Below, one piece after another: positions 1 to 64,000 of a DNA stretch of 64,000 nucleotides; position 1 is the stretch's first letter; each line of letters opens with the position of its first letter. Under the pieces are notes generated by a model that worked only from the letters and a program-made list of their open reading frames with translations, was not told the origin of the DNA and did not search any database. The stretch covers positions 248,001 through 312,000 of the IMG/VR virus record IMGVR_UViG_3300027834_000005. The stretch is one strand, 5' to 3'. The translations under genes were made by a program, and so were the position numbers.

Positions 1-6
1 GACTCT

Positions 7-543
7 GTGAAGGATGTCGTGTCCACAGTCTTTGACTGGGACAGAGAAATGATGGAAGGCGCAACGCCTGAGTCAAGAGAATTTAGGGATGCAGTCGATC
101 AAGACTGGTCCGATATGTTAGGCGTAGAAATGTTTTCTCCTAGAAAAGCCATGCAGATGGTTGGCACGGATACGTTTAGAAATCACTTTAATAATAATAT
201 CTGGGTTTATAATACGATGCGTCGTGCGTCAAAGTACGAAAATACAGTAATCAGTGACGTAAGATTCGTCAATGAAGCTAACGCAATATTAGATGCCGGT
301 GGAGTTTTGATAAGAGTGTTTGGCAGCAAGACACCGTCGTGGTATGATGTGGCTCAAATGGCTGCTGAAGGCGACGAGATCTCTGAAATGTACATGGAGT
401 CCCACTATCCACACGTGCACAGAAGTGAATGGGATTGCGCAGCAGTAGAGGCCAATTACGTGATTGAGAACACCGGCACCAAGGATGATCTTAATAGTGT
501 AGTACTTGAAGTGCACGAAAGTGTGGAGGCTGTTAGACAATAA
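7..543 (+). CDS. deoxynucleoside monophosphate kinase (T4 gp1-like), probably 5'-truncated by the window edge
   Basis: VISDVRFVNEANAILDAGGVLIRV motif and MQMVGTDTFR are typical of phage dNMP kinases; the P-loop would lie upstream of the window. Confidence 0.75.
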   Translation: MKDVVSTVFDWDREMMEGATPESREFRDAVDQDWSDMLGVEMFSPRKAMQMVGTDTFRNHFNNNIWVYNTMRRASKYENTVISDVRFVNEANAILDAGGVLIRVFGSKTPSWYDVAQMAAEGDEISEMYMESHYPHVHRSEWDCAAVEANYVIENTGTKDDLNSVVLEVHESVEAVRQ

Positions 544-578
544 CCTATTCTGTTTGGGGTAGGTTTGAAGACCATTAT

Positions 579-586
579 GATAAATA
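579..586 (+). promoter_or_regulatory. late promoter motif GATAAATA upstream of tail sheath
   Basis: Resembles T4 late TATAAATA; recurs upstream of virion genes. Confidence 0.75.
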
Positions 587-620
587 CCTGTAGATTTTAT
601 AAACTATTAGGAGATTATCA

Positions 621-3353
621 ATGGCAAATCTTGTGTCACCAGGTTCACTGGTAACAGTCACCGATGAAAGCTTTACGGTTGGTACAGGTCCAGGCACTGT
701 TCCACTTATCTTTATGGCTACGGGCCAAGATAAATTGAACTCTGCTGGGGACGGTATCGCTGAAGGAACAACAAAGCAAAATGCCGGTAAATTATTCTTA
801 ATTTCTTCTCAGAGGGAATTATTACAAACATACGGACTACCCGACTTCAATGAAGTAGGCGGTAATTCACTAAACGCATTCCCATTAAATGAATACGGTC
901 TTTTGGCTGCGCATTCATATATGGGCATTGCAAACAGAGCTTATTGCTTAAGAGCAGACGTAGATCTAGACCAAATGGTGCCTTCTGATGTGCCACCTAC
1001 TTCATCGCCTACAAGCGGAACTTACTGGTTAGATGCTAATGGCGTCGATGCTGGAATGTTCGTTAGAGCTTCTGGAACATGGGTTAAAACTTCCGTTTAC
1101 ATGTACGATGGGATCGTTGACGAAAATACTGGTGCCCCTTTAGCTGCGCCTAACAACGAAGAATATGTAATGGTTGTCGGTAAAGTGGATATCACTACCG
1201 AAATTATTGAAAACCAAATCTGGAGACAGGTTGCTGGTGTTGGATACGTTAGAATGAACGACCAAACTATCTCTGAAGATCTTCAGTATAGTAAAGTTTG
1301 GCCTTCACTTCGTAGCAACGCAACTGCTCTTGTTGACGGTGACTACTGGATTAGCACGGACATTGCTGAGTACGACTTAAGCGTTTATAGCGCGACAAGT
1401 GGTAGTTTTGTAATTCAAACTGCTCCATTATTCGAAACAACTGCATTAGCTAATGACTTCTACGGAACTCCGGTAGCTGGCGATTTGTTCGTACAGTACA
1501 ACTCTGAAGATTTAGATCCAGCAACTTCTACAGTTTTCCAACATGCTATTCGTAGACATAACGGTAAAGCTACAGTTGAAGTTATTTCTACTCATCAGTT
1601 CTCTGTAACAAACCCAATGATCGCATCTGTTAGTTTTAACGGTGGCGCACCTATCGCTATCAACGAAATTACTGCACAAGCTGCGGCATTATATATTAAC
1701 CAAGCCTTAGTAACTCAAGGTAGCACAAACATCGAAGCTAGAGATGCAAACGGAACATTAGTTATTGCTGAACTGAATGGTGATGATTTAGATATTGACG
1801 TTACAAGCGGAAGCATGGGTATCCCATCAGACGTATATAGTAACTGGGAATCTTTATCTTATGAAGCTTCTTTATCTGCTCCTATTGGTGACCTTCCAGA
1901 AGGTACGCTTTGGTATAGCGCTGATTTTAAAGCTGATGTTATCATTGCTAACAATGGTGCTTGGGAAGAACTTCCATGGCCTGTACATGTACAGCCTGAC
2001 GCTCCAACAGCTCAATTTGAAAATGAAGTATGGATTGATTCAGATCAACTTTCTGATTATCCTGTGATGTATAAGTCTGATAGCTCTCTTAAGTGGGTTC
2101 TAGTAGACAATGCTGACCAGAGTACTCCAAACGGTGCTGTATTCGCAGACGCTAGACAAGAGCCATTGTACCCAGAAGGTCCAGTAGTTCCACCTCTACC
2201 TGTTATCACTCCGTCTCAAACTGCTAACTCTTTAGATAGTGACGCGCCTGACGCATTAGCTTACCCTACTGGTATCCTATTGTTCAATACACGTTACTCT
2301 ACTCGCGTAGTTAAAGAATGGAAACATGACCATGCTTATAAAATTGGTGATGGTCCATCTGCAATTGGTGATCGTTGGACATTGAAATCTGGCTTAAGCT
2401 ATGATGGATCTTTGATTACTGGTAACGACGCTATTAAGCAAGTTGTTGTTGAAGCTATGGCTGCTGCTATTGCGAGTAACGATGACATTAGAGCTGAAGC
2501 TGTGTTCTATAACCTAATCGCTGCACCTGGATATCCTGAGTTAATGGACGAGATGGTTGCATTGAATATCGACAGAAAAGAAACTGCATTCATCCTTGGT
2601 GATACGCCAATGACATTGAAGCCAAGTGGTACTGCTCTACAAGAGTGGGCATCTAACGCTAATGTTGTTCCTTCTACTGGTGATGACGGTTTAACTACTT
2701 CTGATGAAAATTTAGGTGTGTTCTATCCTTCTGGATTAGCGACTAACTTAGACGGTAACGAAGTTGTTGTTCCTGCTTCTCATATGGAACTTAGAACTTT
2801 CGCGTATAATGATCAAGTAGCTTACCCATGGTTTGCTCCAGCTGGTCTACAACGTGGCGTTATTCAGAATGCTTCAAGTGTTGGTTATGTTGATGATGAA
2901 GGTGAATACGTTGCAGTATCCTTGAACGAAGGACAACGTGATGTACTTTATACTAACAGCCTTAACCCTATCAGAACTATTCCTAACAGTGGCGTAGTAA
3001 ACTGGGGTCAAAAAACTCGTAGTCCTGTTCCTAACAGTGCATTGTCCAGAATCAATGTGGCTCGTTTGATCAACTATATGAGATATCAATTAGATCGTTT
3101 GGTTCAGCCATTCATCTTTGAGCCTAATGACGCACAGACTCGCGGTAACGTGAAGACTGCTGTAGATTCATTCATGGCTGAGTTGGTAACTCTACGTGGC
3201 GTAACTGACTTCGTAGTTGTTTGTGATCAAAGCAATAACACTCCAGATCGTATTGATCGTAATGAGTTGTGGATTGACATCGCAATCGTGCCTACTAAAG
3301 CAATTGAATTTGTTTATATTCCTATTCGTATTAAGTCTACTGGCTCAATCTAA
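621..3353 (+). CDS. gp18: tail sheath protein (gp18-like, 910 aa with large insertion)
   Basis: N-terminal LVSPG and C-terminal sheath domain (WFAPAG..RG, INVARL, FIFEPND..TR, IDRNEL.IDIAIVPTKAIEFVYIPI); AGGAG RBS. Confidence 0.95.
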   Translation: MANLVSPGSLVTVTDESFTVGTGPGTVPLIFMATGQDKLNSAGDGIAEGTTKQNAGKLFLISSQRELLQTYGLPDFNEVGGNSLNAFPLNEYGLLAAHSYMGIANRAYCLRADVDLDQMVPSDVPPTSSPTSGTYWLDANGVDAGMFVRASGTWVKTSVYMYDGIVDENTGAPLAAPNNEEYVMVVGKVDITTEIIENQIWRQVAGVGYVRMNDQTISEDLQYSKVWPSLRSNATALVDGDYWISTDIAEYDLSVYSATSGSFVIQTAPLFETTALANDFYGTPVAGDLFVQYNSEDLDPATSTVFQHAIRRHNGKATVEVISTHQFSVTNPMIASVSFNGGAPIAINEITAQAAALYINQALVTQGSTNIEARDANGTLVIAELNGDDLDIDVTSGSMGIPSDVYSNWESLSYEASLSAPIGDLPEGTLWYSADFKADVIIANNGAWEELPWPVHVQPDAPTAQFENEVWIDSDQLSDYPVMYKSDSSLKWVLVDNADQSTPNGAVFADARQEPLYPEGPVVPPLPVITPSQTANSLDSDAPDALAYPTGILLFNTRYSTRVVKEWKHDHAYKIGDGPSAIGDRWTLKSGLSYDGSLITGNDAIKQVVVEAMAAAIASNDDIRAEAVFYNLIAAPGYPELMDEMVALNIDRKETAFILGDTPMTLKPSGTALQEWASNANVVPSTGDDGLTTSDENLGVFYPSGLATNLDGNEVVVPASHMELRTFAYNDQVAYPWFAPAGLQRGVIQNASSVGYVDDEGEYVAVSLNEGQRDVLYTNSLNPIRTIPNSGVVNWGQKTRSPVPNSALSRINVARLINYMRYQLDRLVQPFIFEPNDAQTRGNVKTAVDSFMAELVTLRGVTDFVVVCDQSNNTPDRIDRNELWIDIAIVPTKAIEFVYIPIRIKSTGSI

Positions 3354-3384
3354 TAAGTATAATATATAATAATAAGAACTTCAG

Positions 3385-3406
3385 ACCCGCTACGGCGGGT
3401 TTTTTT
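3385..3406 (+). terminator. intrinsic terminator after tail sheath
   Basis: ACCCGC-TACG-GCGGGT hairpin with a cUACGg loop, followed by a T run. Confidence 0.85.
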
Positions 3407-3410
3407 ATGC

Positions 3411-3439
3411 TTGCGTATAAGTGAAATTTGTTGTAATAT
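3411..3439 (+). promoter_or_regulatory. possible sigma70 promoter
   Basis: TTGCGT-17 nt-TAATAT just after the terminator. Confidence 0.4.
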
Positions 3440-3468
3440 TACCGACATTATGTATTGGGAGAAATAAT

Positions 3469-3840
3469 ATGTGTATTAAAGAATACGCAATCAAAGAATT
3501 TAACGAAATTGCTTGTCTTTATGGAACAGATAAAGATGAAGGCGTGATAGAAGCCCTAATGGATAGGCTAAGCACGTTAGTAGAATATTTGTGTCTATGT
3601 AAAGAGAACCATGTTTTTACGGAAGCTGATAAAAAGCTAGTGAAAGACTTTATGGTTACAGGGTATGATCTCAAAAATGGATCTGTGGAAGATATGATTG
3701 AGCCTTTTCCAGATTATTTAGTGGTAGTGCCAATTTTGGTATTGGTGTTACGCTGGCATAAAATGCCTTTGGGAATGGCAAGCCGTGCATTCAAAGATGT
3801 CTTCCATCCTGTGTATGGCGTTTTAATACTTGATGATTAG
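3469..3840 (+). CDS. hypothetical protein
   Basis: ORF with GGAG RBS before ATG 3469 (start moved from 3421). Confidence 0.6.
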   Translation: MCIKEYAIKEFNEIACLYGTDKDEGVIEALMDRLSTLVEYLCLCKENHVFTEADKKLVKDFMVTGYDLKNGSVEDMIEPFPDYLVVVPILVLVLRWHKMPLGMASRAFKDVFHPVYGVLILDD

Positions 3841-3888
3841 CTATTAAGTTGAATATGATATATACTTGTCTAAAATTAGGAGATACCC

Positions 3889-4512
3889 ATGGATCTACAG
3901 CGTCGATATTCACCCAATGCAGTAACTACTTTACTGTCCATAAATGCAGCAGTTTTTATTTACACGTTCTTCTTCGGTAATATGATGGATTATGCCGCGT
4001 ACTCATGGGTACATGAAAGTTTCAAACTAGAAATGGTATTCACACATATGTTCGTACATAGTGGAATACTACATTTCGCATTCAATATGTTAGGTCTGTT
4101 TATGTTCGGTTCCCTAGTTGAGATGCGCTTGGGAACGGGACGATTCTATATGATGTATTTCCTCGCTGGACTATTTGCATATTTCCTCCATTGCGCGTTA
4201 GGTAGTCCCGCTGGTGGTATGGTAGGGGCATCTGGTGCCATAATGGGAGTATTAGGCGCATTCGTAGTTCTTAAGCCCAAAGAAAAGATCATCTTTATTC
4301 TGTTACCTTTTTGGCCAATCGAGGCTTGGAAGTTAATGTGTGCGTTAATGCTTATTGAGACTGTAATGGGATTTACCGGCGTCATGTCAGGTATTGGTCA
4401 CTTCGCTCATGTCGGTGGATTCATAGTAGGTGTGTCTACGATGTTAATATTGTTCGAAGGGCATAGATATATGTTAATCCATAGTATTAAGGTAATGCTT
4501 AAAAGAACTTAA
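3889..4512 (+). CDS. rhomboid family intramembrane serine protease
   Basis: Multiple TM segments; HMFVH..ILHFAFNM, catalytic GASG and AHVGG motifs; AGGAG RBS. Confidence 0.9.
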   Translation: MDLQRRYSPNAVTTLLSINAAVFIYTFFFGNMMDYAAYSWVHESFKLEMVFTHMFVHSGILHFAFNMLGLFMFGSLVEMRLGTGRFYMMYFLAGLFAYFLHCALGSPAGGMVGASGAIMGVLGAFVVLKPKEKIIFILLPFWPIEAWKLMCALMLIETVMGFTGVMSGIGHFAHVGGFIVGVSTMLILFEGHRYMLIHSIKVMLKRT

Positions 4513-4518
4513 CGATAT

Positions 4519-4541
4519 ATGGCCACTCAGATGGCCATTTT
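4519..4541 (+). terminator. possible terminator after rhomboid gene
   Basis: ATGGCCA-ctcaga-TGGCCAT hairpin followed by a short T run. Confidence 0.45.
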
Positions 4542-4570
4542 AATGCCGACTGATAAAACTCCTCCAAAGT

Positions 4571-4578
4571 GATAAATA
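4571..4578 (+). promoter_or_regulatory. late promoter motif GATAAATA upstream of tail tube
   Basis: Exact motif about 33 nt before ATG. Confidence 0.75.
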
Positions 4579-4611
4579 CTGGTAGTATATATTAACGGAG
4601 GAAAGACATAT

Positions 4612-5259
4612 ATGTCTACTTTATCAAAATTCGGTGTACAGGTTGCTCCTGGCGTTGGCGGTATTTTACAGCCTAAACTACCTTATAGATTCAGAGTTAG
4701 GTTCTATGGGTTCGGTGTATCTGGCGCAGACACATCCAAGTTAGTTCAGAATGTAGAATCATGTTCAAGACCTAAATTCAGCCAAGAACAAGTTGAAGTT
4801 CATTCTTATAATTCAAGAATTCGCGTTGGCTCTAAAGTTGACTGGGATGAATTGACCTTAGTAGTAAGAGATGACATTACGAATGGTTCTGTATCTTTAA
4901 TTGGTCAGCAAATTCAGAAACAATTTAACTTCTTTGAACAAACTAGTGCTATTGCTGGTAACGATTATAAGTTCAGAATGGAAATTGAATCATTAGACGG
5001 TACTCACGGTTCTGCTTTAGAAGTATGGAACGTAGAAGGCGCATGGTTAACAAGTGTTGAGTATGGTCAAGGCGATTACACTAGTACTAGTGAATCACAG
5101 AAAGTTACTATGACTGTTCGTTTCGACAACGCAACTCATGTATCTGGTAATAACGAGAACGTTGTGACTGATGGCGGTGATCCATTCACTCAGGAAGATC
5201 AAACCGTAATCGGTAACTTAGGTAACGCATTAGGCGGATTTGGCGATCCTACAACCTAA
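4612..5259 (+). CDS. gp19: tail tube protein (gp19-like)
   Basis: Follows sheath; YRFRV, RP..SQEQVEVH.YNS, WDELTLVVRDD, W.VEGAWLTSVEYG pattern. Confidence 0.88.
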   Translation: MSTLSKFGVQVAPGVGGILQPKLPYRFRVRFYGFGVSGADTSKLVQNVESCSRPKFSQEQVEVHSYNSRIRVGSKVDWDELTLVVRDDITNGSVSLIGQQIQKQFNFFEQTSAIAGNDYKFRMEIESLDGTHGSALEVWNVEGAWLTSVEYGQGDYTSTSESQKVTMTVRFDNATHVSGNNENVVTDGGDPFTQEDQTVIGNLGNALGGFGDPTT

Positions 5260-6575
5260 TGGGCATACTTAATTCACTTGGTGGTGCCGTATCTAAGGGT
5301 GCCACTAGCCTATGGAATGATTTAACAGGTGCCCAAGTAGAGTTATTCTTCAAAGACTCGGAGCAAACATCGTTTGACTTCGGGCAGAAGAGCGCATACT
5401 ACTTGGACGGACAACCACGTCTTAAATTCCAGTATTTCGCAAAGATAAAACTTAACCCTTTAGCCACTGATGGTAATGGTGATAAGTTTGTTGATCAGTA
5501 CTTGAATAAAGACGAAGTTGCCATGTTAGTTCCACTTGTCAGGTCGGTAGAATTACCTTCAATGACCATGGACACTAATATGCTGAACCAGTATAATCAC
5601 TGGAGAACATCTCAGACTAAGATTAAATTTGAGCCTGTTACTATGGAGATGCATGACGTCGCCGATGGTAAGACTCTTAGATTTTGGGAGATGTACTACG
5701 AGTATTATTTCAAGGATAACTTCTTAGATCTAAGTCAATTACCGAAAGAAACTGCTAAAGATTTTGATTCTAGCGGTAGTATATTGGACAGTGGAAGCGC
5801 ATACCTAGACTCAATAGTACATGGAGATAGCGAGGAATCTTTTGGTGGGGAATCTACCCCTACAGATCCTAAACTTTCTTTTGTTGATGGCACGCCAGAA
5901 TACGCTCAGCCTAATGCATATTCCGAAAAGTTCGATCCTATGCACGGTTTTAACTTAGAAACAGTCAAAAATCAAAAACATCTAATAGATTACGTTGAGA
6001 TATACCAGTTTCACGCCGGTAGATGGTCCGTGGTGCATTTAGTTAAGCCAGTGATCTCCAAGTTCCAACATGATACGCTGAGCTATGAGGACACTTCAGA
6101 CACCGCCAAGATGACATTCACTTTCGAATACGAATATGCTCTTTATCATAACTACTACACATTGTTTGATGAAGATGACACGAGAGAGAAGACTGGCGCT
6201 AAAGATTATTTCAAATTTAGTAATGGGTTGGAAATTGATCATCCGCCTAACTCGTCTGATTTCAATATTAGAAAGCGTAGAGCTGGTGATGCACCGGCAC
6301 TAAAAGAAGAATTTGGTACATTACCCAATGAGAGTTTATTAGGTAATCTAGTTTCCGACGTATCGGACATATTAACAACGTCTCCAGATAAGATAGGTGA
6401 TGCGGTTGTTAAAGGTGTTACCACAGGTGAGTGGGAATCCCCGATTGACGTTGAATCTATAAAAAATAGTTTCAAAAACAAAGGCGTTAATGGCATACAG
6501 ACCATAAGTACTAAAAACCTTAAGGCTACAGCGTCAGGATCATCTAAGGCTTTTGTAGATTTTAGGAGAACGTAA
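5259..6575 (+). CDS. tail tube-like / baseplate-tube junction protein
   Basis: Tube-fold-like pattern (VRSVELPS, NQYN, FEPVTMEMHD, MTFTFEYE); coupled to tube gene. Confidence 0.6.
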   Translation: MGILNSLGGAVSKGATSLWNDLTGAQVELFFKDSEQTSFDFGQKSAYYLDGQPRLKFQYFAKIKLNPLATDGNGDKFVDQYLNKDEVAMLVPLVRSVELPSMTMDTNMLNQYNHWRTSQTKIKFEPVTMEMHDVADGKTLRFWEMYYEYYFKDNFLDLSQLPKETAKDFDSSGSILDSGSAYLDSIVHGDSEESFGGESTPTDPKLSFVDGTPEYAQPNAYSEKFDPMHGFNLETVKNQKHLIDYVEIYQFHAGRWSVVHLVKPVISKFQHDTLSYEDTSDTAKMTFTFEYEYALYHNYYTLFDEDDTREKTGAKDYFKFSNGLEIDHPPNSSDFNIRKRRAGDAPALKEEFGTLPNESLLGNLVSDVSDILTTSPDKIGDAVVKGVTTGEWESPIDVESIKNSFKNKGVNGIQTISTKNLKATASGSSKAFVDFRRT

Positions 6576-7024
6576 TGGCTGAACGATTCAGTACGCAATT
6601 CTTAAAGCAGCAAGGTGCTAGGAGGAAAACTGTTGAAGACGCAGGACGCCTAGTGAATACGTTTCAAGACAGAAAAGGTTTTGAGCACGCACTTAACGCT
6701 GCTAACACTGCATTAATGGATAAGACGTTAGTGTCTTCTTCTCTAAATTCGGAGCAATACTTTTTTGCAAAGAGTTTTTTTCAGCAAAGAGGTTTAACTG
6801 AGACCACTGCCGCGACCATGGCGGTCCTATCTATGGATGCCGCTAAAATAATGGAAGTTAGCGTTATGGTATTCTTGGAACCAATGAGAAAGAACCCTGA
6901 TGCCAATCTGGATTTTGAAGCCTACGTAGCTGCTAATTTATTCAGACCAAACTCATCGCAGCAAACATACTTATTGCAAAAAGAAAATGTTAATAGCTTG
7001 CGTAGTAGAGACATTTTACCGTGA
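6575..7024 (+). CDS. hypothetical protein (virion cluster)
   Basis: Coupled ORF (TAATG overlap). Confidence 0.65.
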   Translation: MAERFSTQFLKQQGARRKTVEDAGRLVNTFQDRKGFEHALNAANTALMDKTLVSSSLNSEQYFFAKSFFQQRGLTETTAATMAVLSMDAAKIMEVSVMVFLEPMRKNPDANLDFEAYVAANLFRPNSSQQTYLLQKENVNSLRSRDILP

Positions 7025-7446
7025 GTAAGACACTAAAAGGTTTTTTTGAAGCAAAGAATGTTGGTAAGACTGGCACACCTAGGCCATATTACAAATCTTC
7101 ATGGGAGTTAGCTTTCATGAGGATGTGTGATGAGCATCCAGCTATCGTAAGTTGGGCATATGAGCCGATTAAGATCCCATATATGAATCCCTTCACTCAT
7201 AAGAGCACAGTGTACGTACCTGATTTTCTGGTTGTCTTTGTAGATAAACAGCAGAACCAAAAAGTACAGCTCATTGAAGTAAAACCATCCAAACAAGCAC
7301 ATATTGGCAATGCTAAGTCCAAAGATGATAAGTTGCAGTTAGCACTTAATGCGTCGAAATGGGAAGCAGCCAGTAAGTATGCAAAATCACATGGTATGAC
7401 GTTCAGAATAGTAACTGAATACGATATCTATAGAAATCCAAAATAA
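7021..7446 (+). CDS. gp4: head completion nuclease (T4 gp4-like, TnsA-N PD-(D/E)XK fold)
   Basis: YKSSWE..FM..CD....I..W..E...IPY, Y.PDF, LIEVKP motifs. Confidence 0.82.
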   Translation: MSKTLKGFFEAKNVGKTGTPRPYYKSSWELAFMRMCDEHPAIVSWAYEPIKIPYMNPFTHKSTVYVPDFLVVFVDKQQNQKVQLIEVKPSKQAHIGNAKSKDDKLQLALNASKWEAASKYAKSHGMTFRIVTEYDIYRNPK

Positions 7447-7481
7447 TCATCCCACGTTATTATGTCATTGTCTTTACGTGG

Positions 7482-7489
7482 CATAAATA
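7482..7489 (+). promoter_or_regulatory. late promoter variant CATAAATA
   Basis: 20 nt upstream of ATG 7510, with a GAGG RBS in between. Confidence 0.6.
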
Positions 7490-7509
7490 ATGACATAGAG
7501 GACACAGTC

Positions 7510-8004
7510 ATGACAAAAAAATTAGCAGAAACCTTAAATTTAGCAGACCCTGAAGATATGGAAGGAAACGAGCCTGAAGATATCAGAAGCGTTGACGACG
7601 TATTAGAAGAAGCGGAACTCATCAAAGAGGAACTAGCAACGACTGATAAAATAGACAATGCTCTAGCTTCTGTTGAGAGTTTACAACAACACGACGTTGA
7701 GATGGATGACATTGCAGAGAAAGCATTACAGTCATATAAAGATCTTTGTGACTTGAGTATGAATATGCAAGATAACTACGTTGCTAGGCTATATGAAGTA
7801 TCTAATGGAATGTTGAATACGGCATTAAAGGCTAGAGACTCGAAAATAAACAGAAAATTAAAGACTATTGAGCTGCAGATGAAGAAGATGAAGTTGGATA
7901 GGGACATTGGCGGCGACGATCCTAAATCGCAGAGCGCATCAGGCGCACAGTTCGACAGGAATGAGCTTCTTAAGTTGATTAAAGACAACAGCGACAAAAA
8001 GTAA
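7510..8004 (+). CDS. helical virion-cluster protein, possible small terminase subunit
   Basis: Coiled-coil-rich and late promoter; function inferred from size and position only. Confidence 0.4.
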   Translation: MTKKLAETLNLADPEDMEGNEPEDIRSVDDVLEEAELIKEELATTDKIDNALASVESLQQHDVEMDDIAEKALQSYKDLCDLSMNMQDNYVARLYEVSNGMLNTALKARDSKINRKLKTIELQMKKMKLDRDIGGDDPKSQSASGAQFDRNELLKLIKDNSDKK

Positions 8005-8023
8005 CGTATGTTTGGTTAATTCT

Positions 8024-8031
8024 GATAAATA
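8024..8031 (+). promoter_or_regulatory. late promoter motif GATAAATA
   Basis: Exact intergenic motif upstream of ORF 8060. Confidence 0.75.
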
Positions 8032-8059
8032 GTAGTAAAATTAAAGGACTTTATTTGCC

Positions 8060-8719
8060 ATGCAACAGTTTGTTGATTACTACAATGCTAATAAAAAGCA
8101 ATACAAATACACCATAAAAATTGCCCAGAACGATTTAAGCGCAAATGATGCCTCGACTCTGGAGCAATATCTAGAAAGATATAATCTTCTTGAATTTAGC
8201 CCATTCAGAAAAACCCCTATCCAACAAAACCCTATCGATTTTCCTAACGTGAGAGACTGTGAAGTTTATATTAACGACATCATCGTTGAATATCCTATCA
8301 CGCCTAATGCTTTACATAGAGAAGTGTCTAGTGCCATGGGTATCAATGAGCAAAGCATTGCCATTTACTCTGAGAATGATCCTCGTAAACAATACGAAGA
8401 AGAATGGTTGGAAAGAGTAGTAGGTAATGAAGAATTCAAGGATAAGTATAAGTCTAAGTTAGGTAGTCCAGAAAACTGGGAAGTAGAGCCTGCTTACGGC
8501 GAAGATTACAATAACGAATTCCTAAAAAGCTTAAATAGTGTTAGCGATAAGACTGAAGAAGTTAATAACGCACTTAGTCCTAAAGAGAAGAGAGATAGCG
8601 AAAAAGCTAAACCTGCTGAATTTGATGGCGAAGGTACGGACGCAGTGTTGAATGATAGATGGAGAAATGCTACTGAATACTCCCCTAGAAAGAACACCTT
8701 AATGTCTAAGGGCGACTAA
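8060..8719 (+). CDS. hypothetical late (probably virion) protein
   Basis: ORF with AAGGA RBS and late promoter. Confidence 0.65.
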   Translation: MQQFVDYYNANKKQYKYTIKIAQNDLSANDASTLEQYLERYNLLEFSPFRKTPIQQNPIDFPNVRDCEVYINDIIVEYPITPNALHREVSSAMGINEQSIAIYSENDPRKQYEEEWLERVVGNEEFKDKYKSKLGSPENWEVEPAYGEDYNNEFLKSLNSVSDKTEEVNNALSPKEKRDSEKAKPAEFDGEGTDAVLNDRWRNATEYSPRKNTLMSKGD

Positions 8720-8720
8720 T

Positions 8721-9215
8721 ATGGATCTGCAACGACTATTGTTATTATCTGGCCAAGGCGAAATGACTGAAGAAATTGTTTCTGAAGGAAAAGAACGTTT
8801 CGAATCACAGGCTGAAGATTTCTGGAATGAGCATATCATAGACAGGGATGAGATGATCGATAGTTACGAAGAGCTATATAGTTATGCTAACAGCGAACAT
8901 AATATTGACAACACTAAGTTAGTGGCCGTTAAATCTGATATTGACGATTTCACATCTGAATTAGCAAGCAAAGGCGACAAAGCCGGTATGGCAAGTAACG
9001 GCGAGAAAGCTATGCAAATGGTTTATGATGGATTGGCACAGATGGACGGCGGCGACACTGGTGAAGGTATAGAAACCATAAAACGAGCGTATAATATTGC
9101 AAAGGCATCATTAATTAGTTTTGATGAATTTGTGAGTGAATACAGCAATGACATATTGAATAGTATGGCAGACCCCTACGTGGAACATGGTGTAGACGGA
9201 AGCGATTTTATTTAA
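8721..9215 (+). CDS. acidic putative internal head protein
   Basis: N-terminal MDLQRLLLLSG motif; Glu/Asp-rich. Confidence 0.55.
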   Translation: MDLQRLLLLSGQGEMTEEIVSEGKERFESQAEDFWNEHIIDRDEMIDSYEELYSYANSEHNIDNTKLVAVKSDIDDFTSELASKGDKAGMASNGEKAMQMVYDGLAQMDGGDTGEGIETIKRAYNIAKASLISFDEFVSEYSNDILNSMADPYVEHGVDGSDFI

Positions 9216-9223
9216 GGACACAC

Positions 9224-9382
9224 ATGAGTAATTTTCAAGGTAAAGGCGATTGGCAAAGACCAACGCAAGTAAGTATGGCTGAAAGCGATTTACGCTGGGA
9301 GCTAATGAGTAGCAAGACTACTCAGGAACGTAAAGAAGAAATTTTATTAGTACTTGAATGTATGAAAGAAGAAAAAAAATGA
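9224..9382 (+). CDS. small hypothetical protein, 52 aa (not in ORF track)
   Basis: AAGGA RBS; MSNFQGKGDWQRP...; fills the gap exactly and overlaps the next ATG (ATGA). Confidence 0.65.
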   Translation: MSNFQGKGDWQRPTQVSMAESDLRWELMSSKTTQERKEEILLVLECMKEEKK

Positions 9383-9765
9383 GACTAAATGAATTTATAA
9401 CTGAAGGTAGAGTGGTAGGGTTAGATACGGAATACGTAGACGTCTCTGGTACATCTCTTAAAGGAAAAATTCAAGTACCATATCAAGCATTAGTTAATAT
9501 GTTTGGTGAGCCACAATCCTTCTATGATGATCCTCAATCGGATGTTAATGTCATGTGGGAAGTGGAACTGCAATATCAGGATGACACTACTGAGTACGGT
9601 GAAGGTCATGAATATGATACTGCAGCTACAACGATTTATGATCGTAGATACGATTATGATAAAGATAGGCGCATAGATCCAAATTCTATTACGGAATGGA
9701 ATATTGGTGCCAGATCTAACAACGAAGCTTGGATGCTGGAAAAATACATACGCAGCAATAGCTAA
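9379..9765 (+). CDS. putative internal head protein, phage GTSL.G..FGEP family
   Basis: Starts MRLNEFITE (start moved from 9358); GTSLKG...LVNMFGEP...EW.IGA pattern seen in T4-like hypotheticals. Confidence 0.55.
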   Translation: MRLNEFITEGRVVGLDTEYVDVSGTSLKGKIQVPYQALVNMFGEPQSFYDDPQSDVNVMWEVELQYQDDTTEYGEGHEYDTAATTIYDRRYDYDKDRRIDPNSITEWNIGARSNNEAWMLEKYIRSNS

Positions 9766-9786
9766 AATAAAATAAAGGATATTTTA

Positions 9787-11496
9787 ATGGATATTAATAA
9801 ATTACTAGAGTTAGCTGGCGTTACTCCTAGTGAAAAAACTAAGCTTGATGAGAATTGTGCTGGTGGATTTGCTGGAGTTATGGGTGGACAGGCTCAAGAC
9901 ATAGAAGAGACTGATGCTGAATCCCACACACAAGAAATTGAATACGATGAGACTATGGCTGAAGCTGAATGTCAAACACCGTATGACGATGGTCATGGTC
10001 AATATGGCGATAAATGTTTAGTTGGTGATTCTGCAGAATCAGCAGTTCCTGTGCCAGATCAAGTGTCAGGCGGAGAAGAAATTATAGTTGTTGATCTTGG
10101 AGAGAATGATTTCGAAGACGGCGGCGTAGACGATACTGAGCTAGAACTAGATTTCACTCAGAGTGGCGAGGAGCCAGAGATTTCAATGGTACAAAGTATT
10201 CCTAATGTTGGTGAAGTTCCTACTGACCATACAGTTGATCCATCTATGATGGTCCAAAAAATAGACACTATGCAACAAGGCGGAATGTCTTCAGACGTAG
10301 ATAGTCATGATATTGAAGAATTAATGGGTATGGCTTTAGATAGTATCACTGCTGTATATAATAAAGTTATGGGTAATGAACAGCCAGCTCCTATTGAAGC
10401 TCCTGCTCCAGAACAAGAACCAGCTCCTGTTGCAGCTCCTGCTCCAGAAGAACCAGCTCCTGTTCCGGCACCAGCACAAGGCGTTGAAAATGAGTTAGAT
10501 GAAAATCCATTAGCCGCTGCCGCAGCAGGCGCAGTTGCAGGTAAAGTTGCAGATAAGTTTATGGGTGAAGATGAATTTAGCGATGAATTCGATGATGACT
10601 TTAGTGGTGATGAATTTGGTCAAGAAGACGAACCTGATTTAGGTTATGGCGATGACGAAGTAGAAATGGATGCCGACTTTGGTTCTATGGACCCAACTAA
10701 CGACATGGCACCAGCTAGAACTATGGACCATAACGTTCAAGATAGTTCATCTATGGTTGCTAAGATTATGGCTATGCAAGACAGCGGAATGTCTTCTGCT
10801 AAAGCACAATACAATGCTGACTCATTAGTTAATATGAGTCCTGATATGTTGCTTAGAGTGCATAATAAAGTAATGGGTCAAGGCCTTGAAGAAGAAGATG
10901 ATAACTGGGGCGGAGAGTCTGGATACCAAACTCAACCAGATGATACAGAAGGCCATCTAAGAGGCACTTCACCTTATAATGGCGGAGAAGGTTTCCCTAC
11001 AGGCCAAGCAAGTAACGCAGCATCTCACATCGGTAATACTGGTGGTGATTTCAAAGATAATCCTCTAGGTAATAGCGATCCTGTTACTCAAGTAGAAGAG
11101 TCAACTGATGACATCCACAATAGACTTTCAGAAGCATTTGATTCTTTCTGTGAAGATTATGAATCTATGATTGAAGCTGAGTTAAACGAAATTGGCGGAA
11201 TGCGCATTGCTGGTGGACCTTCATCTATGAGGTCACGTGGTTATGGCCTAGGAAGTAAAAAGTCTGGCGGTAAAGTTGAACGTAGACGTAGTGAAGAGCC
11301 AGTTAAGAAAGAAAGACGTAATAAGCCAGAAGTTGATGAAGCAGGCTGTGAAGCAAGCGTTCAGAAAATGAAAGGTGATATGTCTCCTACTAAAGCTAAT
11401 TTCAGAGCTGCTACTGGTCATGATGACTACGAAGGCATGGAAGAAGGCGGCAATTTCACTAAACGTAATGAAGCGCCTAGAAAACCTAGAGGCTAA
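9787..11496 (+). CDS. large acidic low-complexity putative head/core protein
   Basis: MDINKLLELAGV start; very D/E-rich; Pro-Ala-Glu repeats; duplicated ~45-aa module. Confidence 0.6.
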   Translation: MDINKLLELAGVTPSEKTKLDENCAGGFAGVMGGQAQDIEETDAESHTQEIEYDETMAEAECQTPYDDGHGQYGDKCLVGDSAESAVPVPDQVSGGEEIIVVDLGENDFEDGGVDDTELELDFTQSGEEPEISMVQSIPNVGEVPTDHTVDPSMMVQKIDTMQQGGMSSDVDSHDIEELMGMALDSITAVYNKVMGNEQPAPIEAPAPEQEPAPVAAPAPEEPAPVPAPAQGVENELDENPLAAAAAGAVAGKVADKFMGEDEFSDEFDDDFSGDEFGQEDEPDLGYGDDEVEMDADFGSMDPTNDMAPARTMDHNVQDSSSMVAKIMAMQDSGMSSAKAQYNADSLVNMSPDMLLRVHNKVMGQGLEEEDDNWGGESGYQTQPDDTEGHLRGTSPYNGGEGFPTGQASNAASHIGNTGGDFKDNPLGNSDPVTQVEESTDDIHNRLSEAFDSFCEDYESMIEAELNEIGGMRIAGGPSSMRSRGYGLGSKKSGGKVERRRSEEPVKKERRNKPEVDEAGCEASVQKMKGDMSPTKANFRAATGHDDYEGMEEGGNFTKRNEAPRKPRG

Positions 11497-11536
11497 TTAG
11501 AACACTGGGAAGATTCGCTACCGACCCGTTGTACGT

Positions 11537-11560
11537 GGGGGCTTAACGGCCCCCTTTTTT
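11537..11560 (+). terminator. intrinsic terminator
   Basis: GGGGGC-TTAACG-GCCCCC followed by TTTTTT. Confidence 0.85.
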
Positions 11561-11571
11561 ATGGAGACAGA

Positions 11572-11985
11572 ATGAAGATCACAGAGATACTAAAAGAATA
11601 CGAAAGTCGATATGGCGAAGATGAAGGCCGTACATTAAAAAATCCATTACCGCATATAACTGGTGATGATAGGCTGTTCGGTCATATATTTGATTTGTAC
11701 GATGATACTGTTGGAGAAATAGCAAGTACCCTAGACATAGCAGATAATCCAACTAAATGGAAAAAAGCTACCTCAATGGCAGCTACAACACATACCGTGC
11801 CTATTAAAGATATTGTTGGTACGGAGAAATACCTTGACCCTCGTGGAGCTAAGTCTAGAGATTTACCAGTTCTGGTTTTGTATGAAGGTAAATATTACGT
11901 TCTTGACGGTAACCATAGAGTTTATGCCGCCCACGCAAATGGTGAGAAGGCTATACAAGCATCAGTTATACAGGTAGAAGACTAA
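11572..11985 (+). CDS. ParB/sulfiredoxin-like domain protein with putative capsid-targeting N-terminus
   Basis: LPVLVLYEGKYYVLDGNHRVYAA ParB-N motif; MKITEILKE start; GGAG RBS. Confidence 0.75.
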   Translation: MKITEILKEYESRYGEDEGRTLKNPLPHITGDDRLFGHIFDLYDDTVGEIASTLDIADNPTKWKKATSMAATTHTVPIKDIVGTEKYLDPRGAKSRDLPVLVLYEGKYYVLDGNHRVYAAHANGEKAIQASVIQVED

Positions 11986-12224
11986 TGAGATTATATGAAT
12001 TTATAGAACCAGATATGCTAGGTAAACCTACATTGTCCGCAGAAGAAGTTGCCGGTAAACATGGCGTTCCTTTAGAGGTTATAACGCGTCAGCTGGCCAT
12101 TGGCACACAGGTAGAAAAAGAACATACTGGTGACGAATCCATAGCAATGGAAATAGCTCTTGATCATTTGGCAGAAATGCCAGACTATTATAGTAGATTA
12201 CAGGATATGGAAAATGAAGCTTAA
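11985..12224 (+). CDS. DUF5661-like small protein with putative capsid-targeting N-terminus
   Basis: G..VEKEHT.D...A.EIALDHL.E.PDYY..L pattern; MRLYEFIE start. Confidence 0.65.
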   Translation: MRLYEFIEPDMLGKPTLSAEEVAGKHGVPLEVITRQLAIGTQVEKEHTGDESIAMEIALDHLAEMPDYYSRLQDMENEA

Positions 12225-12254
12225 CGAAATACAGTTTACTCTTACGAGAGTATA

Positions 12255-12527
12255 TTAGTCATATTCTGTGACAAGCATAAGGGCTATTCTAATATCGTTA
12301 AAGGACAGCCCTTTAAACCATTCCCCTTTAGTTCTGTATTTTTGTAGACTCCTATGAAGTTCCTTTTCAACTGCGTATGGATTTATTTTCCCTTCAGTAT
12401 ATTCCAATAAAAGCTCTTCGCTATTGCCTGTTTGTAACTGCCTAAGCCTATGCTCAGGGTTCTTAGCAACTCCAATTTTATATGCGTCTCCGCATGAAAT
12501 TATGTATACGAAACCGTTGTTTTCCAT
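12255..12527 (-). CDS. T5orf172/MUG113 (GIY-YIG-like) domain protein
   Basis: FVYII...AYKIGVAKNPEHRLRQLQTGN...EKELH...GEWF; start moved to MENNG. Confidence 0.8.
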   Translation of the reverse strand: MENNGFVYIISCGDAYKIGVAKNPEHRLRQLQTGNSEELLLEYTEGKINPYAVEKELHRSLQKYRTKGEWFKGLSFNDIRIALMLVTEYD

Positions 12528-12547
12528 AGTTATATCCCTAAAACCCC

Positions 12548-12574
12548 TATTTATCAAGGCTTTTGTGATAAATA
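12548..12574. promoter_or_regulatory. divergent pair of late promoter motifs
   Basis: TATTTATC at 12548-12555 (minus strand) and GATAAATA at 12567-12574 (plus strand). Confidence 0.7.
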
Positions 12575-12595
12575 AAATAAACTGCGGAGATAATT

Positions 12596-14176
12596 ATGGC
12601 AGGCATAGATGATACTAAATTCATTAAGAAACCAAATCAGCTTAGTGAATATACACCAGAACAACTAGAACATTTTAAAAAATGTACCGATCCGGTAGAC
12701 GGGCCTTTATACTTCATGGAGAACTTCATGATGATACAGCATCCAATATTAGGCTCATTACTTTTTGATCCATATGAATATCAAAAAGACCTTATCGCGT
12801 CCTATGTAAAACATAGACAGCAGATATCTTTACTGGGAAGACAGTTAGGAAAAACTACGTGCGCGGCAGGGTATCTTTTATGGTATGCTATGTTCATGCC
12901 GGATTCATATATACTAGTTGCGTCTAAGACAGGTTCGGATGCAATAGACATCATGGATAGGGTTAGATATACCTACGAGAACTTACCGGATTACATTAGG
13001 GCCGGTGTGCGAGAGTACAATAAAAAATCAATGAAGTTTGATAACGGTTCAACAATCGTGTCAACCACAACAACAATAAATACGGGTCGTGGTAAATCCA
13101 TATCCCTTATCTATCTCGATGAATTTGCGTTCGTTGATCCACCAAGAGTGGCAAAAGAATTATGGACTTCACTGTCACCTACATTGTCTACGGGTGGTAA
13201 AGTAATCCTAACAAGTACGCCTAACTCAGATACAGATCAGTTCGCTGAAATTTGGCATCAAGCCCAAGAGAAACATGACGAATACGGTAACTTATATCCT
13301 AACGATACCGGCATGAACGGATTCGGGTCATACTTTGCTACATACGAAGATCATCCAGAACGTGATGAAGAGTGGGCAAGAATAGAAAGAAATAAAATTG
13401 GCGATGAACGATTCAGACGTGAGCATTTGGCCGAATTTATTGTATTCGAAGAAACGTTAGTAAACTCTGTTAAATTATCAGATGCGAAGACTAAAGAGCC
13501 TTTCCGTAAGTCAGGACAAGTACGTTGGTTCAAACAAATCAGAGAAGATCAAACATATGTCGTTTCATTAGATCCGTGTATGGGTACTGGTGGCGATAAC
13601 GCTGCGATAACCATATGGGAAATGCCATCGATGGAACAAGTGGGCGAGTGGTATCATAACAAGACGTCCATTGAAGGACAAATGAAAGTGTTAAGAAATA
13701 TTTTACTTGAGATATGGGAACACGGCAAACCTGAGATCTATTGGTCATTAGAATCCAACACATTAGGTGAAGCGGCACTCGTTATTATCAGGGACACTGG
13801 GGAGGAGAATTTTCCAGGTACTTTCTTATCTGAACGTAAGAGTGATGGTGGTAATCGTAAGCGTAAAGGTTTCACTACGACCAGTAAAAACAAACTGAAG
13901 TCGTGCTCTAGGTTCAAGCAATGGTTCGAGAGTGGCAAGTTAACAATACATTCGTCTCCAATGATAACCGAATTGAAGAACTACATCGCTAGGGGTAACT
14001 CCTATCAAGCCAAAGAGGGCTGTAAGGATGACTTGGTGTCTTCTGCGCTAGTATTCATTAGGATGGTTGAGAGCATCTCAAGGTGGGACGAAGACACTTA
14101 CGGCACCATTAATAGTAACATTGATGATGATTACGATGAAGACGATGGTAGAATCCCATTGCCACTTATCATGTAA
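12596..14176 (+). CDS. gp17: terminase large subunit (gp17-like)
   Basis: RQLGKTT Walker A, IYLDEFAF Walker B, TSTPN, RNase H-like nuclease domain (SLDP, ESN, DDLVSS). Confidence 0.95.
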   Translation: MAGIDDTKFIKKPNQLSEYTPEQLEHFKKCTDPVDGPLYFMENFMMIQHPILGSLLFDPYEYQKDLIASYVKHRQQISLLGRQLGKTTCAAGYLLWYAMFMPDSYILVASKTGSDAIDIMDRVRYTYENLPDYIRAGVREYNKKSMKFDNGSTIVSTTTTINTGRGKSISLIYLDEFAFVDPPRVAKELWTSLSPTLSTGGKVILTSTPNSDTDQFAEIWHQAQEKHDEYGNLYPNDTGMNGFGSYFATYEDHPERDEEWARIERNKIGDERFRREHLAEFIVFEETLVNSVKLSDAKTKEPFRKSGQVRWFKQIREDQTYVVSLDPCMGTGGDNAAITIWEMPSMEQVGEWYHNKTSIEGQMKVLRNILLEIWEHGKPEIYWSLESNTLGEAALVIIRDTGEENFPGTFLSERKSDGGNRKRKGFTTTSKNKLKSCSRFKQWFESGKLTIHSSPMITELKNYIARGNSYQAKEGCKDDLVSSALVFIRMVESISRWDEDTYGTINSNIDDDYDEDDGRIPLPLIM

Positions 14177-14181
14177 AAATT

Positions 14182-14189
14182 GATAAATA
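14182..14189 (+). promoter_or_regulatory. late promoter motif GATAAATA
   Basis: Exact intergenic motif. Confidence 0.75.
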
Positions 14190-14213
14190 GAAGCAGATAA
14201 AGGGAATTATACT

Positions 14214-15890
14214 GTGATCGATCCGAAACGTGTAAAAGAGCGTGTATTTAAAGCGCTAAAAAGCCAAGGTTACCAAATCAAGATGTACGATGATGGCGGT
14301 ATGGCTACTGTGGATGCTGAGTTAGCATCCAGATTCTACGTTGAAGACCCTAATCTTCTCATCCATGTTGATGAAGAAGACGAAGAGGTCAATTTCAATA
14401 AGAACGGTAACATACCTCTTAGTGATTTTGAGAAAGCAATGTGGGCTGTTAAAGCGGTTGCGAAAGAATACATGTATAAATTCACGATAAGAGAATACGG
14501 TAAGCATATAACACCTAAAGATTTTTCATACCAGACAAAGAAAGGGGATCAAATGGAAAGCGTCCAAGAATCTGCCATGTACGGCACCAAAAAAACCAGC
14601 AGACAGATGATCGAAAATGTTTGTTTGGTAGTCAAGCATAAGAAAGAAGTAGATGAAAGCGTTAGAGGCGCAAGATCTAGAAATATCCAAAGTATCTTTT
14701 TGGAAAGCAACGGGGAAAGATATAAGTTTCCTCACACCAACTTGAACGGTGCTAGAGCAATGGCGCGTCACTTCGCTAACGGCGGATCTAGCCATGACGT
14801 TATTGGCGAGAGTATTGTAAACCTCACTGGAAAAATGTTAGAACTTAGAGAGTTCTACGTTTACTCTAAAAGAAATAAATTAGTAACCGAAGACACCACT
14901 GAAGTGATTGCTGCTCTTAGAGAGAGTATCAATGCTATTGCTGGTGACCTTAAATCAATTTACGGCAAGAAGAGTTACACTAGTGCTACTCAAAGAATTG
15001 CTGAACAAGAAAATTTTATAGCTGAAGACGACGACGGCATTGATTATAGAGATATGTTCACTGTTAAGAAATTCGATGAGAAATTCGAAGCAGTATTGCC
15101 TGTAGTCAGCAGCATTGTACAGGAAAGAAACATGAAATTAAGACGTATTGAAGAATCTTCTCTGGAAAGAGTAAAAGCAACATCTTTTAAGTTTACTGAG
15201 AGTGCTGCTGTTACCTTTGAAAGTAGTACTGTTAAAATGGGACACAGATTGAAAGCTGTGGCACTATCTATCAATGAGAATCCAGAATTAGCCACGTACA
15301 TCGGTTCTATCGGTGGCAAGATGATTTCTGAAGGTGACATTAGTGATTTCGAGAAGTCTGTAGTTAAGAACGTTCTAGAGAACATTACTATGGTATCTGA
15401 AGATGAGCCACAAGATCTTATTTCTGAGTCCGTACGTAAGTTAAGCGAGAAGTTAACAGATATCGAAGATAACGTATACGATAACTTCATTAATGAAGGT
15501 ATGGGTGATGCTATGTCTAGAACTAAACAAGGGGCTAAGTCATTCCAGCGTGAAGCTAATGATGAATTGATGGACCTTGGAACTAGACTTAAAGCTATTC
15601 AGCAGAAAATGAAACAAGGCGAAGGCGTTGAAGAAGGCGTGGAGCGCATGAGTAGCGACGAAGTACATAATTCTACTCTTATGCAATTCAGGCAAGCAGT
15701 GGATCGCTTCGAAGCTGCTAGAAGAGCCATGAAAATTGCTCATAAGCTTAAAGATAAACAGTCTAATGCTAGGCATCAGAAGCAGATCATGATAAACATG
15801 AATAAGCTAAGAGCTGACGTACAGCAACTTGAAAAGAGTTGGGGTATAGGAAGAAATGAAATACCTAACCATCTATTACCTCAAGAGTAA
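14214..15890 (+). CDS. large hypothetical virion/prohead protein
   Basis: 558-aa ORF after terL with late promoter; many xxES sites suggestive of Glu-specific head maturation. Confidence 0.55.
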   Translation: MIDPKRVKERVFKALKSQGYQIKMYDDGGMATVDAELASRFYVEDPNLLIHVDEEDEEVNFNKNGNIPLSDFEKAMWAVKAVAKEYMYKFTIREYGKHITPKDFSYQTKKGDQMESVQESAMYGTKKTSRQMIENVCLVVKHKKEVDESVRGARSRNIQSIFLESNGERYKFPHTNLNGARAMARHFANGGSSHDVIGESIVNLTGKMLELREFYVYSKRNKLVTEDTTEVIAALRESINAIAGDLKSIYGKKSYTSATQRIAEQENFIAEDDDGIDYRDMFTVKKFDEKFEAVLPVVSSIVQERNMKLRRIEESSLERVKATSFKFTESAAVTFESSTVKMGHRLKAVALSINENPELATYIGSIGGKMISEGDISDFEKSVVKNVLENITMVSEDEPQDLISESVRKLSEKLTDIEDNVYDNFINEGMGDAMSRTKQGAKSFQREANDELMDLGTRLKAIQQKMKQGEGVEEGVERMSSDEVHNSTLMQFRQAVDRFEAARRAMKIAHKLKDKQSNARHQKQIMINMNKLRADVQQLEKSWGIGRNEIPNHLLPQE

Positions 15891-15917
15891 TTAGGGGTTG
15901 TGTTGAGTCGTTGGGTG

Positions 15918-15926
15918 TGTTATAAT
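15918..15926 (+). promoter_or_regulatory. extended -10 promoter (TGtTATAAT)
   Basis: Exact extended -10 consensus upstream of gene 32. Confidence 0.5.
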
Positions 15927-16016
15927 AGCGCTCAGCGGCGTTATGACACATTATAGTAAGTATATAATAAATATTATAAAGTTGCAACAATAACCATTGT
16001 GTAACGCACGCTTTTG

Positions 16017-16025
16017 TGGTATAAT
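16017..16025 (+). promoter_or_regulatory. extended -10 promoter (TGgTATAAT) for gene 32
   Basis: Exact extended -10 consensus about 130 nt before ATG 16158. Confidence 0.6.
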
Positions 16026-16035
16026 AGCCGCATAA

Positions 16036-16125
16036 ACTGATGAGGGATAGCTCGAATCATCAGTATACGAAAAGAGCTTATGGGAACGTCCAAGAAGGAC
16101 CGACCTATCTGGAATATATCTAGAA
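16036..16125 (+). promoter_or_regulatory. structured 5' leader of gene 32 (hairpin, possible pseudoknot)
   Basis: ACTGATGA/TCATCAGT 8-bp stem; loop AGCTC complementary to downstream GAGCT; two further small hairpins. Confidence 0.4.
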
Positions 16126-16157
16126 AAAGAACTGGAATAATTAAAGGAATAATTATA

Positions 16158-17138
16158 ATGGCTACATTAGCTGAACTACGTGCAAAATTACAAAAAGCAG
16201 ACGAAAAATCCCAAGGTAAAGGTAAATCACGAGGCGATGGTCTCACTTTTCCATTCTGGGACGCCAAAACTGGCGACACCTCAACACTACGCTTCCTACC
16301 AGACGGTAACCAAGATAATACATACTTTTGGAAAGAGCGTCAAGTAATAAAATTGGAATTTCCAGGTATTAAAGGGCATGATGAGAATAAAGTCATCACT
16401 ATCCAAGTACCATGCATGGAAATGTGGGGTGAAACCTGCCCAATCTTACAAGAAATTCGTCCTTGGTTCAAGGGTGACAAAGAGCAAGAAGCCTTAGCAC
16501 GTAAGTACTGGAAAAAACGTACCTATATGTTCCAAGGATTTGTTCGTGACTCCGCTATTTCGGAAGACGAAGCGCCAGAGAACCCTATCCGTAAATTCAT
16601 CATTGGTCCACAGATTTTCGGTCCAATTAAGAATGCACTGTTAGACCCAGACATGGAGAATATCCCAACTGATTACCTATTAGGCACAGACTTCCGTCTT
16701 ACTAAAGGTAACAACGGGCAATACGCCGATTACGGTAACTCTGTATGGGCAAGAAAAGAGACTGCTTTGACTGAAATTGAAGCAGAAGCTGTAGAAAAGT
16801 ATGGTCTTGTTGATTTGGAAACATATCTTCCAGCTAAACCATCTCCAGAAGCACTAGCTGCTATCTTCGACATGTTCGAAGCGTCTGTTGAAGGTGAGTT
16901 GTACGATCCAGAGCAATTTGCTGAGTTCTACAAGCCTTACGGTTTCGAATACACCACTAGCGCTCGTAAAGCGACTGGCTCTGCTCCAGCAGCACAGGAT
17001 TCAACTCCAGCTGCACAGGATTCAACTCCAGCTGCACAGGAATCAACTCCAGCAGCACAGGATACAACTCCAGTGTCTACACCGTCTAGCGGTCAATCGG
17101 CTCAAGATATCTTAGCCAAGATTCGCGGCAACTCTTAA
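16158..17138 (+). CDS. gp32: single-stranded DNA-binding protein (gp32-like)
   Basis: MATLAELRAKL; LRFLP, VPC...GETCP, YWKKRTY, DFRLTK...YADY..S; start moved from 16080 (AAAGGA RBS). Confidence 0.9.
   Translation: MATLAELRAKLQKADEKSQGKGKSRGDGLTFPFWDAKTGDTSTLRFLPDGNQDNTYFWKERQVIKLEFPGIKGHDENKVITIQVPCMEMWGETCPILQEIRPWFKGDKEQEALARKYWKKRTYMFQGFVRDSAISEDEAPENPIRKFIIGPQIFGPIKNALLDPDMENIPTDYLLGTDFRLTKGNNGQYADYGNSVWARKETALTEIEAEAVEKYGLVDLETYLPAKPSPEALAAIFDMFEASVEGELYDPEQFAEFYKPYGFEYTTSARKATGSAPAAQDSTPAAQDSTPAAQESTPAAQDTTPVSTPSSGQSAQDILAKIRGNS
16984..17073 (+). repeat. in-frame 21-bp tandem repeat, 4 copies (TPAAQDS-like)
   Basis: CTCCAGCWGCACAGGAWWCAA repeated in the gp32 C-terminal linker. Confidence 0.9.
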
Positions 17139-17163
17139 TCTAACGCCAAACGGCGACTAAAAT

Positions 17164-17188
17164 ATGCGGGGCAAGGATAGCCCCGCAT
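17164..17188 (+). terminator. GC-rich hairpin between gene 32 and uvsX (terminator or processing stem)
   Basis: ATGCGGGGC-aaggata-GCCCCGCAT; weak U tract. Confidence 0.5.
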
Positions 17189-17208
17189 CCTCTTATAAGG
17201 ATGTTGTA

Positions 17209-18270
17209 ATGACAGCCCCTATTGATTTTACAAAATATAGAAAAAGCTTAACTAAGGCCATTCCAGGTATTAGTTCTGGCTTTAACGATCCAGATACTTG
17301 GATAAGTACTGGAAGCCATGCATTAAACTATCTTATTTCTGGCGATTTCCACCGAGGCATTCCTCTAAGTAAAGTATGTTGCTTTGCTGGTGAGAGTGGC
17401 AGTGGGAAATCTTTGATAGTATCCGGTAATATTGTGAAGCATGCACAAGAACAAGGCATTTTTTGTGTTGTTCTGGATACAGAAAACGCACTCGATGAAG
17501 ATTGGTTGCAAGCGCTAGGTGTAGATACCAGCGAAGACAAACTTATGAAACTTGGCGTATGCATGATCGATGATGTTGCAAGCATCATATCAGACTTTAT
17601 GAAGGCATACAATGCTGATTATGGTTCTATGGATCGTGAAGATAGACCTAAAGTGTTATTCGTTTGTGATAGCTTAGGTATGCTACTAACTCCTACTGAA
17701 ATTAATCAGTTCGAGAAAGGCGACATGAAAGGCGACATGGGACGTAAGGCTAAGCAGTTAAACGCGTTAGTTAAAAACGTTATCAACCTTATTGCCGAGC
17801 ACAACGTTGGATTCGTAGCAACAAACCACACATACGCATCACAGGACATGTTTGATCCAGATGACAAAATCTCAGGTGGTAATGGACCTATCTTCGCATC
17901 TTCCATTGTAGTTGCTTCTAAGAAACGTAAGTTGAAAGAAGATTCCGATGGTAAGAAAACTACTTCTGTGCAAGGTATAAAAGCTGACTGTAAAGTAGTT
18001 AAGAGTCGTTTCTCTAAACCTTTTGAAAGCGTAAAAATTAACATCCCTTGGGATGGAGGATTGGACCCATACTCAGGTCTGTTCGATATGTTTGAAACAT
18101 CTGGTCTGTTACAAAAGCAAGGCAACCGCTATCGCTATGTTAGTAGACAAACAGGTGAAGAATTCATTGAGTTCAGAAAGAACTGGGGTCCAGAATTGCT
18201 AGACGTGGTCATGGGTGAATTCACAGCTGACGACTTAGAAGTTGTTGATGTTGGTGAATTAGATGACTAA
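17209..18270 (+). CDS. uvsX: RecA-like recombinase UvsX
   Basis: AGESGSGKS Walker A, DTENALD, DSLGML, TNHTY, ISGG; start moved to MTAPIDF. Confidence 0.93.
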   Translation: MTAPIDFTKYRKSLTKAIPGISSGFNDPDTWISTGSHALNYLISGDFHRGIPLSKVCCFAGESGSGKSLIVSGNIVKHAQEQGIFCVVLDTENALDEDWLQALGVDTSEDKLMKLGVCMIDDVASIISDFMKAYNADYGSMDREDRPKVLFVCDSLGMLLTPTEINQFEKGDMKGDMGRKAKQLNALVKNVINLIAEHNVGFVATNHTYASQDMFDPDDKISGGNGPIFASSIVVASKKRKLKEDSDGKKTTSVQGIKADCKVVKSRFSKPFESVKINIPWDGGLDPYSGLFDMFETSGLLQKQGNRYRYVSRQTGEEFIEFRKNWGPELLDVVMGEFTADDLEVVDVGELDD

Positions 18271-18487
18271 TGATTCTGCATTTATATCTGAAATTTGGGC
18301 GATTGTTAAAGAAAACGTAGATGATTCCCAGTATATAGATATCTGTGACAGATTAGTTGAATTATTCGATGTGTATAACACGTCGGATGGTTTCTCTACC
18401 GATGTTGATTTCGATCAGCCTCTTGCTGTTGCCATATCTACTTACTTTGAGTTGTCAGATGAAGGAGAAGATAATGAAAATTTTTGA
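18263..18487 (+). CDS. hypothetical protein
   Basis: Coupled small ORF after uvsX. Confidence 0.65.
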   Translation: MTNDSAFISEIWAIVKENVDDSQYIDICDRLVELFDVYNTSDGFSTDVDFDQPLAVAISTYFELSDEGEDNENF

Positions 18488-18752
18488 AGACCTTGACGTG
18501 GCGATAACTGAAAAAGATATCGAAGAAGTCCGACGATTACTTGTTGAAATAAAACAAGAGATAGACACTGGCAATGTTGAAGTCGTAGAGCACGTAGCAA
18601 CACCAGCGAATCTTACTGTATTACAAGCGAGATTGTGCGATGAACTTGGCGTTAATAGAAGACTGTTGCAATTGCGTAACAGAGTTCCTAACGCAGTACA
18701 TAGGTCGTCGTTGTTTGTGCAAGCCATGATGAATGCCGTGGGGTATTTATAA
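18474..18752 (+). CDS. hypothetical protein
   Basis: GGAG RBS before MKIFEDL (start moved from 18357). Confidence 0.55.
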   Translation: MKIFEDLDVAITEKDIEEVRRLLVEIKQEIDTGNVEVVEHVATPANLTVLQARLCDELGVNRRLLQLRNRVPNAVHRSSLFVQAMMNAVGYL

Positions 18753-19216
18753 TGAGCAAATGGTATAGAAAAGTAACTGGTAGTGTTGCGGAAGTTCCTA
18801 ACTTCCTAACGTTCTTCGAGAATGAATTAGAAGACGCCAAGAAACAACTTTCTATGTCGGGTGTATCATTGGAAAGGCATGCAGCTATGATGCCAGGAAT
18901 AACAGAACATAGATTCAGTCAGCTTCAAGAAATAGAAGCTGTTCTTGAGTTTCTGAATATCGAAATGAAGAGAATTAGAGGTAGGCGCTTTAAGCACTAC
19001 TTCCAAGGTTATGATAAAGCATTAACGTCTAGAGATGCTGAGAAGTATGTTGACGGCGATGATGAAGTTATCGACCAAGCTCTATTGATTAATGAAGTCG
19101 CTCTGTTGCGAAACAAATACCTAGCAATACATAAAGGTCTAGAAGCTAAACATTGGCAAATAAACAATGTAGTTAGACTTAGATGTGCTGGCCTTGAAGA
19201 CGCGACGGTGGGTTAG
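18752..19216 (+). CDS. uvsY: recombination mediator UvsY-like
   Basis: Helical ~150 aa; L..RD.EKYVDGDDE and KGLEAKHWQI patterns; lies between uvsX and uvsW. Confidence 0.8.
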   Translation: MSKWYRKVTGSVAEVPNFLTFFENELEDAKKQLSMSGVSLERHAAMMPGITEHRFSQLQEIEAVLEFLNIEMKRIRGRRFKHYFQGYDKALTSRDAEKYVDGDDEVIDQALLINEVALLRNKYLAIHKGLEAKHWQINNVVRLRCAGLEDATVG

Positions 19217-20680
19217 ATGACTAATAAAGTATGTGACCTAGTTTTGAGAGATGAAGTTAATTGTCGTTTCGAAAATGTTGATCCGTCCACTCGAAGGAAG
19301 ATGTCTAAGAAATTAGAATTCTTTCTTCAGTACGCAAGACATACCCCAGCATACAAATTAGGACGCTGGGACGGCATGAAAAGATTTTTTGATGCCGGTG
19401 GAAGAACATATATCAATCTTATAGATGATGTGCTTCCTATTCTTCTTGACGAAGGATACGAGATAGATGTAGTGGATAAGAGATCATGTGACCGCATGTC
19501 TTTTAGTCCAATAACTGCGGATAGTTACTCACATGTTAAGTGGCCTGAAGGTCATGTATGTGAAGGCGAATCTTTAGTTATACGTGAACACCAAGTTGAA
19601 GCCATTAATGACTTTTTGGCTAACCCTTGTGGTATGGGAGAGATAAGTACTGGCGCTGGTAAAACAATTATCACCGCTGTGTTATCCGATCACATTGGGC
19701 AGTACGGTAGATCTATAGTTATTGTTCCTAATAAGGATCTGGTTACGCAAACCAGAAGAGACTATGAGCTACTAGGACTCGATGTAGGCGTGTATTACGG
19801 CGATAAGAAAGAGATAGGGCATATGCATACCATATGCACGTGGCAGAGCTTAGAGGCACTGGATAAGAAGAAGGACGGTAAGATAACGATGTCAGATATA
19901 TCTGATGGAGTCGTTGGTGTTATTGTCGATGAAGCTCATTCATGTAAAGCGGATAAATTGTTTAAGCACCTAACTAAGACATTTAGTCAATGTCCTATTA
20001 GATGGGCGATGACTGGTACTATACCGTTAGACCCAGCTGAAGCATTTTCTCTTAAGGCTGCAATTGGTCCTGTTATATGTCAAGTGTCCGCAAAGGAATT
20101 GCAAGACAAAGGTGTTCTGAGTAATCTTAACATTGACGTATTACAAGTCCAAGATTATTATTCTAACTTTCCTGATTATCAGGAAGAACTGAATTATTTA
20201 GTGACTGACGATAAGAGATTAAAATTTCTTACTGAGACGTTTATTATGCCTGCTCTAGAAACTGGAAACACATTGATTCTGGTTGATAGGATAGCCACTG
20301 GTAAAAAACTACAGGCGTTAATTCCTGATTCTGTTTTCATCAATGGTAACGTTAAGTCGGTAGACAGAAAGACTGAATATGACTCTGTGAAAAATGCAGA
20401 TAACAAACCTATAATTGCAACCTTCGCGGTAGCAAGTACAGGTATCGACATACCAAGAATATTTAACGTATTCATGTTTGAGTCAGGTAAAAGTTTTATT
20501 AAAGTTATACAGTCCATTGGTAGGGGAATTCGTAAAGCTAAAGATAAAGACTTCGTAAATATTTACGACGTATGTTCTAGTGCTAAGTACTCCAAGAAAC
20601 ATTTGACCGAAAGGAAAAAGTTTTATAAGAGTAAAGAATACCCATTTAAAATTAACAAAGTAAAAGGAGATTTCATATGA
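19217..20680 (+). CDS. uvsW: SF2 DNA helicase UvsW
   Basis: STGAGKT, DEAH, MTGT, STGIDIP, QSIGRG motifs. Confidence 0.92.
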   Translation: MTNKVCDLVLRDEVNCRFENVDPSTRRKMSKKLEFFLQYARHTPAYKLGRWDGMKRFFDAGGRTYINLIDDVLPILLDEGYEIDVVDKRSCDRMSFSPITADSYSHVKWPEGHVCEGESLVIREHQVEAINDFLANPCGMGEISTGAGKTIITAVLSDHIGQYGRSIVIVPNKDLVTQTRRDYELLGLDVGVYYGDKKEIGHMHTICTWQSLEALDKKKDGKITMSDISDGVVGVIVDEAHSCKADKLFKHLTKTFSQCPIRWAMTGTIPLDPAEAFSLKAAIGPVICQVSAKELQDKGVLSNLNIDVLQVQDYYSNFPDYQEELNYLVTDDKRLKFLTETFIMPALETGNTLILVDRIATGKKLQALIPDSVFINGNVKSVDRKTEYDSVKNADNKPIIATFAVASTGIDIPRIFNVFMFESGKSFIKVIQSIGRGIRKAKDKDFVNIYDVCSSAKYSKKHLTERKKFYKSKEYPFKINKVKGDFI

Positions 20681-21183
20681 GTAAGATTCTAACAGTTGAA
20701 AATAAAATGTATGACATAGACCACGTACCAGAAGTGGTAGATGACTTAAGATTTTGTGTATTAGATTGTACAGAGACCGACTACATAGATTTCTTCTTTC
20801 TTCCGCTGATCTACTTGGAGAGTTTCTATTCTCCAATGGTAGTTCTTTCTATAGGCAAGTACACAGTTAAGATGCCTTTAGATTGGTCGGTGATGGTATG
20901 CGATGAAGATTATAGCGCAATGGAAATTATGCCATTGACTAGCTTAAATGATAGAGGTTTCCATACCGTATTGTTTAATCCTTTGAAGCATTTCGTTCCT
21001 GAATCAAAAGAAGTTGTTATGATGGACGTGTACTCTGACGTGAAATGGTTTTTCCCTAAACTGAAGACAGGTAACATTTTAGTTGTCCCAGTTGAAGACG
21101 GAGATACACCTTTATGTGCATTGTTCGTTAAAGACCATACTAAAATACCTAATCCTTTAGATATTGGATTGATTTTTGAGTAG
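20677..21183 (+). CDS. conserved hypothetical protein
   Basis: Coupled ORF after uvsW (ATGA overlap). Confidence 0.65.
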   Translation: MSKILTVENKMYDIDHVPEVVDDLRFCVLDCTETDYIDFFFLPLIYLESFYSPMVVLSIGKYTVKMPLDWSVMVCDEDYSAMEIMPLTSLNDRGFHTVLFNPLKHFVPESKEVVMMDVYSDVKWFFPKLKTGNILVVPVEDGDTPLCALFVKDHTKIPNPLDIGLIFE

Positions 21184-21197
21184 AAACGTAGTATAAT
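21169..21197 (+). promoter_or_regulatory. sigma70-type promoter
   Basis: TTGATT-17-TATAAT. Confidence 0.65.
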
Positions 21198-21212
21198 AGG
21201 CAAGGTGAAAAT

Positions 21213-21695
21213 ATGGCAAAGGCAAGATTAAATAAGTTGAGCGATGTTCTCAATGCCATTGACTTCGGGAATACTGATTATCTGGGCGGTCTGCCCGACG
21301 ACAAGAAGGCGGACCTATCTAAGAATATCTGGCTAATGATGCGTTATTGTAGCGGTGTAAAACCTAACTATCGTAGCGATCATAGCCTTCATTACTTGAT
21401 TATGACACATAGTCTAGTGAATAAAGATTTCATGAAGGTCAGTGACCATCCAGAACTTCAATGGAAACTAATGGCTCATTGTGGCGTAGGTAATAAACAA
21501 TACCACGAATTGTTACCTCCCACTTCATCACGAAGAATTGACCCTAAAATAAAAATGTTGACATCTGTGTTCCCTGAAAAGAAACCGGACGATATAGATT
21601 TACTTATAAAGATAAACGACGTGAGTGAACTTAAGGAAATGTGTATAGATTATGGCTTCGAAACCAAAGACGTCAATAGTGCGTTCACGAGATAA
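21213..21695 (+). CDS. probable clamp loader small subunit (gp62-like)
   Basis: W.MMRY.S and HPELQWKL pattern, size and replication context. Confidence 0.5.
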   Translation: MAKARLNKLSDVLNAIDFGNTDYLGGLPDDKKADLSKNIWLMMRYCSGVKPNYRSDHSLHYLIMTHSLVNKDFMKVSDHPELQWKLMAHCGVGNKQYHELLPPTSSRRIDPKIKMLTSVFPEKKPDDIDLLIKINDVSELKEMCIDYGFETKDVNSAFTR

Positions 21696-22362
21696 CATAT
21701 GTAAATTCTGTAAGAAAGGATTTAGCTCTGAGAGAACTCTAGCAGCGCATATGTGTGTCAAGAAACGTCGATTTGCAGATAAAGATGCACCAGGATCTAT
21801 GTTAGGTTACAGGGTATTTCAAAGGTTCTATGAACTTACATCACGTAAGAGCGAACCAAAAAGCGTGTATGAATTCATAGACAGCTCCCACTACAACGCA
21901 TTCGTTAAATTCGCCAGATATATGGTAGATTTGAATCCGTTAGTTCCAGATCAATTCATAGACTACGTTATTACTAACGGAATCAAAATGAAGGACTGGG
22001 ATAAGCCATCCATTTACGATAAATTCTTAGGTGAATACATTCGTAAAGAGCCGGTGAAAAGAGCACTAGAAAGATCCATAATCGAAATGGATAAATGGGC
22101 ACAGGAAAACAATACGGAATTTACGAACTTCTTTGAGTACGTCCATCCTGTAGAGGCTGTGTACCTCATTAAGAGCGGTAGAATATCCCCATGGATAATC
22201 TACATATCTGATAACTCATCTAAGCTACTGAGCAGCTTTAACCAAGAACAGGTTAAGATGTTAGCTAATATCATGGACGTAAATTTATGGAACTTTGTGT
22301 TTCATAAGAAAGTTGATGATGTGAAATATGCAAGAGACATTATAAGCGCGGCAGGACTATGA
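21652..22362 (+). CDS. C2H2 zinc-finger-containing conserved hypothetical protein
   Basis: CKFCKKGFSSERTLAAHMC. Confidence 0.6.
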   Translation: MASKPKTSIVRSRDNICKFCKKGFSSERTLAAHMCVKKRRFADKDAPGSMLGYRVFQRFYELTSRKSEPKSVYEFIDSSHYNAFVKFARYMVDLNPLVPDQFIDYVITNGIKMKDWDKPSIYDKFLGEYIRKEPVKRALERSIIEMDKWAQENNTEFTNFFEYVHPVEAVYLIKSGRISPWIIYISDNSSKLLSSFNQEQVKMLANIMDVNLWNFVFHKKVDDVKYARDIISAAGL

Positions 22363-22943
22363 GTATTTTTAAAGGTGATATCGATATTGATGTGGCAAGT
22401 CGTGATGAGGCGCTGAAGAGCGTCCGTCATGTTCGTGCTATGATACGTACCAAAGATGATAAAGAACAAGTACATAACGTGGGTATCTATGTTCAAGATA
22501 TACCTGCTAACCCTATTACAGGGATGGCTACGTTCGAGTACAAGATAGCTGAAGAGTTAGGGTATCAGAAGATCGATGTCCTTAATAATTCGATATATGA
22601 AGAGGTTGAAGATGAAGCTCATCTTGATGCCCTTTGTGAAGAGTGCATGGTACAGTGGGACCTAATGGAACATGAAGAATTCGTGGATCAATTACCTCAC
22701 CTTACTGGTCACTTTGATATTGTTAATAGTATACGCCCACGTAATGTGGATGATCTAGCTGTGGCACTGGCTATTATACGACCAGCAAAGAGACACCTAG
22801 TTGGTAGATCTAGAATTGATATTGATAAAGAGATTTGGGATAAGCCTGCTGATGGCGGTTATCACTTCAAACGTGCGCATAGTTACGCTTACGCCATGTC
22901 ATTAGTAGTAAAAATGAATCTTATTACTGAGAAGATATATTGA
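22359..22943 (+). CDS. dnaE: minimal DNA polymerase III alpha (DnaE)-like protein, catalytic C-terminal fragment
   Basis: GDIDID (catalytic Asp pair), HNVGIYV, GYQKIDVL (third Asp), IIRP, YHFKRAHSYAY match DnaE palm and finger motifs. Confidence 0.78.
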   Translation: MSIFKGDIDIDVASRDEALKSVRHVRAMIRTKDDKEQVHNVGIYVQDIPANPITGMATFEYKIAEELGYQKIDVLNNSIYEEVEDEAHLDALCEECMVQWDLMEHEEFVDQLPHLTGHFDIVNSIRPRNVDDLAVALAIIRPAKRHLVGRSRIDIDKEIWDKPADGGYHFKRAHSYAYAMSLVVKMNLITEKIY

Positions 22944-23124
22944 TCATGTAGTACCGTGTTGGTTCATAGGTATCTGGGTTGACAGTTACGTACGTTTCTA
23001 CTATACCAAGAACATAGATGTCCTTCGGTACGCCTTCACGAATTTCACTTAATGACCTGTGTTCCAAATCTTCATAATATATGAAAGCGGAGTCATTAGC
23101 TAGATATTTAATATGAGATATCAC
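22924..23124 (-). CDS. hypothetical protein
   Basis: Coupled to the upstream minus-strand gene by GTGA overlap. Confidence 0.5.
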   Translation of the reverse strand: MISHIKYLANDSAFIYYEDLEHRSLSEIREGVPKDIYVLGIVETYVTVNPDTYEPTRYYMINISSQ

Positions 23125-23480
23125 TTTGGCTTTCTTACTAAAGTGATTTGACGCTTCTTAACTCTCTTACGTATAAGATTGTTTAAAGAAGTACATGGGC
23201 CAGAAATGACCTCTACGTCTTTTTTGTTAACAGTCCTAAGAAATGGCTTATATCTAGTCATCTCTTCTCTAAGAAAGATATTAATAGGTAGTAAGCGATT
23301 GCTCTCATGCCACCAAGTATCGCCAAGTTCTAATAATCTGGCCTTCTCTTCCTTGATAACGATGCTATCCAAGTCATAATAACTTAGAATTTTCTCGTCA
23401 CTGTTTTGTATAAGGCACAATTTCTCGCCGCCTTGTAAGGATATATGTGTTAAAAATGGGAATTCGTCTGTATTTGTCAT
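23121..23480 (-). CDS. conserved hypothetical late protein
   Basis: FPFLT...WWHESNRLLPINIFL pattern; start moved to MTNTDEF, 5 nt after GATAAATA. Confidence 0.65.
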   Translation of the reverse strand: MTNTDEFPFLTHISLQGGEKLCLIQNSDEKILSYYDLDSIVIKEEKARLLELGDTWWHESNRLLPINIFLREEMTRYKPFLRTVNKKDVEVISGPCTSLNNLIRKRVKKRQITLVRKPK

Positions 23481-23485
23481 AATAG

Positions 23486-23540
23486 TATTTATCATAGCTA
23501 AATCTATCAGCAGTAAAAATCATTCCGAAATCCATAAATA
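23486..23540. promoter_or_regulatory. divergent pair of late promoter motifs
   Basis: TATTTATC at 23486-23493 (minus) and CATAAATA at 23533-23540 (plus), each exactly 5 nt from an ATG. Confidence 0.7.
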
Positions 23541-23545
23541 GAGGT

Positions 23546-24487
23546 ATGTTATATGACTTATATAGATACGACAATTGGTATGATCTGCTGTTTGATAATA
23601 GTAGGTTCACTTGCGAGTGTAATTTGACGGACAACGCGCCTATGAACACAAGATTAGTAAAAATTCATAAAGGGGTCGATAACCTTCTGAAATTCAGAGT
23701 TTTCGATTCCGATAGAAAAAGAGCAAAAATAGACCACCTTAAAATAAGTGGCACATTAATTAATAAAGAGAACCGCGAACGCGTATTAACTGTTAAGGGA
23801 ACACTTGAATGTACTAGAGGTATATTCACAGTTGCTATTCCAGAAGGGCAGTTAGTAGATATCGCCGCTGGTTTCTATGACTTCGTTGTTACTGGCGAAG
23901 AAGACTTTATCCCTAGCCAAGCTGGTGAGATAGTATCTACCCCATTCTATACAGACGCTACTTCTAATATAAGATTAGAAGCTGAAGTGACTGATAGTGT
24001 TGAGAAGGCACCTATTCCAACCACAGAGATAATTGAATGGTCTTCGCAGTCAGTTGAGATAGAAGGCGTATATACTAAATTGTATTACAGCCACCCTATC
24101 GCAGCTAATAGACTAAGAAACCTTAAACATGGAACTCATACATTTACAGTCTCGGCTGAAAATTACCGTGGGTTATTCCAAGCACGTGGATCACTGGAAC
24201 ATATCCCTCCAGCTGCTTCGGATAGAGAAAAGTACTTCCCTCTTAACCTTACTGATTATAGTGAGTTCGCTAGATATGGCGATGTTGACGAGAATGGAAA
24301 ACTACAAACGTTTCATGGTATAGATGCATGGTCTATACAATCTAATGTGCTGTGGATTATTTTCTATTGGGTTGCTACTGATGATGCCGGTGTCCCACAC
24401 CCATCACATCTTGATCCGCCTGAGTTAATCTTAGATGACAATAGTGTCGTTGAGAATAAACTGGATAGAGTACAATTAAGATCATAA
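23546..24487 (+). CDS. putative virion structural protein (beta-rich, BppU-N/Ig-like N-terminus)
   Basis: VKIHKGVDNLLKFRVFDSDRK pattern; late promoter. Confidence 0.55.
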   Translation: MLYDLYRYDNWYDLLFDNSRFTCECNLTDNAPMNTRLVKIHKGVDNLLKFRVFDSDRKRAKIDHLKISGTLINKENRERVLTVKGTLECTRGIFTVAIPEGQLVDIAAGFYDFVVTGEEDFIPSQAGEIVSTPFYTDATSNIRLEAEVTDSVEKAPIPTTEIIEWSSQSVEIEGVYTKLYYSHPIAANRLRNLKHGTHTFTVSAENYRGLFQARGSLEHIPPAASDREKYFPLNLTDYSEFARYGDVDENGKLQTFHGIDAWSIQSNVLWIIFYWVATDDAGVPHPSHLDPPELILDDNSVVENKLDRVQLRS

Positions 24488-24508
24488 AAAAAGCGCCCTA
24501 GGCGCTTT
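24486..24508. terminator. bidirectional terminator between convergent genes
   Basis: A run-GCGCC-cta-GGCGC-T run. Confidence 0.75.
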
Positions 24509-24510
24509 AT

Positions 24511-25074
24511 TTATTTGTGTCTACCGCGATGGCCGCCTGCTGTTCTACTGTAGGTCTTATCGTTCCACCTTTTGTCAGTCTTCATTTTACTGGCTGCTCT
24601 TATGCCAGCATCATCACTAATGTCATTAGCTTTGTTGTTCATGGCACCTTCTATTTTTCTGAATCTTTCTACGCTTAATGAGCCATTCTTTTTCAACTCG
24701 ATAATTGCTTGCTTAGCGTTAAGGTTACCTTTCTTATTATCTAGAATATATTGGTATATTTCTGGATGTCCAGCTTTGAAGTCTTTAATGCTCTCATAAT
24801 CATCTGGATTATAACCCATGGATAGTTTACCCTCTACTTTGTCGGTGTAACCTTTACCATGACAATTGGTGCATATCTTAGTAGGGTTGGTGTCTCCACC
24901 TTGCATAAATTCGTTATTATTTCTCTGTAAAGGTCTGCTGATTCCCTCTTTACCGCTACCCTTACACTGTGGGCAAGTCTGCGCTATAGAGCCATCTGGT
25001 AAATTAATATGGTCTCCGCCTGTTCTGTAGTCAAGGCTAGAACCTTCTCTGTCTACGATTTCTGAAATGATCAT
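24511..25074 (-). CDS. late protein with DnaJ-type CxxCxGxG zinc-finger pair
   Basis: CPQCKGSG and CTNCHGKG; MIISEIV start; own late promoter. Confidence 0.65.
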   Translation of the reverse strand: MIISEIVDREGSSLDYRTGGDHINLPDGSIAQTCPQCKGSGKEGISRPLQRNNNEFMQGGDTNPTKICTNCHGKGYTDKVEGKLSMGYNPDDYESIKDFKAGHPEIYQYILDNKKGNLNAKQAIIELKKNGSLSVERFRKIEGAMNNKANDISDDAGIRAASKMKTDKRWNDKTYSRTAGGHRGRHK

Positions 25075-25097
25075 TGATAGTGTCCGTTAGTTTACTG

Positions 25098-25105
25098 TAT
25101 TTATC
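25098..25105 (-). promoter_or_regulatory. late promoter motif GATAAATA (minus strand)
   Basis: TATTTATC upstream of the 24511..25074 gene. Confidence 0.7.
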
Positions 25106-25111
25106 GTATAT

Positions 25112-25140
25112 TTGCTATAACGCGTAAGTTGTGGTATACT
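25112..25140 (+). promoter_or_regulatory. sigma70-type promoter
   Basis: TTGCTA-17-TATACT with extended TG. Confidence 0.65.
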
Positions 25141-25159
25141 TCCATTTTTGGAGAATACC

Positions 25160-25570
25160 ATGTCCGTGAATTTACAGGTCTATCGAGACAAATTAGAAAA
25201 AATAAAAAATATGAATAGGGTCTATAATAAAAGCGAACATGGCAGCGGCCTAACTAACTATGAAAACGGAAGTTACTCTATAAGTAACGACGGATCAACT
25301 AGATGGTACGATAAAGAAGGCAACCCACATAGGGGTGATGGTCTACCGGCTGTAATTGGACCAGGAAAATTAACACATTATCACCGTGGTAAACTACATA
25401 GAATAGATGGACCGGCACTCATTAGGCAAATTGGGTCCGACAAAGTCTATACTTGGTATGTAGATAATAAAAGAATAACCAGTTGGGAACAGTTCTCTGA
25501 CATGTCCGGCGTGCCATTAGAAGAAGTCATGTTAAAAGTTCTATCTGGGGATTGGCCACCTACGCCATAA
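25160..25570 (+). CDS. G-x-LHRxDGPA repeat protein (MORN-like beta repeats)
   Basis: GNPHRGDGLPAV and GKLHRIDGPAL repeats; GGAG RBS. Confidence 0.65.
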   Translation: MSVNLQVYRDKLEKIKNMNRVYNKSEHGSGLTNYENGSYSISNDGSTRWYDKEGNPHRGDGLPAVIGPGKLTHYHRGKLHRIDGPALIRQIGSDKVYTWYVDNKRITSWEQFSDMSGVPLEEVMLKVLSGDWPPTP

Positions 25571-25575
25571 ACATC

Positions 25576-25604
25576 TTGCCAAACTAGTGTTCCTATGTTA
25601 TAAT
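25576..25604 (+). promoter_or_regulatory. sigma70-type promoter directly abutting the primase ATG
   Basis: TTGCCA-17-TATAAT with extended TG; ATG follows 6 nt later. Confidence 0.75.
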
Positions 25605-25610
25605 AGCCGG

Positions 25611-26630
25611 ATGCTACTAGACACTATTATAGAAACAATTGTACCGAAGTTAGGCGGGTTAAAAGCGAGTCGTAAAGGCTGGCAAACCCGTAACTGTCCA
25701 CTGTGCCCTCATAGAGGACATGGTATAGACAAAAAAAGCAGATTCGGGATGAAGATAGAAGGCGGTACGTCCGTCGCTGTCCATTGTTTCAACTGTGCCT
25801 TCAAAGCCAAGTATGGCAGAGGTTCATTAATCAGCAAAGATTTTGCTTGGTTTATGGAGACTATAGGGGTTCCGTCAGACGATGTCAAGAAAATTAAGTT
25901 CCAATCTTTCAGAGAGAAAGAAGCAGGCGAGATTTTCCAAGATGTTAAGGTTACTGAGGACTCTAGGTCTAAGTGGAAGAAGGTGGATTTACCACCAGAT
26001 TCCCGCTCTGTATTATTCTGGCTGGAAGCCGGTTGTAACGACAAGAATTTGGTAAAGGTTGCCAACTACTGTCTGGAAAGGAAACTTGACCTTACGGATA
26101 TGTACTGGACACCTAACACAGAGCACTCAATGCACAAAAGAATCCTTATGCCTTTCTGGTATAAAGATGAAGTTGTAGGATACAGCGGGAGATACTATGT
26201 TGCGTCACCCGCAAAACACATACGCAGATACCTAAATTTGACTCCAGAAGATTTCATTTATAATCTGGATAAGCAATCTATGGACTATCCATTCATACTA
26301 CTTACAGAGGGCGTCATAGACGCGTATCTATGTAATGGTGTGTCTTGTATGGGAACAATGAACCAAGCGCAGATAGACATTATAAACAGTCTAGGAAAGA
26401 GAGTCATTGTCATCCCTGATAGAGATAAAGATGGTCAATCATTAGTGGACATAGCATTGGCTAATAAATGGGAAGTGAGTTTCCCTAACTGGCGAAAAGA
26501 TATTAAAGATGTGGGTAAGGCAGTTCAGGAATATGGAAGATTGCTGACTGTTAAATCGGTTATTGCCAGTGCCGAACATAACCCTATGAAAATAACACTA
26601 AAAAGGAAGATGGATAACTTTAATGAGTGA
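25611..26630 (+). CDS. gp61: DNA primase (gp61-like)
   Basis: Zn finger CPLC...HCFNC; TOPRIM LTEGVIDA and IPDRDKDG; start moved from 25587. Confidence 0.9.
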   Translation: MLLDTIIETIVPKLGGLKASRKGWQTRNCPLCPHRGHGIDKKSRFGMKIEGGTSVAVHCFNCAFKAKYGRGSLISKDFAWFMETIGVPSDDVKKIKFQSFREKEAGEIFQDVKVTEDSRSKWKKVDLPPDSRSVLFWLEAGCNDKNLVKVANYCLERKLDLTDMYWTPNTEHSMHKRILMPFWYKDEVVGYSGRYYVASPAKHIRRYLNLTPEDFIYNLDKQSMDYPFILLTEGVIDAYLCNGVSCMGTMNQAQIDIINSLGKRVIVIPDRDKDGQSLVDIALANKWEVSFPNWRKDIKDVGKAVQEYGRLLTVKSVIASAEHNPMKITLKRKMDNFNE

Positions 26631-28056
26631 TATAAAGGAATATACTGCTGATATTGAGAACATATTTATAAGATTTTTTGTGACCGACCCTTCACTATTC
26701 GTTAGATGCTTAGGTATCATCGATAGTGAGCATTATTCAGATGCTAATAATAGGAAAGTTGTATTCTTTTTGGCTGATTACGCCAAAGACTACAACGGAC
26801 TACCTACGTTAGAACAGATTAAGGCCGTTACGGGCGTCACAGTAGAAAAACTAACACAGTGCGATGACACGGAACGTGATTGGTTCTTAGATGAATATGA
26901 AAAGTTCGCAAGACATAAACAAATAGAAACAGCCATATTTGCTGCTCCAGATCTGTTGATAGAACACAGGTATGGCGAAGTAGAAGACATGGTAAAGCAA
27001 GCGGTGAGCGTAGGCTTAGTAAAAGACCTAGGTTTGGACTACTTTGCTGATCCCCTGCAGCGTCTTAATGACGTTGCTAATACCAGAGGTGCAATATCTA
27101 CTGGATGGGACGCGTTAGATGAGAAACTGTACGGCGGAGTGAATAGAGGTGAGCTATCTATATTCGCTGGACAATCAGGTGCCGGTAAATCTGTATTCTT
27201 ACAGAATATAGCTGTTAACTGGGTTGAGATGGGCCTGAACGTGATATACGTGACATTGGAACTTAGTGAGAATCTATGTGCCATGCGTATTGACGCTATG
27301 ATCACTGATCATGGAACCAGAGACGTTCTTAAGAATAGGGACGACGTACATCTTAAGCTAAACACCTTTAATAAGAAGTTTGGTGGATCACTTCGTATTA
27401 AACAGATGAAGAACGGATGTACAGCAAACGACATCAAAGCTTTCGTGAAGGAATATGAAATTCAAACTGGCATCAAAGTGGATGCGTTAGTATTGGATTA
27501 CTTAGATCTGTTCATGCCAACCAACGCTAAGATATCTCCAGAAAACTTATTCGTTAAGGATAAGTACGTAACGGAAAACTTACGTGATTTGGCAGTGGAA
27601 TTGGATACCCTATTAGCGACTGCGAGTCAGTTAAATAGATCGTCCCATGAAGACACCGTAGAGTTCACACACGCTAACATCGCTGGTGGTATGAGTAAGA
27701 TCAACACTGCGGATAACGTGTTTGGTATCTTTACTACGCCGACAATGAAAGAGAATGGTAGATACCAGCTTCAATTCATGAAAACGCGTTCTAGTGCCGG
27801 TGTTGGTTCTAAGATTGATCTTGGCTTTAATGTAAAAACGCTTAGGATACATGACTTGGCCCCAGACGCGGTAAGCTCTATACAGTTAAATACGACTGGA
27901 GTGATTAATAAGTTGGGAAGTGATCCTAGCGTAGTTACTGGTGGTACTGGTGCATCTCCTGCTCCTGCTCCTGCTGCTACTACAGATGATGATGGAAAGA
28001 CTCCGGCAGTTGGCGATTTCAATGCTTTACAGAGTATCATTAAGAAATTGAATTAA
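26623..28056 (+). CDS. gp41: replicative DnaB-like helicase (gp41-like)
   Basis: AGQSGAGKS, TLELSE, LDYLDL, TASQLNR, K.R motifs. Confidence 0.93.
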   Translation: MSDIKEYTADIENIFIRFFVTDPSLFVRCLGIIDSEHYSDANNRKVVFFLADYAKDYNGLPTLEQIKAVTGVTVEKLTQCDDTERDWFLDEYEKFARHKQIETAIFAAPDLLIEHRYGEVEDMVKQAVSVGLVKDLGLDYFADPLQRLNDVANTRGAISTGWDALDEKLYGGVNRGELSIFAGQSGAGKSVFLQNIAVNWVEMGLNVIYVTLELSENLCAMRIDAMITDHGTRDVLKNRDDVHLKLNTFNKKFGGSLRIKQMKNGCTANDIKAFVKEYEIQTGIKVDALVLDYLDLFMPTNAKISPENLFVKDKYVTENLRDLAVELDTLLATASQLNRSSHEDTVEFTHANIAGGMSKINTADNVFGIFTTPTMKENGRYQLQFMKTRSSAGVGSKIDLGFNVKTLRIHDLAPDAVSSIQLNTTGVINKLGSDPSVVTGGTGASPAPAPAATTDDDGKTPAVGDFNALQSIIKKLN

Positions 28057-28060
28057 ACTT

Positions 28061-28068
28061 GATAAATA
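28061..28068 (+). promoter_or_regulatory. late promoter motif GATAAATA
   Basis: Exact motif at the start of a virion-type gene block. Confidence 0.7.
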
Positions 28069-28079
28069 GGGAATGGAAG

Positions 28080-28496
28080 ATGTATAACCCAAGAGTAACT
28101 AAAGATTTCGACACTTTCAGGATGTTCTTAAAATCGGAAGATATTGTATTATCTGATGACGGCAACTTAAGAAGTACTGAAGGGAAGAATTTTGAAATAT
28201 TAAAGCAAACTATTGGACTGAGGGCAATTCCCGAAAGTGTATCAGCATTAAAGAAAGTTAGATCAGTGAAAGATTTAGGATCTGAAAACTTTAAAGGAAC
28301 TGGGTACGTTTGGGATTTTGCTATTGAAGCAGTCGATATTTTTCTTGGTGATGACGGCAATCCGGTAGGATTATTACAGGATGAACTGAACGATACGGTT
28401 CTACCTTGTGGAAATGTTTTGAAAACGTCTGGTGACGATTTGAATTTGGAATTCTTAAAGGGAGATTTTGATGTTGATAGCGGAGATATTGAGTGA
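28080..28496 (+). CDS. hypothetical late protein
   Basis: ORF after late promoter; start moved to MYNPRV. Confidence 0.55.
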   Translation: MYNPRVTKDFDTFRMFLKSEDIVLSDDGNLRSTEGKNFEILKQTIGLRAIPESVSALKKVRSVKDLGSENFKGTGYVWDFAIEAVDIFLGDDGNPVGLLQDELNDTVLPCGNVLKTSGDDLNLEFLKGDFDVDSGDIE

Positions 28497-28761
28497 AAGT
28501 GAAGACATCGATGAGTCTTTAGTATGGGGTCGTACTGGCACTAAGCTAAAAAAGAAATTCAGATGTACTAGTGGCCTTAGAAAAGGTCGCGTAGTATCCA
28601 GTCCAGAGCAGTGTAGTCTGCCCTTGGACATTGGTAAGAGCGTAAGCCTTAAAAAGACGAAGAAGAAATACGGAAGACGATTAGTTAAAAAAGCTAAGAA
28701 GACAAAACGTATAAATCCAGCGTCTAGAAAGTTGGTTATTATCAATAGGAGAAAGAAGTAA
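28468..28761 (+). CDS. small basic protein with acidic, probably cleavable N-terminus
   Basis: MLIAEILSESEDIDE followed by Lys/Arg-rich FRCTSG.RKGRVV region. Confidence 0.6.
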   Translation: MMLIAEILSESEDIDESLVWGRTGTKLKKKFRCTSGLRKGRVVSSPEQCSLPLDIGKSVSLKKTKKKYGRRLVKKAKKTKRINPASRKLVIINRRKK

Positions 28762-29402
28762 TGTTCGATAGGATCGTAAAGGGAATATTAAACGAGGATG
28801 TATCATCAATTTTATCTCAGACTTACGGAGTTGATTCTTCAAAGGCTAGAGAGTTATTAAGGCAAATGTCATTTAGTGACTACACCGATCTAAAAGACGC
28901 TATTGATGCTAACGATACTCCTAAAGTGAAAGCTATACTTCATAGTAAAATTGCCATGGAAGGTAACGCATACACTGCGGCTAGACAAGGCACACAAGAT
29001 CCTATGGCGAACCAAGACCAAGATGACGAAATGGTTAACTTGGCAGCACTACAAAGTGGAGATATGGTTTCTACTGGTAGTGGAGACAGCAAGATTTCAA
29101 GCGTATCTATGATGGGCGATAAAACGACCATGCAAACAGATGACGGACAGCATATTTCTATTTCAGATATGCCTGATATACCTAACGCGCCAATCACCAA
29201 TAGGGATGATGCCATGGCGGAGATAGATCGTATTAGACAGTTAGCTGGGATAGAAGATGAAGCTATGGGTGAAGAGATTGGGTCACCTACGCCGATGACG
29301 TGTAAAGCGATGTCTCGTGATGGAAGTACCACTCCGAATCAGATAATCAAACGACACAGAAAGAACGAGAAACCAGGTCCAAAAACGGGCAGGACTCGAT
29401 GA
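28761..29402 (+). CDS. putative internal head protein
   Basis: Coupled ORF; contains IDRIRQLAGI motif. Confidence 0.55.
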   Translation: MFDRIVKGILNEDVSSILSQTYGVDSSKARELLRQMSFSDYTDLKDAIDANDTPKVKAILHSKIAMEGNAYTAARQGTQDPMANQDQDDEMVNLAALQSGDMVSTGSGDSKISSVSMMGDKTTMQTDDGQHISISDMPDIPNAPITNRDDAMAEIDRIRQLAGIEDEAMGEEIGSPTPMTCKAMSRDGSTTPNQIIKRHRKNEKPGPKTGRTR

Positions 29403-29869
29403 ATACACATAATGGATTAATTAAAAAGGAAACTATCGTGGAAACAGTTCAGTTGCTGGAACAAAAGATCAAAACTTATCAGTTAGACCAATTGGAAGAG
29501 AAGATCAAGGACGGTGTTAGCGTTGGCGAATATGTCATTCACTCTACTAGTCTCGGTTACGACATTCATCTTGGTAAGTATAGCGTATGTAAGAATCTAT
29601 ATAGTCTAGATACTGCATTCCTTATCGTCCAAGTTAAGTTAAAATCACCACATAAGAATATTTCCGACATCGTAAAAGCGGACCATGAGTACGGTAAGTA
29701 TAAATACGATACTCTAGTCTACAGTAATACAATTGCCACATCAGATAATATGTGCGCAGTGATGGTTGCTGAAGATAGATTGAACGAAGCAGTTGATAGA
29801 ATGAAGGATGCTAAGAAGATTCTTAGTAAACTAAGAATAGATATCAATGCGCCTATTTTTGATAAATAG
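29399..29869 (+). CDS. hypothetical protein
   Basis: Coupled ORF. Confidence 0.6.
   Translation: MNTHNGLIKKETIVETVQLLEQKIKTYQLDQLEEKIKDGVSVGEYVIHSTSLGYDIHLGKYSVCKNLYSLDTAFLIVQVKLKSPHKNISDIVKADHEYGKYKYDTLVYSNTIATSDNMCAVMVAEDRLNEAVDRMKDAKKILSKLRIDINAPIFDK
29861..29868 (+). promoter_or_regulatory. late promoter motif GATAAATA
   Basis: Exact motif at the gene end, upstream of 29896. Confidence 0.6.
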
Positions 29870-29895
29870 TATGAAACTACAGGATATAACAGGAT

Positions 29896-30873
29896 ATGTA
29901 CCTTAATCAAATTGAAATACATGATAAAAAGAAGCTATCAAAGCTTAATAACTATCTAAGTGAAAATTTTAAGATTAGAGTAGATGTTGATGGCGACAGC
30001 AAAGAGCTTCTTTCGTTGAGAGAACACGTTATTAACGAAATACACGAGCTAAAGGTTGTGCGCGGTTGTACCCCTAAAGATGCCGATTTAGGCAAAAGCT
30101 TGGCAATGCTTGAGGCAATTGATCTAATTTTGGCAAACCGACGCGCAGTTGTGGAATCTTCTGAGCGATTTGGCCCTTACTCAGGCATCGTAGATAAGAT
30201 GTCAGATGCAGTGGCTAAGTACGTGAATCAGGGCGATGACTTAGATTCAGCCATTTCTGTAGCTATGAGAGAATACCGCTCTAGCAAATACAGATATCCA
30301 GATCACGAAGTAGAACAAGACGTACGTCACAGTGTAGCTTCTAAGCTTATCGGTGGTGTAAATGACGTAGATGAAACTCTAGTCAAAGGTCTTGGAGTAG
30401 AAGTAGATGAAGCCGGTGATTTCTATCATCCAAATACCGATCACGGTTCTTTAGATAGAAAACCTAGAAGATCAGCAGCTCAAGACGTCCCTACTGCATA
30501 TACGCAGAGAGGCCAAAAAGCAGCATTCGGTCCACGTGATAGTGGCAGAGAAACTACCCCAGCAAGATCAAAACTTAACATGAGCGAAGATGGCGGACAG
30601 TATATTTATTTAGCTGACGAACCAAAACTAGCTTTCAATCCCAATACCAGCAAAGGTAACGCTATAGCCATGACAGGCTTTGATAGCGGCGGCGAAGAAA
30701 TTTCCTATCCAGTTAGAGTTAGATTCGTATATGATGACGCTGCTGGTCTCGTTAATATTATTACTATCGTTGATGGTGATGGTAGCGAAACAGGTACTGA
30801 ACTTGATGATGCTGAGAAAGCAACATTAGGACAAAACATTTTAGATGAATTAATGGCAAAGGGCATTTACTAA
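29896..30873 (+). CDS. putative head/core protein
   Basis: 325-aa ORF with AGGA RBS in late block. Confidence 0.55.
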   Translation: MYLNQIEIHDKKKLSKLNNYLSENFKIRVDVDGDSKELLSLREHVINEIHELKVVRGCTPKDADLGKSLAMLEAIDLILANRRAVVESSERFGPYSGIVDKMSDAVAKYVNQGDDLDSAISVAMREYRSSKYRYPDHEVEQDVRHSVASKLIGGVNDVDETLVKGLGVEVDEAGDFYHPNTDHGSLDRKPRRSAAQDVPTAYTQRGQKAAFGPRDSGRETTPARSKLNMSEDGGQYIYLADEPKLAFNPNTSKGNAIAMTGFDSGGEEISYPVRVRFVYDDAAGLVNIITIVDGDGSETGTELDDAEKATLGQNILDELMAKGIY

Positions 30874-31454
30874 TGAATGAGAATAAAAGTTACGTTAAAG
30901 AATTAAGAATAATTCTTGAAGGCGAAGTCGAAGAAGCAGAAGTAATTATGGCTGCTAGAGGTTTCAGTAAAGAACTTCAAGATATGATTCAGAAAGTTGG
31001 TCGTTTGGCCAATGAACAGGTTGGTCCTGTTGTAGATCAAATGCGTTTGACCTATGGCAGTGATATGGCTAACTCTTTCCAAGACACTGTTAAAGGTGAA
31101 ATGGATGCAGTATTACAAACACTAGCACAAGCTAAAGATACTTTAGATGATGTTGTAACAGACATTAGCAATGGTACAGTTCCAGGTGGAGTAGACATGG
31201 ACGAGTTTGGCGGTGATGAGCTAGGCGGAGAAATCGACGCTGAGATTGGTTTTGATGACGATGGTATTGATGGCATTGAAGGCGAAGTCGAAGGCGAATT
31301 CGATATTGATCCTGTTGGTGATGGCGAAGAATCATTTGATGATGAGTTCGGTGCTGAAGAGCCTTTAGGTAGAGCAGCTTTAGAATCTCGTAGATATGCA
31401 GTTGCCAAAAAGATCATGGAAACGGAAGCTAAGCTCAAGTCAAAGAGTAAGTAA
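30873..31454 (+). CDS. acidic scaffold-like protein
   Basis: Helical N-half followed by D/E/G-rich tail ending LGRAALES. Confidence 0.55.
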   Translation: MNENKSYVKELRIILEGEVEEAEVIMAARGFSKELQDMIQKVGRLANEQVGPVVDQMRLTYGSDMANSFQDTVKGEMDAVLQTLAQAKDTLDDVVTDISNGTVPGGVDMDEFGGDELGGEIDAEIGFDDDGIDGIEGEVEGEFDIDPVGDGEESFDDEFGAEEPLGRAALESRRYAVAKKIMETEAKLKSKSK

Positions 31455-31783
31455 TGCGTTTATATCAGATCATTAAAGAAAACGATTCAGCCGACGATAT
31501 TATGTCGGCTTTGTCGTCTATGATTTCCGTGTTGAAATCAAAAGGACATGACAATATCCCTACTCAATATGCTGTACAGTATTTGAATAATATGGGACAA
31601 AATGTTGATGCTGAGTCACTTGCAAGTATTGCTGTTCAGAGTCCCTTTATTACTAGCGCTACTCCAGAAGAGTTGGTTATTGGTAATGAAGCTGAACAAG
31701 ATCTTGGCGCAGGAAATAACGAAATGAATCAGGACGTCGTCGGTCAGATGGCAACTGATACAGCTAAGAGGGATATAGGATGA
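31454..31783 (+). CDS. putative internal head protein
   Basis: MRLYQIIKE start. Confidence 0.55.
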   Translation: MRLYQIIKENDSADDIMSALSSMISVLKSKGHDNIPTQYAVQYLNNMGQNVDAESLASIAVQSPFITSATPEELVIGNEAEQDLGAGNNEMNQDVVGQMATDTAKRDIG

Positions 31784-32670
31784 GTGGTTGTTCTGGAAGT
31801 GGATTTTTGCCAGCTGTCGATGCTAGGTTAAAAGCTAGGAATGATAGAGTTATCTATGCGGAAATTTGCGCTATAGAACAACAAATCTTAGACACTATAA
31901 ATAATTGTACAGGCACGGCACCATTAGAAATTACTATCAATGGCGGAACTCCTATTACGACTCCTAACGGAATTGAATCTATCATGGTTCTTGACGGCGG
32001 ATCTCAATACATAGAAAGTTCCCCTACGGTAGCTATCACGTCAACAGCCGGTACAGGTTTTGCAGCTATTCCTCTAGTAGATTTAACTACTGGTGCGGTT
32101 ATCGGTTTCAATATCAGTGACCGAGGTTCTGATTATGAAGTTGGTGATGTTGTAGACGTAACACATGCCCTAGGCGCTACTGGAATTTTATTCGAAGGTG
32201 TTGTTAGTGCAGTAAGTGATGTTGCGCCTTTCGATGTTTTAGGTATTACTATCACCGTTGGTGGCACAGGTTACTTAGACACTCCATACGTTACTATATT
32301 AGATCCAGAATCAACAGGTTCAGGTTTCATAGGAACAATCGAATTAGACCCAGCAGATAATTCCGTAGTTGAAATTAGCATCCTTAACGGCGGCAGAAAC
32401 TACAGCACAAACTCAACAGCTATCATCGTAGGTGACGTAGGTGTAGGTGGCTCTAATGCTATTATAACCACTACTACACAGTCTTCTATGTATAATGTTA
32501 ATGTAGATCCTTCTCATTATTATGAAGTGTGGGCAGGTCTTGTTGATGATAAAGCTGTGAAGTTACAAATCGATACGATCCAACAGTATTTTATTAGTTT
32601 AGGATACAATTTTATTATCCAAGTTAACCCAGTTACCATGGATACTCTACAGTGGTATATTAGTTGGTAG
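31780..32670 (+). CDS. virion structural protein (baseplate/neck-type Gly-rich beta repeats)
   Basis: Repeated I.V.DGG..Y / GG.GY motifs. Confidence 0.6.
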   Translation: MSGCSGSGFLPAVDARLKARNDRVIYAEICAIEQQILDTINNCTGTAPLEITINGGTPITTPNGIESIMVLDGGSQYIESSPTVAITSTAGTGFAAIPLVDLTTGAVIGFNISDRGSDYEVGDVVDVTHALGATGILFEGVVSAVSDVAPFDVLGITITVGGTGYLDTPYVTILDPESTGSGFIGTIELDPADNSVVEISILNGGRNYSTNSTAIIVGDVGVGGSNAIITTTTQSSMYNVNVDPSHYYEVWAGLVDDKAVKLQIDTIQQYFISLGYNFIIQVNPVTMDTLQWYISW

Positions 32671-32674
32671 CGCT

Positions 32675-33556
32675 ATGTTCATCAATAACAAATACACTGA
32701 TACATATCACAGATTAATATACAAATGTTCCTCCTATAATAGGTCTCGTGAAGACGAGGTCTATTATGAGTCCCACCATATAATTCCCAAATCGATGGGA
32801 GGAAGCGATGAAAAAGACAATCTTGTATTTCTCACATCACGTGAACATTACGTAGCGCATTTACTTTTAGTTAAAATGACAGAAGGTGATAACTTCGTAA
32901 GAATGTCCAGAGCGGCACACATGATGATGCATGATAAATATGGCAATAAACTAAAAACCTCCAAGCTTTACGAAGATCTAAAGCATACGTTCATAACAGC
33001 TATTAGCGAAGAAAAGAAAGATAGGACAGTATACGAGTGGACACATGAAGTTTACGGCACGGCGGAATGTTCTATGTGGGATCTCCTAGAAAAATATCCA
33101 GACCATGGAATGACAGTATCTGCTATCAGAAATGTGAAGAATGGCTTCAATAAAACGTGCAAAGGGTGGCGTCTAAAGACGACAATCATTAATGAATATC
33201 ATCACAATACCGACCTTACGGAATATGACTGGTGGAACCAAGAATACGGTGTAGTCACTACGTCAACCCATAAAATGGTGAAAGATTTCAACCTGAACAT
33301 TGATTGTCTGAATTCGGTCAAAAAAGGATGCCAAAAATCTCATAGTGGTTGGTTCCTGTACAATGGCGAAGCACAGTCAGATAAAAGAAGTAAAAAAATA
33401 ATAGACGTAATTAAATGGTATCACGTTGAAAATGGGGATATAGTTTGCACGATAGATGAGTTGTGCGAGTCACACCCACACATAAGCAAAAATCATATAG
33501 CTAGAGTGGCAAAGGGAACTAGAAAATCCCACAAGGGATGGCGGCTAAGCTCATAG
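32675..33556 (+). mobile_element. free-standing HNH homing endonuclease with three C-terminal DNA-binding repeats
   Basis: ESHHIIPKSMGGSDEKDNLVFLTSREHYVAHLLL; three repeats ending KGWRL/SGWFL/KGWRL. Confidence 0.85.
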
Positions 33557-33599
33557 TCACCTTCAATATTATATAAGCTGGTAATAAGCGAGAAATCGC

Positions 33600-33628
33600 T
33601 TGTAATACCAGACCCAGTCTGGTATAAT
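33600..33628 (+). promoter_or_regulatory. sigma70-type promoter abutting exonuclease ATG
   Basis: TTGTAA-17-TATAAT with extended TG; ATG follows 7 nt later. Confidence 0.7.
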
Positions 33629-33635
33629 GTGCCAC

Positions 33636-34307
33636 ATGCACACACCAAAATATAATTACAAAGAATTACACAGACAATATTCAGATCACGGAAGATTTTA
33701 CGCGGTTGGTGGAGAGAGACCTCTCCCTTCAGTAACCACCGTAATGTCAAACACCAGTGACAAAGAATGGCTAACTCAATGGAAAGAACGAGTAGGTGAG
33801 GCAGAAGCCAAAGCTATCGTTGACGAGTCCGTTATGATCGGCCAAGGAATGCATGACTTATTAGAATCACACTATACCGGCATACACGTTGGTAAGGTCC
33901 CTGTCATCTCTAAAATCTTTGCAGATACCGTAATAAAGAAAGGTCTATCTAAGGTAGATGAAGTATGGGGCGTCGAAGCACCATTATTCTTTCCAGATCT
34001 TTATGCAGGCACAACAGATTTAGTTGGGGTCCATGAAGGTGAACCCGCAGTTATGGATTATAAGAACGCTAGGCAAGATAAGAAAGATGAAGATGTAGAC
34101 GATTATAAGATGCAACTTTGCGCGTATGGTGCCGCTCATGATGAGCTATATGGGACACGTATACGTAAAGGGGTAATAATGATGATGTGTAGATCCGGTA
34201 GATATAAGGAATTCATAATTCAGGGAAACGAATATGATAAGTATCGAAGGATGTGGTTTGCAACTTTAGAAAAATATTACGTAGAATATGGAATTCTATT
34301 ACCTTAA
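33636..34307 (+). CDS. PD-(D/E)XK exonuclease (Cas4/lambda-exonuclease-like)
   Basis: LPSVTTVM, G..MH..LE, E.PL, YAGTTDL, MDYK, Q..AY motifs. Confidence 0.85.
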   Translation: MHTPKYNYKELHRQYSDHGRFYAVGGERPLPSVTTVMSNTSDKEWLTQWKERVGEAEAKAIVDESVMIGQGMHDLLESHYTGIHVGKVPVISKIFADTVIKKGLSKVDEVWGVEAPLFFPDLYAGTTDLVGVHEGEPAVMDYKNARQDKKDEDVDDYKMQLCAYGAAHDELYGTRIRKGVIMMMCRSGRYKEFIIQGNEYDKYRRMWFATLEKYYVEYGILLP

Positions 34308-34310
34308 AAG

Positions 34311-34318
34311 CATAAATA
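34311..34318 (+). promoter_or_regulatory. late promoter variant CATAAATA
   Basis: Intergenic, upstream of the tail-type gene. Confidence 0.65.
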
Positions 34319-34344
34319 AAGGGTAAGAAACAGGGAAGTTAGAC

Positions 34345-36132
34345 ATGACTAGTTCATCATTTTCAGTGACAACTCCAAACGGAGTTATACAAGCTGGCGA
34401 CACAGTAGTTGCTAGAATTCAGAATAGGAGAGGTTATAAGATTAACCTTCCTCAACCATTAGCACCAGGAGAACTGGGCTGGTGTATCGATACTAAAGAG
34501 CTTTTCATTGGCTTGGATTCGTCCACGTCTAGTTCCTCTATCACTGTTACCGATCAGGTTGAAGTGCAGAGACTTTTAGATGAAGAGATGATTGAGTGTC
34601 AGAGCAAATGGTCATACCTCAATGGTACTGTTACCGGCTCAGTAGATAATGGCGGATCTAGTTTAACTGAAGAAGACTTCATTAGAAACTATTTGGCTAT
34701 GTCTCCAGAAGATTTCATTAATGGCACGTCAGTTATTGCAGACGTTGAAGATAATGTTTTCGTTCTAACACAATTCAAAAATGCCATTGCAAGTTCTGTG
34801 CCTGCCGGTCTACAACCAGAAATGGTTAGAGTGACGACTACAGAATCCACAGCGGTAGGAACAGCAAAAATCATCATAACCTCTATAGTCGGCGGTGTTA
34901 TCACCGGATATAGCGCGGCACCTGACGTACTAGTCGATAGTGACGCTGGTCTTGGTTACTTTGATGGTGACATTGTTGAGATTCCTAACGGAGCTGGCAC
35001 AAACGCTACATTCTCTATTACCGTATTAGATGACGGGCAAGGTAAAGTTACTACTTTTAACTTATTGTCTGGAGGTACTGGCTACGCTGCTATCGCAGGT
35101 AATACTAAGTTCACTGTCACAGGGCCTGATTTAAGCTCTAAGACGGCAGTTGCTGGCCCAACTACTATATCTGGTGGGGAATTAACTAGTGTTCCTTTAA
35201 TCAGTGGCGGTGGCGAATATAGAACTAAGCCTATTGTAGATGTTAATGGTGGTAGTGCTGTTGTTAATGCGGTAGTTGAAGCTATATGGGATAACGTAAC
35301 GAGAACTGTTACTGGCCTTACAATCGTTAGTGTTGGTTCTGGATACGTATCAGCGCCATCAGTTACTATCAGAGATCCTTTATCTAAGGTAATGTATAAG
35401 TTTAGATATGACTTAGGTTTGCCAACTGCAACACCTACAGACATTACTAATGCTAACGCAGCTTTTAATGCCGTAGACGATCTTACATTTCCTCTGTCTA
35501 AGCTTATCGACTCAGTGGCTAATTCACAGTCGCAGTTATTAGGTGCAGGCGGACAAGGCAAAGCAGTAATTATAGATTCTAGTGGACAAGCTGTCCTAGT
35601 AATGGACACGCCCAATCAGGCATCAGCTACCACTACAATCATCAATGAGATTAATAGTAGCTCAGCGTCATTGGCTCAATCAAGCCAGAACGTAGAAGTA
35701 CTAACAGAATACTCTACATTACCAACAGCGCCACCATCAGTTATCATACCGACTGAAGATTTAGAAAGTGGACAGTTAGTGGCAACTGGTGCTAACACAT
35801 GGACTAATGTAGAGATTGACGACAAGGATAATCCAGGTAATACGATTGTATTAGCTTATGATCCATTAGACTCTAATTCAATATTCCTGAAGTTTAGCGC
35901 TAAGCATTCTTCTGGTGATACGTTCTTAAGAAACGGATTCATGAACATCGTTGTGTACGATGGCGTGACTGACTTAACGACGTCAAGTACTGAAGTTAAA
36001 GCTCCTGCGTTGTCCGGCAATAACATTTATTTCAGAACCTTTATGGTTACTGGACAGGCAGTCCTTCAGTATTGGCATACATTCCCTAACGACGTGGAAT
36101 TAAAGTTTGCATCTACTGAATGGTTAGCTTAA
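34345..36132 (+). CDS. tail/baseplate-associated fibre-type structural protein
   Basis: RIQNRRG...LAPGELGWCIDTKELFIG (Mtd-N-like) start; Gly/Thr-rich GG.GY repeats. Confidence 0.7.
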   Translation: MTSSSFSVTTPNGVIQAGDTVVARIQNRRGYKINLPQPLAPGELGWCIDTKELFIGLDSSTSSSSITVTDQVEVQRLLDEEMIECQSKWSYLNGTVTGSVDNGGSSLTEEDFIRNYLAMSPEDFINGTSVIADVEDNVFVLTQFKNAIASSVPAGLQPEMVRVTTTESTAVGTAKIIITSIVGGVITGYSAAPDVLVDSDAGLGYFDGDIVEIPNGAGTNATFSITVLDDGQGKVTTFNLLSGGTGYAAIAGNTKFTVTGPDLSSKTAVAGPTTISGGELTSVPLISGGGEYRTKPIVDVNGGSAVVNAVVEAIWDNVTRTVTGLTIVSVGSGYVSAPSVTIRDPLSKVMYKFRYDLGLPTATPTDITNANAAFNAVDDLTFPLSKLIDSVANSQSQLLGAGGQGKAVIIDSSGQAVLVMDTPNQASATTTIINEINSSSASLAQSSQNVEVLTEYSTLPTAPPSVIIPTEDLESGQLVATGANTWTNVEIDDKDNPGNTIVLAYDPLDSNSIFLKFSAKHSSGDTFLRNGFMNIVVYDGVTDLTTSSTEVKAPALSGNNIYFRTFMVTGQAVLQYWHTFPNDVELKFASTEWLA

Positions 36133-36596
36133 TGGAATGGAATAATTGTACCTACATCGAAATGTTAAGGGAATGGAAGCAACATAGAGTAGATATTGTT
36201 GCTCTCCCTTTCGAAGATGCGATGAAAGCAGTCGCTAAATTTTGGGGAACGGTCCCCATACACACATCAAAAAATGTAAGATTATACGAACCGGAGACTT
36301 GGATGTCACCATGGGAAATCCTACATGAGAATTCGCTATGCGAAAACAAGGTAGCCATAATGATCTACCATACGTTAGTAGCAGCTTATGAAGATGACGA
36401 CGTCGATGTGACCATGAGAGTGGCATACGATAAGGGTGACGAGTTTCTCGTTGTCGCAGTAAACAGAACGTATATATCAGGGGACGCATGTACCTTGAAC
36501 TATATTACTGGAAGTCCAGTCATGGAAGACGACCAACCATCGATAAACTTCATACATACATTCGATGAGGACACTCCTCATCTTAGAGAAAAATAA
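36132..36596 (+). CDS. hypothetical protein, possible transglutaminase-like (BTLCP) fold
   Basis: W.SPWEIL....LCE...AIMIY.TL resembles the BTLCP W.TP.E...GDCEDYAI.KY..L motif. Confidence 0.4.
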   Translation: MEWNNCTYIEMLREWKQHRVDIVALPFEDAMKAVAKFWGTVPIHTSKNVRLYEPETWMSPWEILHENSLCENKVAIMIYHTLVAAYEDDDVDVTMRVAYDKGDEFLVVAVNRTYISGDACTLNYITGSPVMEDDQPSINFIHTFDEDTPHLREK

Positions 36597-36619
36597 AATA
36601 CAGTTAATCAGGAGATGTT

Positions 36620-37612
36620 ATGACTAAATTGACAAGATGTCAACAAAAACAGTCAGCGTATATCGTCACCTATCCAGATGCAGTTAACTTTGCTGAGATG
36701 CAATCTTCTATCGCGTGGCCTCCATTGGAGATCCCAGTAGAAGGTGACATACAGGAATTCTTAACCGGAGCAACGGAAAGTGATCGACACGCTGTTACTA
36801 CAGTCCTAAAGCTATTCACCAAATATGAATTAGTGGCAGGCAACGAATACTGGGGCAATAGAATTGCAAAACGTTACCCTAGAGTATGCATACAACGTAT
36901 GGCGAATTCATTTGCTAATGCAGAATTAAATATGCACGCGCCGTTCTATAACGAATTGAACAAGGTACTTAACTTAGACACTGAAGAGTTCTATAACAGT
37001 TACCTAGAAGACGAAACATTAACCGCACGTATGAAGCATATCGATTCAGTTGTTTCATCTAAGAATGACCTATTGTCAGTTGGTGCATTCTCTATTGTAG
37101 AAGGTGCGATTTTATATTCTGCCTTTGCTTTTTTAAAGCACTACAGAGTTGGCGGTAAAAATATGTTTAAGAATCTTATCTCAGGAATTAACTTTTCTGT
37201 TAGAGATGAGAACCTTCACTCAGAAGGCGGAGCATGGTTATTTAGAACACACAAAAAAGAACTTGAAGAAGCTGGACAACTTAGTTCAGAAGAACAAGAA
37301 TCTTTACGTGATGAAGTTTATGAATTTGCCACTACGGTATATGAGCACGAATGTAAGATCATTGAGATGTTATTTGAGAAAGGTAATATTCCAGGTATCA
37401 CATCCACACAGCTGAAGCATTTTGTAGAAAGTAGAATTAATATGTGCTTGAAAAACTTAGGTTACCCTGCGTTATTCAAAGTGTCCTATAACCCTATTGC
37501 AGAATGGTTCTACGATAATATCAACGCGGTTAAACTGCATGATTTTTTCGACACTACAGGTTCAGAATACAACAGAAGTTGGAACCAAGACAAATTTGAC
37601 GCATGGGATTAA
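36620..37612 (+). CDS. nrdB: ribonucleotide reductase class Ia beta subunit
   Basis: E..MHAPFY, VEG...YSAF, RDENLH di-iron and radical motifs; AGGAG RBS. Confidence 0.93.
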   Translation: MTKLTRCQQKQSAYIVTYPDAVNFAEMQSSIAWPPLEIPVEGDIQEFLTGATESDRHAVTTVLKLFTKYELVAGNEYWGNRIAKRYPRVCIQRMANSFANAELNMHAPFYNELNKVLNLDTEEFYNSYLEDETLTARMKHIDSVVSSKNDLLSVGAFSIVEGAILYSAFAFLKHYRVGGKNMFKNLISGINFSVRDENLHSEGGAWLFRTHKKELEEAGQLSSEEQESLRDEVYEFATTVYEHECKIIEMLFEKGNIPGITSTQLKHFVESRINMCLKNLGYPALFKVSYNPIAEWFYDNINAVKLHDFFDTTGSEYNRSWNQDKFDAWD

Positions 37613-37615
37613 AGC

Positions 37616-39367
37616 ATGGCCAAGGAAGATAACATATACGAAATTCTTTCAGAAGAGAGAAAGAAATTACAGGACGAAGGTAAATTACCAGAATGGTTTA
37701 CCACAGGCGGATGGCAGCTTTTCAAAGAGAAAGTAATGTATGACTGCGATGGATATATTCCTCAAGTAGTTAGAGTTGCTGAAGACTTAGCTAAGCACGC
37801 ACCTTCCTTCCCAGAGAAAGGACACAAACACGGAGATCTTCTTAGAGCTAACTACGGTGACAACTGGAAAGACGTTTTCATCGCATTGTTCAAGGATGGT
37901 GATTTAGCACCGTCTTCTCCATTAATCGCCAATGGCGGAACTGATAGAGGCTGTACAGTTAGTTGTTCAGGCGGAGTAATCCCTGACTCTATCGGTGGGT
38001 TCTATAAAGCTCAACATGAGACTGCTCTGTTGACTAAAGAAGGATTCGGTACAAGTGCATACTTAGGTGATATTAGACCTCGCGGTTTTACATTCGCTGG
38101 CGGTGGCACAGCATCAGGTACATACCCAGTACTACGTGACTTTGTACAACTAAGTAAAGATGTTAGTCAAGGCGCAGTACGTCGTGGCGCATGGGCAGGA
38201 TACATAGAAATCGATCATGATGATTTTGATGAATGGGCAGACATGTTACATAAAAATCCAGAAGGTATTAATATCGGTTGGGTTGTAACTAAAGAAGTAA
38301 TCCAGAAATGGGTTGATAAAGATCCAGAAATGATTCGTCGTTTCAAGAAAGCTTTATGGATTAAGTGTCAATCTGGTAAAGGTTACTTTTGGAAAGTAGA
38401 TCACGTAAATGATCAACAGCCGCAGATGTATAAAGACAAAGGTTTGGCCAATAAAGCTTCTAACCTATGTACTGAAATTACATTGCACGCCGATGATGAA
38501 CATACTTATACGTGCGTACTTTCTTCCATGAATGGTTATCACTATGACCGTTGGAAAGATACTGGTGCTGTCTTTGCATCAACAGTATTACTTGATTGTA
38601 ATGCTCAAGCTTTCTTAGAGAGAGCAAAAGGTATTGAAGGTTTGGAAAAATCTGTACGCTTCACCGAAAAGTCACGCGCTTTAGGTTTAGGACTACTAGG
38701 ATTCCATTCTTACTTACAGAAGAATATGGTTGCTATGGATAGCTTTGAAGCTCATCAGATCAACAATACAATGTTCAAGCACATGCACGATGAATCTCTA
38801 GCAGCTTCACAGTGGATGGCGGGTGAATGGGGCGAACCAGAATGGTGTAAAGGTTACGGCGTACGTAATACACATCGCATGGCAATAGCACCTAACATGA
38901 GTTCTGCTGTAATGGCTGGTCAAGTATCTCAGGGTATAGAACCAATCATTGCTAACGTTTACACTCAGGCTACGACTGCTGGTGAAATGCAACGTATCAA
39001 TCCAGAGTTCTTGAAGATTGCTAAAGAGCGCGGTAAGTACAATAAGACAACTATCCGTTCTATCATTGATAGATTGGGATCAGTACAGCACTTAGATTGG
39101 TTGACTGAAAACGAAAAGAATGTATTTAAAACTGCATTCGAAATCGATCAACGTCTATTACTACGTTTAGCTTCAACTAGACAGCAATGGATTGACCAAG
39201 GGCAATCTCTTAACTTGTTCTTCTCTGCAGATGAAGATGAATCTTACATTGCGGAAGTACACAGAGAGTTCTTCATGGATGACAGACTGAAAGGTTTGTA
39301 CTACTTGAGAACAATGGCCGGTGTTGATGCCGCTAAAGATAGTGATTGTGCAGCATGTGAAGGATGA
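37616..39367 (+). CDS. nrdA: ribonucleotide reductase class Ia alpha subunit (short, no obvious ATP cone)
   Basis: VSCSG, SNLCTEI, CVLSS, LGLG..G, AIAPN.SS, YYLR, C-terminal CAACEG. Confidence 0.95.
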   Translation: MAKEDNIYEILSEERKKLQDEGKLPEWFTTGGWQLFKEKVMYDCDGYIPQVVRVAEDLAKHAPSFPEKGHKHGDLLRANYGDNWKDVFIALFKDGDLAPSSPLIANGGTDRGCTVSCSGGVIPDSIGGFYKAQHETALLTKEGFGTSAYLGDIRPRGFTFAGGGTASGTYPVLRDFVQLSKDVSQGAVRRGAWAGYIEIDHDDFDEWADMLHKNPEGINIGWVVTKEVIQKWVDKDPEMIRRFKKALWIKCQSGKGYFWKVDHVNDQQPQMYKDKGLANKASNLCTEITLHADDEHTYTCVLSSMNGYHYDRWKDTGAVFASTVLLDCNAQAFLERAKGIEGLEKSVRFTEKSRALGLGLLGFHSYLQKNMVAMDSFEAHQINNTMFKHMHDESLAASQWMAGEWGEPEWCKGYGVRNTHRMAIAPNMSSAVMAGQVSQGIEPIIANVYTQATTAGEMQRINPEFLKIAKERGKYNKTTIRSIIDRLGSVQHLDWLTENEKNVFKTAFEIDQRLLLRLASTRQQWIDQGQSLNLFFSADEDESYIAEVHREFFMDDRLKGLYYLRTMAGVDAAKDSDCAACEG

Positions 39368-39471
39368 TTACTCGTAGGGGTAAGGTGATCTTTGTGGAGG
39401 TAGGGGATATGGCCACCGCCGAAGCAGAGATGTTACTGAAGAAGCTAAAGAGAAAGCGCAGGGCTAGATAA
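39364..39471 (+). CDS. 35-aa micro-ORF (not in ORF track)
   Basis: ATGA overlap with nrdA stop; MITRRGKVIFVEVGDMATAEAEMLLKKLKRKRRAR. Confidence 0.5.
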   Translation: MITRRGKVIFVEVGDMATAEAEMLLKKLKRKRRAR

Positions 39472-39511
39472 TCTAGTCCAGCTACACAAATAATTATACA
39501 CATACAAAAAG

Positions 39512-39519
39512 GATAAATA
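39512..39519 (+). promoter_or_regulatory. late promoter motif GATAAATA
   Basis: Exact motif ahead of the PAAR block; overlaps the RBS of 39523. Confidence 0.5.
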
Positions 39520-39522
39520 CAA

Positions 39523-39858
39523 ATGATTAAAGAAAAAACTACACTTATAGAAGAAGGCGCGATCATCGGAGTTAAATTTGTTTCTGGTGAAGACGTTATG
39601 GCAAAGATCGGAAAAATATTAGGTGACCAAGTAGAATTAATTCTACCTCACTCTTTGGTAACATCGCACGAAGGAGCAGCGTTTATGGCTTGGCCTTCAA
39701 TGGTGAGCGATGACTCGTTTTTCGTTCATAAGAATAAAATTATGATTGCCTATCCGTTAAGAGAAGATTTCTTAAACCAATACTCTCCACTTCATGGTGA
39801 AGTTGAGGAAGAAAAAGCTGGCATCTTTATGCCGCCAGAGAAGAAGATAATTTCATAA
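39523..39858 (+). CDS. small beta-barrel (Sm-like) hypothetical protein
   Basis: VKFVSGEDVMAKI pattern common in T4-like phage hypotheticals. Confidence 0.5.
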   Translation: MIKEKTTLIEEGAIIGVKFVSGEDVMAKIGKILGDQVELILPHSLVTSHEGAAFMAWPSMVSDDSFFVHKNKIMIAYPLREDFLNQYSPLHGEVEEEKAGIFMPPEKKIIS

Positions 39859-40151
39859 TGACTATTCCGGTATCCAGATTAGGAGATCTATCTACTCCAG
39901 ACCCATGTAAAGCTCCTCCAAGAGCTAGTATACAAGGTTCGGGTAATGTATTTGTTAATGGGATTCCGGTACATAGAGTCGGCGATGCTTGGGCACCACA
40001 TGCTTGCCCAGGTTCACCTCCGCATGCAGCCACCACCGCTGTCGGATCGGCAACAGTTTTTGTAAACGGTATGCCTATTTCAAGACTAGGTGATCTCATT
40101 AGTTGTGGTTCTACCATAGCTGTGGGTTCTGGGAATGTATTCGCGGGATAA
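39858..40151 (+). CDS. PAAR-repeat spike tip protein (gp5.4-like)
   Basis: Repeated R.GD, GS.NVFVNG.P motifs; H.C...PH; C.CG. Confidence 0.93.
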   Translation: MTIPVSRLGDLSTPDPCKAPPRASIQGSGNVFVNGIPVHRVGDAWAPHACPGSPPHAATTAVGSATVFVNGMPISRLGDLISCGSTIAVGSGNVFAG

Positions 40152-40153
40152 TT

Positions 40154-40975
40154 ATGGCTTATTTGAATGAAAATGGCGAGTGGGTTTTAGGCGATGCCGT
40201 AGAATCCACTACTCAGCCTGAAGAAGAATTACGTGATGAAAATGGGTGTCTACCCATTGATCCAACCCAACCTTATAAACCGCCTTGTTTTCTTCCCAGT
40301 GAAGAAGATTGCGTGTCCCCATATGTTATAAGACAGAAGAGTAGAGAAACAGTATCTGGATTTGTTTATAGATCAGTAGACACTGGAAAGAGACCTTATG
40401 TAAGTATGACATGGCAGTATCATAATGGCACGTCTTATGTTGATACAACTAATTATAATAATATGAAGATTACGTCAGCCGGTGCCGCTAACAAGCCAAG
40501 AGCTAAGTTCACTACATACGATGATAGTAATGGTTCCCAAGAAACTTTATACGGAAGTCATTATGAATTGACAGTTACTATACCTCCTGTGCTACCCGCT
40601 ACAGTTGGAACAACTGTAACAACATACGTAAATGCGATGAATGCCTCTACTACAGCGTTAAGTGCCAGCTCATTTGTAAGGTTGCCCAATGTTGATGAGC
40701 TAGAAAACTACACTAGAAATATTGATGGTGTCGGTGGATTTGAACCGTCCAGTATCACTACGTATTTTAGCAAGCAAAGATTGGAATATAATATTCCGGT
40801 GGATGGAGTTTCAACAGTAACAGAAATTGAAGACCCTACGTCATTAAGGACAGGTCCATTTGAGACTATCGCTTATGAAGGGTTGACAGAAGAGAACAAT
40901 GACATCGGTAGGTTAGAAGATGGTGTTGGTAAAGTAAGATATAATTATGTGACGTCCTTATGGGAAGAACTATAA
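40154..40975 (+). CDS. hypothetical virion protein
   Basis: Follows PAAR; start moved to MAYLNENG. Confidence 0.55.
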   Translation: MAYLNENGEWVLGDAVESTTQPEEELRDENGCLPIDPTQPYKPPCFLPSEEDCVSPYVIRQKSRETVSGFVYRSVDTGKRPYVSMTWQYHNGTSYVDTTNYNNMKITSAGAANKPRAKFTTYDDSNGSQETLYGSHYELTVTIPPVLPATVGTTVTTYVNAMNASTTALSASSFVRLPNVDELENYTRNIDGVGGFEPSSITTYFSKQRLEYNIPVDGVSTVTEIEDPTSLRTGPFETIAYEGLTEENNDIGRLEDGVGKVRYNYVTSLWEEL

Positions 40976-40981
40976 AACGAC

Positions 40982-41010
40982 TTGACAATTAGTTAGAGAG
41001 GTACTATAAT
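40982..41010 (+). promoter_or_regulatory. perfect sigma70 consensus promoter overlapping an RBS and start codon
   Basis: TTGACA-17-TATAAT; the -10 overlaps ATG 41009. Confidence 0.75.
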
Positions 41011-41233
41011 GTCGTACGGTAATACAGGAAGTAATAACAGCAACTACAATGAAAGAAAGCGTAGTGGCGGTGGTGGTAAAAGTGCATACGAGATCAGAAC
41101 AGATGTTTTGAAATTGGCAATGGAACTACATAACGTCAATAGTACTGGAAAGGGTGAAGAAATTGATCCTGACAAAGTTATTGAAACAGCTACTAAGTTT
41201 AACGACTTCATTTCTAAAAAGAATGACAAATAA
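41009..41233 (+). CDS. small hypothetical protein
   Basis: GAGG RBS; KSAYEIR..VLKLA pattern seen in T4-like phages. Confidence 0.65.
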   Translation: MSYGNTGSNNSNYNERKRSGGGGKSAYEIRTDVLKLAMELHNVNSTGKGEEIDPDKVIETATKFNDFISKKNDK

Positions 41234-41289
41234 CGCACAGTAACATTGATTGCTGTGCTCAATATGGTTATACACGAGGTAACGTGACC

Positions 41290-42051
41290 ATGGACATGAG
41301 TAAAGTAATCCTAGATCATATGGAAGGGTTCTTAGTCATCAGTGATATTCATGGAGAATATGACAAGATGATGGGGGCGGTTGAATATGCAAAAAGTCAC
41401 TACCTTCATATAGTCTTCTTAGGGGATTTGGTTGATGGTGGTGATAAGCCATATGAAACAGTTAAAGAAGTAAAGTCTCTTTTAGACAGCGGCATGGCAA
41501 CTTTTATCATGGGAAACCACGATTATAAATGGCACAGGGCTATCTTGGGAAACAAAGTAATCTTTACCGACTATATGGTTTCTACAATTTTTGATATACC
41601 TCTTGGTTCAGAACAAGACTTCATGGACACGTACAAATATGTATGTGAGCATAAAAACACATCAGTCCATGCGATATACATGGAATGGGCATTTGTTCAT
41701 GCTGCCATCGTTCCTAACGTATACACAGATGTAGATCTCACTAAGAAAGAGACTCATACTCTATTGTACGGTAGCACCAACGGTAGGCGTGATGACAGGG
41801 GATTCCCTGTGAGGTTATACGATTGGATAGATGATATCCCAAAGGGCCACAAAGCGATTGTGGGGCACGACAGAGCGCCTATGGGCAAGACTTTTGATGG
41901 TAGGCCAGAAATGTACGGTGGTGCATTAGGCGGGTTAGCCATTTTTACAGATACCGGATGTGGAAAGAGAGACGACGGGACATTAACAGTCACTAGTCTT
42001 AAGTTTGTATACGACATCGGGTTAACTTTTGATAGATTTATTTCATTTTGA
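41290..42051 (+). CDS. calcineurin-like metallophosphoesterase
   Basis: SDIHG, LGDLVD, GNHD, VHA, VGH, DTG motifs. Confidence 0.88.
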   Translation: MDMSKVILDHMEGFLVISDIHGEYDKMMGAVEYAKSHYLHIVFLGDLVDGGDKPYETVKEVKSLLDSGMATFIMGNHDYKWHRAILGNKVIFTDYMVSTIFDIPLGSEQDFMDTYKYVCEHKNTSVHAIYMEWAFVHAAIVPNVYTDVDLTKKETHTLLYGSTNGRRDDRGFPVRLYDWIDDIPKGHKAIVGHDRAPMGKTFDGRPEMYGGALGGLAIFTDTGCGKRDDGTLTVTSLKFVYDIGLTFDRFISF

Positions 42052-42058
42052 GGTGATT

Positions 42059-42280
42059 ATGAGCGAATTATGTGATATACTTGATTCTTTCGTCAGTAAT
42101 GTTTCTACCTACCCTTGCGGTAAGAGAGAGAACGAACTAATAAAACTACGGATGGGATTGAATGACAAATACTGTCCTTTGATCGTTGAAATGACTATTG
42201 GAAGGTATGTAAAAGATGGTAAGCTTACCCACTGCCAAAGCACTATTGATGCACTTGATGATGTTGTTCTCGTTAAATGA
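42059..42280 (+). CDS. hypothetical protein
   Basis: GAGG RBS before MSELCD. Confidence 0.5.
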   Translation: MSELCDILDSFVSNVSTYPCGKRENELIKLRMGLNDKYCPLIVEMTIGRYVKDGKLTHCQSTIDALDDVVLVK

Positions 42281-42749
42281 TGGACAAATAGATCAAGAAC
42301 AAGCGTACTGCATGGCTATAAATATTTACCACGAAGCTAGATCCGAATCTATTGCAGGTCAGATAGAAGTAGCTCACGCTACTATGGAACGTGTTAGGGA
42401 TAAAAGATTCCCTAGTACTATATGCGGAGTGGTATTACAAACGAACCGTGATTCTTTGGGTAGACCAAAGTTATATCGCTGTTCGTTTTCTTGGTTTTGC
42501 GATGGCAAGCCAGATGATATTGAATTTGTTAAGAAAGGCAAGTTCATGATCATAGATTACAGAAACTTTATGACGGCGTCTATGGTGGCGTTGAGAGTAA
42601 TAAACGGTGACTATAAAAGCGAGTGCGAAGGTGCTAACTTTTATTATAATCCTACTTTAGCTTCACCTCGGTGGGCTAAACACTACACATTAAAATGCAG
42701 GATAGGAAATCATGCATTTCACAGACGAGAGAAAGGAAGTCTTTTATGA
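42249..42749 (+). CDS. cell wall hydrolase (SleB/Hydrolase_2 family)
   Basis: CMAINIYHEARSE, V..R....FP.TICGVV, FSW, A.FYY, P.WA, IGNH.F. Confidence 0.88.
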   Translation: MHLMMLFSLNDGQIDQEQAYCMAINIYHEARSESIAGQIEVAHATMERVRDKRFPSTICGVVLQTNRDSLGRPKLYRCSFSWFCDGKPDDIEFVKKGKFMIIDYRNFMTASMVALRVINGDYKSECEGANFYYNPTLASPRWAKHYTLKCRIGNHAFHRREKGSLL

Positions 42750-43594
42750 AGAATTATCTTGAATTATTGCAAGATATTAAGGACAATGGAGTTGTCAAAG
42801 GAAGTAGATCAGGTAAAACCACATCCGTATTTGGCAGATCCCTTAGATGGGATCTTTCAGAAGGATTCCCCGCATTAACTACTAGAAGAGTACCCCTACG
42901 TTTCGCTTTTGAGGAAACATGGTTCTTCCTTAGTGGTAGCACAGACACTACCATCTTAGCAGACAAAAACATTCCCATTTGGGAAGGAAACACCACGCGT
43001 GAGTTTTTAGATGATAAAGGCCTTACTGATTTGCCAGTTGGCAGCTTAGGAACAGGCTATTCTCATCAGTGGAGAAACTTTGGTGGCGCTATAGGCGGTG
43101 ATGACGGCATAGACCAGATCACAGAGCTTGTAGAAGGCCTTAAGAACGATCCTAACTCAAGAAGGCACATTGTGTCGGGTTGGAATCCAAAGCAGTTAGA
43201 CGGCACTCCACTGCCTCCATGTCACGTATATAATCAATACTATATTGCAGAAGGCAAATTGCACTCCACATTCATGATGAGAAGCACAGACGTTCCGTTT
43301 GGTCTCCCATTTAATATGATGGGCTATGCACTTCTTAACATGGCGATTGCTAAGCTATTAGGATTGGAAGCTGGTGACTTGGTTTACTTCGGTAATGACG
43401 TTCATATCTATGAAGAGCAGATGCCTATGGTGGATGAGATGTTACAGCGCACACCTGACGCCATGCCTACTCTAATAATCAAAAAAGATCTGAAAACGAT
43501 TGACGATTTGCTGTCTATGGAGTATAATGATATTGAGCTGAAGGACTATGCGCCACAGCCAGATATAAAAAATAAGCCAAAGATGGCGGTGTAA
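42746..43594 (+). CDS. thyA: thymidylate synthase
   Basis: E..WF..G, YSHQWR, SRR, LPPCH, RS.D..FGLPFN, H.YE; start moved from 42695. Confidence 0.95.
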   Translation: MKNYLELLQDIKDNGVVKGSRSGKTTSVFGRSLRWDLSEGFPALTTRRVPLRFAFEETWFFLSGSTDTTILADKNIPIWEGNTTREFLDDKGLTDLPVGSLGTGYSHQWRNFGGAIGGDDGIDQITELVEGLKNDPNSRRHIVSGWNPKQLDGTPLPPCHVYNQYYIAEGKLHSTFMMRSTDVPFGLPFNMMGYALLNMAIAKLLGLEAGDLVYFGNDVHIYEEQMPMVDEMLQRTPDAMPTLIIKKDLKTIDDLLSMEYNDIELKDYAPQPDIKNKPKMAV

Positions 43595-43595
43595 T

Positions 43596-44024
43596 ATGGA
43601 AATTTCTAGGACGTTAGAGGAGCAACTCAGTTATTTAGAGATGGCTCTTTTCAATGGAGTATTCAGTGAAGATAAGCTTGCGGATCATTTGCAATGTGTG
43701 ATGCAAGATAAACTGGCAGGGCATGACCCTATGGCATATGATTCAGCTACGTGTAAACAGTTGAACCTAAATAAATATAGCGACCTGACAGATTACAGTA
43801 CCGTTTATCCAGCTAGGCATAGTATTTTTACTGAGATGGCTAATGAGATAACTATTCTGGTTAAACGTAATGAAGTATTAGAAGCCGAAGTAAAAACGTT
43901 ATGCGAAGACCGTACTAGACATGATAATAGATTACGTAATCTTGAAGATAAAGTGAATGTTTTAGTACAAACGCACAACGCTAAAGCAGAACATGAATCT
44001 GCTATACAGACGAGGATTTATTAA
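43596..44024 (+). CDS. hypothetical coiled-coil protein
   Basis: Coupled ORF. Confidence 0.55.
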   Translation: MEISRTLEEQLSYLEMALFNGVFSEDKLADHLQCVMQDKLAGHDPMAYDSATCKQLNLNKYSDLTDYSTVYPARHSIFTEMANEITILVKRNEVLEAEVKTLCEDRTRHDNRLRNLEDKVNVLVQTHNAKAEHESAIQTRIY

Positions 44025-45238
44025 TGAGTGAATTATGTACTTTTTGTGGTAAAGGAAAAGGCGAGGTTGATTTACTTATATCAGGACCGTTAGACTCTGA
44101 AGGTGTACCATCAGCCTACATTTGTAGTGAATGTACTGGTGTCGCTGAAGAGTTCGTATTAGAAATGAAAGCGGATGAGGCTGCACTTGATAAAGTTGAG
44201 TGTACCAAGTCCATTTTGTATCCTAATGATATTAAGAATCAATTAGATGAGTACGTGGTTGGTCAAAATAGCGCTAAAGAAAAGTTATCAGTGGCGATAT
44301 TCAATCATAAGAAAAGAATTGCCATGGTTAATCGTGGTGAGGACACAGTGGAAAAGTCAAATATTCTAATGGTAGGACCATCAGGTAGTGGTAAGACGTT
44401 ATTATTGAAGACTATTACTAAGATTGCTGACGTTCCGTGCATTGTCGCTAACAGCACCTCTCTCACTGAGGCAGGTTATGTAGGGCAAGACGTAGAAAGT
44501 ATCTTTGAGGACCTTCTTATGGCCGCTGACGGCGATATAGATAAGGCACAGCAAGGTATTGTGTTCTTAGATGAGATTGATAAGAAAGCTAAGGCAAAAA
44601 CAGGCGGTAGTGGTAGGGATATCTCAGGCGAAGGCGTACAGCAAGCTTTATTGAAGCTAGTTGAGGGCACAGAGCTTATGATCAACCCTAATCCGAAGAA
44701 TAAGCAACCATTAACGTTGGTTCCATTCAACACTAAGGACATTTTGTTCATAGCTGGTGGTGCATTCGTTGGGTTGGATGATATAGCTAAGAAAAGAGAT
44801 GCTGGCACGACCATGGGTCTATCTGCAACTCTTACTAATAGTGATGAGGCCACAGTGCCTAAGATATCATCTGAAGATTTGAGTAAGTATGGTCTTATAC
44901 GGGAATTCATTGGTAGATTCCCTATCATGGTAACTCTGCAACCACTAAGCGTGGATATGCTGAAAAGAATTATCGTGGAACCTAAGAATAGCATATTCTC
45001 TCAATTTAAAGACTTGTTTGCGGTTGAAGAAATAGAATTGGTATTCACAGAAGAATACCTAGAGTACTTGGCTTCAAAAGCCATAGAGCACAAGACTGGG
45101 GCCAGAGGCCTTAGAAGAAGTCTTGAAGAAGATCTTAGTGGCGTACAGTTCGATCTTAAAAAACATAAAAATGATAATGTCATACGTGTAGTCGTTGGAG
45201 ACAAAGGTATCATTACATTAGAAAAGGAAGATACATGA
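44024..45238 (+). CDS. clpX: ClpX AAA+ unfoldase
   Basis: C4 Zn-binding domain, GPSGSGKT, GYVG pore-1, LDEIDK, RDISGEGVQQALLK, GARGLR. Confidence 0.95.
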   Translation: MSELCTFCGKGKGEVDLLISGPLDSEGVPSAYICSECTGVAEEFVLEMKADEAALDKVECTKSILYPNDIKNQLDEYVVGQNSAKEKLSVAIFNHKKRIAMVNRGEDTVEKSNILMVGPSGSGKTLLLKTITKIADVPCIVANSTSLTEAGYVGQDVESIFEDLLMAADGDIDKAQQGIVFLDEIDKKAKAKTGGSGRDISGEGVQQALLKLVEGTELMINPNPKNKQPLTLVPFNTKDILFIAGGAFVGLDDIAKKRDAGTTMGLSATLTNSDEATVPKISSEDLSKYGLIREFIGRFPIMVTLQPLSVDMLKRIIVEPKNSIFSQFKDLFAVEEIELVFTEEYLEYLASKAIEHKTGARGLRRSLEEDLSGVQFDLKKHKNDNVIRVVVGDKGIITLEKEDT

Positions 45239-45471
45239 AAGGTCCAGTAAGGATAGAAGGTCTTGCGGTAGAAGTTAAAGGTAACTTCGAACGCGCATTA
45301 AGGATGTTCAGTAAAAAAGTACAAAGCTCAGGACTCATTCGTGAGTTGAGAGAAAGAGAGCACTACGAGAAGAAGACGTCTAAGCGAAAGAAAGATAAGG
45401 CAGCTGCAAGTCGTAGAGAGCAAAAGCGCGTCAGAGATAATAGCCCTGAAGCACAACACAGAAAAAGATAA
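45235..45471 (+). CDS. rpsU: 30S ribosomal protein bS21 homologue
   Basis: V.V..NFERALRMFSKKV..SG...ELRERE.YEK...KRK. Confidence 0.88.
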   Translation: MKGPVRIEGLAVEVKGNFERALRMFSKKVQSSGLIRELREREHYEKKTSKRKKDKAAASRREQKRVRDNSPEAQHRKR

Positions 45472-45515
45472 ATACTATTATCAGTTGTTTTTTTGATCTT
45501 ATTTGTAAATAAAGC

Positions 45516-45532
45516 TTCCCTTAACGGGGAAA
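45516..45532. terminator. hairpin between rpsU and clpS
   Basis: TTCCC-TTAACG-GGGAA; same loop sequence as the terminator at 11537. Confidence 0.4.
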
Positions 45533-45534
45533 GT

Positions 45535-45563
45535 TTGTTACAATAGCGCAAAATTAATATACT
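45535..45563 (+). promoter_or_regulatory. possible sigma70 promoter for clpS
   Basis: TTGTTA-17-TATACT. Confidence 0.45.
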
Positions 45564-45583
45564 GATGGTAGGAGATACCGACA

Positions 45584-45889
45584 ATGAGCACACAAACATG
45601 CGAAGACACTATGGTTTTGGAAGAAGTTCAGATTAAGGAACCTTCCACGTATCAAGTAGTTTTCTTGAACGACGATAAAACCCACATTGAATTTGTGGTG
45701 GATGTATTAGCTTCAGTATTTCACAAAACATTAGTGGATGCGGAAATGGTTACCTTACAGATTCATCATACTGGGCGTGGCATTGCCGGTGTATACAGTG
45801 AGGAAATTGCCGAGACTAAGCAAGAAGAGACTACGAAATTGGCTCGCGCCAATGGATTCCCTCTTCAAGTTGTGGTTGAGGAAGTGTAA
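45584..45889 (+). CDS. clpS: ClpS N-degron adaptor
   Basis: P..Y.V..LNDD.T..EFVV.VL, HH.G, AETK, A...GFPL; AGGAG RBS. Confidence 0.93.
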   Translation: MSTQTCEDTMVLEEVQIKEPSTYQVVFLNDDKTHIEFVVDVLASVFHKTLVDAEMVTLQIHHTGRGIAGVYSEEIAETKQEETTKLARANGFPLQVVVEEV

Positions 45890-46161
45890 TGAATAACTTT
45901 TTCATGATTTCAACATTATGTTTGTGTTTTGGATTGGCCTCCTTACTTATGGGTAGGGAAATAGGCCATAAAGAATCACGAATAGATGCTGATGCTGTGG
46001 TAAGTGTTTCTAAACTGACAATAGTGAAGATGCATTATGCATGTGGCGGAAGCCAATACGTTAATGAATTCAATTTTGACGTCAATACACTTACGGGTGA
46101 TTTCGGAACAGTCACTGTAATATGCAGAGACGGTACGGAAATTTCTTTGATAGACGAATAG
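45889..46161 (+). CDS. small exported or membrane-anchored hypothetical protein
   Basis: Hydrophobic N-terminus; coupled ORF. Confidence 0.55.
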   Translation: MNNFFMISTLCLCFGLASLLMGREIGHKESRIDADAVVSVSKLTIVKMHYACGGSQYVNEFNFDVNTLTGDFGTVTVICRDGTEISLIDE

Positions 46162-46227
46162 TACCGTAAAATATACCGTCATTATACGTGACGTACGATG
46201 GTGGTAATTATGTACAAGGAGTGTACC

Positions 46228-46506
46228 ATGAGAACCAGAGAACATTGGAAAGAATGCTTAAGTGATGAGCCGTATATTATGGCCCAGACAGTAGTTCTAG
46301 AGTTAAAAGACATTGCTAAAAACTCAGGATATGATCCTAGAGGAGTTAAGGTCCATAGTAAAGAAGAAGCTATGAGGCGTAACATCGGACGCGTTGGTGC
46401 ATTCATAACGTGGAATGAAGGTCCCATTGGTTGGACTGATTTCTGTGATTTGCCCTTCGAGTTTTGTGATGTGTATGAAGGTTCCATGCTAATATTTTAT
46501 GATTGA
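46228..46506 (+). CDS. hypothetical protein
   Basis: AGGAG RBS before MRTREH. Confidence 0.6.
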   Translation: MRTREHWKECLSDEPYIMAQTVVLELKDIAKNSGYDPRGVKVHSKEEAMRRNIGRVGAFITWNEGPIGWTDFCDLPFEFCDVYEGSMLIFYD

Positions 46507-46804
46507 TTTAAAAGAGGTCGGCGTTAAATACGTCGCCACAGATAAGAAAGGAAAGAAAATAACCTTCCAGATCATTTATTACGACAGTTTAATTGAGATG
46601 GTAGGTTTGAACGATTGTAACGTATACGATCTTGATGATTACCGAAAGAACGTGTACGATGCAGTGAAGGGATTCGTAGATAGCCCGTATGATATTACGT
46701 GGTATTCAGTGCCAAGCTACGAAAGTAACCTAGTTGATGCCGTAAAGGAGGCAATAACTACAGGCAACCATACCATAGTCATAGAATACACAGATATAGA
46801 TTGA
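46499..46804 (+). CDS. hypothetical protein
   Basis: Overlapping ORF in operon. Confidence 0.55.
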   Translation: MIDLKEVGVKYVATDKKGKKITFQIIYYDSLIEMVGLNDCNVYDLDDYRKNVYDAVKGFVDSPYDITWYSVPSYESNLVDAVKEAITTGNHTIVIEYTDID

Positions 46805-46822
46805 GAAAACATGTTGAAAACA

Positions 46823-46831
46823 TGTTATAAT
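46823..46831 (+). promoter_or_regulatory. extended -10 promoter TGtTATAAT
   Basis: Intergenic, preceded by a short direct repeat GAAAACATGTT. Confidence 0.55.
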
Positions 46832-46862
46832 TGATTCAGATTATCCATTAACAGAGGTATAT

Positions 46863-47096
46863 ATGACGACTCCCCAACATAACACAGGTCCTATCCCACC
46901 AGCCACAGAATGTGAGTGGCCGGTGTCGATAGACGAGCGTGGCATAGTTTTCTGCCATAGCAAGCAAATTAAATCTGGATCAAGTTACTGCGCTGAACAC
47001 CATTCAGAAGCCTATTACTCTCCATCTAACCAAGATGATATCGACTTAGCAGAAGTTGACACAAACACTGTTGAGATCGATCCACTGAGAGAATAG
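46863..47096 (+). CDS. small Cys/His protein (GcrA-C-like CxW..C..YC..H)
   Basis: CEWP...FCH....GSSYCAEH; GAGG RBS. Confidence 0.5.
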   Translation: MTTPQHNTGPIPPATECEWPVSIDERGIVFCHSKQIKSGSSYCAEHHSEAYYSPSNQDDIDLAEVDTNTVEIDPLRE

Positions 47097-47378
47097 ATGA
47101 CGTATCATGTAACTGGGTTGGTGTCGGAGCCGACGTTATTTTTCTCCGATGATGGCGTTTCATTGTTTACAGATCCAAACGAGAAGTGGTTTATTAGTGA
47201 AGTATTAGATCGTTTGGTATCAAAGGACACAAAAAAAGTGTATTCGGTGGAACTATTTGGTAAGAACGCCAATATAAATCCTGGTCTACGGCGCATGGAA
47301 CTATCTGTGCGACTTCAAGAGATTGATGATAGTGGAGCAGATAGTATTGACGATAAGGTTTTGGTGTATAGCAAATGA
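47097..47378 (+). CDS. hypothetical protein
   Basis: Abuts the previous stop codon. Confidence 0.55.
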   Translation: MTYHVTGLVSEPTLFFSDDGVSLFTDPNEKWFISEVLDRLVSKDTKKVYSVELFGKNANINPGLRRMELSVRLQEIDDSGADSIDDKVLVYSK

Positions 47379-47665
47379 TTGATGTGGCCTACGTATTTAT
47401 ATCACAGTTTTTTATGATTTTATTAGTGGGCCTCAATCAATTAAATGTGGTTCACAACCATATTTATATGGCAATGACGACATCACTGCTCATCAGTGTG
47501 TGTAGCTTTTATAACGTCAACGCCATATCACAGACAGAGGCATACTCACCTACATGGTTTGCTTTTATAATTGCCGGTGGTATAGCTATTGGGGCATCTA
47601 TGAAATTGCATCCTATAATGGTTAGAGCATTTAACAAGGCAGATAAAAATGACACAGATACTTGA
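47375..47665 (+). CDS. small membrane protein (about 3 TM)
   Basis: Hydrophobic segments; coupled ORF. Confidence 0.6.
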   Translation: MIDVAYVFISQFFMILLVGLNQLNVVHNHIYMAMTTSLLISVCSFYNVNAISQTEAYSPTWFAFIIAGGIAIGASMKLHPIMVRAFNKADKNDTDT

Positions 47666-48155
47666 GAATTTATCCCTTATCGCGGCGACTACGCAAGATG
47701 GCGGTATAGGGTCAGAAAATAGATTACCATGGAAATGTCCAGAAGACATGAAATTCTTTAAAGAATTCACCACTGGTAAATCAGTTATTATGGGACATAA
47801 CACGTTTGAGTCCATTGGTAGCAGAGCGCTACCTAACAGAGACAACTATGTTGTCACACGTCATGCTAATAGCACGCATGGTAGTTTGAGGTTTATGAAC
47901 TTTGATAGCATCCTTGAATTAGTTAAACTCCACAGCGATAAAGAATTTATCGTGATAGGTGGAGAAAAAACATACGCTGCTTTTATGAAACACATCAGTA
48001 AGGCATATATAACTACGATCAAAGATTCGTGCGTATATAAAGATATGGAAATAGATACGTTCTTGCCATCGTTATCGGAGTCATTCTTTTTGCAAGGTGT
48101 ACTCCGTTCCCATGACACTTGCGTTATTAGAAAATGGAGAACACCGAGAACTTAA
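47649..48155 (+). CDS. folA: dihydrofolate reductase
   Basis: IAA....GIG.EN.LPW..PEDMKFFK..T.G..VIMGHNTFESI..RALPNR.N.V, IGG, D.FLP. Confidence 0.93.
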   Translation: MTQILENLSLIAATTQDGGIGSENRLPWKCPEDMKFFKEFTTGKSVIMGHNTFESIGSRALPNRDNYVVTRHANSTHGSLRFMNFDSILELVKLHSDKEFIVIGGEKTYAAFMKHISKAYITTIKDSCVYKDMEIDTFLPSLSESFFLQGVLRSHDTCVIRKWRTPRT

Positions 48156-48157
48156 CA

Positions 48158-48400
48158 ATGAATACTTACACTCACATATATAACATCGTTGGTAAGCCTA
48201 CATGTACAGTAACTGTACATGAAGATTGCGCAGGCATGCATACATTTGCATCTAGCTCTCTAAAAAAATCGTCAAATAACCTAGCTAGTCCGAATATATT
48301 GGAGTTGTTAGTGTGGGTTAGCGAAAGAAAGAATGCTGAGTTGGAACTAAAGGAGTCAACGCGTAATGAAGGTGAGATTGAAGGAAAGTTCAAAGTTTGA
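48158..48400 (+). CDS. hypothetical protein
   Basis: ORF filling the gap after folA. Confidence 0.5.
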   Translation: MNTYTHIYNIVGKPTCTVTVHEDCAGMHTFASSSLKKSSNNLASPNILELLVWVSERKNAELELKESTRNEGEIEGKFKV

Positions 48401-49022
48401 TGATCTCCAAAGTATAAAAAGACGTTACTATGGTTACTTGGACGACACTAATATAAGGGCGCTGGCTTTTATGTTAACTGTCCCTATTGCCATTAGTCAT
48501 TTCATTAGATATTGCTTGCATAAATTTAAGTTTAGTGATAAAATAGTCATAGAGTCAAACGACGTGAAGAATGCCGATATAACAATGGCTAAAATTATAG
48601 TGCCATTATTGGAAAGGTTAAATGTTGAGAAGCAAGGTGTGCCTCCAGTTGATGACATGGACGTACCGGATGCTATTATGGATATAGGCGTTAAGTTCCA
48701 TGGTATAGACGTGTCTCGTAGCTTTAAGTGGGAATATGTCATGACTAGGATGATTATATCATTCAAGTACGTGTCTAATGAGTTAGCCGTAACATCCTGC
48801 GAGGAAGGTCTAGGAGACATTAGAATACCTGATGTTCTTAAGATACACACTGAGTTGATTCATGAAGAGATGGACACATTAAAGTCTCTTGAAGAAACAC
48901 ACGGCAAGATTAAGATGGAAGACTACTATGAGTTCATGGAAGTGGACCCGAACAATATTGAAAGGGTAGTCCAAGAAGGTCTTGATTTATTCTCCAAATA
49001 TTACTTGAGGTTATGGACATAA
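48366..49022 (+). CDS. hypothetical protein
   Basis: 218-aa ORF; ends GLDLFSKYY.RLW as in T4-like hypotheticals. Confidence 0.6.
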   Translation: MKVRLKESSKFDDLQSIKRRYYGYLDDTNIRALAFMLTVPIAISHFIRYCLHKFKFSDKIVIESNDVKNADITMAKIIVPLLERLNVEKQGVPPVDDMDVPDAIMDIGVKFHGIDVSRSFKWEYVMTRMIISFKYVSNELAVTSCEEGLGDIRIPDVLKIHTELIHEEMDTLKSLEETHGKIKMEDYYEFMEVDPNNIERVVQEGLDLFSKYYLRLWT

Positions 49023-49285
49023 TGTACATTAACGATGAAGACAAAAAAGATACAGCAAACAGCACACTAGGTATATACTACATGGGCGTATTACTTATTT
49101 TATTGCTCGCAGTATGTGGGTATCAGCGCTATATGTTAGATGATATGGGATATGGCAATAAGGAATACTCTGAGGTTAGAGAACTATGCGTGGAAGCGCA
49201 CAAGGAAGGTATCGGATGTAAAGTTGGCTTTGGCCCTTACGCCGAGTTTGAGCAAATGGAGTACACCAAGGAAGATGAGCGATAA
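49013..49285 (+). CDS. small membrane-anchored protein
   Basis: Single TM segment. Confidence 0.5.
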   Translation: MDIMYINDEDKKDTANSTLGIYYMGVLLILLLAVCGYQRYMLDDMGYGNKEYSEVRELCVEAHKEGIGCKVGFGPYAEFEQMEYTKEDER

Positions 49286-50099
49286 TATACACTTTTTACA
49301 GATCATGGAGCCTAATGTAGAAGGGAAAGACTTCGTTGTTGGGGACATCCATGGTCATTTCAGAAAACTTGATAATAAGTTGGAAGAAATAGGTTTTAAT
49401 TTCGAACAAGATAGGCTATTCGTAGTGGGTGACTTGATCGATAGAGGTCCGTACTCTCATGAGTGCTTAGATTATCTTAAAAAAGACTGGTTCTATTCCA
49501 TAAAAGGAAACCATGAAGAGTTTCTAGTTAGAGGAGTAGACTTTATGTTACGCGGCTGCCCTGCTGATGATATGACTGGTATCATATCATATAATACATG
49601 GATGGGTAACGGCGGAAGATGGTTCGAAGACTTAAAAACCGTGCACGGTGAAGACCTTGGAGTTAAAGAGCTTAAAGAATACATGGTCGCATTAGACGCA
49701 TTACCGTATTTCATGGAAATTCCGGTACAAGTCGATGGCACTATGAAGAAAGTTGCAATGGTACATGCTGAAATCAACGATACCTATGACTGGAACGACG
49801 TAGTGTCGGTGTCGAATGGTTTAGAAGTCGAATGTACTGATGCTAGTAGACTCATGCGAGACGCTGCTTGGAGCAGATCACGCATAGAGAGATGTGGAAC
49901 CTCAGTTATGTATGGTAAGGATCACTCTTGTGAAACTATGCTTAATATAGACGCTGTGTTCTGCGGACACACACCCATCATTGAGTATACAGATACTGCG
50001 CCGTTTACTATAGGTAATATTCACTATATAGACACGTGGGTATATGGGCAGATAGATAATAATTTTCAGATAATTGATCTGAAGGATTTTTTATCTTGA
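49275..50099 (+). CDS. Ser/Thr protein phosphatase-like metallophosphoesterase (PphA/NinI-like)
   Basis: VGDIHG, VGDLIDRGP, GNHE, NGG.W, VHA, GHTP, IDT; start moved to MSDNIH. Confidence 0.9.
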   Translation: MSDNIHFLQIMEPNVEGKDFVVGDIHGHFRKLDNKLEEIGFNFEQDRLFVVGDLIDRGPYSHECLDYLKKDWFYSIKGNHEEFLVRGVDFMLRGCPADDMTGIISYNTWMGNGGRWFEDLKTVHGEDLGVKELKEYMVALDALPYFMEIPVQVDGTMKKVAMVHAEINDTYDWNDVVSVSNGLEVECTDASRLMRDAAWSRSRIERCGTSVMYGKDHSCETMLNIDAVFCGHTPIIEYTDTAPFTIGNIHYIDTWVYGQIDNNFQIIDLKDFLS

Positions 50100-50124
50100 C
50101 TTGACTCATGAATGATGGTAAAAT
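50096..50124 (+). promoter_or_regulatory. sigma70-type promoter
   Basis: TTGACT-17-TAAAAT with extended TG. Confidence 0.7.
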
Positions 50125-50130
50125 ACACAC

Positions 50131-50178
50131 ATGATAAGGCAATTGGTGAGCCAGTTAATCAACACCACATTAGACTGA
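50131..50178 (+). CDS. possible leaderless 15-aa peptide MIRQLVSQLINTTLD
   Basis: ATG 6 nt after the -10 box; enclosed by promoter and terminator. Confidence 0.3.
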   Translation: MIRQLVSQLINTTLD

Positions 50179-50195
50179 TAATAAAATACCTTTTT

Positions 50196-50217
50196 GGGCA
50201 CTACGGTGCCCTTTTTT
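50196..50217 (+). terminator. intrinsic terminator
   Basis: GGGCAC-TACG-GTGCCC followed by TTTTTT. Confidence 0.85.
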
Positions 50218-50225
50218 ATGGACAT

Positions 50226-50570
50226 ATGAAGACAATAATAGCCGGTAGTAGAGACAACGTAGGACCAGAACATTTATTTGAGGCATTTGACATAATAGAT
50301 TATGAAATTACTCAAGTGATATGCGGATGCGCCAGAGGTGCAGACACAATAGGTAAGGCATGGGCCGACCTAGAAGGCATACCATGCTTAGAAATGCCTG
50401 CGGACTGGGATCTACACGGAAAGAAAGCTGGATCTATTCGTAATGAAGAGATGGCGTTAGAAGCAGAAGCTCTCATCGCGTTGTGGGACGGAGTAAGCAC
50501 CGGCACGGCTAACATGATAAACATAGCAGAACGTCTTGGGCTTCATGTCACTGTGATATACACACAATAA
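50226..50570 (+). CDS. SLOG superfamily protein (YspA/DUF2493-like)
   Basis: TIIAGSRD, ICGCARGAD.IG..WA, W..HGKKAG.IRN..M, LIALWDG.S.GT.NMI; start moved from 50112. Confidence 0.85.
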   Translation: MKTIIAGSRDNVGPEHLFEAFDIIDYEITQVICGCARGADTIGKAWADLEGIPCLEMPADWDLHGKKAGSIRNEEMALEAEALIALWDGVSTGTANMINIAERLGLHVTVIYTQ

Positions 50571-50573
50571 TAT

Positions 50574-50602
50574 TTGACAACAACTTTAAAATAGAATAGT
50601 AT
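50574..50602 (+). promoter_or_regulatory. sigma70-type promoter
   Basis: TTGACA-17-TAGTAT. Confidence 0.6.
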
Positions 50603-50625
50603 TATGCTTCTTAACGGAGAATACT

Positions 50626-51861
50626 ATGTTAGCTTTTTTATTAATACTTATCCCATTCGCAGCATTCTTGATTGCGAAATTATGTTTTAACCACAAATTT
50701 AACTTCCAAGAGGTCGTGATCGGTATCATCATATGTGCTGCTTCTGCGATAGCCGTTCTTGAAGTATCTAAAAATGGCAAAATGGCTGACAGAGAGATCT
50801 GGAACGGCAAAGTTACCTCCAAACAACCAGAGAAACGCAATTGTCCCGTACCAGACTACGATGGCTGGACAGATGAGTACTCATCCTTCTGTAGTGCCCA
50901 TGATGATGAAGAGCGTATTGTTGGGTATGAGACAGTATGTGACTCTTATAATGATAGCGGCAGCTGCACAAGCTCACATGAAGAGCCAATCTATGAAACG
51001 TACTACCGTTATTACTTTAGATACGAACAGCGTTGGTATGTAAACTCCAATCTGGTTAGCTGGGAAGAACCACGCGTAGGCGGACGTTATAAGCAAGGTC
51101 TAAAAGAGCCTAAGAGCTGGACTATTGTCAAGATTAACGACCCTGTGAGTGTCACTAGGCCATATGACAACTACGTCAGAGCCGTACCAGAGAGCTTATT
51201 CAATAATAAGGAAGTAAAGAACGCACATAGCGCTAGTGTTCCGGCATACCCAACAGTTCACGGCAGATATAAAGTGAATCGTGTACTATCGGTGGGATAT
51301 AAAGGTAATATCGACAAAAATAAGCTAAATTATGAGCTTGGTAAGGCATTAGGGCGATTAAACCCTGCAAAACAGGTAAATGTCATCGTTATCCTAACTA
51401 GTATAGGTGATATGTCATTCCGACATGCCGTAGAGAACAAATGGCTTGGTGGTAAGAAAAACGACGCTATTATCTTCATTAGTTTAGACACTAACGGTGA
51501 TATATTGTGGACAGACCTAATGACATTCGGAAAAAATAAGTTTAATGGTATATATACTGCTAATTTAACTGGCGCAATCAGTGATATGGAAAATATTACT
51601 AAAGATAATCAAGGTGAGCTGGTAGGCACTATAGAGAACTTAACTGCCAAGCATTATGATCGACCTGCAATGAAAGAATACTTTTATTTAGTGAAGCATA
51701 TACAACCTTCTACCGGAGCGCTTATATTTGCATTCATATTAGACATTCTTATTTGCGTAGGGTTGTTATGGGCATTCAATAAGTACGACTTTGATCCGAT
51801 AGGCAACTCATACAGACACATTAAGTGGAAATTTAATAGACGTAGAAGATTTAGAAGATAA
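50626..51861 (+). CDS. membrane protein with Cys-rich extracytoplasmic region and TPM-like domain
   Basis: 2 N-terminal and 1 C-terminal TM; VNVIVIL...W.GGKKND.IIFIS TPM-like pattern. Confidence 0.6.
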   Translation: MLAFLLILIPFAAFLIAKLCFNHKFNFQEVVIGIIICAASAIAVLEVSKNGKMADREIWNGKVTSKQPEKRNCPVPDYDGWTDEYSSFCSAHDDEERIVGYETVCDSYNDSGSCTSSHEEPIYETYYRYYFRYEQRWYVNSNLVSWEEPRVGGRYKQGLKEPKSWTIVKINDPVSVTRPYDNYVRAVPESLFNNKEVKNAHSASVPAYPTVHGRYKVNRVLSVGYKGNIDKNKLNYELGKALGRLNPAKQVNVIVILTSIGDMSFRHAVENKWLGGKKNDAIIFISLDTNGDILWTDLMTFGKNKFNGIYTANLTGAISDMENITKDNQGELVGTIENLTAKHYDRPAMKEYFYLVKHIQPSTGALIFAFILDILICVGLLWAFNKYDFDPIGNSYRHIKWKFNRRRRFRR

Positions 51862-51874
51862 ACGGAGAAGGGAA

Positions 51875-52042
51875 ATGGAAATTATTTTAGCGATAATCGT
51901 ATTAAACGGAGCATTCTCAAAAACTATTGAGTATGATATGTCTAGTCTCGCCGAGTGTGAGAGTCACAAGGAAGAGTTAGTGGAGCGATTACGCAAAGAT
52001 AACTTCGTACTTTCTGCAAAATGCAAAATAGAAGGAAAATAG
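51875..52042 (+). CDS. 55-aa small protein (not in ORF track)
   Basis: GGAGAAGGG RBS; MEIILAIIVLNG...C...C; fills the gap exactly. Confidence 0.6.
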   Translation: MEIILAIIVLNGAFSKTIEYDMSSLAECESHKEELVERLRKDNFVLSAKCKIEGK

Positions 52043-52043
52043 G

Positions 52044-52436
52044 ATGTCAAAAATATTAAGACTAAGTGAATGGATTAAAGGCCGTAAGAATAAAACCGAA
52101 ACTACACCTGCAAAGTATGCGAAAGGTGAAGAGAAGCCGGAGCCGGTGCAGGAACCGGAGTATTATTCAGCTATACATATACAACTGAAGAATAATAGAA
52201 CTCTAAACTTGGAGTTAAAAGTTGCGAAACCTGATGGTAAGTTTGGTGTTAGAGAGGCATGGTTGGATTTCATCAAATGGTATCACTGTAGAGAGTCATC
52301 TGAGGTATACACTTTTAAATATAGAGACGATACGTGTTGGACGTATCGATGCATAAAGAAATCAAACATTGAAGAGTACACCATTACTTCTAAAGAAATC
52401 AAACATTCGAAGAGTGCATCATTATTTCCAAAGTAA
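52044..52436 (+). CDS. hypothetical protein
   Basis: ORF with RBS in operon. Confidence 0.55.
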   Translation: MSKILRLSEWIKGRKNKTETTPAKYAKGEEKPEPVQEPEYYSAIHIQLKNNRTLNLELKVAKPDGKFGVREAWLDFIKWYHCRESSEVYTFKYRDDTCWTYRCIKKSNIEEYTITSKEIKHSKSASLFPK

Positions 52437-52464
52437 AGAAAAGATGGGCTTTTAGATAAAAGTG

Positions 52465-52493
52465 TTGACGGTAAGTGTAAAAGATTATATAGT
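52465..52493 (+). promoter_or_regulatory. sigma70-type promoter
   Basis: TTGACG-17-TATAGT. Confidence 0.65.
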
Positions 52494-52528
52494 GAACTCA
52501 TCAAATACATATCCCAACGGAGAAACAC

Positions 52529-53107
52529 ATGAAGCAATCAACAAAAACAACGCTAGCTATCGTAGTAACAGTATTGGTCTTAGTATTAGGTCCTATCATT
52601 GCATTTGGCGTAGCGTATATCGGGCATAAAGATACTGCAGTGGCAACTGAAGAAGGTATTGTAGGTCAATACAAGGCGGACGAGAACACATTGGCCCAGA
52701 TGTCATTGAAAGTAGTGGAAATGATGCAGGTAGCTAACTCACATACCGATGATATGGTGAAGTTAATTTCCGCAGCTATGAAAGGTAAGTATGGTGATGA
52801 CGGAGCAACGGCTAAGATGTTATGGTCGAATGAATCTACGCAGACTATTGATCCTTCTCTGAAGAAAGAAGTAATGCGTGCCATTAAAGGCGGACGTACT
52901 AACTTCGAGCAGATGCAGAATAACAGAATTGACATGTGTCGAGCGTATAAGACGACATTAAGACAGACAGTTAGTGGTTTCTTCTTATCACTGGCTAAGT
53001 TCCCCGAAATTGACTTGGCAACGTACTGTGAAATTGTAAGTTCATCTCATGCTCGTGAAGCTTTCGAGACGAAGATTGACAAAGGTTTAGATCTTAAGAA
53101 CCTATAG
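52529..53107 (+). CDS. membrane-anchored helical protein, LemA-like
   Basis: N-terminal TM followed by a helical bundle; ends FF...A.FP as in LemA-type proteins. Confidence 0.5.
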   Translation: MKQSTKTTLAIVVTVLVLVLGPIIAFGVAYIGHKDTAVATEEGIVGQYKADENTLAQMSLKVVEMMQVANSHTDDMVKLISAAMKGKYGDDGATAKMLWSNESTQTIDPSLKKEVMRAIKGGRTNFEQMQNNRIDMCRAYKTTLRQTVSGFFLSLAKFPEIDLATYCEIVSSSHAREAFETKIDKGLDLKNL

Positions 53108-53123
53108 CACTTACTTTATGAAC

Positions 53124-53147
53124 AAAAACCGCCTAGTGCGGTTTTTT
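53124..53147. terminator. bidirectional-type terminator
   Basis: AAAAACCGC-ctagt-GCGGTTTTT. Confidence 0.8.
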
Positions 53148-53163
53148 ACGTGGAGAACAAAGA

Positions 53164-53658
53164 ATGAGATCTATAATCGTACTGTCCACATGGTGGGGCG
53201 GTAAAAAAATAGAAATGAAATGTAAATCGGTAGATATGGTTGGTATTGATGCGGATTACGTAGCCGCAGGATTACAGATTGATGTTGAAAATGATGGAAA
53301 AATGAGACATGGGAAAACTTTCGTACTGAAGGTGAGAAATATCGAAGAGGTAGATGGTGAGAACATAGACGACTTCGAGAATACATTACGAGGCCTGAAA
53401 AAATACGCCATGGTCTTGCATTCATTCAGGTCATATGAGAAAGAAGATTTCATTTGTAAGGAAGTGTATGCCAAAGACGATAGAGATGCTGAAAATCAGA
53501 CGTCGTATTGGTTAATAAATGAGGAATACGATAGCGGATGCTGGGTTGAAATAGAAACCAATGAAACTATAACCAAAAAACCGGAACGTATTCACCAGAC
53601 ATCTAAAAGTTATGTTCCTTGTTGGTGGTGCAAGCTTAAATCCTTTATATTTGGATAA
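53164..53658 (+). CDS. hypothetical protein
   Basis: GGAG RBS. Confidence 0.55.
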   Translation: MRSIIVLSTWWGGKKIEMKCKSVDMVGIDADYVAAGLQIDVENDGKMRHGKTFVLKVRNIEEVDGENIDDFENTLRGLKKYAMVLHSFRSYEKEDFICKEVYAKDDRDAENQTSYWLINEEYDSGCWVEIETNETITKKPERIHQTSKSYVPCWWCKLKSFIFG

Positions 53659-53661
53659 GTC

Positions 53662-53690
53662 TTTACAAAAAAGTCGTGGTGTGGTAAAAT
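53662..53690 (+). promoter_or_regulatory. sigma70-type promoter
   Basis: TTTACA-17-TAAAAT with extended TG. Confidence 0.6.
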
Positions 53691-53724
53691 ACGCACCATA
53701 AAACATACCTAGAGCTTATTTATT

Positions 53725-53889
53725 ATGGAAGAAGACGTTATTGCAGAGTTAGAACGACATAAAAAGTTCATAGCTGGAATGTATGAAATATTATCTGCCG
53801 AAGGATACTTCGGTATAGCTACTCAGTGCGAAGAGCTTACTGAGAGCACAGAAAACTTAATTGAAAGACTAAAAAATGATAAACTTTGA
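53725..53889 (+). CDS. 54-aa small protein (not in ORF track)
   Basis: MEEDVIAELERHKK...; lies between the promoter and the next gene. Confidence 0.5.
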   Translation: MEEDVIAELERHKKFIAGMYEILSAEGYFGIATQCEELTESTENLIERLKNDKL

Positions 53890-54622
53890 TAATGTAACAA
53901 TAGTTAATACCGAAACAACTGGACTTGACTTCAAACAAGACCAAGTCATAGCATTATGCGTAGGATATAAGTCATCCACTGGTAAGTGGGATAATATGAC
54001 ATCTTATTGTAAAGCTGATGTTCCTATTACGCCAGAAATTTCATACCTACATGACATTACTGAAAGTATGTTAGGCGATAAGAGACTTCATGAGTTAGAT
54101 GGCGTTATACCTGACGTGAATGAATACGTTGTAATGTGTAATTCAACTTTTCATGCAGGCATGATTAACGGTAATGGCAGTAAAATGTTATCCGGTAAAA
54201 AATTGATATGCGTTAGTAGAATAAGTAAGAAGCTTGATGCGTTAGGTTTGGGCATGACTAATTATAAATTGCCATACTTGAATCATTTCTTCGGGGCGAA
54301 CATAAAAAGAAATGATTATGAAACCGACACTGCTATGCATAACGCCATCATAGGTAAAGTGTTCGAGAAGCAAGTAGAAATGATGAAGGCTTTAGGGCAG
54401 ATTCATGAATATAATCTTGAAGAGATCTATGAGTGGTTAGAAGCGCCTATTATATATGAAAATATGACGTTTGGTAAACATGTCGGTAAGCCTATGGTAG
54501 AAATACCTATTACTTACTGGACGTGGGCCTTAAGCAACATGGATTCATTGCAGGAAGATGGCGATAAGTACGATTCTGACTTAGCTGCCTCTGTGGCTGC
54601 CGCTTTAGATAAGATTCTATAG
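53876..54622 (+). CDS. DEDDh exonuclease X-like protein with DUF3820-like C-terminus, probably catalytically degenerate
   Basis: NTETTG in place of DTETTG; H.IT..ML; C-terminal MTFGKH.G....EIP..Y..W. Confidence 0.7.
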   Translation: MINFDNVTIVNTETTGLDFKQDQVIALCVGYKSSTGKWDNMTSYCKADVPITPEISYLHDITESMLGDKRLHELDGVIPDVNEYVVMCNSTFHAGMINGNGSKMLSGKKLICVSRISKKLDALGLGMTNYKLPYLNHFFGANIKRNDYETDTAMHNAIIGKVFEKQVEMMKALGQIHEYNLEEIYEWLEAPIIYENMTFGKHVGKPMVEIPITYWTWALSNMDSLQEDGDKYDSDLAASVAAALDKIL

Positions 54623-54961
54623 CGGAGTAGGAACATCTGGGGTATCTTGGACGAAATAGTCAGGGTCGAATCGTTGGTATTTGTCATGTGGCATACCAGC
54701 ATTAGCTTTAGCCTCTTCTCTTCCTCGATATCCAGCAGATTGCATATCACCTACGACTGGAGTAGAGGTCCAATCCTCTTCTTCGTTATCAACATCATCC
54801 GTGACTACGGGCGTGCCCCCTTTATTATCTTTGGCTTTCTTTTTAGCCTTAGATTCCTCTTCTTCTTTATAAGAAGATGATTCAGGGTTCAACTCAGCAT
54901 CCAATTCATTGGTGGCTGAAAAGTATTTGTCGTTTGTCTCGAAAAGTTCTATAAGTCTCAT
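54617..54961 (-). CDS. acidic putative internal head protein (solitary minus-strand late gene)
   Basis: MRLIELFE start 5 nt after GATAAATA (start moved from 55168). Confidence 0.65.
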   Translation of the reverse strand: MRLIELFETNDKYFSATNELDAELNPESSSYKEEEESKAKKKAKDNKGGTPVVTDDVDNEEEDWTSTPVVGDMQSAGYRGREEAKANAGMPHDKYQRFDPDYFVQDTPDVPTPL

Positions 54962-54966
54962 GCTAT

Positions 54967-54974
54967 TATTTATC
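54967..54974 (-). promoter_or_regulatory. late promoter motif GATAAATA (minus strand)
   Basis: TATTTATC. Confidence 0.7.
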
Positions 54975-54981
54975 AAAAACA

Positions 54982-55010
54982 TTGACCTTATGTGGTCTTT
55001 GTAGTATAAT
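54982..55010 (+). promoter_or_regulatory. sigma70-type promoter
   Basis: TTGACC-17-TATAAT. Confidence 0.75.
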
Positions 55011-55033
55011 ACACGCATTAAAGGAGAGCCACA

Positions 55034-55240
55034 ATGAAGAAAGATTATAAAATCAGTGACATCAGCCAAATAACCCGATATAATGGGTTCACTGAGATGC
55101 TCTTGCAAGAAGATTACAAGAAATTCAAAGAAGGTCAGTACTCTAGTGCCGTGTATGTTGCAGAACAAAAGCAGTTCTATGTGTATGGCGAGTTAACCTT
55201 CGAAAAAGTTAACGTAGATGAGAATCCATTCAATGATTAA
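55034..55240 (+). CDS. hypothetical protein
   Basis: AAAGGAG RBS. Confidence 0.65.
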   Translation: MKKDYKISDISQITRYNGFTEMLLQEDYKKFKEGQYSSAVYVAEQKQFYVYGELTFEKVNVDENPFND

Positions 55241-55520
55241 CGTAAACGGCATTGTAACCAACACAGACGCTATCGCTATAGACCCTTTGGAAGTATTTGT
55301 GCTCCTAACTATTAAAGCTTTAGTAGTAATCGACACTGAAAAGTTCGATGGTGCAGATAGTGTCGGTCTGGATATGAAAACAGACGAAGTTGTAGTTATT
55401 AAAGGTACAGGCGTTACACGTTATGGGCCTGATGATTTTGAATGTGAGTCTTATGATCGCATTGCCAACTTGTTAATCGGTAAACTTGAATTTTTAGAAG
55501 TAGCAAAAAATATTAGATGA
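55233..55520 (+). CDS. hypothetical protein
   Basis: Overlapping ORF; start moved to MINVNG. Confidence 0.55.
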   Translation: MINVNGIVTNTDAIAIDPLEVFVLLTIKALVVIDTEKFDGADSVGLDMKTDEVVVIKGTGVTRYGPDDFECESYDRIANLLIGKLEFLEVAKNIR

Positions 55521-55525
55521 TTATG

Positions 55526-55554
55526 TTGACACCAATATAAAAATCGAATAGAAT
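55526..55554 (+). promoter_or_regulatory. sigma70-type promoter for clpP
   Basis: TTGACA-17-TAGAAT. Confidence 0.75.
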
Positions 55555-55591
55555 TACAACTCAATACTTTCACTGACAAAAGAGAAAAAAC

Positions 55592-56236
55592 ATGAATACT
55601 CCATTATCTAGCTTAGTACCTATGGTCGTTGAACAAACCCCTAACGGCGAACGCTCTTACGATATCTTCTCACGTTTACTTAAAGAACGTATCATCTACG
55701 TAAGTGGTGAAGTCCATGACGGTATGGCTGATATTGTTACTGCGCAAATGATGTTCCTTGAAGCGGAAAATCCTGAAAGCGATATCAATATGTACATCAA
55801 TTCTCCTGGTGGTTCTGTTACTGCTGGCTTAGCCATCTATAACACCGCTCAATTTATCGAATGTGACGTGAAAACTATCGTTACTGGTCAAGCAGCATCA
55901 ATGGGTAGCTTCTTAGCTCAATCAGGTACTGCCGGTAAGCGTTTTGTAATGGGCGAATCACGTACTATGATCCATCGTGTTAGTGCCGGTACAGCCAACA
56001 CACAAGGTTCTATCCACGTTATGCGTGAAGAGTTGGAAGATATCAAACGTTCGGTTGAAGAAGGTGAGCGTTTGAACGAACGTTTGACTCAACTGTATGT
56101 TCAGCATAACTCTGTGGGTAAAACTTACGAAGAATTGTTCGAAACCATGCGTTACGACACGTTCTTATCAGCAGAAGATGCTGTTAAAGGCGGATTCGCT
56201 GACCGTGTAATCAGATCACGTGCCGACTTAACCTAA
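55592..56236 (+). CDS. clpP: ATP-dependent Clp protease proteolytic subunit
   Basis: [38 protein letters not shown] (Ser), MIH (His), DTFLSA (Asp). Confidence 0.96.
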
Positions 56237-56248
56237 GTCTGTGCATAG

Positions 56249-56273
56249 GGGTGGCACAGGAGTGCTGCCCTTT
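56249..56273 (+). terminator. probable terminator after clpP
   Basis: GGGTGGCAC-agga-GTGCTGCCC followed by TTT. Confidence 0.65.
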
Positions 56274-56296
56274 ATAATTTATATCAAGGAAGAAAA

Positions 56297-56707
56297 ATGA
56301 AAGACCAGAATATTTTAAAGAACTACACACATTTTGTTGACACACTTACTAGTGATGAAAGCACTAAATTTGAATCCTATATCGCACGTTTGACTCAATT
56401 GAATGAGCAAGGCTGTGATATTGCTAGATTGGACACAGCATCTCAAGGTATGTCGGCGGAAGCAGGCGAATTTGAAGAAGTTGTTAAGAAAATCAAGTAT
56501 CAGGGTAAAGAATACAACGAAGATAATATTTTCCACATGCAACGCGAGTTGGGTGATATCATTTTCTATTGGATCAACGCGTGTATGGCGTTAGATATCG
56601 ATCCGATCAAAGTTATAGAGATGAATGTCGAAAAGCTGGAAAGCAGATACCCAAGTGGATCATTCGACGTACATTTCAGTGAGAACAGGAAGGACGGTGA
56701 CGTGTGA
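56297..56707 (+). CDS. MazG-like nucleoside triphosphate pyrophosphohydrolase
   Basis: GMSAEAGEFEEVVKK...RELGDIIFY...N..KL..RYP. Confidence 0.88.
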   Translation: MKDQNILKNYTHFVDTLTSDESTKFESYIARLTQLNEQGCDIARLDTASQGMSAEAGEFEEVVKKIKYQGKEYNEDNIFHMQRELGDIIFYWINACMALDIDPIKVIEMNVEKLESRYPSGSFDVHFSENRKDGDV

Positions 56708-57039
56708 GCGTAGTATTAATAACAACCACGGGCGAAGCTTTGCCCTTGGTATGTGTATCGAATATCTACGAGCGTGACCAAGAAACAGAAAGTTTTTTAG
56801 AGTTTAAATTGTCATGTAGTCTTTTTATGGAAGGCGATAATTACTTAACAGTTAAAACTATCCACGGTGAATACGCACAGATAGATGTTAGAGACATGCA
56901 TAACAGTAGAGTTCTATCCCCTCTTGGGCTGATAGGTTCTGAGTACATGTATGACGGAACTCTAAAGAATAATCTGTATTGTATGTGGGCAACACTCATA
57001 GAACAAGGTATTATACATACCAAACCAACCAAAGACTGA
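56704..57039 (+). CDS. hypothetical protein
   Basis: Coupled ORF. Confidence 0.55.
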   Translation: MSVVLITTTGEALPLVCVSNIYERDQETESFLEFKLSCSLFMEGDNYLTVKTIHGEYAQIDVRDMHNSRVLSPLGLIGSEYMYDGTLKNNLYCMWATLIEQGIIHTKPTKD

Positions 57040-57050
57040 CGGAGAATACC

Positions 57051-57290
57051 ATGAGTAATTCATTAGGCGGCGAACCAGTTACAAGACGTTTCGAAAAAAA
57101 ATGGAACGAATTCATTGATGACTTTTGTTATCGTGAACTTGGTAATAAAGGTGCCAATATCATGACGCCAGAAGACTTCATGTTCTTGAAGTTATCTTCG
57201 ACTGATGAAATTGTCGTGGAAAACGACGGAGTAAAACCACCTGACGGTTATGAAATCGGTAGTGATGGATATGCCAAGCGTACTTGGTAA
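57051..57290 (+). CDS. hypothetical protein
   Basis: GGAG RBS before MSNSLGG. Confidence 0.6.
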   Translation: MSNSLGGEPVTRRFEKKWNEFIDDFCYRELGNKGANIMTPEDFMFLKLSSTDEIVVENDGVKPPDGYEIGSDGYAKRTW

Positions 57291-58242
57291 AAACTTAGTA
57301 ACGGAAATAATGCAAATGGGTAACTATTCGTGGTGGGCCGAAAACAATGGCGGTCAGTATGGAAGTAAAAATAAAACTAGAGCTGAATTGATACGTGACT
57401 TGGCGCAAAGAACAAAGCAAAAAGAACGTATCAATATAGTAGAGGCTGCCATCAAAAAAGGCACGTTATTTGACGTGTGTAATGTGGACTCTATGAATGA
57501 CCAAGACCTTATTGGTCTTATTGATGCCGGTATCATAGATTACACTGTTCTGTCTAACCGTAAAGGTTACATGTCTAGGCATGTAAGGATAGGCCTGTTT
57601 GCAGCTAAGCCAAATAACGAAACATATAAGTTGATATCAGATCGTATTCCTAGTAAGGATGAATATGGTGTCCTTGTTAGAGGGAAAGCTGGATTCAAAC
57701 TTAAGAAGTATGGACTTTCAGACACTCTTAAGCTTCATTGTTATGATTGGGGCGAATATGTGTCTAAAGGTAGAAAATCTACTGATGAAAGACTCGCTGA
57801 GTTTAAATCTGTATTCCATACCTTTAGGAATAAGTCAGATGTTAGGGCTATGTTATTCAATACGCCTTTATTAATGTCTGTCCTTGATACGTCTGACTAC
57901 CAACGTAGTCCTTTAACTGCCAAGGAGCTATGCTCGTTCATTAACCGTGACTTGAAACGTGCAGATAGAAAAGATGTGATAACTCGTGATCTTTATGAAT
58001 GGTTAGAGCAAGAGATATTCATGGAAACGTTGAGTGGGAAGTCTAAAGTGTCTAAGCCTATGCAGAAGAATCTCGATGAGCTTCTAGAAATATTGGAAGA
58101 GAAGGAAGATCCTAACTACGGTATGGAATCTGAAGGTGAATCCGCAGTGATTGAATATCAAGATCATGATAGTGATGATATTGATGCGATGGTTGAAATA
58201 TTAGCTGCTCACCACGAAGATAAAGGCTACGTGAAAAAATAA
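57250..58242 (+). CDS. hypothetical protein (start uncertain)
   Basis: 330-aa ORF in operon. Confidence 0.6.
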   Translation: MKSVVMDMPSVLGKNLVTEIMQMGNYSWWAENNGGQYGSKNKTRAELIRDLAQRTKQKERINIVEAAIKKGTLFDVCNVDSMNDQDLIGLIDAGIIDYTVLSNRKGYMSRHVRIGLFAAKPNNETYKLISDRIPSKDEYGVLVRGKAGFKLKKYGLSDTLKLHCYDWGEYVSKGRKSTDERLAEFKSVFHTFRNKSDVRAMLFNTPLLMSVLDTSDYQRSPLTAKELCSFINRDLKRADRKDVITRDLYEWLEQEIFMETLSGKSKVSKPMQKNLDELLEILEEKEDPNYGMESEGESAVIEYQDHDSDDIDAMVEILAAHHEDKGYVKK

Positions 58243-58244
58243 TA

Positions 58245-58273
58245 TTGACCGTGAATGTAATTGTTGGTATTAT
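58245..58273 (+). promoter_or_regulatory. sigma70-type promoter
   Basis: TTGACC-17-TATTAT with extended TG. Confidence 0.65.
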
Positions 58274-58296
58274 TTAAAAAAGTGGAGAATGATGTT

Positions 58297-58632
58297 ATGG
58301 CTAAGAAGAAAAAATTAATGATGGATCAGTACATATCAGGCAAAGACTATCGTATGTTCATAGTTAAGTGTGATGATATTGCTGAAGTAAAGAAAGTTGT
58401 GCGTTGGTCTCGTAAGGGTTGCATAGGAACATTCTGTACATCTCAAATTCTTTCTGAAAAACAGACATTTCACTCTCGTATGAGCGGAGCTAAATCTGAA
58501 TTTTATGCATATGTTGGTTTTACCAATGACGATGATTCTATGGCAATGCAGCTATCTTTTGATATGGCCAAAGAAGTTCCTATGTGGCCATCCACCACAC
58601 GATTTAGTGTGTATGTGATGTCAGATGATTGA
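58297..58632 (+). CDS. hypothetical protein
   Basis: GGAG RBS; start moved to MAKKKK. Confidence 0.6.
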   Translation: MAKKKKLMMDQYISGKDYRMFIVKCDDIAEVKKVVRWSRKGCIGTFCTSQILSEKQTFHSRMSGAKSEFYAYVGFTNDDDSMAMQLSFDMAKEVPMWPSTTRFSVYVMSDD

Positions 58633-58942
58633 TCAACCTTACTCTGAATTAGAATGGCCATTATGCGGTAAAAAAATCGACATAGGTGGTCCAGACGGTA
58701 ACGTTTTCTTCCTTATAGGTAAGGTGTCTGGCGCTATACGAAGTGTTTACGGTAATGATGATGCCGAAGCTTACTCTGAAGGTGCTCACGGTAGAACTTT
58801 CAAGGCTATGGGATTTACCGATTGGACTTATGAAGACGTTCTCAAGTATACCATAGACTCCACTGGTATCGAACTCACCGCTGATAGAGATATTGGCATT
58901 AATGAAATACTATATACCATTACTAGGAATGATTACCTATGA
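58625..58942 (+). CDS. hypothetical protein
   Basis: IDIGGPDGNVFFLIG pattern common in phage hypotheticals. Confidence 0.6.
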   Translation: MIDQPYSELEWPLCGKKIDIGGPDGNVFFLIGKVSGAIRSVYGNDDAEAYSEGAHGRTFKAMGFTDWTYEDVLKYTIDSTGIELTADRDIGINEILYTITRNDYL

Positions 58943-59271
58943 ATACTGACGAACCTTATAGCCTTAGTGTCCAAAAGCGTCGTGTATTCGGCGTAACTAT
59001 GAAACTGAACCTGTATATGTTGGTTCAGGGTCTTTTGGGTCTTATATCATTCACGATGTTCAAGCGTTGTTTGACGACTGGTCCTTCTCAGGAACTAGCA
59101 AGAGAACGTGCTATTCTCAGAACTATGAATATTGATGATAAAGATAAATCTGAAGAGTCACGTCAACGTGCACGTGTGCTAAAAATGGATGATGAAGAGA
59201 AGAGTGATGAATTCCTTCGTATGATGTACGGTGACGACTACGAAAAGATTCTGGAGACACAGGAGGGGTAG
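58939..59271 (+). CDS. hypothetical protein, possibly membrane-associated
   Basis: Coupled ORF. Confidence 0.55.
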   Translation: MNTDEPYSLSVQKRRVFGVTMKLNLYMLVQGLLGLISFTMFKRCLTTGPSQELARERAILRTMNIDDKDKSEESRQRARVLKMDDEEKSDEFLRMMYGDDYEKILETQEG

Positions 59272-59272
59272 T

Positions 59273-59410
59273 GTGATCATAACTTTCATAAATATAGTAA
59301 TAAGCGCAGAGAAGTCTGTGAAACGTGAGAATTTGCTAAGATGGGCGGCTATTGATATGTCTCTCATCTGCATTGCTATGGGAGCATTCATGTTATTGAC
59401 TTATACATAA
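59273..59410 (+). CDS. 45-aa hydrophobic small protein (not in ORF track)
   Basis: AGGAGGGG RBS and GTG start; C-terminal TM-like segment; an internal CATAAATA suggests an alternative shorter start. Confidence 0.4.
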   Translation: MIITFINIVISAEKSVKRENLLRWAAIDMSLICIAMGAFMLLTYT

Positions 59411-59414
59411 GGAA

Positions 59415-59729
59415 ATGTATATGTATGATCTAATAGATCCTAAAGATTTAAGTGATGAGGAACTCATGGCGAAGTTACTGAAGAGTAACCAGATGCTAAT
59501 GAATTACCGAGGCACGCAATTCCAAGGAATGGTGGATAGTCTTGAATCATTGATTGGCGTACTAGGCGAAGAAGCTGAATATCGTCAACAAATGAAACAA
59601 GAAGAAGCCAATAAAGAACGCGAAAAGCAGAGTGCTGGTCGCTATGGCAGAAAGAAAAAATCCAAGAAGAAAAAACCAAATCCCAACGTTGTGGCTACTC
59701 TTGGTCATATCAAAGGCGTTGATGATTGA
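59415..59729 (+). CDS. hypothetical coiled-coil protein with basic tail
   Basis: AAGGA RBS. Confidence 0.6.
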   Translation: MYMYDLIDPKDLSDEELMAKLLKSNQMLMNYRGTQFQGMVDSLESLIGVLGEEAEYRQQMKQEEANKEREKQSAGRYGRKKKSKKKKPNPNVVATLGHIKGVDD

Positions 59730-59736
59730 GGAATCT

Positions 59737-60468
59737 ATGATAGACGAAAATATTCACGTGTATAACACGATTGAACACAATTTCAGCGGCATCAGGTCGT
59801 TCGACAGACACATGTACCCAGTTAATTGGGAACTAGTCATAAAACTCGCCGGTAAGGCACAAGAAGGCATCTCCGAAGAAGACAAAGAAGCCCAAATGAG
59901 GGATATAACAGTATCCTATCAACGCGTAAAGTGGTGGTTGCAAAACTTCATGATGGATATCTTTGCATGTGGATCTACAGACGTACCTACACTCGAAGCA
60001 TTTTTTACTGGTGACTTCGACAATGTATTTGTGTCTACTCCCCAAGAACCAACTGACAGCATACTTAGTGAAGCCTTATTCAAGAAAGTATCGGTATTGT
60101 CTGGTGATAACATAGAGGTGCTTCAAGTATCCCTTAAATCAACAGATTTTGAATCTACCTTTTACTTCAGTGATAAAGCTGGCTATCAGATTAACATGGA
60201 CAATAGCGTGTTTGAAGGTAAGTCTCTATATACAGAGCCTTGGTGGGCAAGATATGACTGTGATACGTGGGAACCAATGCACGTAGAAGGTATGTCTAAT
60301 GATGACTTGCTTGAGAGCTTAGAGACTGCTTCGGATCTAAACCAAATCACCAAATTAATCCATGACACTACCTACGGTGCTGCCGAGGAAGGTGAGATAG
60401 AGGTCCCTGACAAACTAACATCTACTATTGCTATGGCGGACTTGAAATGGAAACCAACGAAAACTTAG
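59737..60468 (+). CDS. hypothetical protein, possible degenerate QueD/PTPS T-fold
   Basis: W.LVIKL.G ... EPTDSILSEALF...L.V.L pattern; start moved from 59632. Confidence 0.4.
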   Translation: MIDENIHVYNTIEHNFSGIRSFDRHMYPVNWELVIKLAGKAQEGISEEDKEAQMRDITVSYQRVKWWLQNFMMDIFACGSTDVPTLEAFFTGDFDNVFVSTPQEPTDSILSEALFKKVSVLSGDNIEVLQVSLKSTDFESTFYFSDKAGYQINMDNSVFEGKSLYTEPWWARYDCDTWEPMHVEGMSNDDLLESLETASDLNQITKLIHDTTYGAAEEGEIEVPDKLTSTIAMADLKWKPTKT

Positions 60469-60974
60469 ATGAATATGGAAGGTACTTACTGAGTAGTAAC
60501 GACGCGGTTGAGTTGATGCTACACGGTAAAGATGTTTCAGGTTGTTTTTTCCTTGACGAACAGGACGTATTAATGTATAATACGAACTGTAGTCAGGTTT
60601 TAGGTGAAACTGGACTTAATATCTACGAGAAGAATGAAACATCCTTTGAGGACTTTCATGCTGAGCAAGTCAATAAGTGGAATATCCCTTGGGAGTACCA
60701 AATACTTGATATCAAACATCATATAATGAATTTATGTGATGGTCAAGAAGAAATTGACAGAGTTACTCATGAGATGGAGCTATTTGAGAAATTTAATTTA
60801 CTTAATATGCTTAGGTTCATGAAATACTTCGTAGATACCATGAGAAAAGAAAGAACAGTGTGGGGCGTCGGACGTGGCTCTAGTGTATCCGTTTATACTT
60901 TGTATTTAATGGGCGTGCATAGGGTTGACAGTATCAAGTACAACTTAGACTGTAAAGAATTTTTTAAGGAATAG
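60447..60974 (+). CDS. dnaE: DnaE-like protein, N-terminal palm fragment
   Basis: RV..E..LF......F..Y.VD......VWGVGRGSS......YL.GVH..D.....L...EF matches DnaE RL..EL...GPGRGS...LGIT.IDP..L.FERF. Confidence 0.8.
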   Translation: METNENLDEYGRYLLSSNDAVELMLHGKDVSGCFFLDEQDVLMYNTNCSQVLGETGLNIYEKNETSFEDFHAEQVNKWNIPWEYQILDIKHHIMNLCDGQEEIDRVTHEMELFEKFNLLNMLRFMKYFVDTMRKERTVWGVGRGSSVSVYTLYLMGVHRVDSIKYNLDCKEFFKE

Positions 60975-61000
60975 CAACACACTAAAACAAAGGAGTTTTT

Positions 61001-61393
61001 ATGAGCAACATAAGAAAAACGGCCAACGGAAGGCCTATTGATATGGAAGCGTTAGCAGCCAAACACAAAGATAAAGTAGCTTTGGGTAATATGGGTGTTA
61101 ATGCCGGTGGTGATAAACTTGGTAAGGGCGGTGAAGTTGTTAAGACTTCCAGTGAACGCGTCAAAGATTACTACACTTCAAACCCTAATACCACAAGAAA
61201 AACAGTGAGTGTTAAAGGTACTGATGAAGTAGACGTAAATCTTGAAGAAGATGCTAAAACAACCGTGAAAGCCAAGGCTAAGAAGAATGAGAAGAAGTCC
61301 AACCAAGGGAAAAAAGCGGTTATCGAGAAGGAACTGCCAGATGGCTCGATTGAAGTCCTCGACCCAGAAAACGACGAAGGGAACGACCTCTAG
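61001..61393 (+). CDS. conserved hypothetical protein
   Basis: AAGGAG RBS; G..IDM..L, LGNMGVNA.GD.LG.GG. Confidence 0.65.
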   Translation: MSNIRKTANGRPIDMEALAAKHKDKVALGNMGVNAGGDKLGKGGEVVKTSSERVKDYYTSNPNTTRKTVSVKGTDEVDVNLEEDAKTTVKAKAKKNEKKSNQGKKAVIEKELPDGSIEVLDPENDEGNDL

Positions 61394-61434
61394 TACAGAG
61401 GTTGACCCAACACACATACAGAGCGTAGACAAAG

Positions 61435-61728
61435 ATGAGTAGTAAAAGACCCCTATACGATAAGATTCTAGTAAAAGCAGAAGCGACACTTGAAAAAACG
61501 TCTGCTGGTATCTTTTTGCCTAAGAATAATGAAAAATCTAAACTCGGCGAAGTCGTTCAAGTAGGCGCAGGAATCAAATTGAAAGATGGTGGTATTAAAC
61601 CCCTAACTGTTCAAATAGGTGACACTGTGATGTTTGAAAAAGACGCTGGGTATCTAATGAACGTTGATGGTGAGAAGCTTCTCTTGATGAAAGAAGAAGA
61701 AGTTCAATGCATCATCGATAAAGAATAG
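61435..61728 (+). CDS. groES: GroES co-chaperonin
   Basis: PLYDKILVK...EKTSAGIFLP...GEVV.VG.G...VQIGD.V.F. Confidence 0.92.
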   Translation: MSSKRPLYDKILVKAEATLEKTSAGIFLPKNNEKSKLGEVVQVGAGIKLKDGGIKPLTVQIGDTVMFEKDAGYLMNVDGEKLLLMKEEEVQCIIDKE

Positions 61729-61730
61729 TC

Positions 61731-62000
61731 ATGAGTGACGATAAAGAAATGGTAACTCGAAGCACGTGGGACGAGTTTAGAAATTCTAAAATGCTATGGT
61801 TCGCCAATAGACTTCTACATGTCTTTGGTTGGGCTATAGTTGTCGATGTTGATGCAGATGGTGCCGTAACAGGTGCCTACCCAGCAAGAGTTAGATTCCG
61901 TGGGTTTGGCAATGAGTCTGAAGAGAAAGGTTTCATTGGTATAACTGAATACATGGTAGAAAATGCCGAACAATTATTACAAGAGGCCAAGGATGAGTGA
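61731..62000 (+). CDS. hypothetical protein
   Basis: LWFANRLLHVFGWAIV pattern; lies between the GroES paralogues. Confidence 0.6.
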   Translation: MSDDKEMVTRSTWDEFRNSKMLWFANRLLHVFGWAIVVDVDADGAVTGAYPARVRFRGFGNESEEKGFIGITEYMVENAEQLLQEAKDE

Positions 62001-62343
62001 ATTTAAGCCATTAGGCTCTACTGTCCTAGTAGAATCTATGAAGAGCGGAGAAAGGAAAGTTGGTAGAATTATAATTGCCAACGACGACGGTAAAGAACAC
62101 GGTGTTAGACCAAGATGGGCCAAAGTGAAATATATTGGTCCAGAAGTCGAGTTGCTTAAAGAAGGCGATTGGGTTTTGGTAGATCACGGTAGATGGACAA
62201 GGGAGATCAAAGCCAGAGGTTTAGAAGGCGATGAACTTAGAGCGATTGAGTACCCAGAGAGTGTGCTATTGGTGAGTGAAGATGAGCCAGAAGACGACAT
62301 GGTTATGAATTCGACTGAACACGGAAAATTACGTAGGTTTTAA
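61993..62343 (+). CDS. second, divergent GroES-like co-chaperonin (gp31-like)
   Basis: FKPLG..VLV, G.III..DDG, A.V..IGP, GD.VLV; start moved from 61963. Confidence 0.7.
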   Translation: MSEFKPLGSTVLVESMKSGERKVGRIIIANDDGKEHGVRPRWAKVKYIGPEVELLKEGDWVLVDHGRWTREIKARGLEGDELRAIEYPESVLLVSEDEPEDDMVMNSTEHGKLRRF

Positions 62344-62345
62344 AA

Positions 62346-63275
62346 GTGAAAGAAATTTGGAGCGAACATTACAGACCAGATGACATAGAAGGTTATGTCT
62401 TCAAGGATGAAGGTCTCAAGCTTAGAGTCAAACAATGGATTGAAGACGGTGTTCTTCCTCACGTAACGTTTTGTGGACCGGCAGGGACAGGGAAAACTAC
62501 TTTAGCTTTCCTTATCCTTAAAGAGTTAGAAGTTGACGAGTGTGATATTTTATATATCAATGCGTCGATTGATAATGGTGTCGATCACATCAGGAATCAA
62601 GTTGTTGGGTTTGCTGAAACTATGCCTTTTGGTGATTATAAGTATGTGCTTCTAGACGAAGCAGACTATGTGACCCATAATGGCCAAGCAGCACTTCGTG
62701 GGGTCATGCAAGACTTCGCGGATACAACTAGGTTCATATTAACGTGTAACTTCGTAGGGAAGCTTATGGAGCCGATTGTGAGTAGGTGCCCACCTATCAC
62801 TATTGATGCGCTAGATGTCACTGAGTTTACAGCCAGAGCTGCTTCTGTACTTTTGACGGAAGGTATACATTTTGGTGAAGAAGACTTAGAAAACCTGAAC
62901 GAATACGTTAAGCACACATACCCCGATTTACGTAAATGCATTAATAAGTTGCAATTAAGTTGTGTTGGTGGTAAAATACTGCCATTCTCGGACGATGAGA
63001 GCGGAAGTGAGAAAGAAATTTTCTTAGAAATGATATCTTTGTTCAAGAAAGGCCAAATCAGTGATGCTAGAACATTAGTATGCAAAGGCATAAGCCCAGA
63101 CCAGTACGTAAGTGCATATAGGTTCTTATATGAGAACGTGTCCATGATTGCGAGAGATGTTACGCATGAATGTGAATGTTTATATGCAATCAAAGAAGGC
63201 TTAGTTGACCACGCAGGTTCTGGTGATCCAGAAATATGTTTGAGTGGTACAATAGCGAAACTGTTTATATTATAG
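62346..63275 (+). CDS. gp44: clamp loader large subunit (gp44/RFC-like)
   Basis: WSEHYRP, GPAGTGKTT, INAS, LLDEAD, ALR, TCN, SRC, PDLRK..N.LQ. Confidence 0.92.
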   Translation: MKEIWSEHYRPDDIEGYVFKDEGLKLRVKQWIEDGVLPHVTFCGPAGTGKTTLAFLILKELEVDECDILYINASIDNGVDHIRNQVVGFAETMPFGDYKYVLLDEADYVTHNGQAALRGVMQDFADTTRFILTCNFVGKLMEPIVSRCPPITIDALDVTEFTARAASVLLTEGIHFGEEDLENLNEYVKHTYPDLRKCINKLQLSCVGGKILPFSDDESGSEKEIFLEMISLFKKGQISDARTLVCKGISPDQYVSAYRFLYENVSMIARDVTHECECLYAIKEGLVDHAGSGDPEICLSGTIAKLFIL

Positions 63276-63283
63276 AGGAATTT

Positions 63284-63490
63284 ATGAAAGATAAAAATGG
63301 ATATAAAGAATTATACGACGATACCGTGGCATGTAGTAAGACTGCATGTCGTTTAACGGGCCTAACCATTCTTGGTTCTTGCTTGTTAGCGTCAGCGATA
63401 CCATTAGCGTATTTATCAGCGTGTGAAGATAGCGTGAATATGATGATGGGTAAATTCAACCGAGGTACTGATGATGAATCAGCCTCCTGA
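63284..63490 (+). CDS. small hydrophobic hypothetical protein
   Basis: GAGG RBS before MKDKNG. Confidence 0.5.
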   Translation: MKDKNGYKELYDDTVACSKTACRLTGLTILGSCLLASAIPLAYLSACEDSVNMMMGKFNRGTDDESAS

Positions 63491-64000
63491 AAGTAAGATA
63501 ATCCTAACTGACGTTGATCATTGTCTAACCTCATGGATACATTCATTTCATGGCTACATGGATGAACTTGGACATGCTAGAGTCGATGATCACCACCAAC
63601 ACTTTTTTGTGAATGATAAGTATAACATCGACTTCGATCACGCAGAAGAGTTAGTTGCGGAATTTAACCTTACGGACAGTATCAAGACATTATCCCCTTT
63701 TAAGGACTCTCAGGAGTACGTGGGGCGCTTGAAGGACGAAGGCTTTGAGTTTCATGCGGTTACAAGCATAGGCACTCATAAGACCACTGTGGCTAATAGA
63801 ATCCACAACCTTGAGATGTTATTTGGCGAAGATACTTTCTCTTCGGTTAATTGCATACCAGTGTTTGGCGATAAGAGTCAAATATTGAAGCGTTGGAAAG
63901 ATGAAAAGTATATGTGGATTGAAGATTGTCCTAAGAATGCTGAAGTCGGACTGAATTTGGGATTATTCCCTATCTTGATAATGCATCCTGAAAATGCTCA
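63471..64000 (+). CDS. HAD-superfamily 5'(3')-nucleotidase-like protein (runs off the window)
   Basis: Open frame to the window end; ILTDVD (DxD), AVTS, DK, WIEDCPKNA; not in ORF track. Confidence 0.75.
   Translation, partial: MMNQPPESKIILTDVDHCLTSWIHSFHGYMDELGHARVDDHHQHFFVNDKYNIDFDHAEELVAEFNLTDSIKTLSPFKDSQEYVGRLKDEGFEFHAVTSIGTHKTTVANRIHNLEMLFGEDTFSSVNCIPVFGDKSQILKRWKDEKYMWIEDCPKNAEVGLNLGLFPILIMHPENA

What the first reader, a model, noticed from the sequence alone, without database searches (positions are those of the whole stretch)
44024..56236. Phage ClpX with rewritten RKH and IGF loops plus its own ClpP: candidate orthogonal protease
Walker, GYVG pore-1 and RDISGEG pore-2 motifs are intact. 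The RKH substrate loop (E. coli GGRKHP) aligns with PKNKQP, and the ClpP-docking IGF loop (SGIGFG) aligns with TTMGLS. A catalytically intact clpP lies about 10 kb away under its own strong sigma70 promoter. In E. coli the RKH loop contributes to ssrA-tag recognition and IGF mediates ClpP binding. Inference: the pair has new substrate specificity, perhaps for host defence proteins or regulators, and may prefer its cognate partner.
Basis: partly seen in the sequence, partly recalled or inferred. Interest (0 to 1): 0.66.

Follow-up and report, generated by a model that had tools for sequence, protein, structure and literature searches.

The report
Jumbo-phage Clp protease system (ClpX, ClpS, ClpP)
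A 347-kb marine jumbo phage carries its own working-looking ClpX unfoldase and ClpP protease as part of a complete phage Clp system; one substrate-recognition loop of ClpX is replaced, but the ClpP-docking loop is only a mild variant, so a protease insulated from the host's is unproven.

Summary
The sequence observation is correct. ClpX (44024-45238) and ClpP (55592-56236) are intact. PKNKQP aligns with E. coli GGRKHP, and MGL aligns with IGF.

- MGL is not a rewrite. It fits the hydrophobic-Gly-hydrophobic docking motif. The closest relatives carry IGF, MGF, IGV or VGF. The same phage's ClpA carries IGF for the same single ClpP.
- The RKH replacement is real and constrained. The loop N-P-[DN]-P-x-[NC]-[KR]-x-P is shared by the 53-72% identical clade and is better conserved than the protein average. 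RKH is also missing from several other phage ClpX lineages, including PA5oct.
The gene order matches Pseudomonas phage PA5oct and marine relatives.
- ClpP is not the head protease. A separate T4 gp21-like prohead protease exists.

Most likely this is a phage-run ClpXP/ClpAPS proteolysis and translation quality-control module with altered degron gating in ClpX. Insulation from the host Clp system is untested. It is a new member of a known kind, of moderate interest.

The parts
43596..44024 (+). 142-aa ORF of unknown function. Its stop overlaps the clpX start. Its C-terminal half looks helical by eye, possibly coiled-coil.
   Evidence: No Pfam or PHROG family. An N-terminal 44-aa stretch is shared with the ORF at the same position in relative L085. 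The atlas search gave nothing usable.
44024..45238 (+). clpX, 404 aa: a AAA+ unfoldase with an N-terminal C4 zinc-binding domain.
   Evidence: NCBIfam NF003745, 429 bits, above the cut-off of 359. E = 1e-94 to solved E. coli ClpX. Catalytic and pore motifs are intact.
44684..44710 (+). Codons for NPNPKNKQP (residues 221-229), the loop that takes the place of the E. coli RKH loop (GGRKHP).
   Evidence: Alignments. The pattern N-P-[DN]-P-x-[NC]-[KR]-x-P is shared by the 10 closest homologues. Conservation is 0.84 against a protein mean of 0.71. Only synonymous changes are seen in a near relative.
44813..44821 (+). Codons for MGL (residues 264-266), the ClpP-docking tripeptide at the IGF position.
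   Evidence: Alignments. It is the only MGL among the 122 nearest homologues compared, the window's own ClpX, but it is hydrophobic-Gly-hydrophobic like all the others. The Gly is invariant in the clade. No difference at these codons among those listed (40 of 81) for the near relative, whose contigs cover them.
45235..45471 (+). Ribosomal protein S21 gene. Its start overlaps the clpX stop (ATGA).
   Evidence: PF01165, 57.6 bits. TIGR00030, 54.8 bits, above the cut-off of 29. S21 directly follows ClpX in PA5oct (overlapping) and in L085 and L087 (overlapping or abutting).
45584..45889 (+). clpS, a 101-aa adaptor of the N-degron type.
   Evidence: PF02617, 95.7 bits. N34, D35, T38 and H66 of E. 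coli ClpS are invariant in the alignment. ClpS lies within 10 kb of ClpX in 66 of 80 viral ClpX loci.
55526..55554 (+). Sigma-70-like promoter candidate, TTGACA-17-TAGAAT, 38 nt upstream of the clpP ATG.
   Evidence: Strong sites are enriched on the coding strand. TTGACT-17-TACAAT lies upstream of clpP in relative L087.
55592..56236 (+). clpP, 214 aa: the serine protease subunit, and the only ClpP in the genome.
   Evidence: PF00574, 195 bits. It is 57% identical to PA5oct ClpP and 48% to E. coli ClpP. The triad, axial loop and most cleft residues are kept, and a 10-aa handle insertion is shared with PA5oct. Single copy.
56247..56272 (+). Terminator-like hairpin after clpP (11-bp stem, 6 G-C pairs).

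Best explanation
The window holds three of the four proteins of a complete phage-encoded Clp proteolytic system in a roughly 347-kb marine jumbo phage.

Shown:
- clpX overlaps an S21 gene, and clpS follows 113 bp after S21.
- The single clpP lies 10.3 kb downstream behind a sigma-70-like site.
- clpA lies about 25 kb beyond the window's end.
- A two-piece tmRNA lies 18 kb before the window's start.

Inferred mechanism:
- ClpX forms a hexamer that docks on the phage ClpP ring through its MGL tripeptide. This is a conservative variant of IGF.
- ClpA (tripeptide IGF) together with ClpS uses the same ClpP.
- The system keeps regulated proteolysis and clearance of stalled-translation products running on phage terms during a long infection, alongside the phage's 37 tRNAs, S21 and tmRNA.
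- The E. coli-type RKH loop at the pore entrance is replaced by a proline-rich loop. This loop keeps the central Lys but loses the Arg and His. That probably shifts which degrons ClpX accepts, compared with canonical bacterial ClpX.

Nothing in the sequence requires the pair to be insulated from host ClpX or ClpP.
For: Family membership and intact motifs:
- ClpX, ClpP, ClpS and ClpA all match their families with intact motifs.

Conserved gene order:
- The order ThyA, ClpX-S21, ClpS, exonuclease, a reverse ORF, ClpP, MazG matches PA5oct.
- The same order, apart from MazG, is seen in marine relatives L085 and L087.

Co-occurrence in other phages:
- A strong ClpP match is present in 13 of 18 other ClpX-bearing phage records, including all 4 complete ones.
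- ClpS is near ClpX in 66 of 80 viral loci.
- A permuted tmRNA is present in 11 of those 18 records. In 10 of the 11 it lies 7-14 kb from ClpX.
- The window's own genome has a tmRNA (RF01850, 85.5 bits; RF04321, 81.6 bits).

Selection and docking:
- A near relative from another study shows purifying selection: 38 synonymous against 2 non-synonymous differences.
- The RKH-equivalent loop is conserved within the clade.
- The docking tripeptide conforms to the motif seen across homologues and to the IGL/IGF of ClpA.
Against: - There is no biochemical or expression data. No RNA run holds the locus.
- The complex prediction gave no answer.
- The IGF region is the least conserved part of ClpX in this clade (0.55), and MGL is a private variant, so ClpX-ClpP docking strength is unknown.
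- ClpP falls just below the NCBIfam cut-offs (231.6 against 249).
- No SmpB is encoded, so the tmRNA would depend on the host protein.
- The tag ends in QAA, unlike the [LMI]AA of the other ten phage tags read, and no link to the ClpX loop could be tested.
- The host is unknown.
Confidence: 0.65

Rival explanations
1. One reading: an orthogonal protease. Phage ClpX docks only on phage ClpP because its IGF loop is rewritten. Its new RKH loop redirects it to host defence proteins or regulators.
For: - The RKH loop is replaced and is conserved within the clade.
- ClpP cleft positions 60, 90, 92, 112, 114 and 189 and the docking tripeptide both differ between the window (MGL), PA5oct (MGF) and L087 (IGV). 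This is what co-evolving partners would show.
- Tyr60 of E. coli ClpP is Asn in 35 of 38 phage ClpPs.
Against: - MGL is within the natural hydrophobic-Gly-hydrophobic range, and the closest relatives keep IGF.
- The same ClpP must also accept the IGF of phage ClpA.
- L23, F49, A52, Y62, F82, I90 and F112 of the cleft are unchanged.
- 78 of 80 viral ClpX loci keep IGF exactly.
- There is no evidence on substrates.
Confidence: 0.15
2. ClpX works mainly without ClpP, as a stand-alone unfoldase or remodeller (for replication complexes, assembly or ribosome-linked tasks). ClpP is chiefly the partner of phage ClpA-ClpS.
For: - The IGF region is the least conserved part of ClpX in the clade (0.55 against 0.71), and MGL is unique.
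- clpX is coupled to S21, not to clpP, which sits 10 kb away with its own promoter-like site.
- Published comparative work proposes chaperone or translocase roles for phage ClpX (PMC7824862).
Against: - The Gly and both flanking hydrophobic residues are retained in every clade member.
- A true ClpP-independent ClpX would be expected to lose the motif.
- ClpP co-occurs with ClpX in all complete phage records examined.
Confidence: 0.12
3. The ClpP homologue is the capsid (head) maturation protease, as automated annotation labels it, and is unrelated to ClpX.
For: - Best PHROG hit is phrog_94, 'head maturation protease', at 149 bits.
- RefSeq labels the PA5oct orthologue the same way.
- The PA5oct ClpP record carries an ESI-MS/MS note.
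Against: - A separate T4 gp21-type prohead protease (PF03420, 98 bits) lies at genome 160273-160734.
- The protein scores 231.6 bits on cellular ClpP models, against 88.5 bits on the Clp-related head-maturation model, which is below that model's cut-off of 120.
- It keeps the ClpX/ClpA-facing axial loop and docking cleft.
- It lies among nucleotide-metabolism genes, not structural genes.
- Enzymes such as thymidylate synthase and ligase carry the same ESI-MS/MS note in PA5oct.
Confidence: 0.03
4. These are recently captured host genes, or bacterial contamination of the viral contig, with no phage-specific role.
For: ClpX and ClpP are cellular families. Several short 'phage' records in the collection with ClpX hits are unannotated fragments.
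Against: - The genes sit in the middle of a 347-kb record called viral, estimated 94% complete.
- The gene order matches cultured phage PA5oct.
- The best bacterial-type homologues are only about 47% identical, while a phage-type clade reaches 53-72%.
- The composition is uniform at about 40% GC.
Confidence: 0.02

Closest known systems
ClpX/ClpS/ClpP genes of Pseudomonas jumbo phage PA5oct (Arenbergviridae, Wroclawvirus; MK797984)
   Same: - Same gene order: ThyA, ClpX overlapping S21, ClpS, a DNA pol III epsilon-like exonuclease, a reverse ORF, ClpP, MazG.
- ClpP is 57% identical and ClpX 42%.
- ClpX lacks RKH and has a Met-Gly-hydrophobic docking tripeptide (MGF).
- ClpP shares the handle insertion.
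   Different: - PA5oct has FtsH, an FtsH-interacting protein and a small heat-shock protein between ClpS and ClpP. The window has none there, and the genome shows only a weak AAA-domain match elsewhere.
- The PA5oct RKH-position loop (LNSNSMFSP) is unrelated to the window's loop.
- No tmRNA was found in PA5oct.
- The host here is unknown and marine.
E. coli ClpXP (solved structures 8e91, 6wrf and others)
   Same: - Domain order, zinc finger, Walker A and B, GYVG, pore-2, Arg finger and sensor-II in ClpX.
- Triad, axial loop and most docking-cleft residues in ClpP.
- The roles of the RKH loops in ssrA-tag binding and of the IGF loops in ClpP docking are taken from PMC10638403.
   Different: - RKH becomes N-K-Q preceded by a Lys, in a proline-rich loop one residue shorter.
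- IGF becomes MGL.
- There is a 7-residue insertion in the zinc-binding domain.
- ClpP changes: Y60N, M92T, L114M, L48M, and a 10-residue handle insertion.
Clp gene sets of other giant phages (Agrobacterium phage Atu_ph07, Sinorhizobium phage Phosso, Bacillus phage G, Lak phages)
   Same: - For Atu_ph07 and phage G, phage-encoded ClpX plus ClpP is described in the literature, in Atu_ph07 with ClpA and ClpS, and in phage G with a tmRNA (PMC6102473; PMC12484599; PMC7824862).
- For Phosso (ClpX and ClpP) and the Lak phages (ClpX) there are only sequence matches here.
- None has been studied functionally, as far as the library searches show.
   Different: - Atu_ph07 ClpX has GGRKNP and FGF.
- Its genes are scattered, with no ClpX-S21 coupling.
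- Identity to the window's ClpX is 44%.
Marine viral contigs with a ClpP-ClpX-ClpS cluster and a 'VPNKPQHNPEKV' loop (IMG/VR, e.g. L036, L083)
   Same: - A non-RKH, proline- and lysine-containing loop at the same position.
- ClpS follows ClpX, the phages carry their own ClpP (49-66% identical to the window's), and a two-piece tmRNA lies nearby.
   Different: - A separate ClpX clade in the tree, 38-41% identical.
- ClpP lies 4-6.6 kb upstream of ClpX rather than 10 kb downstream.
- The docking tripeptide is strictly IGF.
- The tags end in MAA or IAA.

Membership tests
ClpX (AAA+ unfoldase) | Full-length match to curated ClpX equivalog models, above their cut-offs. | tested here: met
   NF003745, 429.2 bits against a cut-off of 359. 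TIGR00382, 392.8 bits against 370.75.
ClpX (AAA+ unfoldase) | N-terminal C4 zinc-binding domain. | tested here: met
   PF06689, 32.2 bits against a cut-off of 27. CxxC...CxxC is present, with a 7-residue insertion shared by the clade.
ClpX (AAA+ unfoldase) | Walker A and B, pore-1 GYVG, pore-2 loop, Arg finger and sensor-II. | tested here: met
   GPSGSGKT, DEID, GYVG, RDISGEG, GRFP and GARGLR are all present.
ClpX (AAA+ unfoldase) | RKH loop (GGRKHP), typical of bacterial ClpX. | tested here: not met
   It is replaced by NPNPKNKQP. RKH is present in 88 of the 122 nearest homologues and absent from several phage-type clades. From my own knowledge, RKH is also absent from human mitochondrial CLPX, so it is typical of bacterial ClpX rather than defining for the family.
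ClpX (AAA+ unfoldase) | ClpP-docking tripeptide, hydrophobic-Gly-hydrophobic (IGF in E. coli). | tested here: met
   MGL sits at the aligned position. Homologues show IGF, VGF, MGF, IGI, LGF, IGV and LGI. E. coli ClpA has IGL. The exact IGF is not present.
ClpX (AAA+ unfoldase) | Physical docking on ClpP and ATP-dependent substrate delivery. | tested here: inconclusive
   The complex prediction scored 0.19, below the mark of 0.34, and gave no verdict. This needs biochemistry.
ClpP (self-compartmentalised serine protease) | Pfam CLP_protease domain and the Ser-His-Asp triad. | tested here: met
   PF00574, 194.9 bits. S97, H122 and D171 are aligned and kept.
ClpP (self-compartmentalised serine protease) | Score above the curated NCBIfam ClpP cut-offs. 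| tested here: not met
   NF001368, 231.6 bits against 249. TIGR00493, 213.9 bits against 308.6. It is a divergent phage-type ClpP, but still far closer to cellular ClpP than to any other model.
ClpP (self-compartmentalised serine protease) | N-terminal axial loop and hydrophobic cleft for the partner ATPase. | tested here: met
   The axial loop is nearly identical to E. coli's. L23, F49, A52, Y62, F82, I90 and F112 are kept. Y60N, M92T, L114M, L48M and L189I are changed. The list of cleft residues comes from my own knowledge of ADEP/IGF-bound ClpP structures.
ClpP-related phage head maturation protease | Match to the Clp-related head-maturation model, and a location in the structural module as the only prohead protease. 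| tested here: not met
   NF045542, 88.5 bits against a cut-off of 120. A separate PF03420 prohead protease is encoded elsewhere. The neighbouring genes are metabolic.
ClpS adaptor | ClpS domain with the N-degron pocket residues. | tested here: met
   PF02617, 95.7 bits. N34, D35, T38 and H66 are invariant in the alignment with E. coli ClpS. It falls below the NCBIfam equivalog cut-offs (91.4 against 112).
Two-piece (permuted) tmRNA (outside the window) | Rfam covariance-model score above the gathering threshold, and a tag reading frame. | tested here: met
   RF01850, 85.5 bits against 84. RF04321, 81.6 bits against 47. ARAGORN reports a permuted tmRNA with the tag ANEELYAQAA.

The most novel reading that the evidence does not exclude
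The phage runs a self-contained tag-and-destroy circuit.
- Its own tmRNA adds a tag ending in QAA to stalled products. The ten other phage tags read here end in [LMI]AA.
- Its ClpX, whose RKH loop is remodelled, is tuned to that tag, or tuned to ignore the host's tags.
- It feeds a co-evolving phage ClpP.

Phage-directed proteolysis would then be insulated from the host Clp network. Natural phage ClpX loops would become a ready-made set of orthogonal degron/unfoldase pairs.
Probability: 0.1. Interest if true: 0.72.

Novelty: new member of a known kind. Interest (0 to 1): 0.4.

Why it matters
Phage-encoded ClpX, ClpP, ClpS and ClpA are listed in several jumbo-phage genomes, but none has been characterised.

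This case and its relatives show three things:
- Phage ClpX nearly always travels with a phage ClpP and ClpS, and often with a two-piece tmRNA and S21.
- The docking motif is kept.
- The substrate-gating RKH loop has been replaced repeatedly, by lineage-specific but conserved loops.

That makes these proteins natural experiments on how the ClpX pore entrance sets degron specificity. They are also candidates for engineered degradation systems. The result points to protein turnover and ribosome rescue as processes that large phages take into their own hands. The stronger claim, a protease insulated from the host's, is not supported by sequence and needs biochemistry.

Tried and rejected
- Complex prediction. 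ClpP x2 plus ClpX residues 62-404 scored 0.16 and 0.19, below the mark of 0.34. This gave no verdict and is not evidence either way.
- Near-identical DNA in cultured phages: none found.
- Tag/loop covariation. Tags from 10 other ClpX-bearing phages end in [LMI]AA whether their ClpX has RKH or not. There is no simple rule, and the window's QAA remains a single case.
- A scan of viral contigs for the coding pattern of LYAQAA-stop gave 14 matches. None lies in a tmRNA.
- Reaching relatives' tmRNAs through the neighbouring C1 peptidase gene: four homologous contigs fetched, and none has room for a tmRNA next to the gene.
- Searching the records behind L085 and L087 for tmRNA: these records are not held.
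- The idea that loss of RKH goes with having one's own ClpP. Within 10 kb of ClpX it looks so (38 of 56 against 0 of 24). Whole-record searches show that RKH-type phages also carry a ClpP elsewhere, so this was rejected.
- ClpP as the head protease: rejected.
- Function of the 142-aa ORF upstream of clpX: Pfam, PHROGs and the atlas gave nothing usable.
- Expression: no RNA run holds the locus.
- The large representative-protein search and structure prediction were not run. The family assignments were already unambiguous.

Full report
**Where the window lies**

The window is bases 248001-312000 of a 347,232-bp IMG/VR virus record. The record is linear and estimated 94% complete. GC content is about 40% and even, and coding is almost all on the + strand. 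The DNA comes from a marine metagenome. Close relatives occur in marine sediment metagenomes from other studies.

**Check of the observation**

ClpX:
- The ORF at 44024-45238 gives a 404-aa protein.
- It passes both curated ClpX equivalog models: 429 bits against a cut-off of 359, and 393 bits against 371.
- It matches solved E. coli ClpX at E = 1e-94.
- The zinc finger, Walker A and B, GYVG, RDISGEG, Arg finger and sensor-II are all present.
- The HMMER alignment puts 'npnpknkqpl' opposite 'pqggrkhpq' and 'agttmglsat' opposite 'gsgigfgat'.

ClpP:
- The ORF at 55592-56236 gives a 214-aa ClpP (PF00574, 195 bits).
- The Ser/His/Asp triad is intact and the axial loop is almost the same as in E. 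coli.
- It begins 10.35 kb after clpX ends.

Promoter and terminator:
- TTGACA-17-TAGAAT lies 38 nt before the clpP ATG, and a strong hairpin follows the gene.
- Sites with 11 or more of 12 matches number 8 on the coding strand and 2 on the other strand, against 1.7 +/- 1.2 per strand expected.
- A host-type promoter is therefore credible, though it is only a consensus match.

**What surrounds the two genes**

The sequence shows a system.
- The clpX stop overlaps the start of a ribosomal protein S21 gene (45235-45471).
- clpS follows at 45584-45889. It scores 95.7 bits on PF02617, and the E. coli residues N34, D35, T38 and H66 are invariant in the alignment.
- A 142-aa ORF of unknown function overlaps the clpX start.
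- Further neighbours are thymidylate synthase, DHFR, a metallophosphatase, a SLOG-domain protein, an RNase T-type exonuclease and MazG.

In the rest of the genome I found:
- a 740-aa ClpA (genome 337398-339620; best match the ClpA model at 825 bits, below its cut-off of 993; 42% identical to E. coli ClpA);
- only one ClpP;
- a separate T4 gp21-type prohead protease;
- 37 tRNA genes and a permuted two-piece tmRNA at genome 229770-230138 with the tag ANEELYAQAA;
- no SmpB.

**Relatives**

No cultured phage is close at the DNA level. By protein, the nearest cultured group is Pseudomonas phage PA5oct: ClpX 42% identical, ClpP 57%.

PA5oct has the same gene order: ThyA, ClpX overlapping S21, ClpS, exonuclease, a reverse ORF, ClpP, MazG. 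It has FtsH and a small heat-shock protein added in between.

The metagenome protein search found ten closer ClpX proteins at 53-72% identity, then a drop to about 47%. Two of their contigs show the same layout. One of them includes ClpP, 4 kb downstream of ClpX.

**The RKH loop**

Within the window's clade:
- All ten close relatives share N-P-[DN]-P-x-[NC]-[KR]-x-P at this position.
- Column conservation is 0.84 in the loop against 0.71 for the whole protein.
- A relative about 96-97% identical at the DNA level, from another study, has only synonymous changes in the loop. Of its 40 listed differences in ClpX, 38 are synonymous.
- The replacement is therefore fixed and constrained. It is not decay.
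- By alignment, the central Lys of RKH is kept, Arg becomes Asn, His becomes Gln, and a Lys precedes.

Across other ClpX proteins:
- Of the 122 nearest homologues, 88 have RKH, including all those carrying bacterial names.
- Of 80 IMG/VR viral loci with ClpX, only 24 have RKH.
- A tree built with both loops masked shows at least four separate non-RKH groups:
  - the window's clade, near PA5oct;
  - a short acidic-loop group;
  - a large 'VPNKPQHNPEKV' group;
  - scattered others.

In E. coli the RKH loops help hold the ssrA degron (PMC10638403). From my own knowledge of the Sauer and Baker laboratories' work, single changes in RKH shift specificity between ssrA-type and other degron classes. 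A changed degron preference is therefore a fair inference here. It is not shown.

**The IGF loop**

The claim that this loop is rewritten does not hold.
- The position reads IGF 59, VGF 23, MGF 14, IGI 11, LGF 5, IGV 4, LGI 3, and single cases of MGL, VGV, MGI and FGV among the nearest homologues.
- The clade relatives carry IGF (4), MGF, IGV (3), VGV and VGF. PA5oct has MGF.
- E. coli ClpA docks on the same ClpP with IGL. This phage's ClpA has IGF at the aligned site.
- The single phage ClpP therefore has to accept both IGF and MGL.
- On the ClpP side, L23, F49, A52, Y62, F82, I90 and F112 are unchanged. Y60N is the rule in phage ClpPs, at 35 of 38.

- The docking region is the least conserved part of ClpX in the clade (0.55).
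- Cleft positions 60, 90, 92, 112, 114 and 189 differ among the window, PA5oct and L087.
- That pattern is compatible with partners drifting together. With only three pairs it cannot be tested.

**Wider pattern**

- Of the 80 viral ClpX loci, 66 have ClpS within 10 kb, usually 0.3-4.7 kb downstream of ClpX.
- ClpP lies within 10 kb in 38 of 56 non-RKH loci and in none of the 24 RKH loci.
- Whole-record searches, however, find a strong ClpP match in 13 of 18 records, including all four complete ones. The RKH-type phages G007, G008, G009 and G015 are among them. Having one's own ClpP is therefore general and is not tied to loss of RKH.
- A permuted tmRNA above the Rfam cut-off is present in 11 of the same 18 records. 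By my arithmetic from the reported coordinates, it lies on the ClpX strand 7-14 kb away in 10 of them.
- Ten tags could be read. They end in LAA, MAA or IAA, in both RKH and non-RKH phages.
- The window's QAA ending is the exception. I could not find a second example.
- Many of these phages are related to one another, so these counts are not independent events.

**Mechanism**

Shown:
- the genes, their motifs and their order;
- their conservation and co-occurrence;
- purifying selection.

Inferred:
- ClpX hexamers dock on phage ClpP through MGL.
- ClpA with ClpS uses the same ClpP for substrates of the N-degron type.
- Together with the tmRNA, S21 and the tRNAs, the phage keeps proteolysis and clearance of stalled translation running under its own control.
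- The new loop at the pore entrance changes which degrons ClpX accepts.

Not inferable from the sequence:
- the substrates;
- any action on host defence proteins;
- insulation from the host's ClpX or ClpP.

The one complex prediction returned no verdict.

**Comparison with the literature**

- Iyer and colleagues list ClpP, ClpS, ClpA and ClpX in subsets of jumbo phages. They suggest host-directed proteolysis or chaperone roles (PMC7824862).
- The Atu_ph07 paper lists seven Clp-family genes (PMC6102473).
- The phage G paper reports adjacent ClpP and ClpX, both detected by mass spectrometry, plus a tmRNA. It suggests that ClpXP monitors translation (PMC12484599).
- Library searches found no functional study of a phage ClpX and no analysis of its RKH or IGF loops.

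**Verdict**

- This is a new member of a known kind.
- The useful additions are three: the complete Clp system with its tmRNA and S21 context; the finding that replacement of RKH is recurrent and constrained in phage ClpX; and the finding that the docking motif is conserved.

Noticed in passing
Outside the window: G000:C1:229770-230138 (L084:1271-1639), 18 kb before the window's start: A permuted two-piece tmRNA gene with the tag ANEELYAQAA (RF01850, 85.5 bits; RF04321, 81.6 bits). The tag ends in QAA, whereas ten other phage tmRNA tags read here end in LAA, MAA or IAA. No SmpB is encoded in the genome.
   Followed up: partly
Outside the window: G000:C1:337398-339620 (L116:499-2721): A 740-aa ClpA homologue, 42% identical to E. 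coli ClpA. Its ClpP-docking tripeptide is IGF where E. coli ClpA has IGL. With ClpS, ClpX and ClpP, the phage therefore has a full Clp set.
   Followed up: yes
Loci L101-L111 in records G001, G003 and G006-G015: In 10 of 11 other ClpX-bearing phage records that have a permuted tmRNA, the tmRNA lies on the same strand 7-14 kb from clpX. This suggests a conserved island for translation and proteolysis. The phages are partly related to each other, so the cases are not independent.
   Followed up: partly
window 45235-45238; L002:5956-5969; L085:11191-11194; L087:11191: In the window, PA5oct and L085 the clpX stop overlaps the start of a ribosomal protein S21 gene. In L087 the two genes overlap or abut (clpX ends and S21 starts at 11191).
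   Followed up: partly
window 43596-44024: A 142-aa ORF with no family match, whose C-terminal half looks helical by eye. Its stop overlaps the clpX start. An ORF of the same size at the same place in relative L085 shares a 44-residue N-terminal motif. It could be a ClpX accessory protein, but nothing supports that yet.
   Followed up: partly
L084:2036-2914 (genome about 230535-231413): A papain-like C1 peptidase (PF00112) lies next to the tmRNA. The identical protein is recorded on a contig of 410,284 bp, so the phage genome may be larger than the 347-kb record.
   Followed up: no
window, whole + strand (e.g. 40982-41010, 43500-43528, 54982-55010, 55056-55084, 60553-60581): Eight near-perfect sigma-70-like sites, all with 17-nt spacers, lie on the coding strand, against two on the other strand and about 1.7 expected. 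This hints that much of the region is read by host RNA polymerase.
   Followed up: partly
Outside the window: G000:C1:160273-160734: A T4 gp21-type prohead protease (PF03420, 98 bits). The labels 'head maturation protease' on ClpP orthologues in RefSeq and PHROGs are therefore probably mis-annotations for this phage group.
   Followed up: yes
Outside the window: G000:C1:100979-211544: 37 tRNA genes, most of them in a cluster at 193-211 kb, including a tRNA-Ile with anticodon TAT.
   Followed up: no
window 46863-47096: A 77-aa ORF with a borderline match to the C-terminal part of the GcrA cell-cycle regulator (PF07750, 26.3 bits against a cut-off of 26.9). The same ORF is called in relative L085. 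GcrA is an alphaproteobacterial family, which may be a clue to the host.
   Followed up: no
window 55592-56236 (ClpP handle region, after His122): A 10-residue insertion in the ClpP handle helix. It is shared with PA5oct and some marine phage ClpPs and is absent from E. coli ClpP and from other phage ClpPs (e.g. L026).
   Followed up: no
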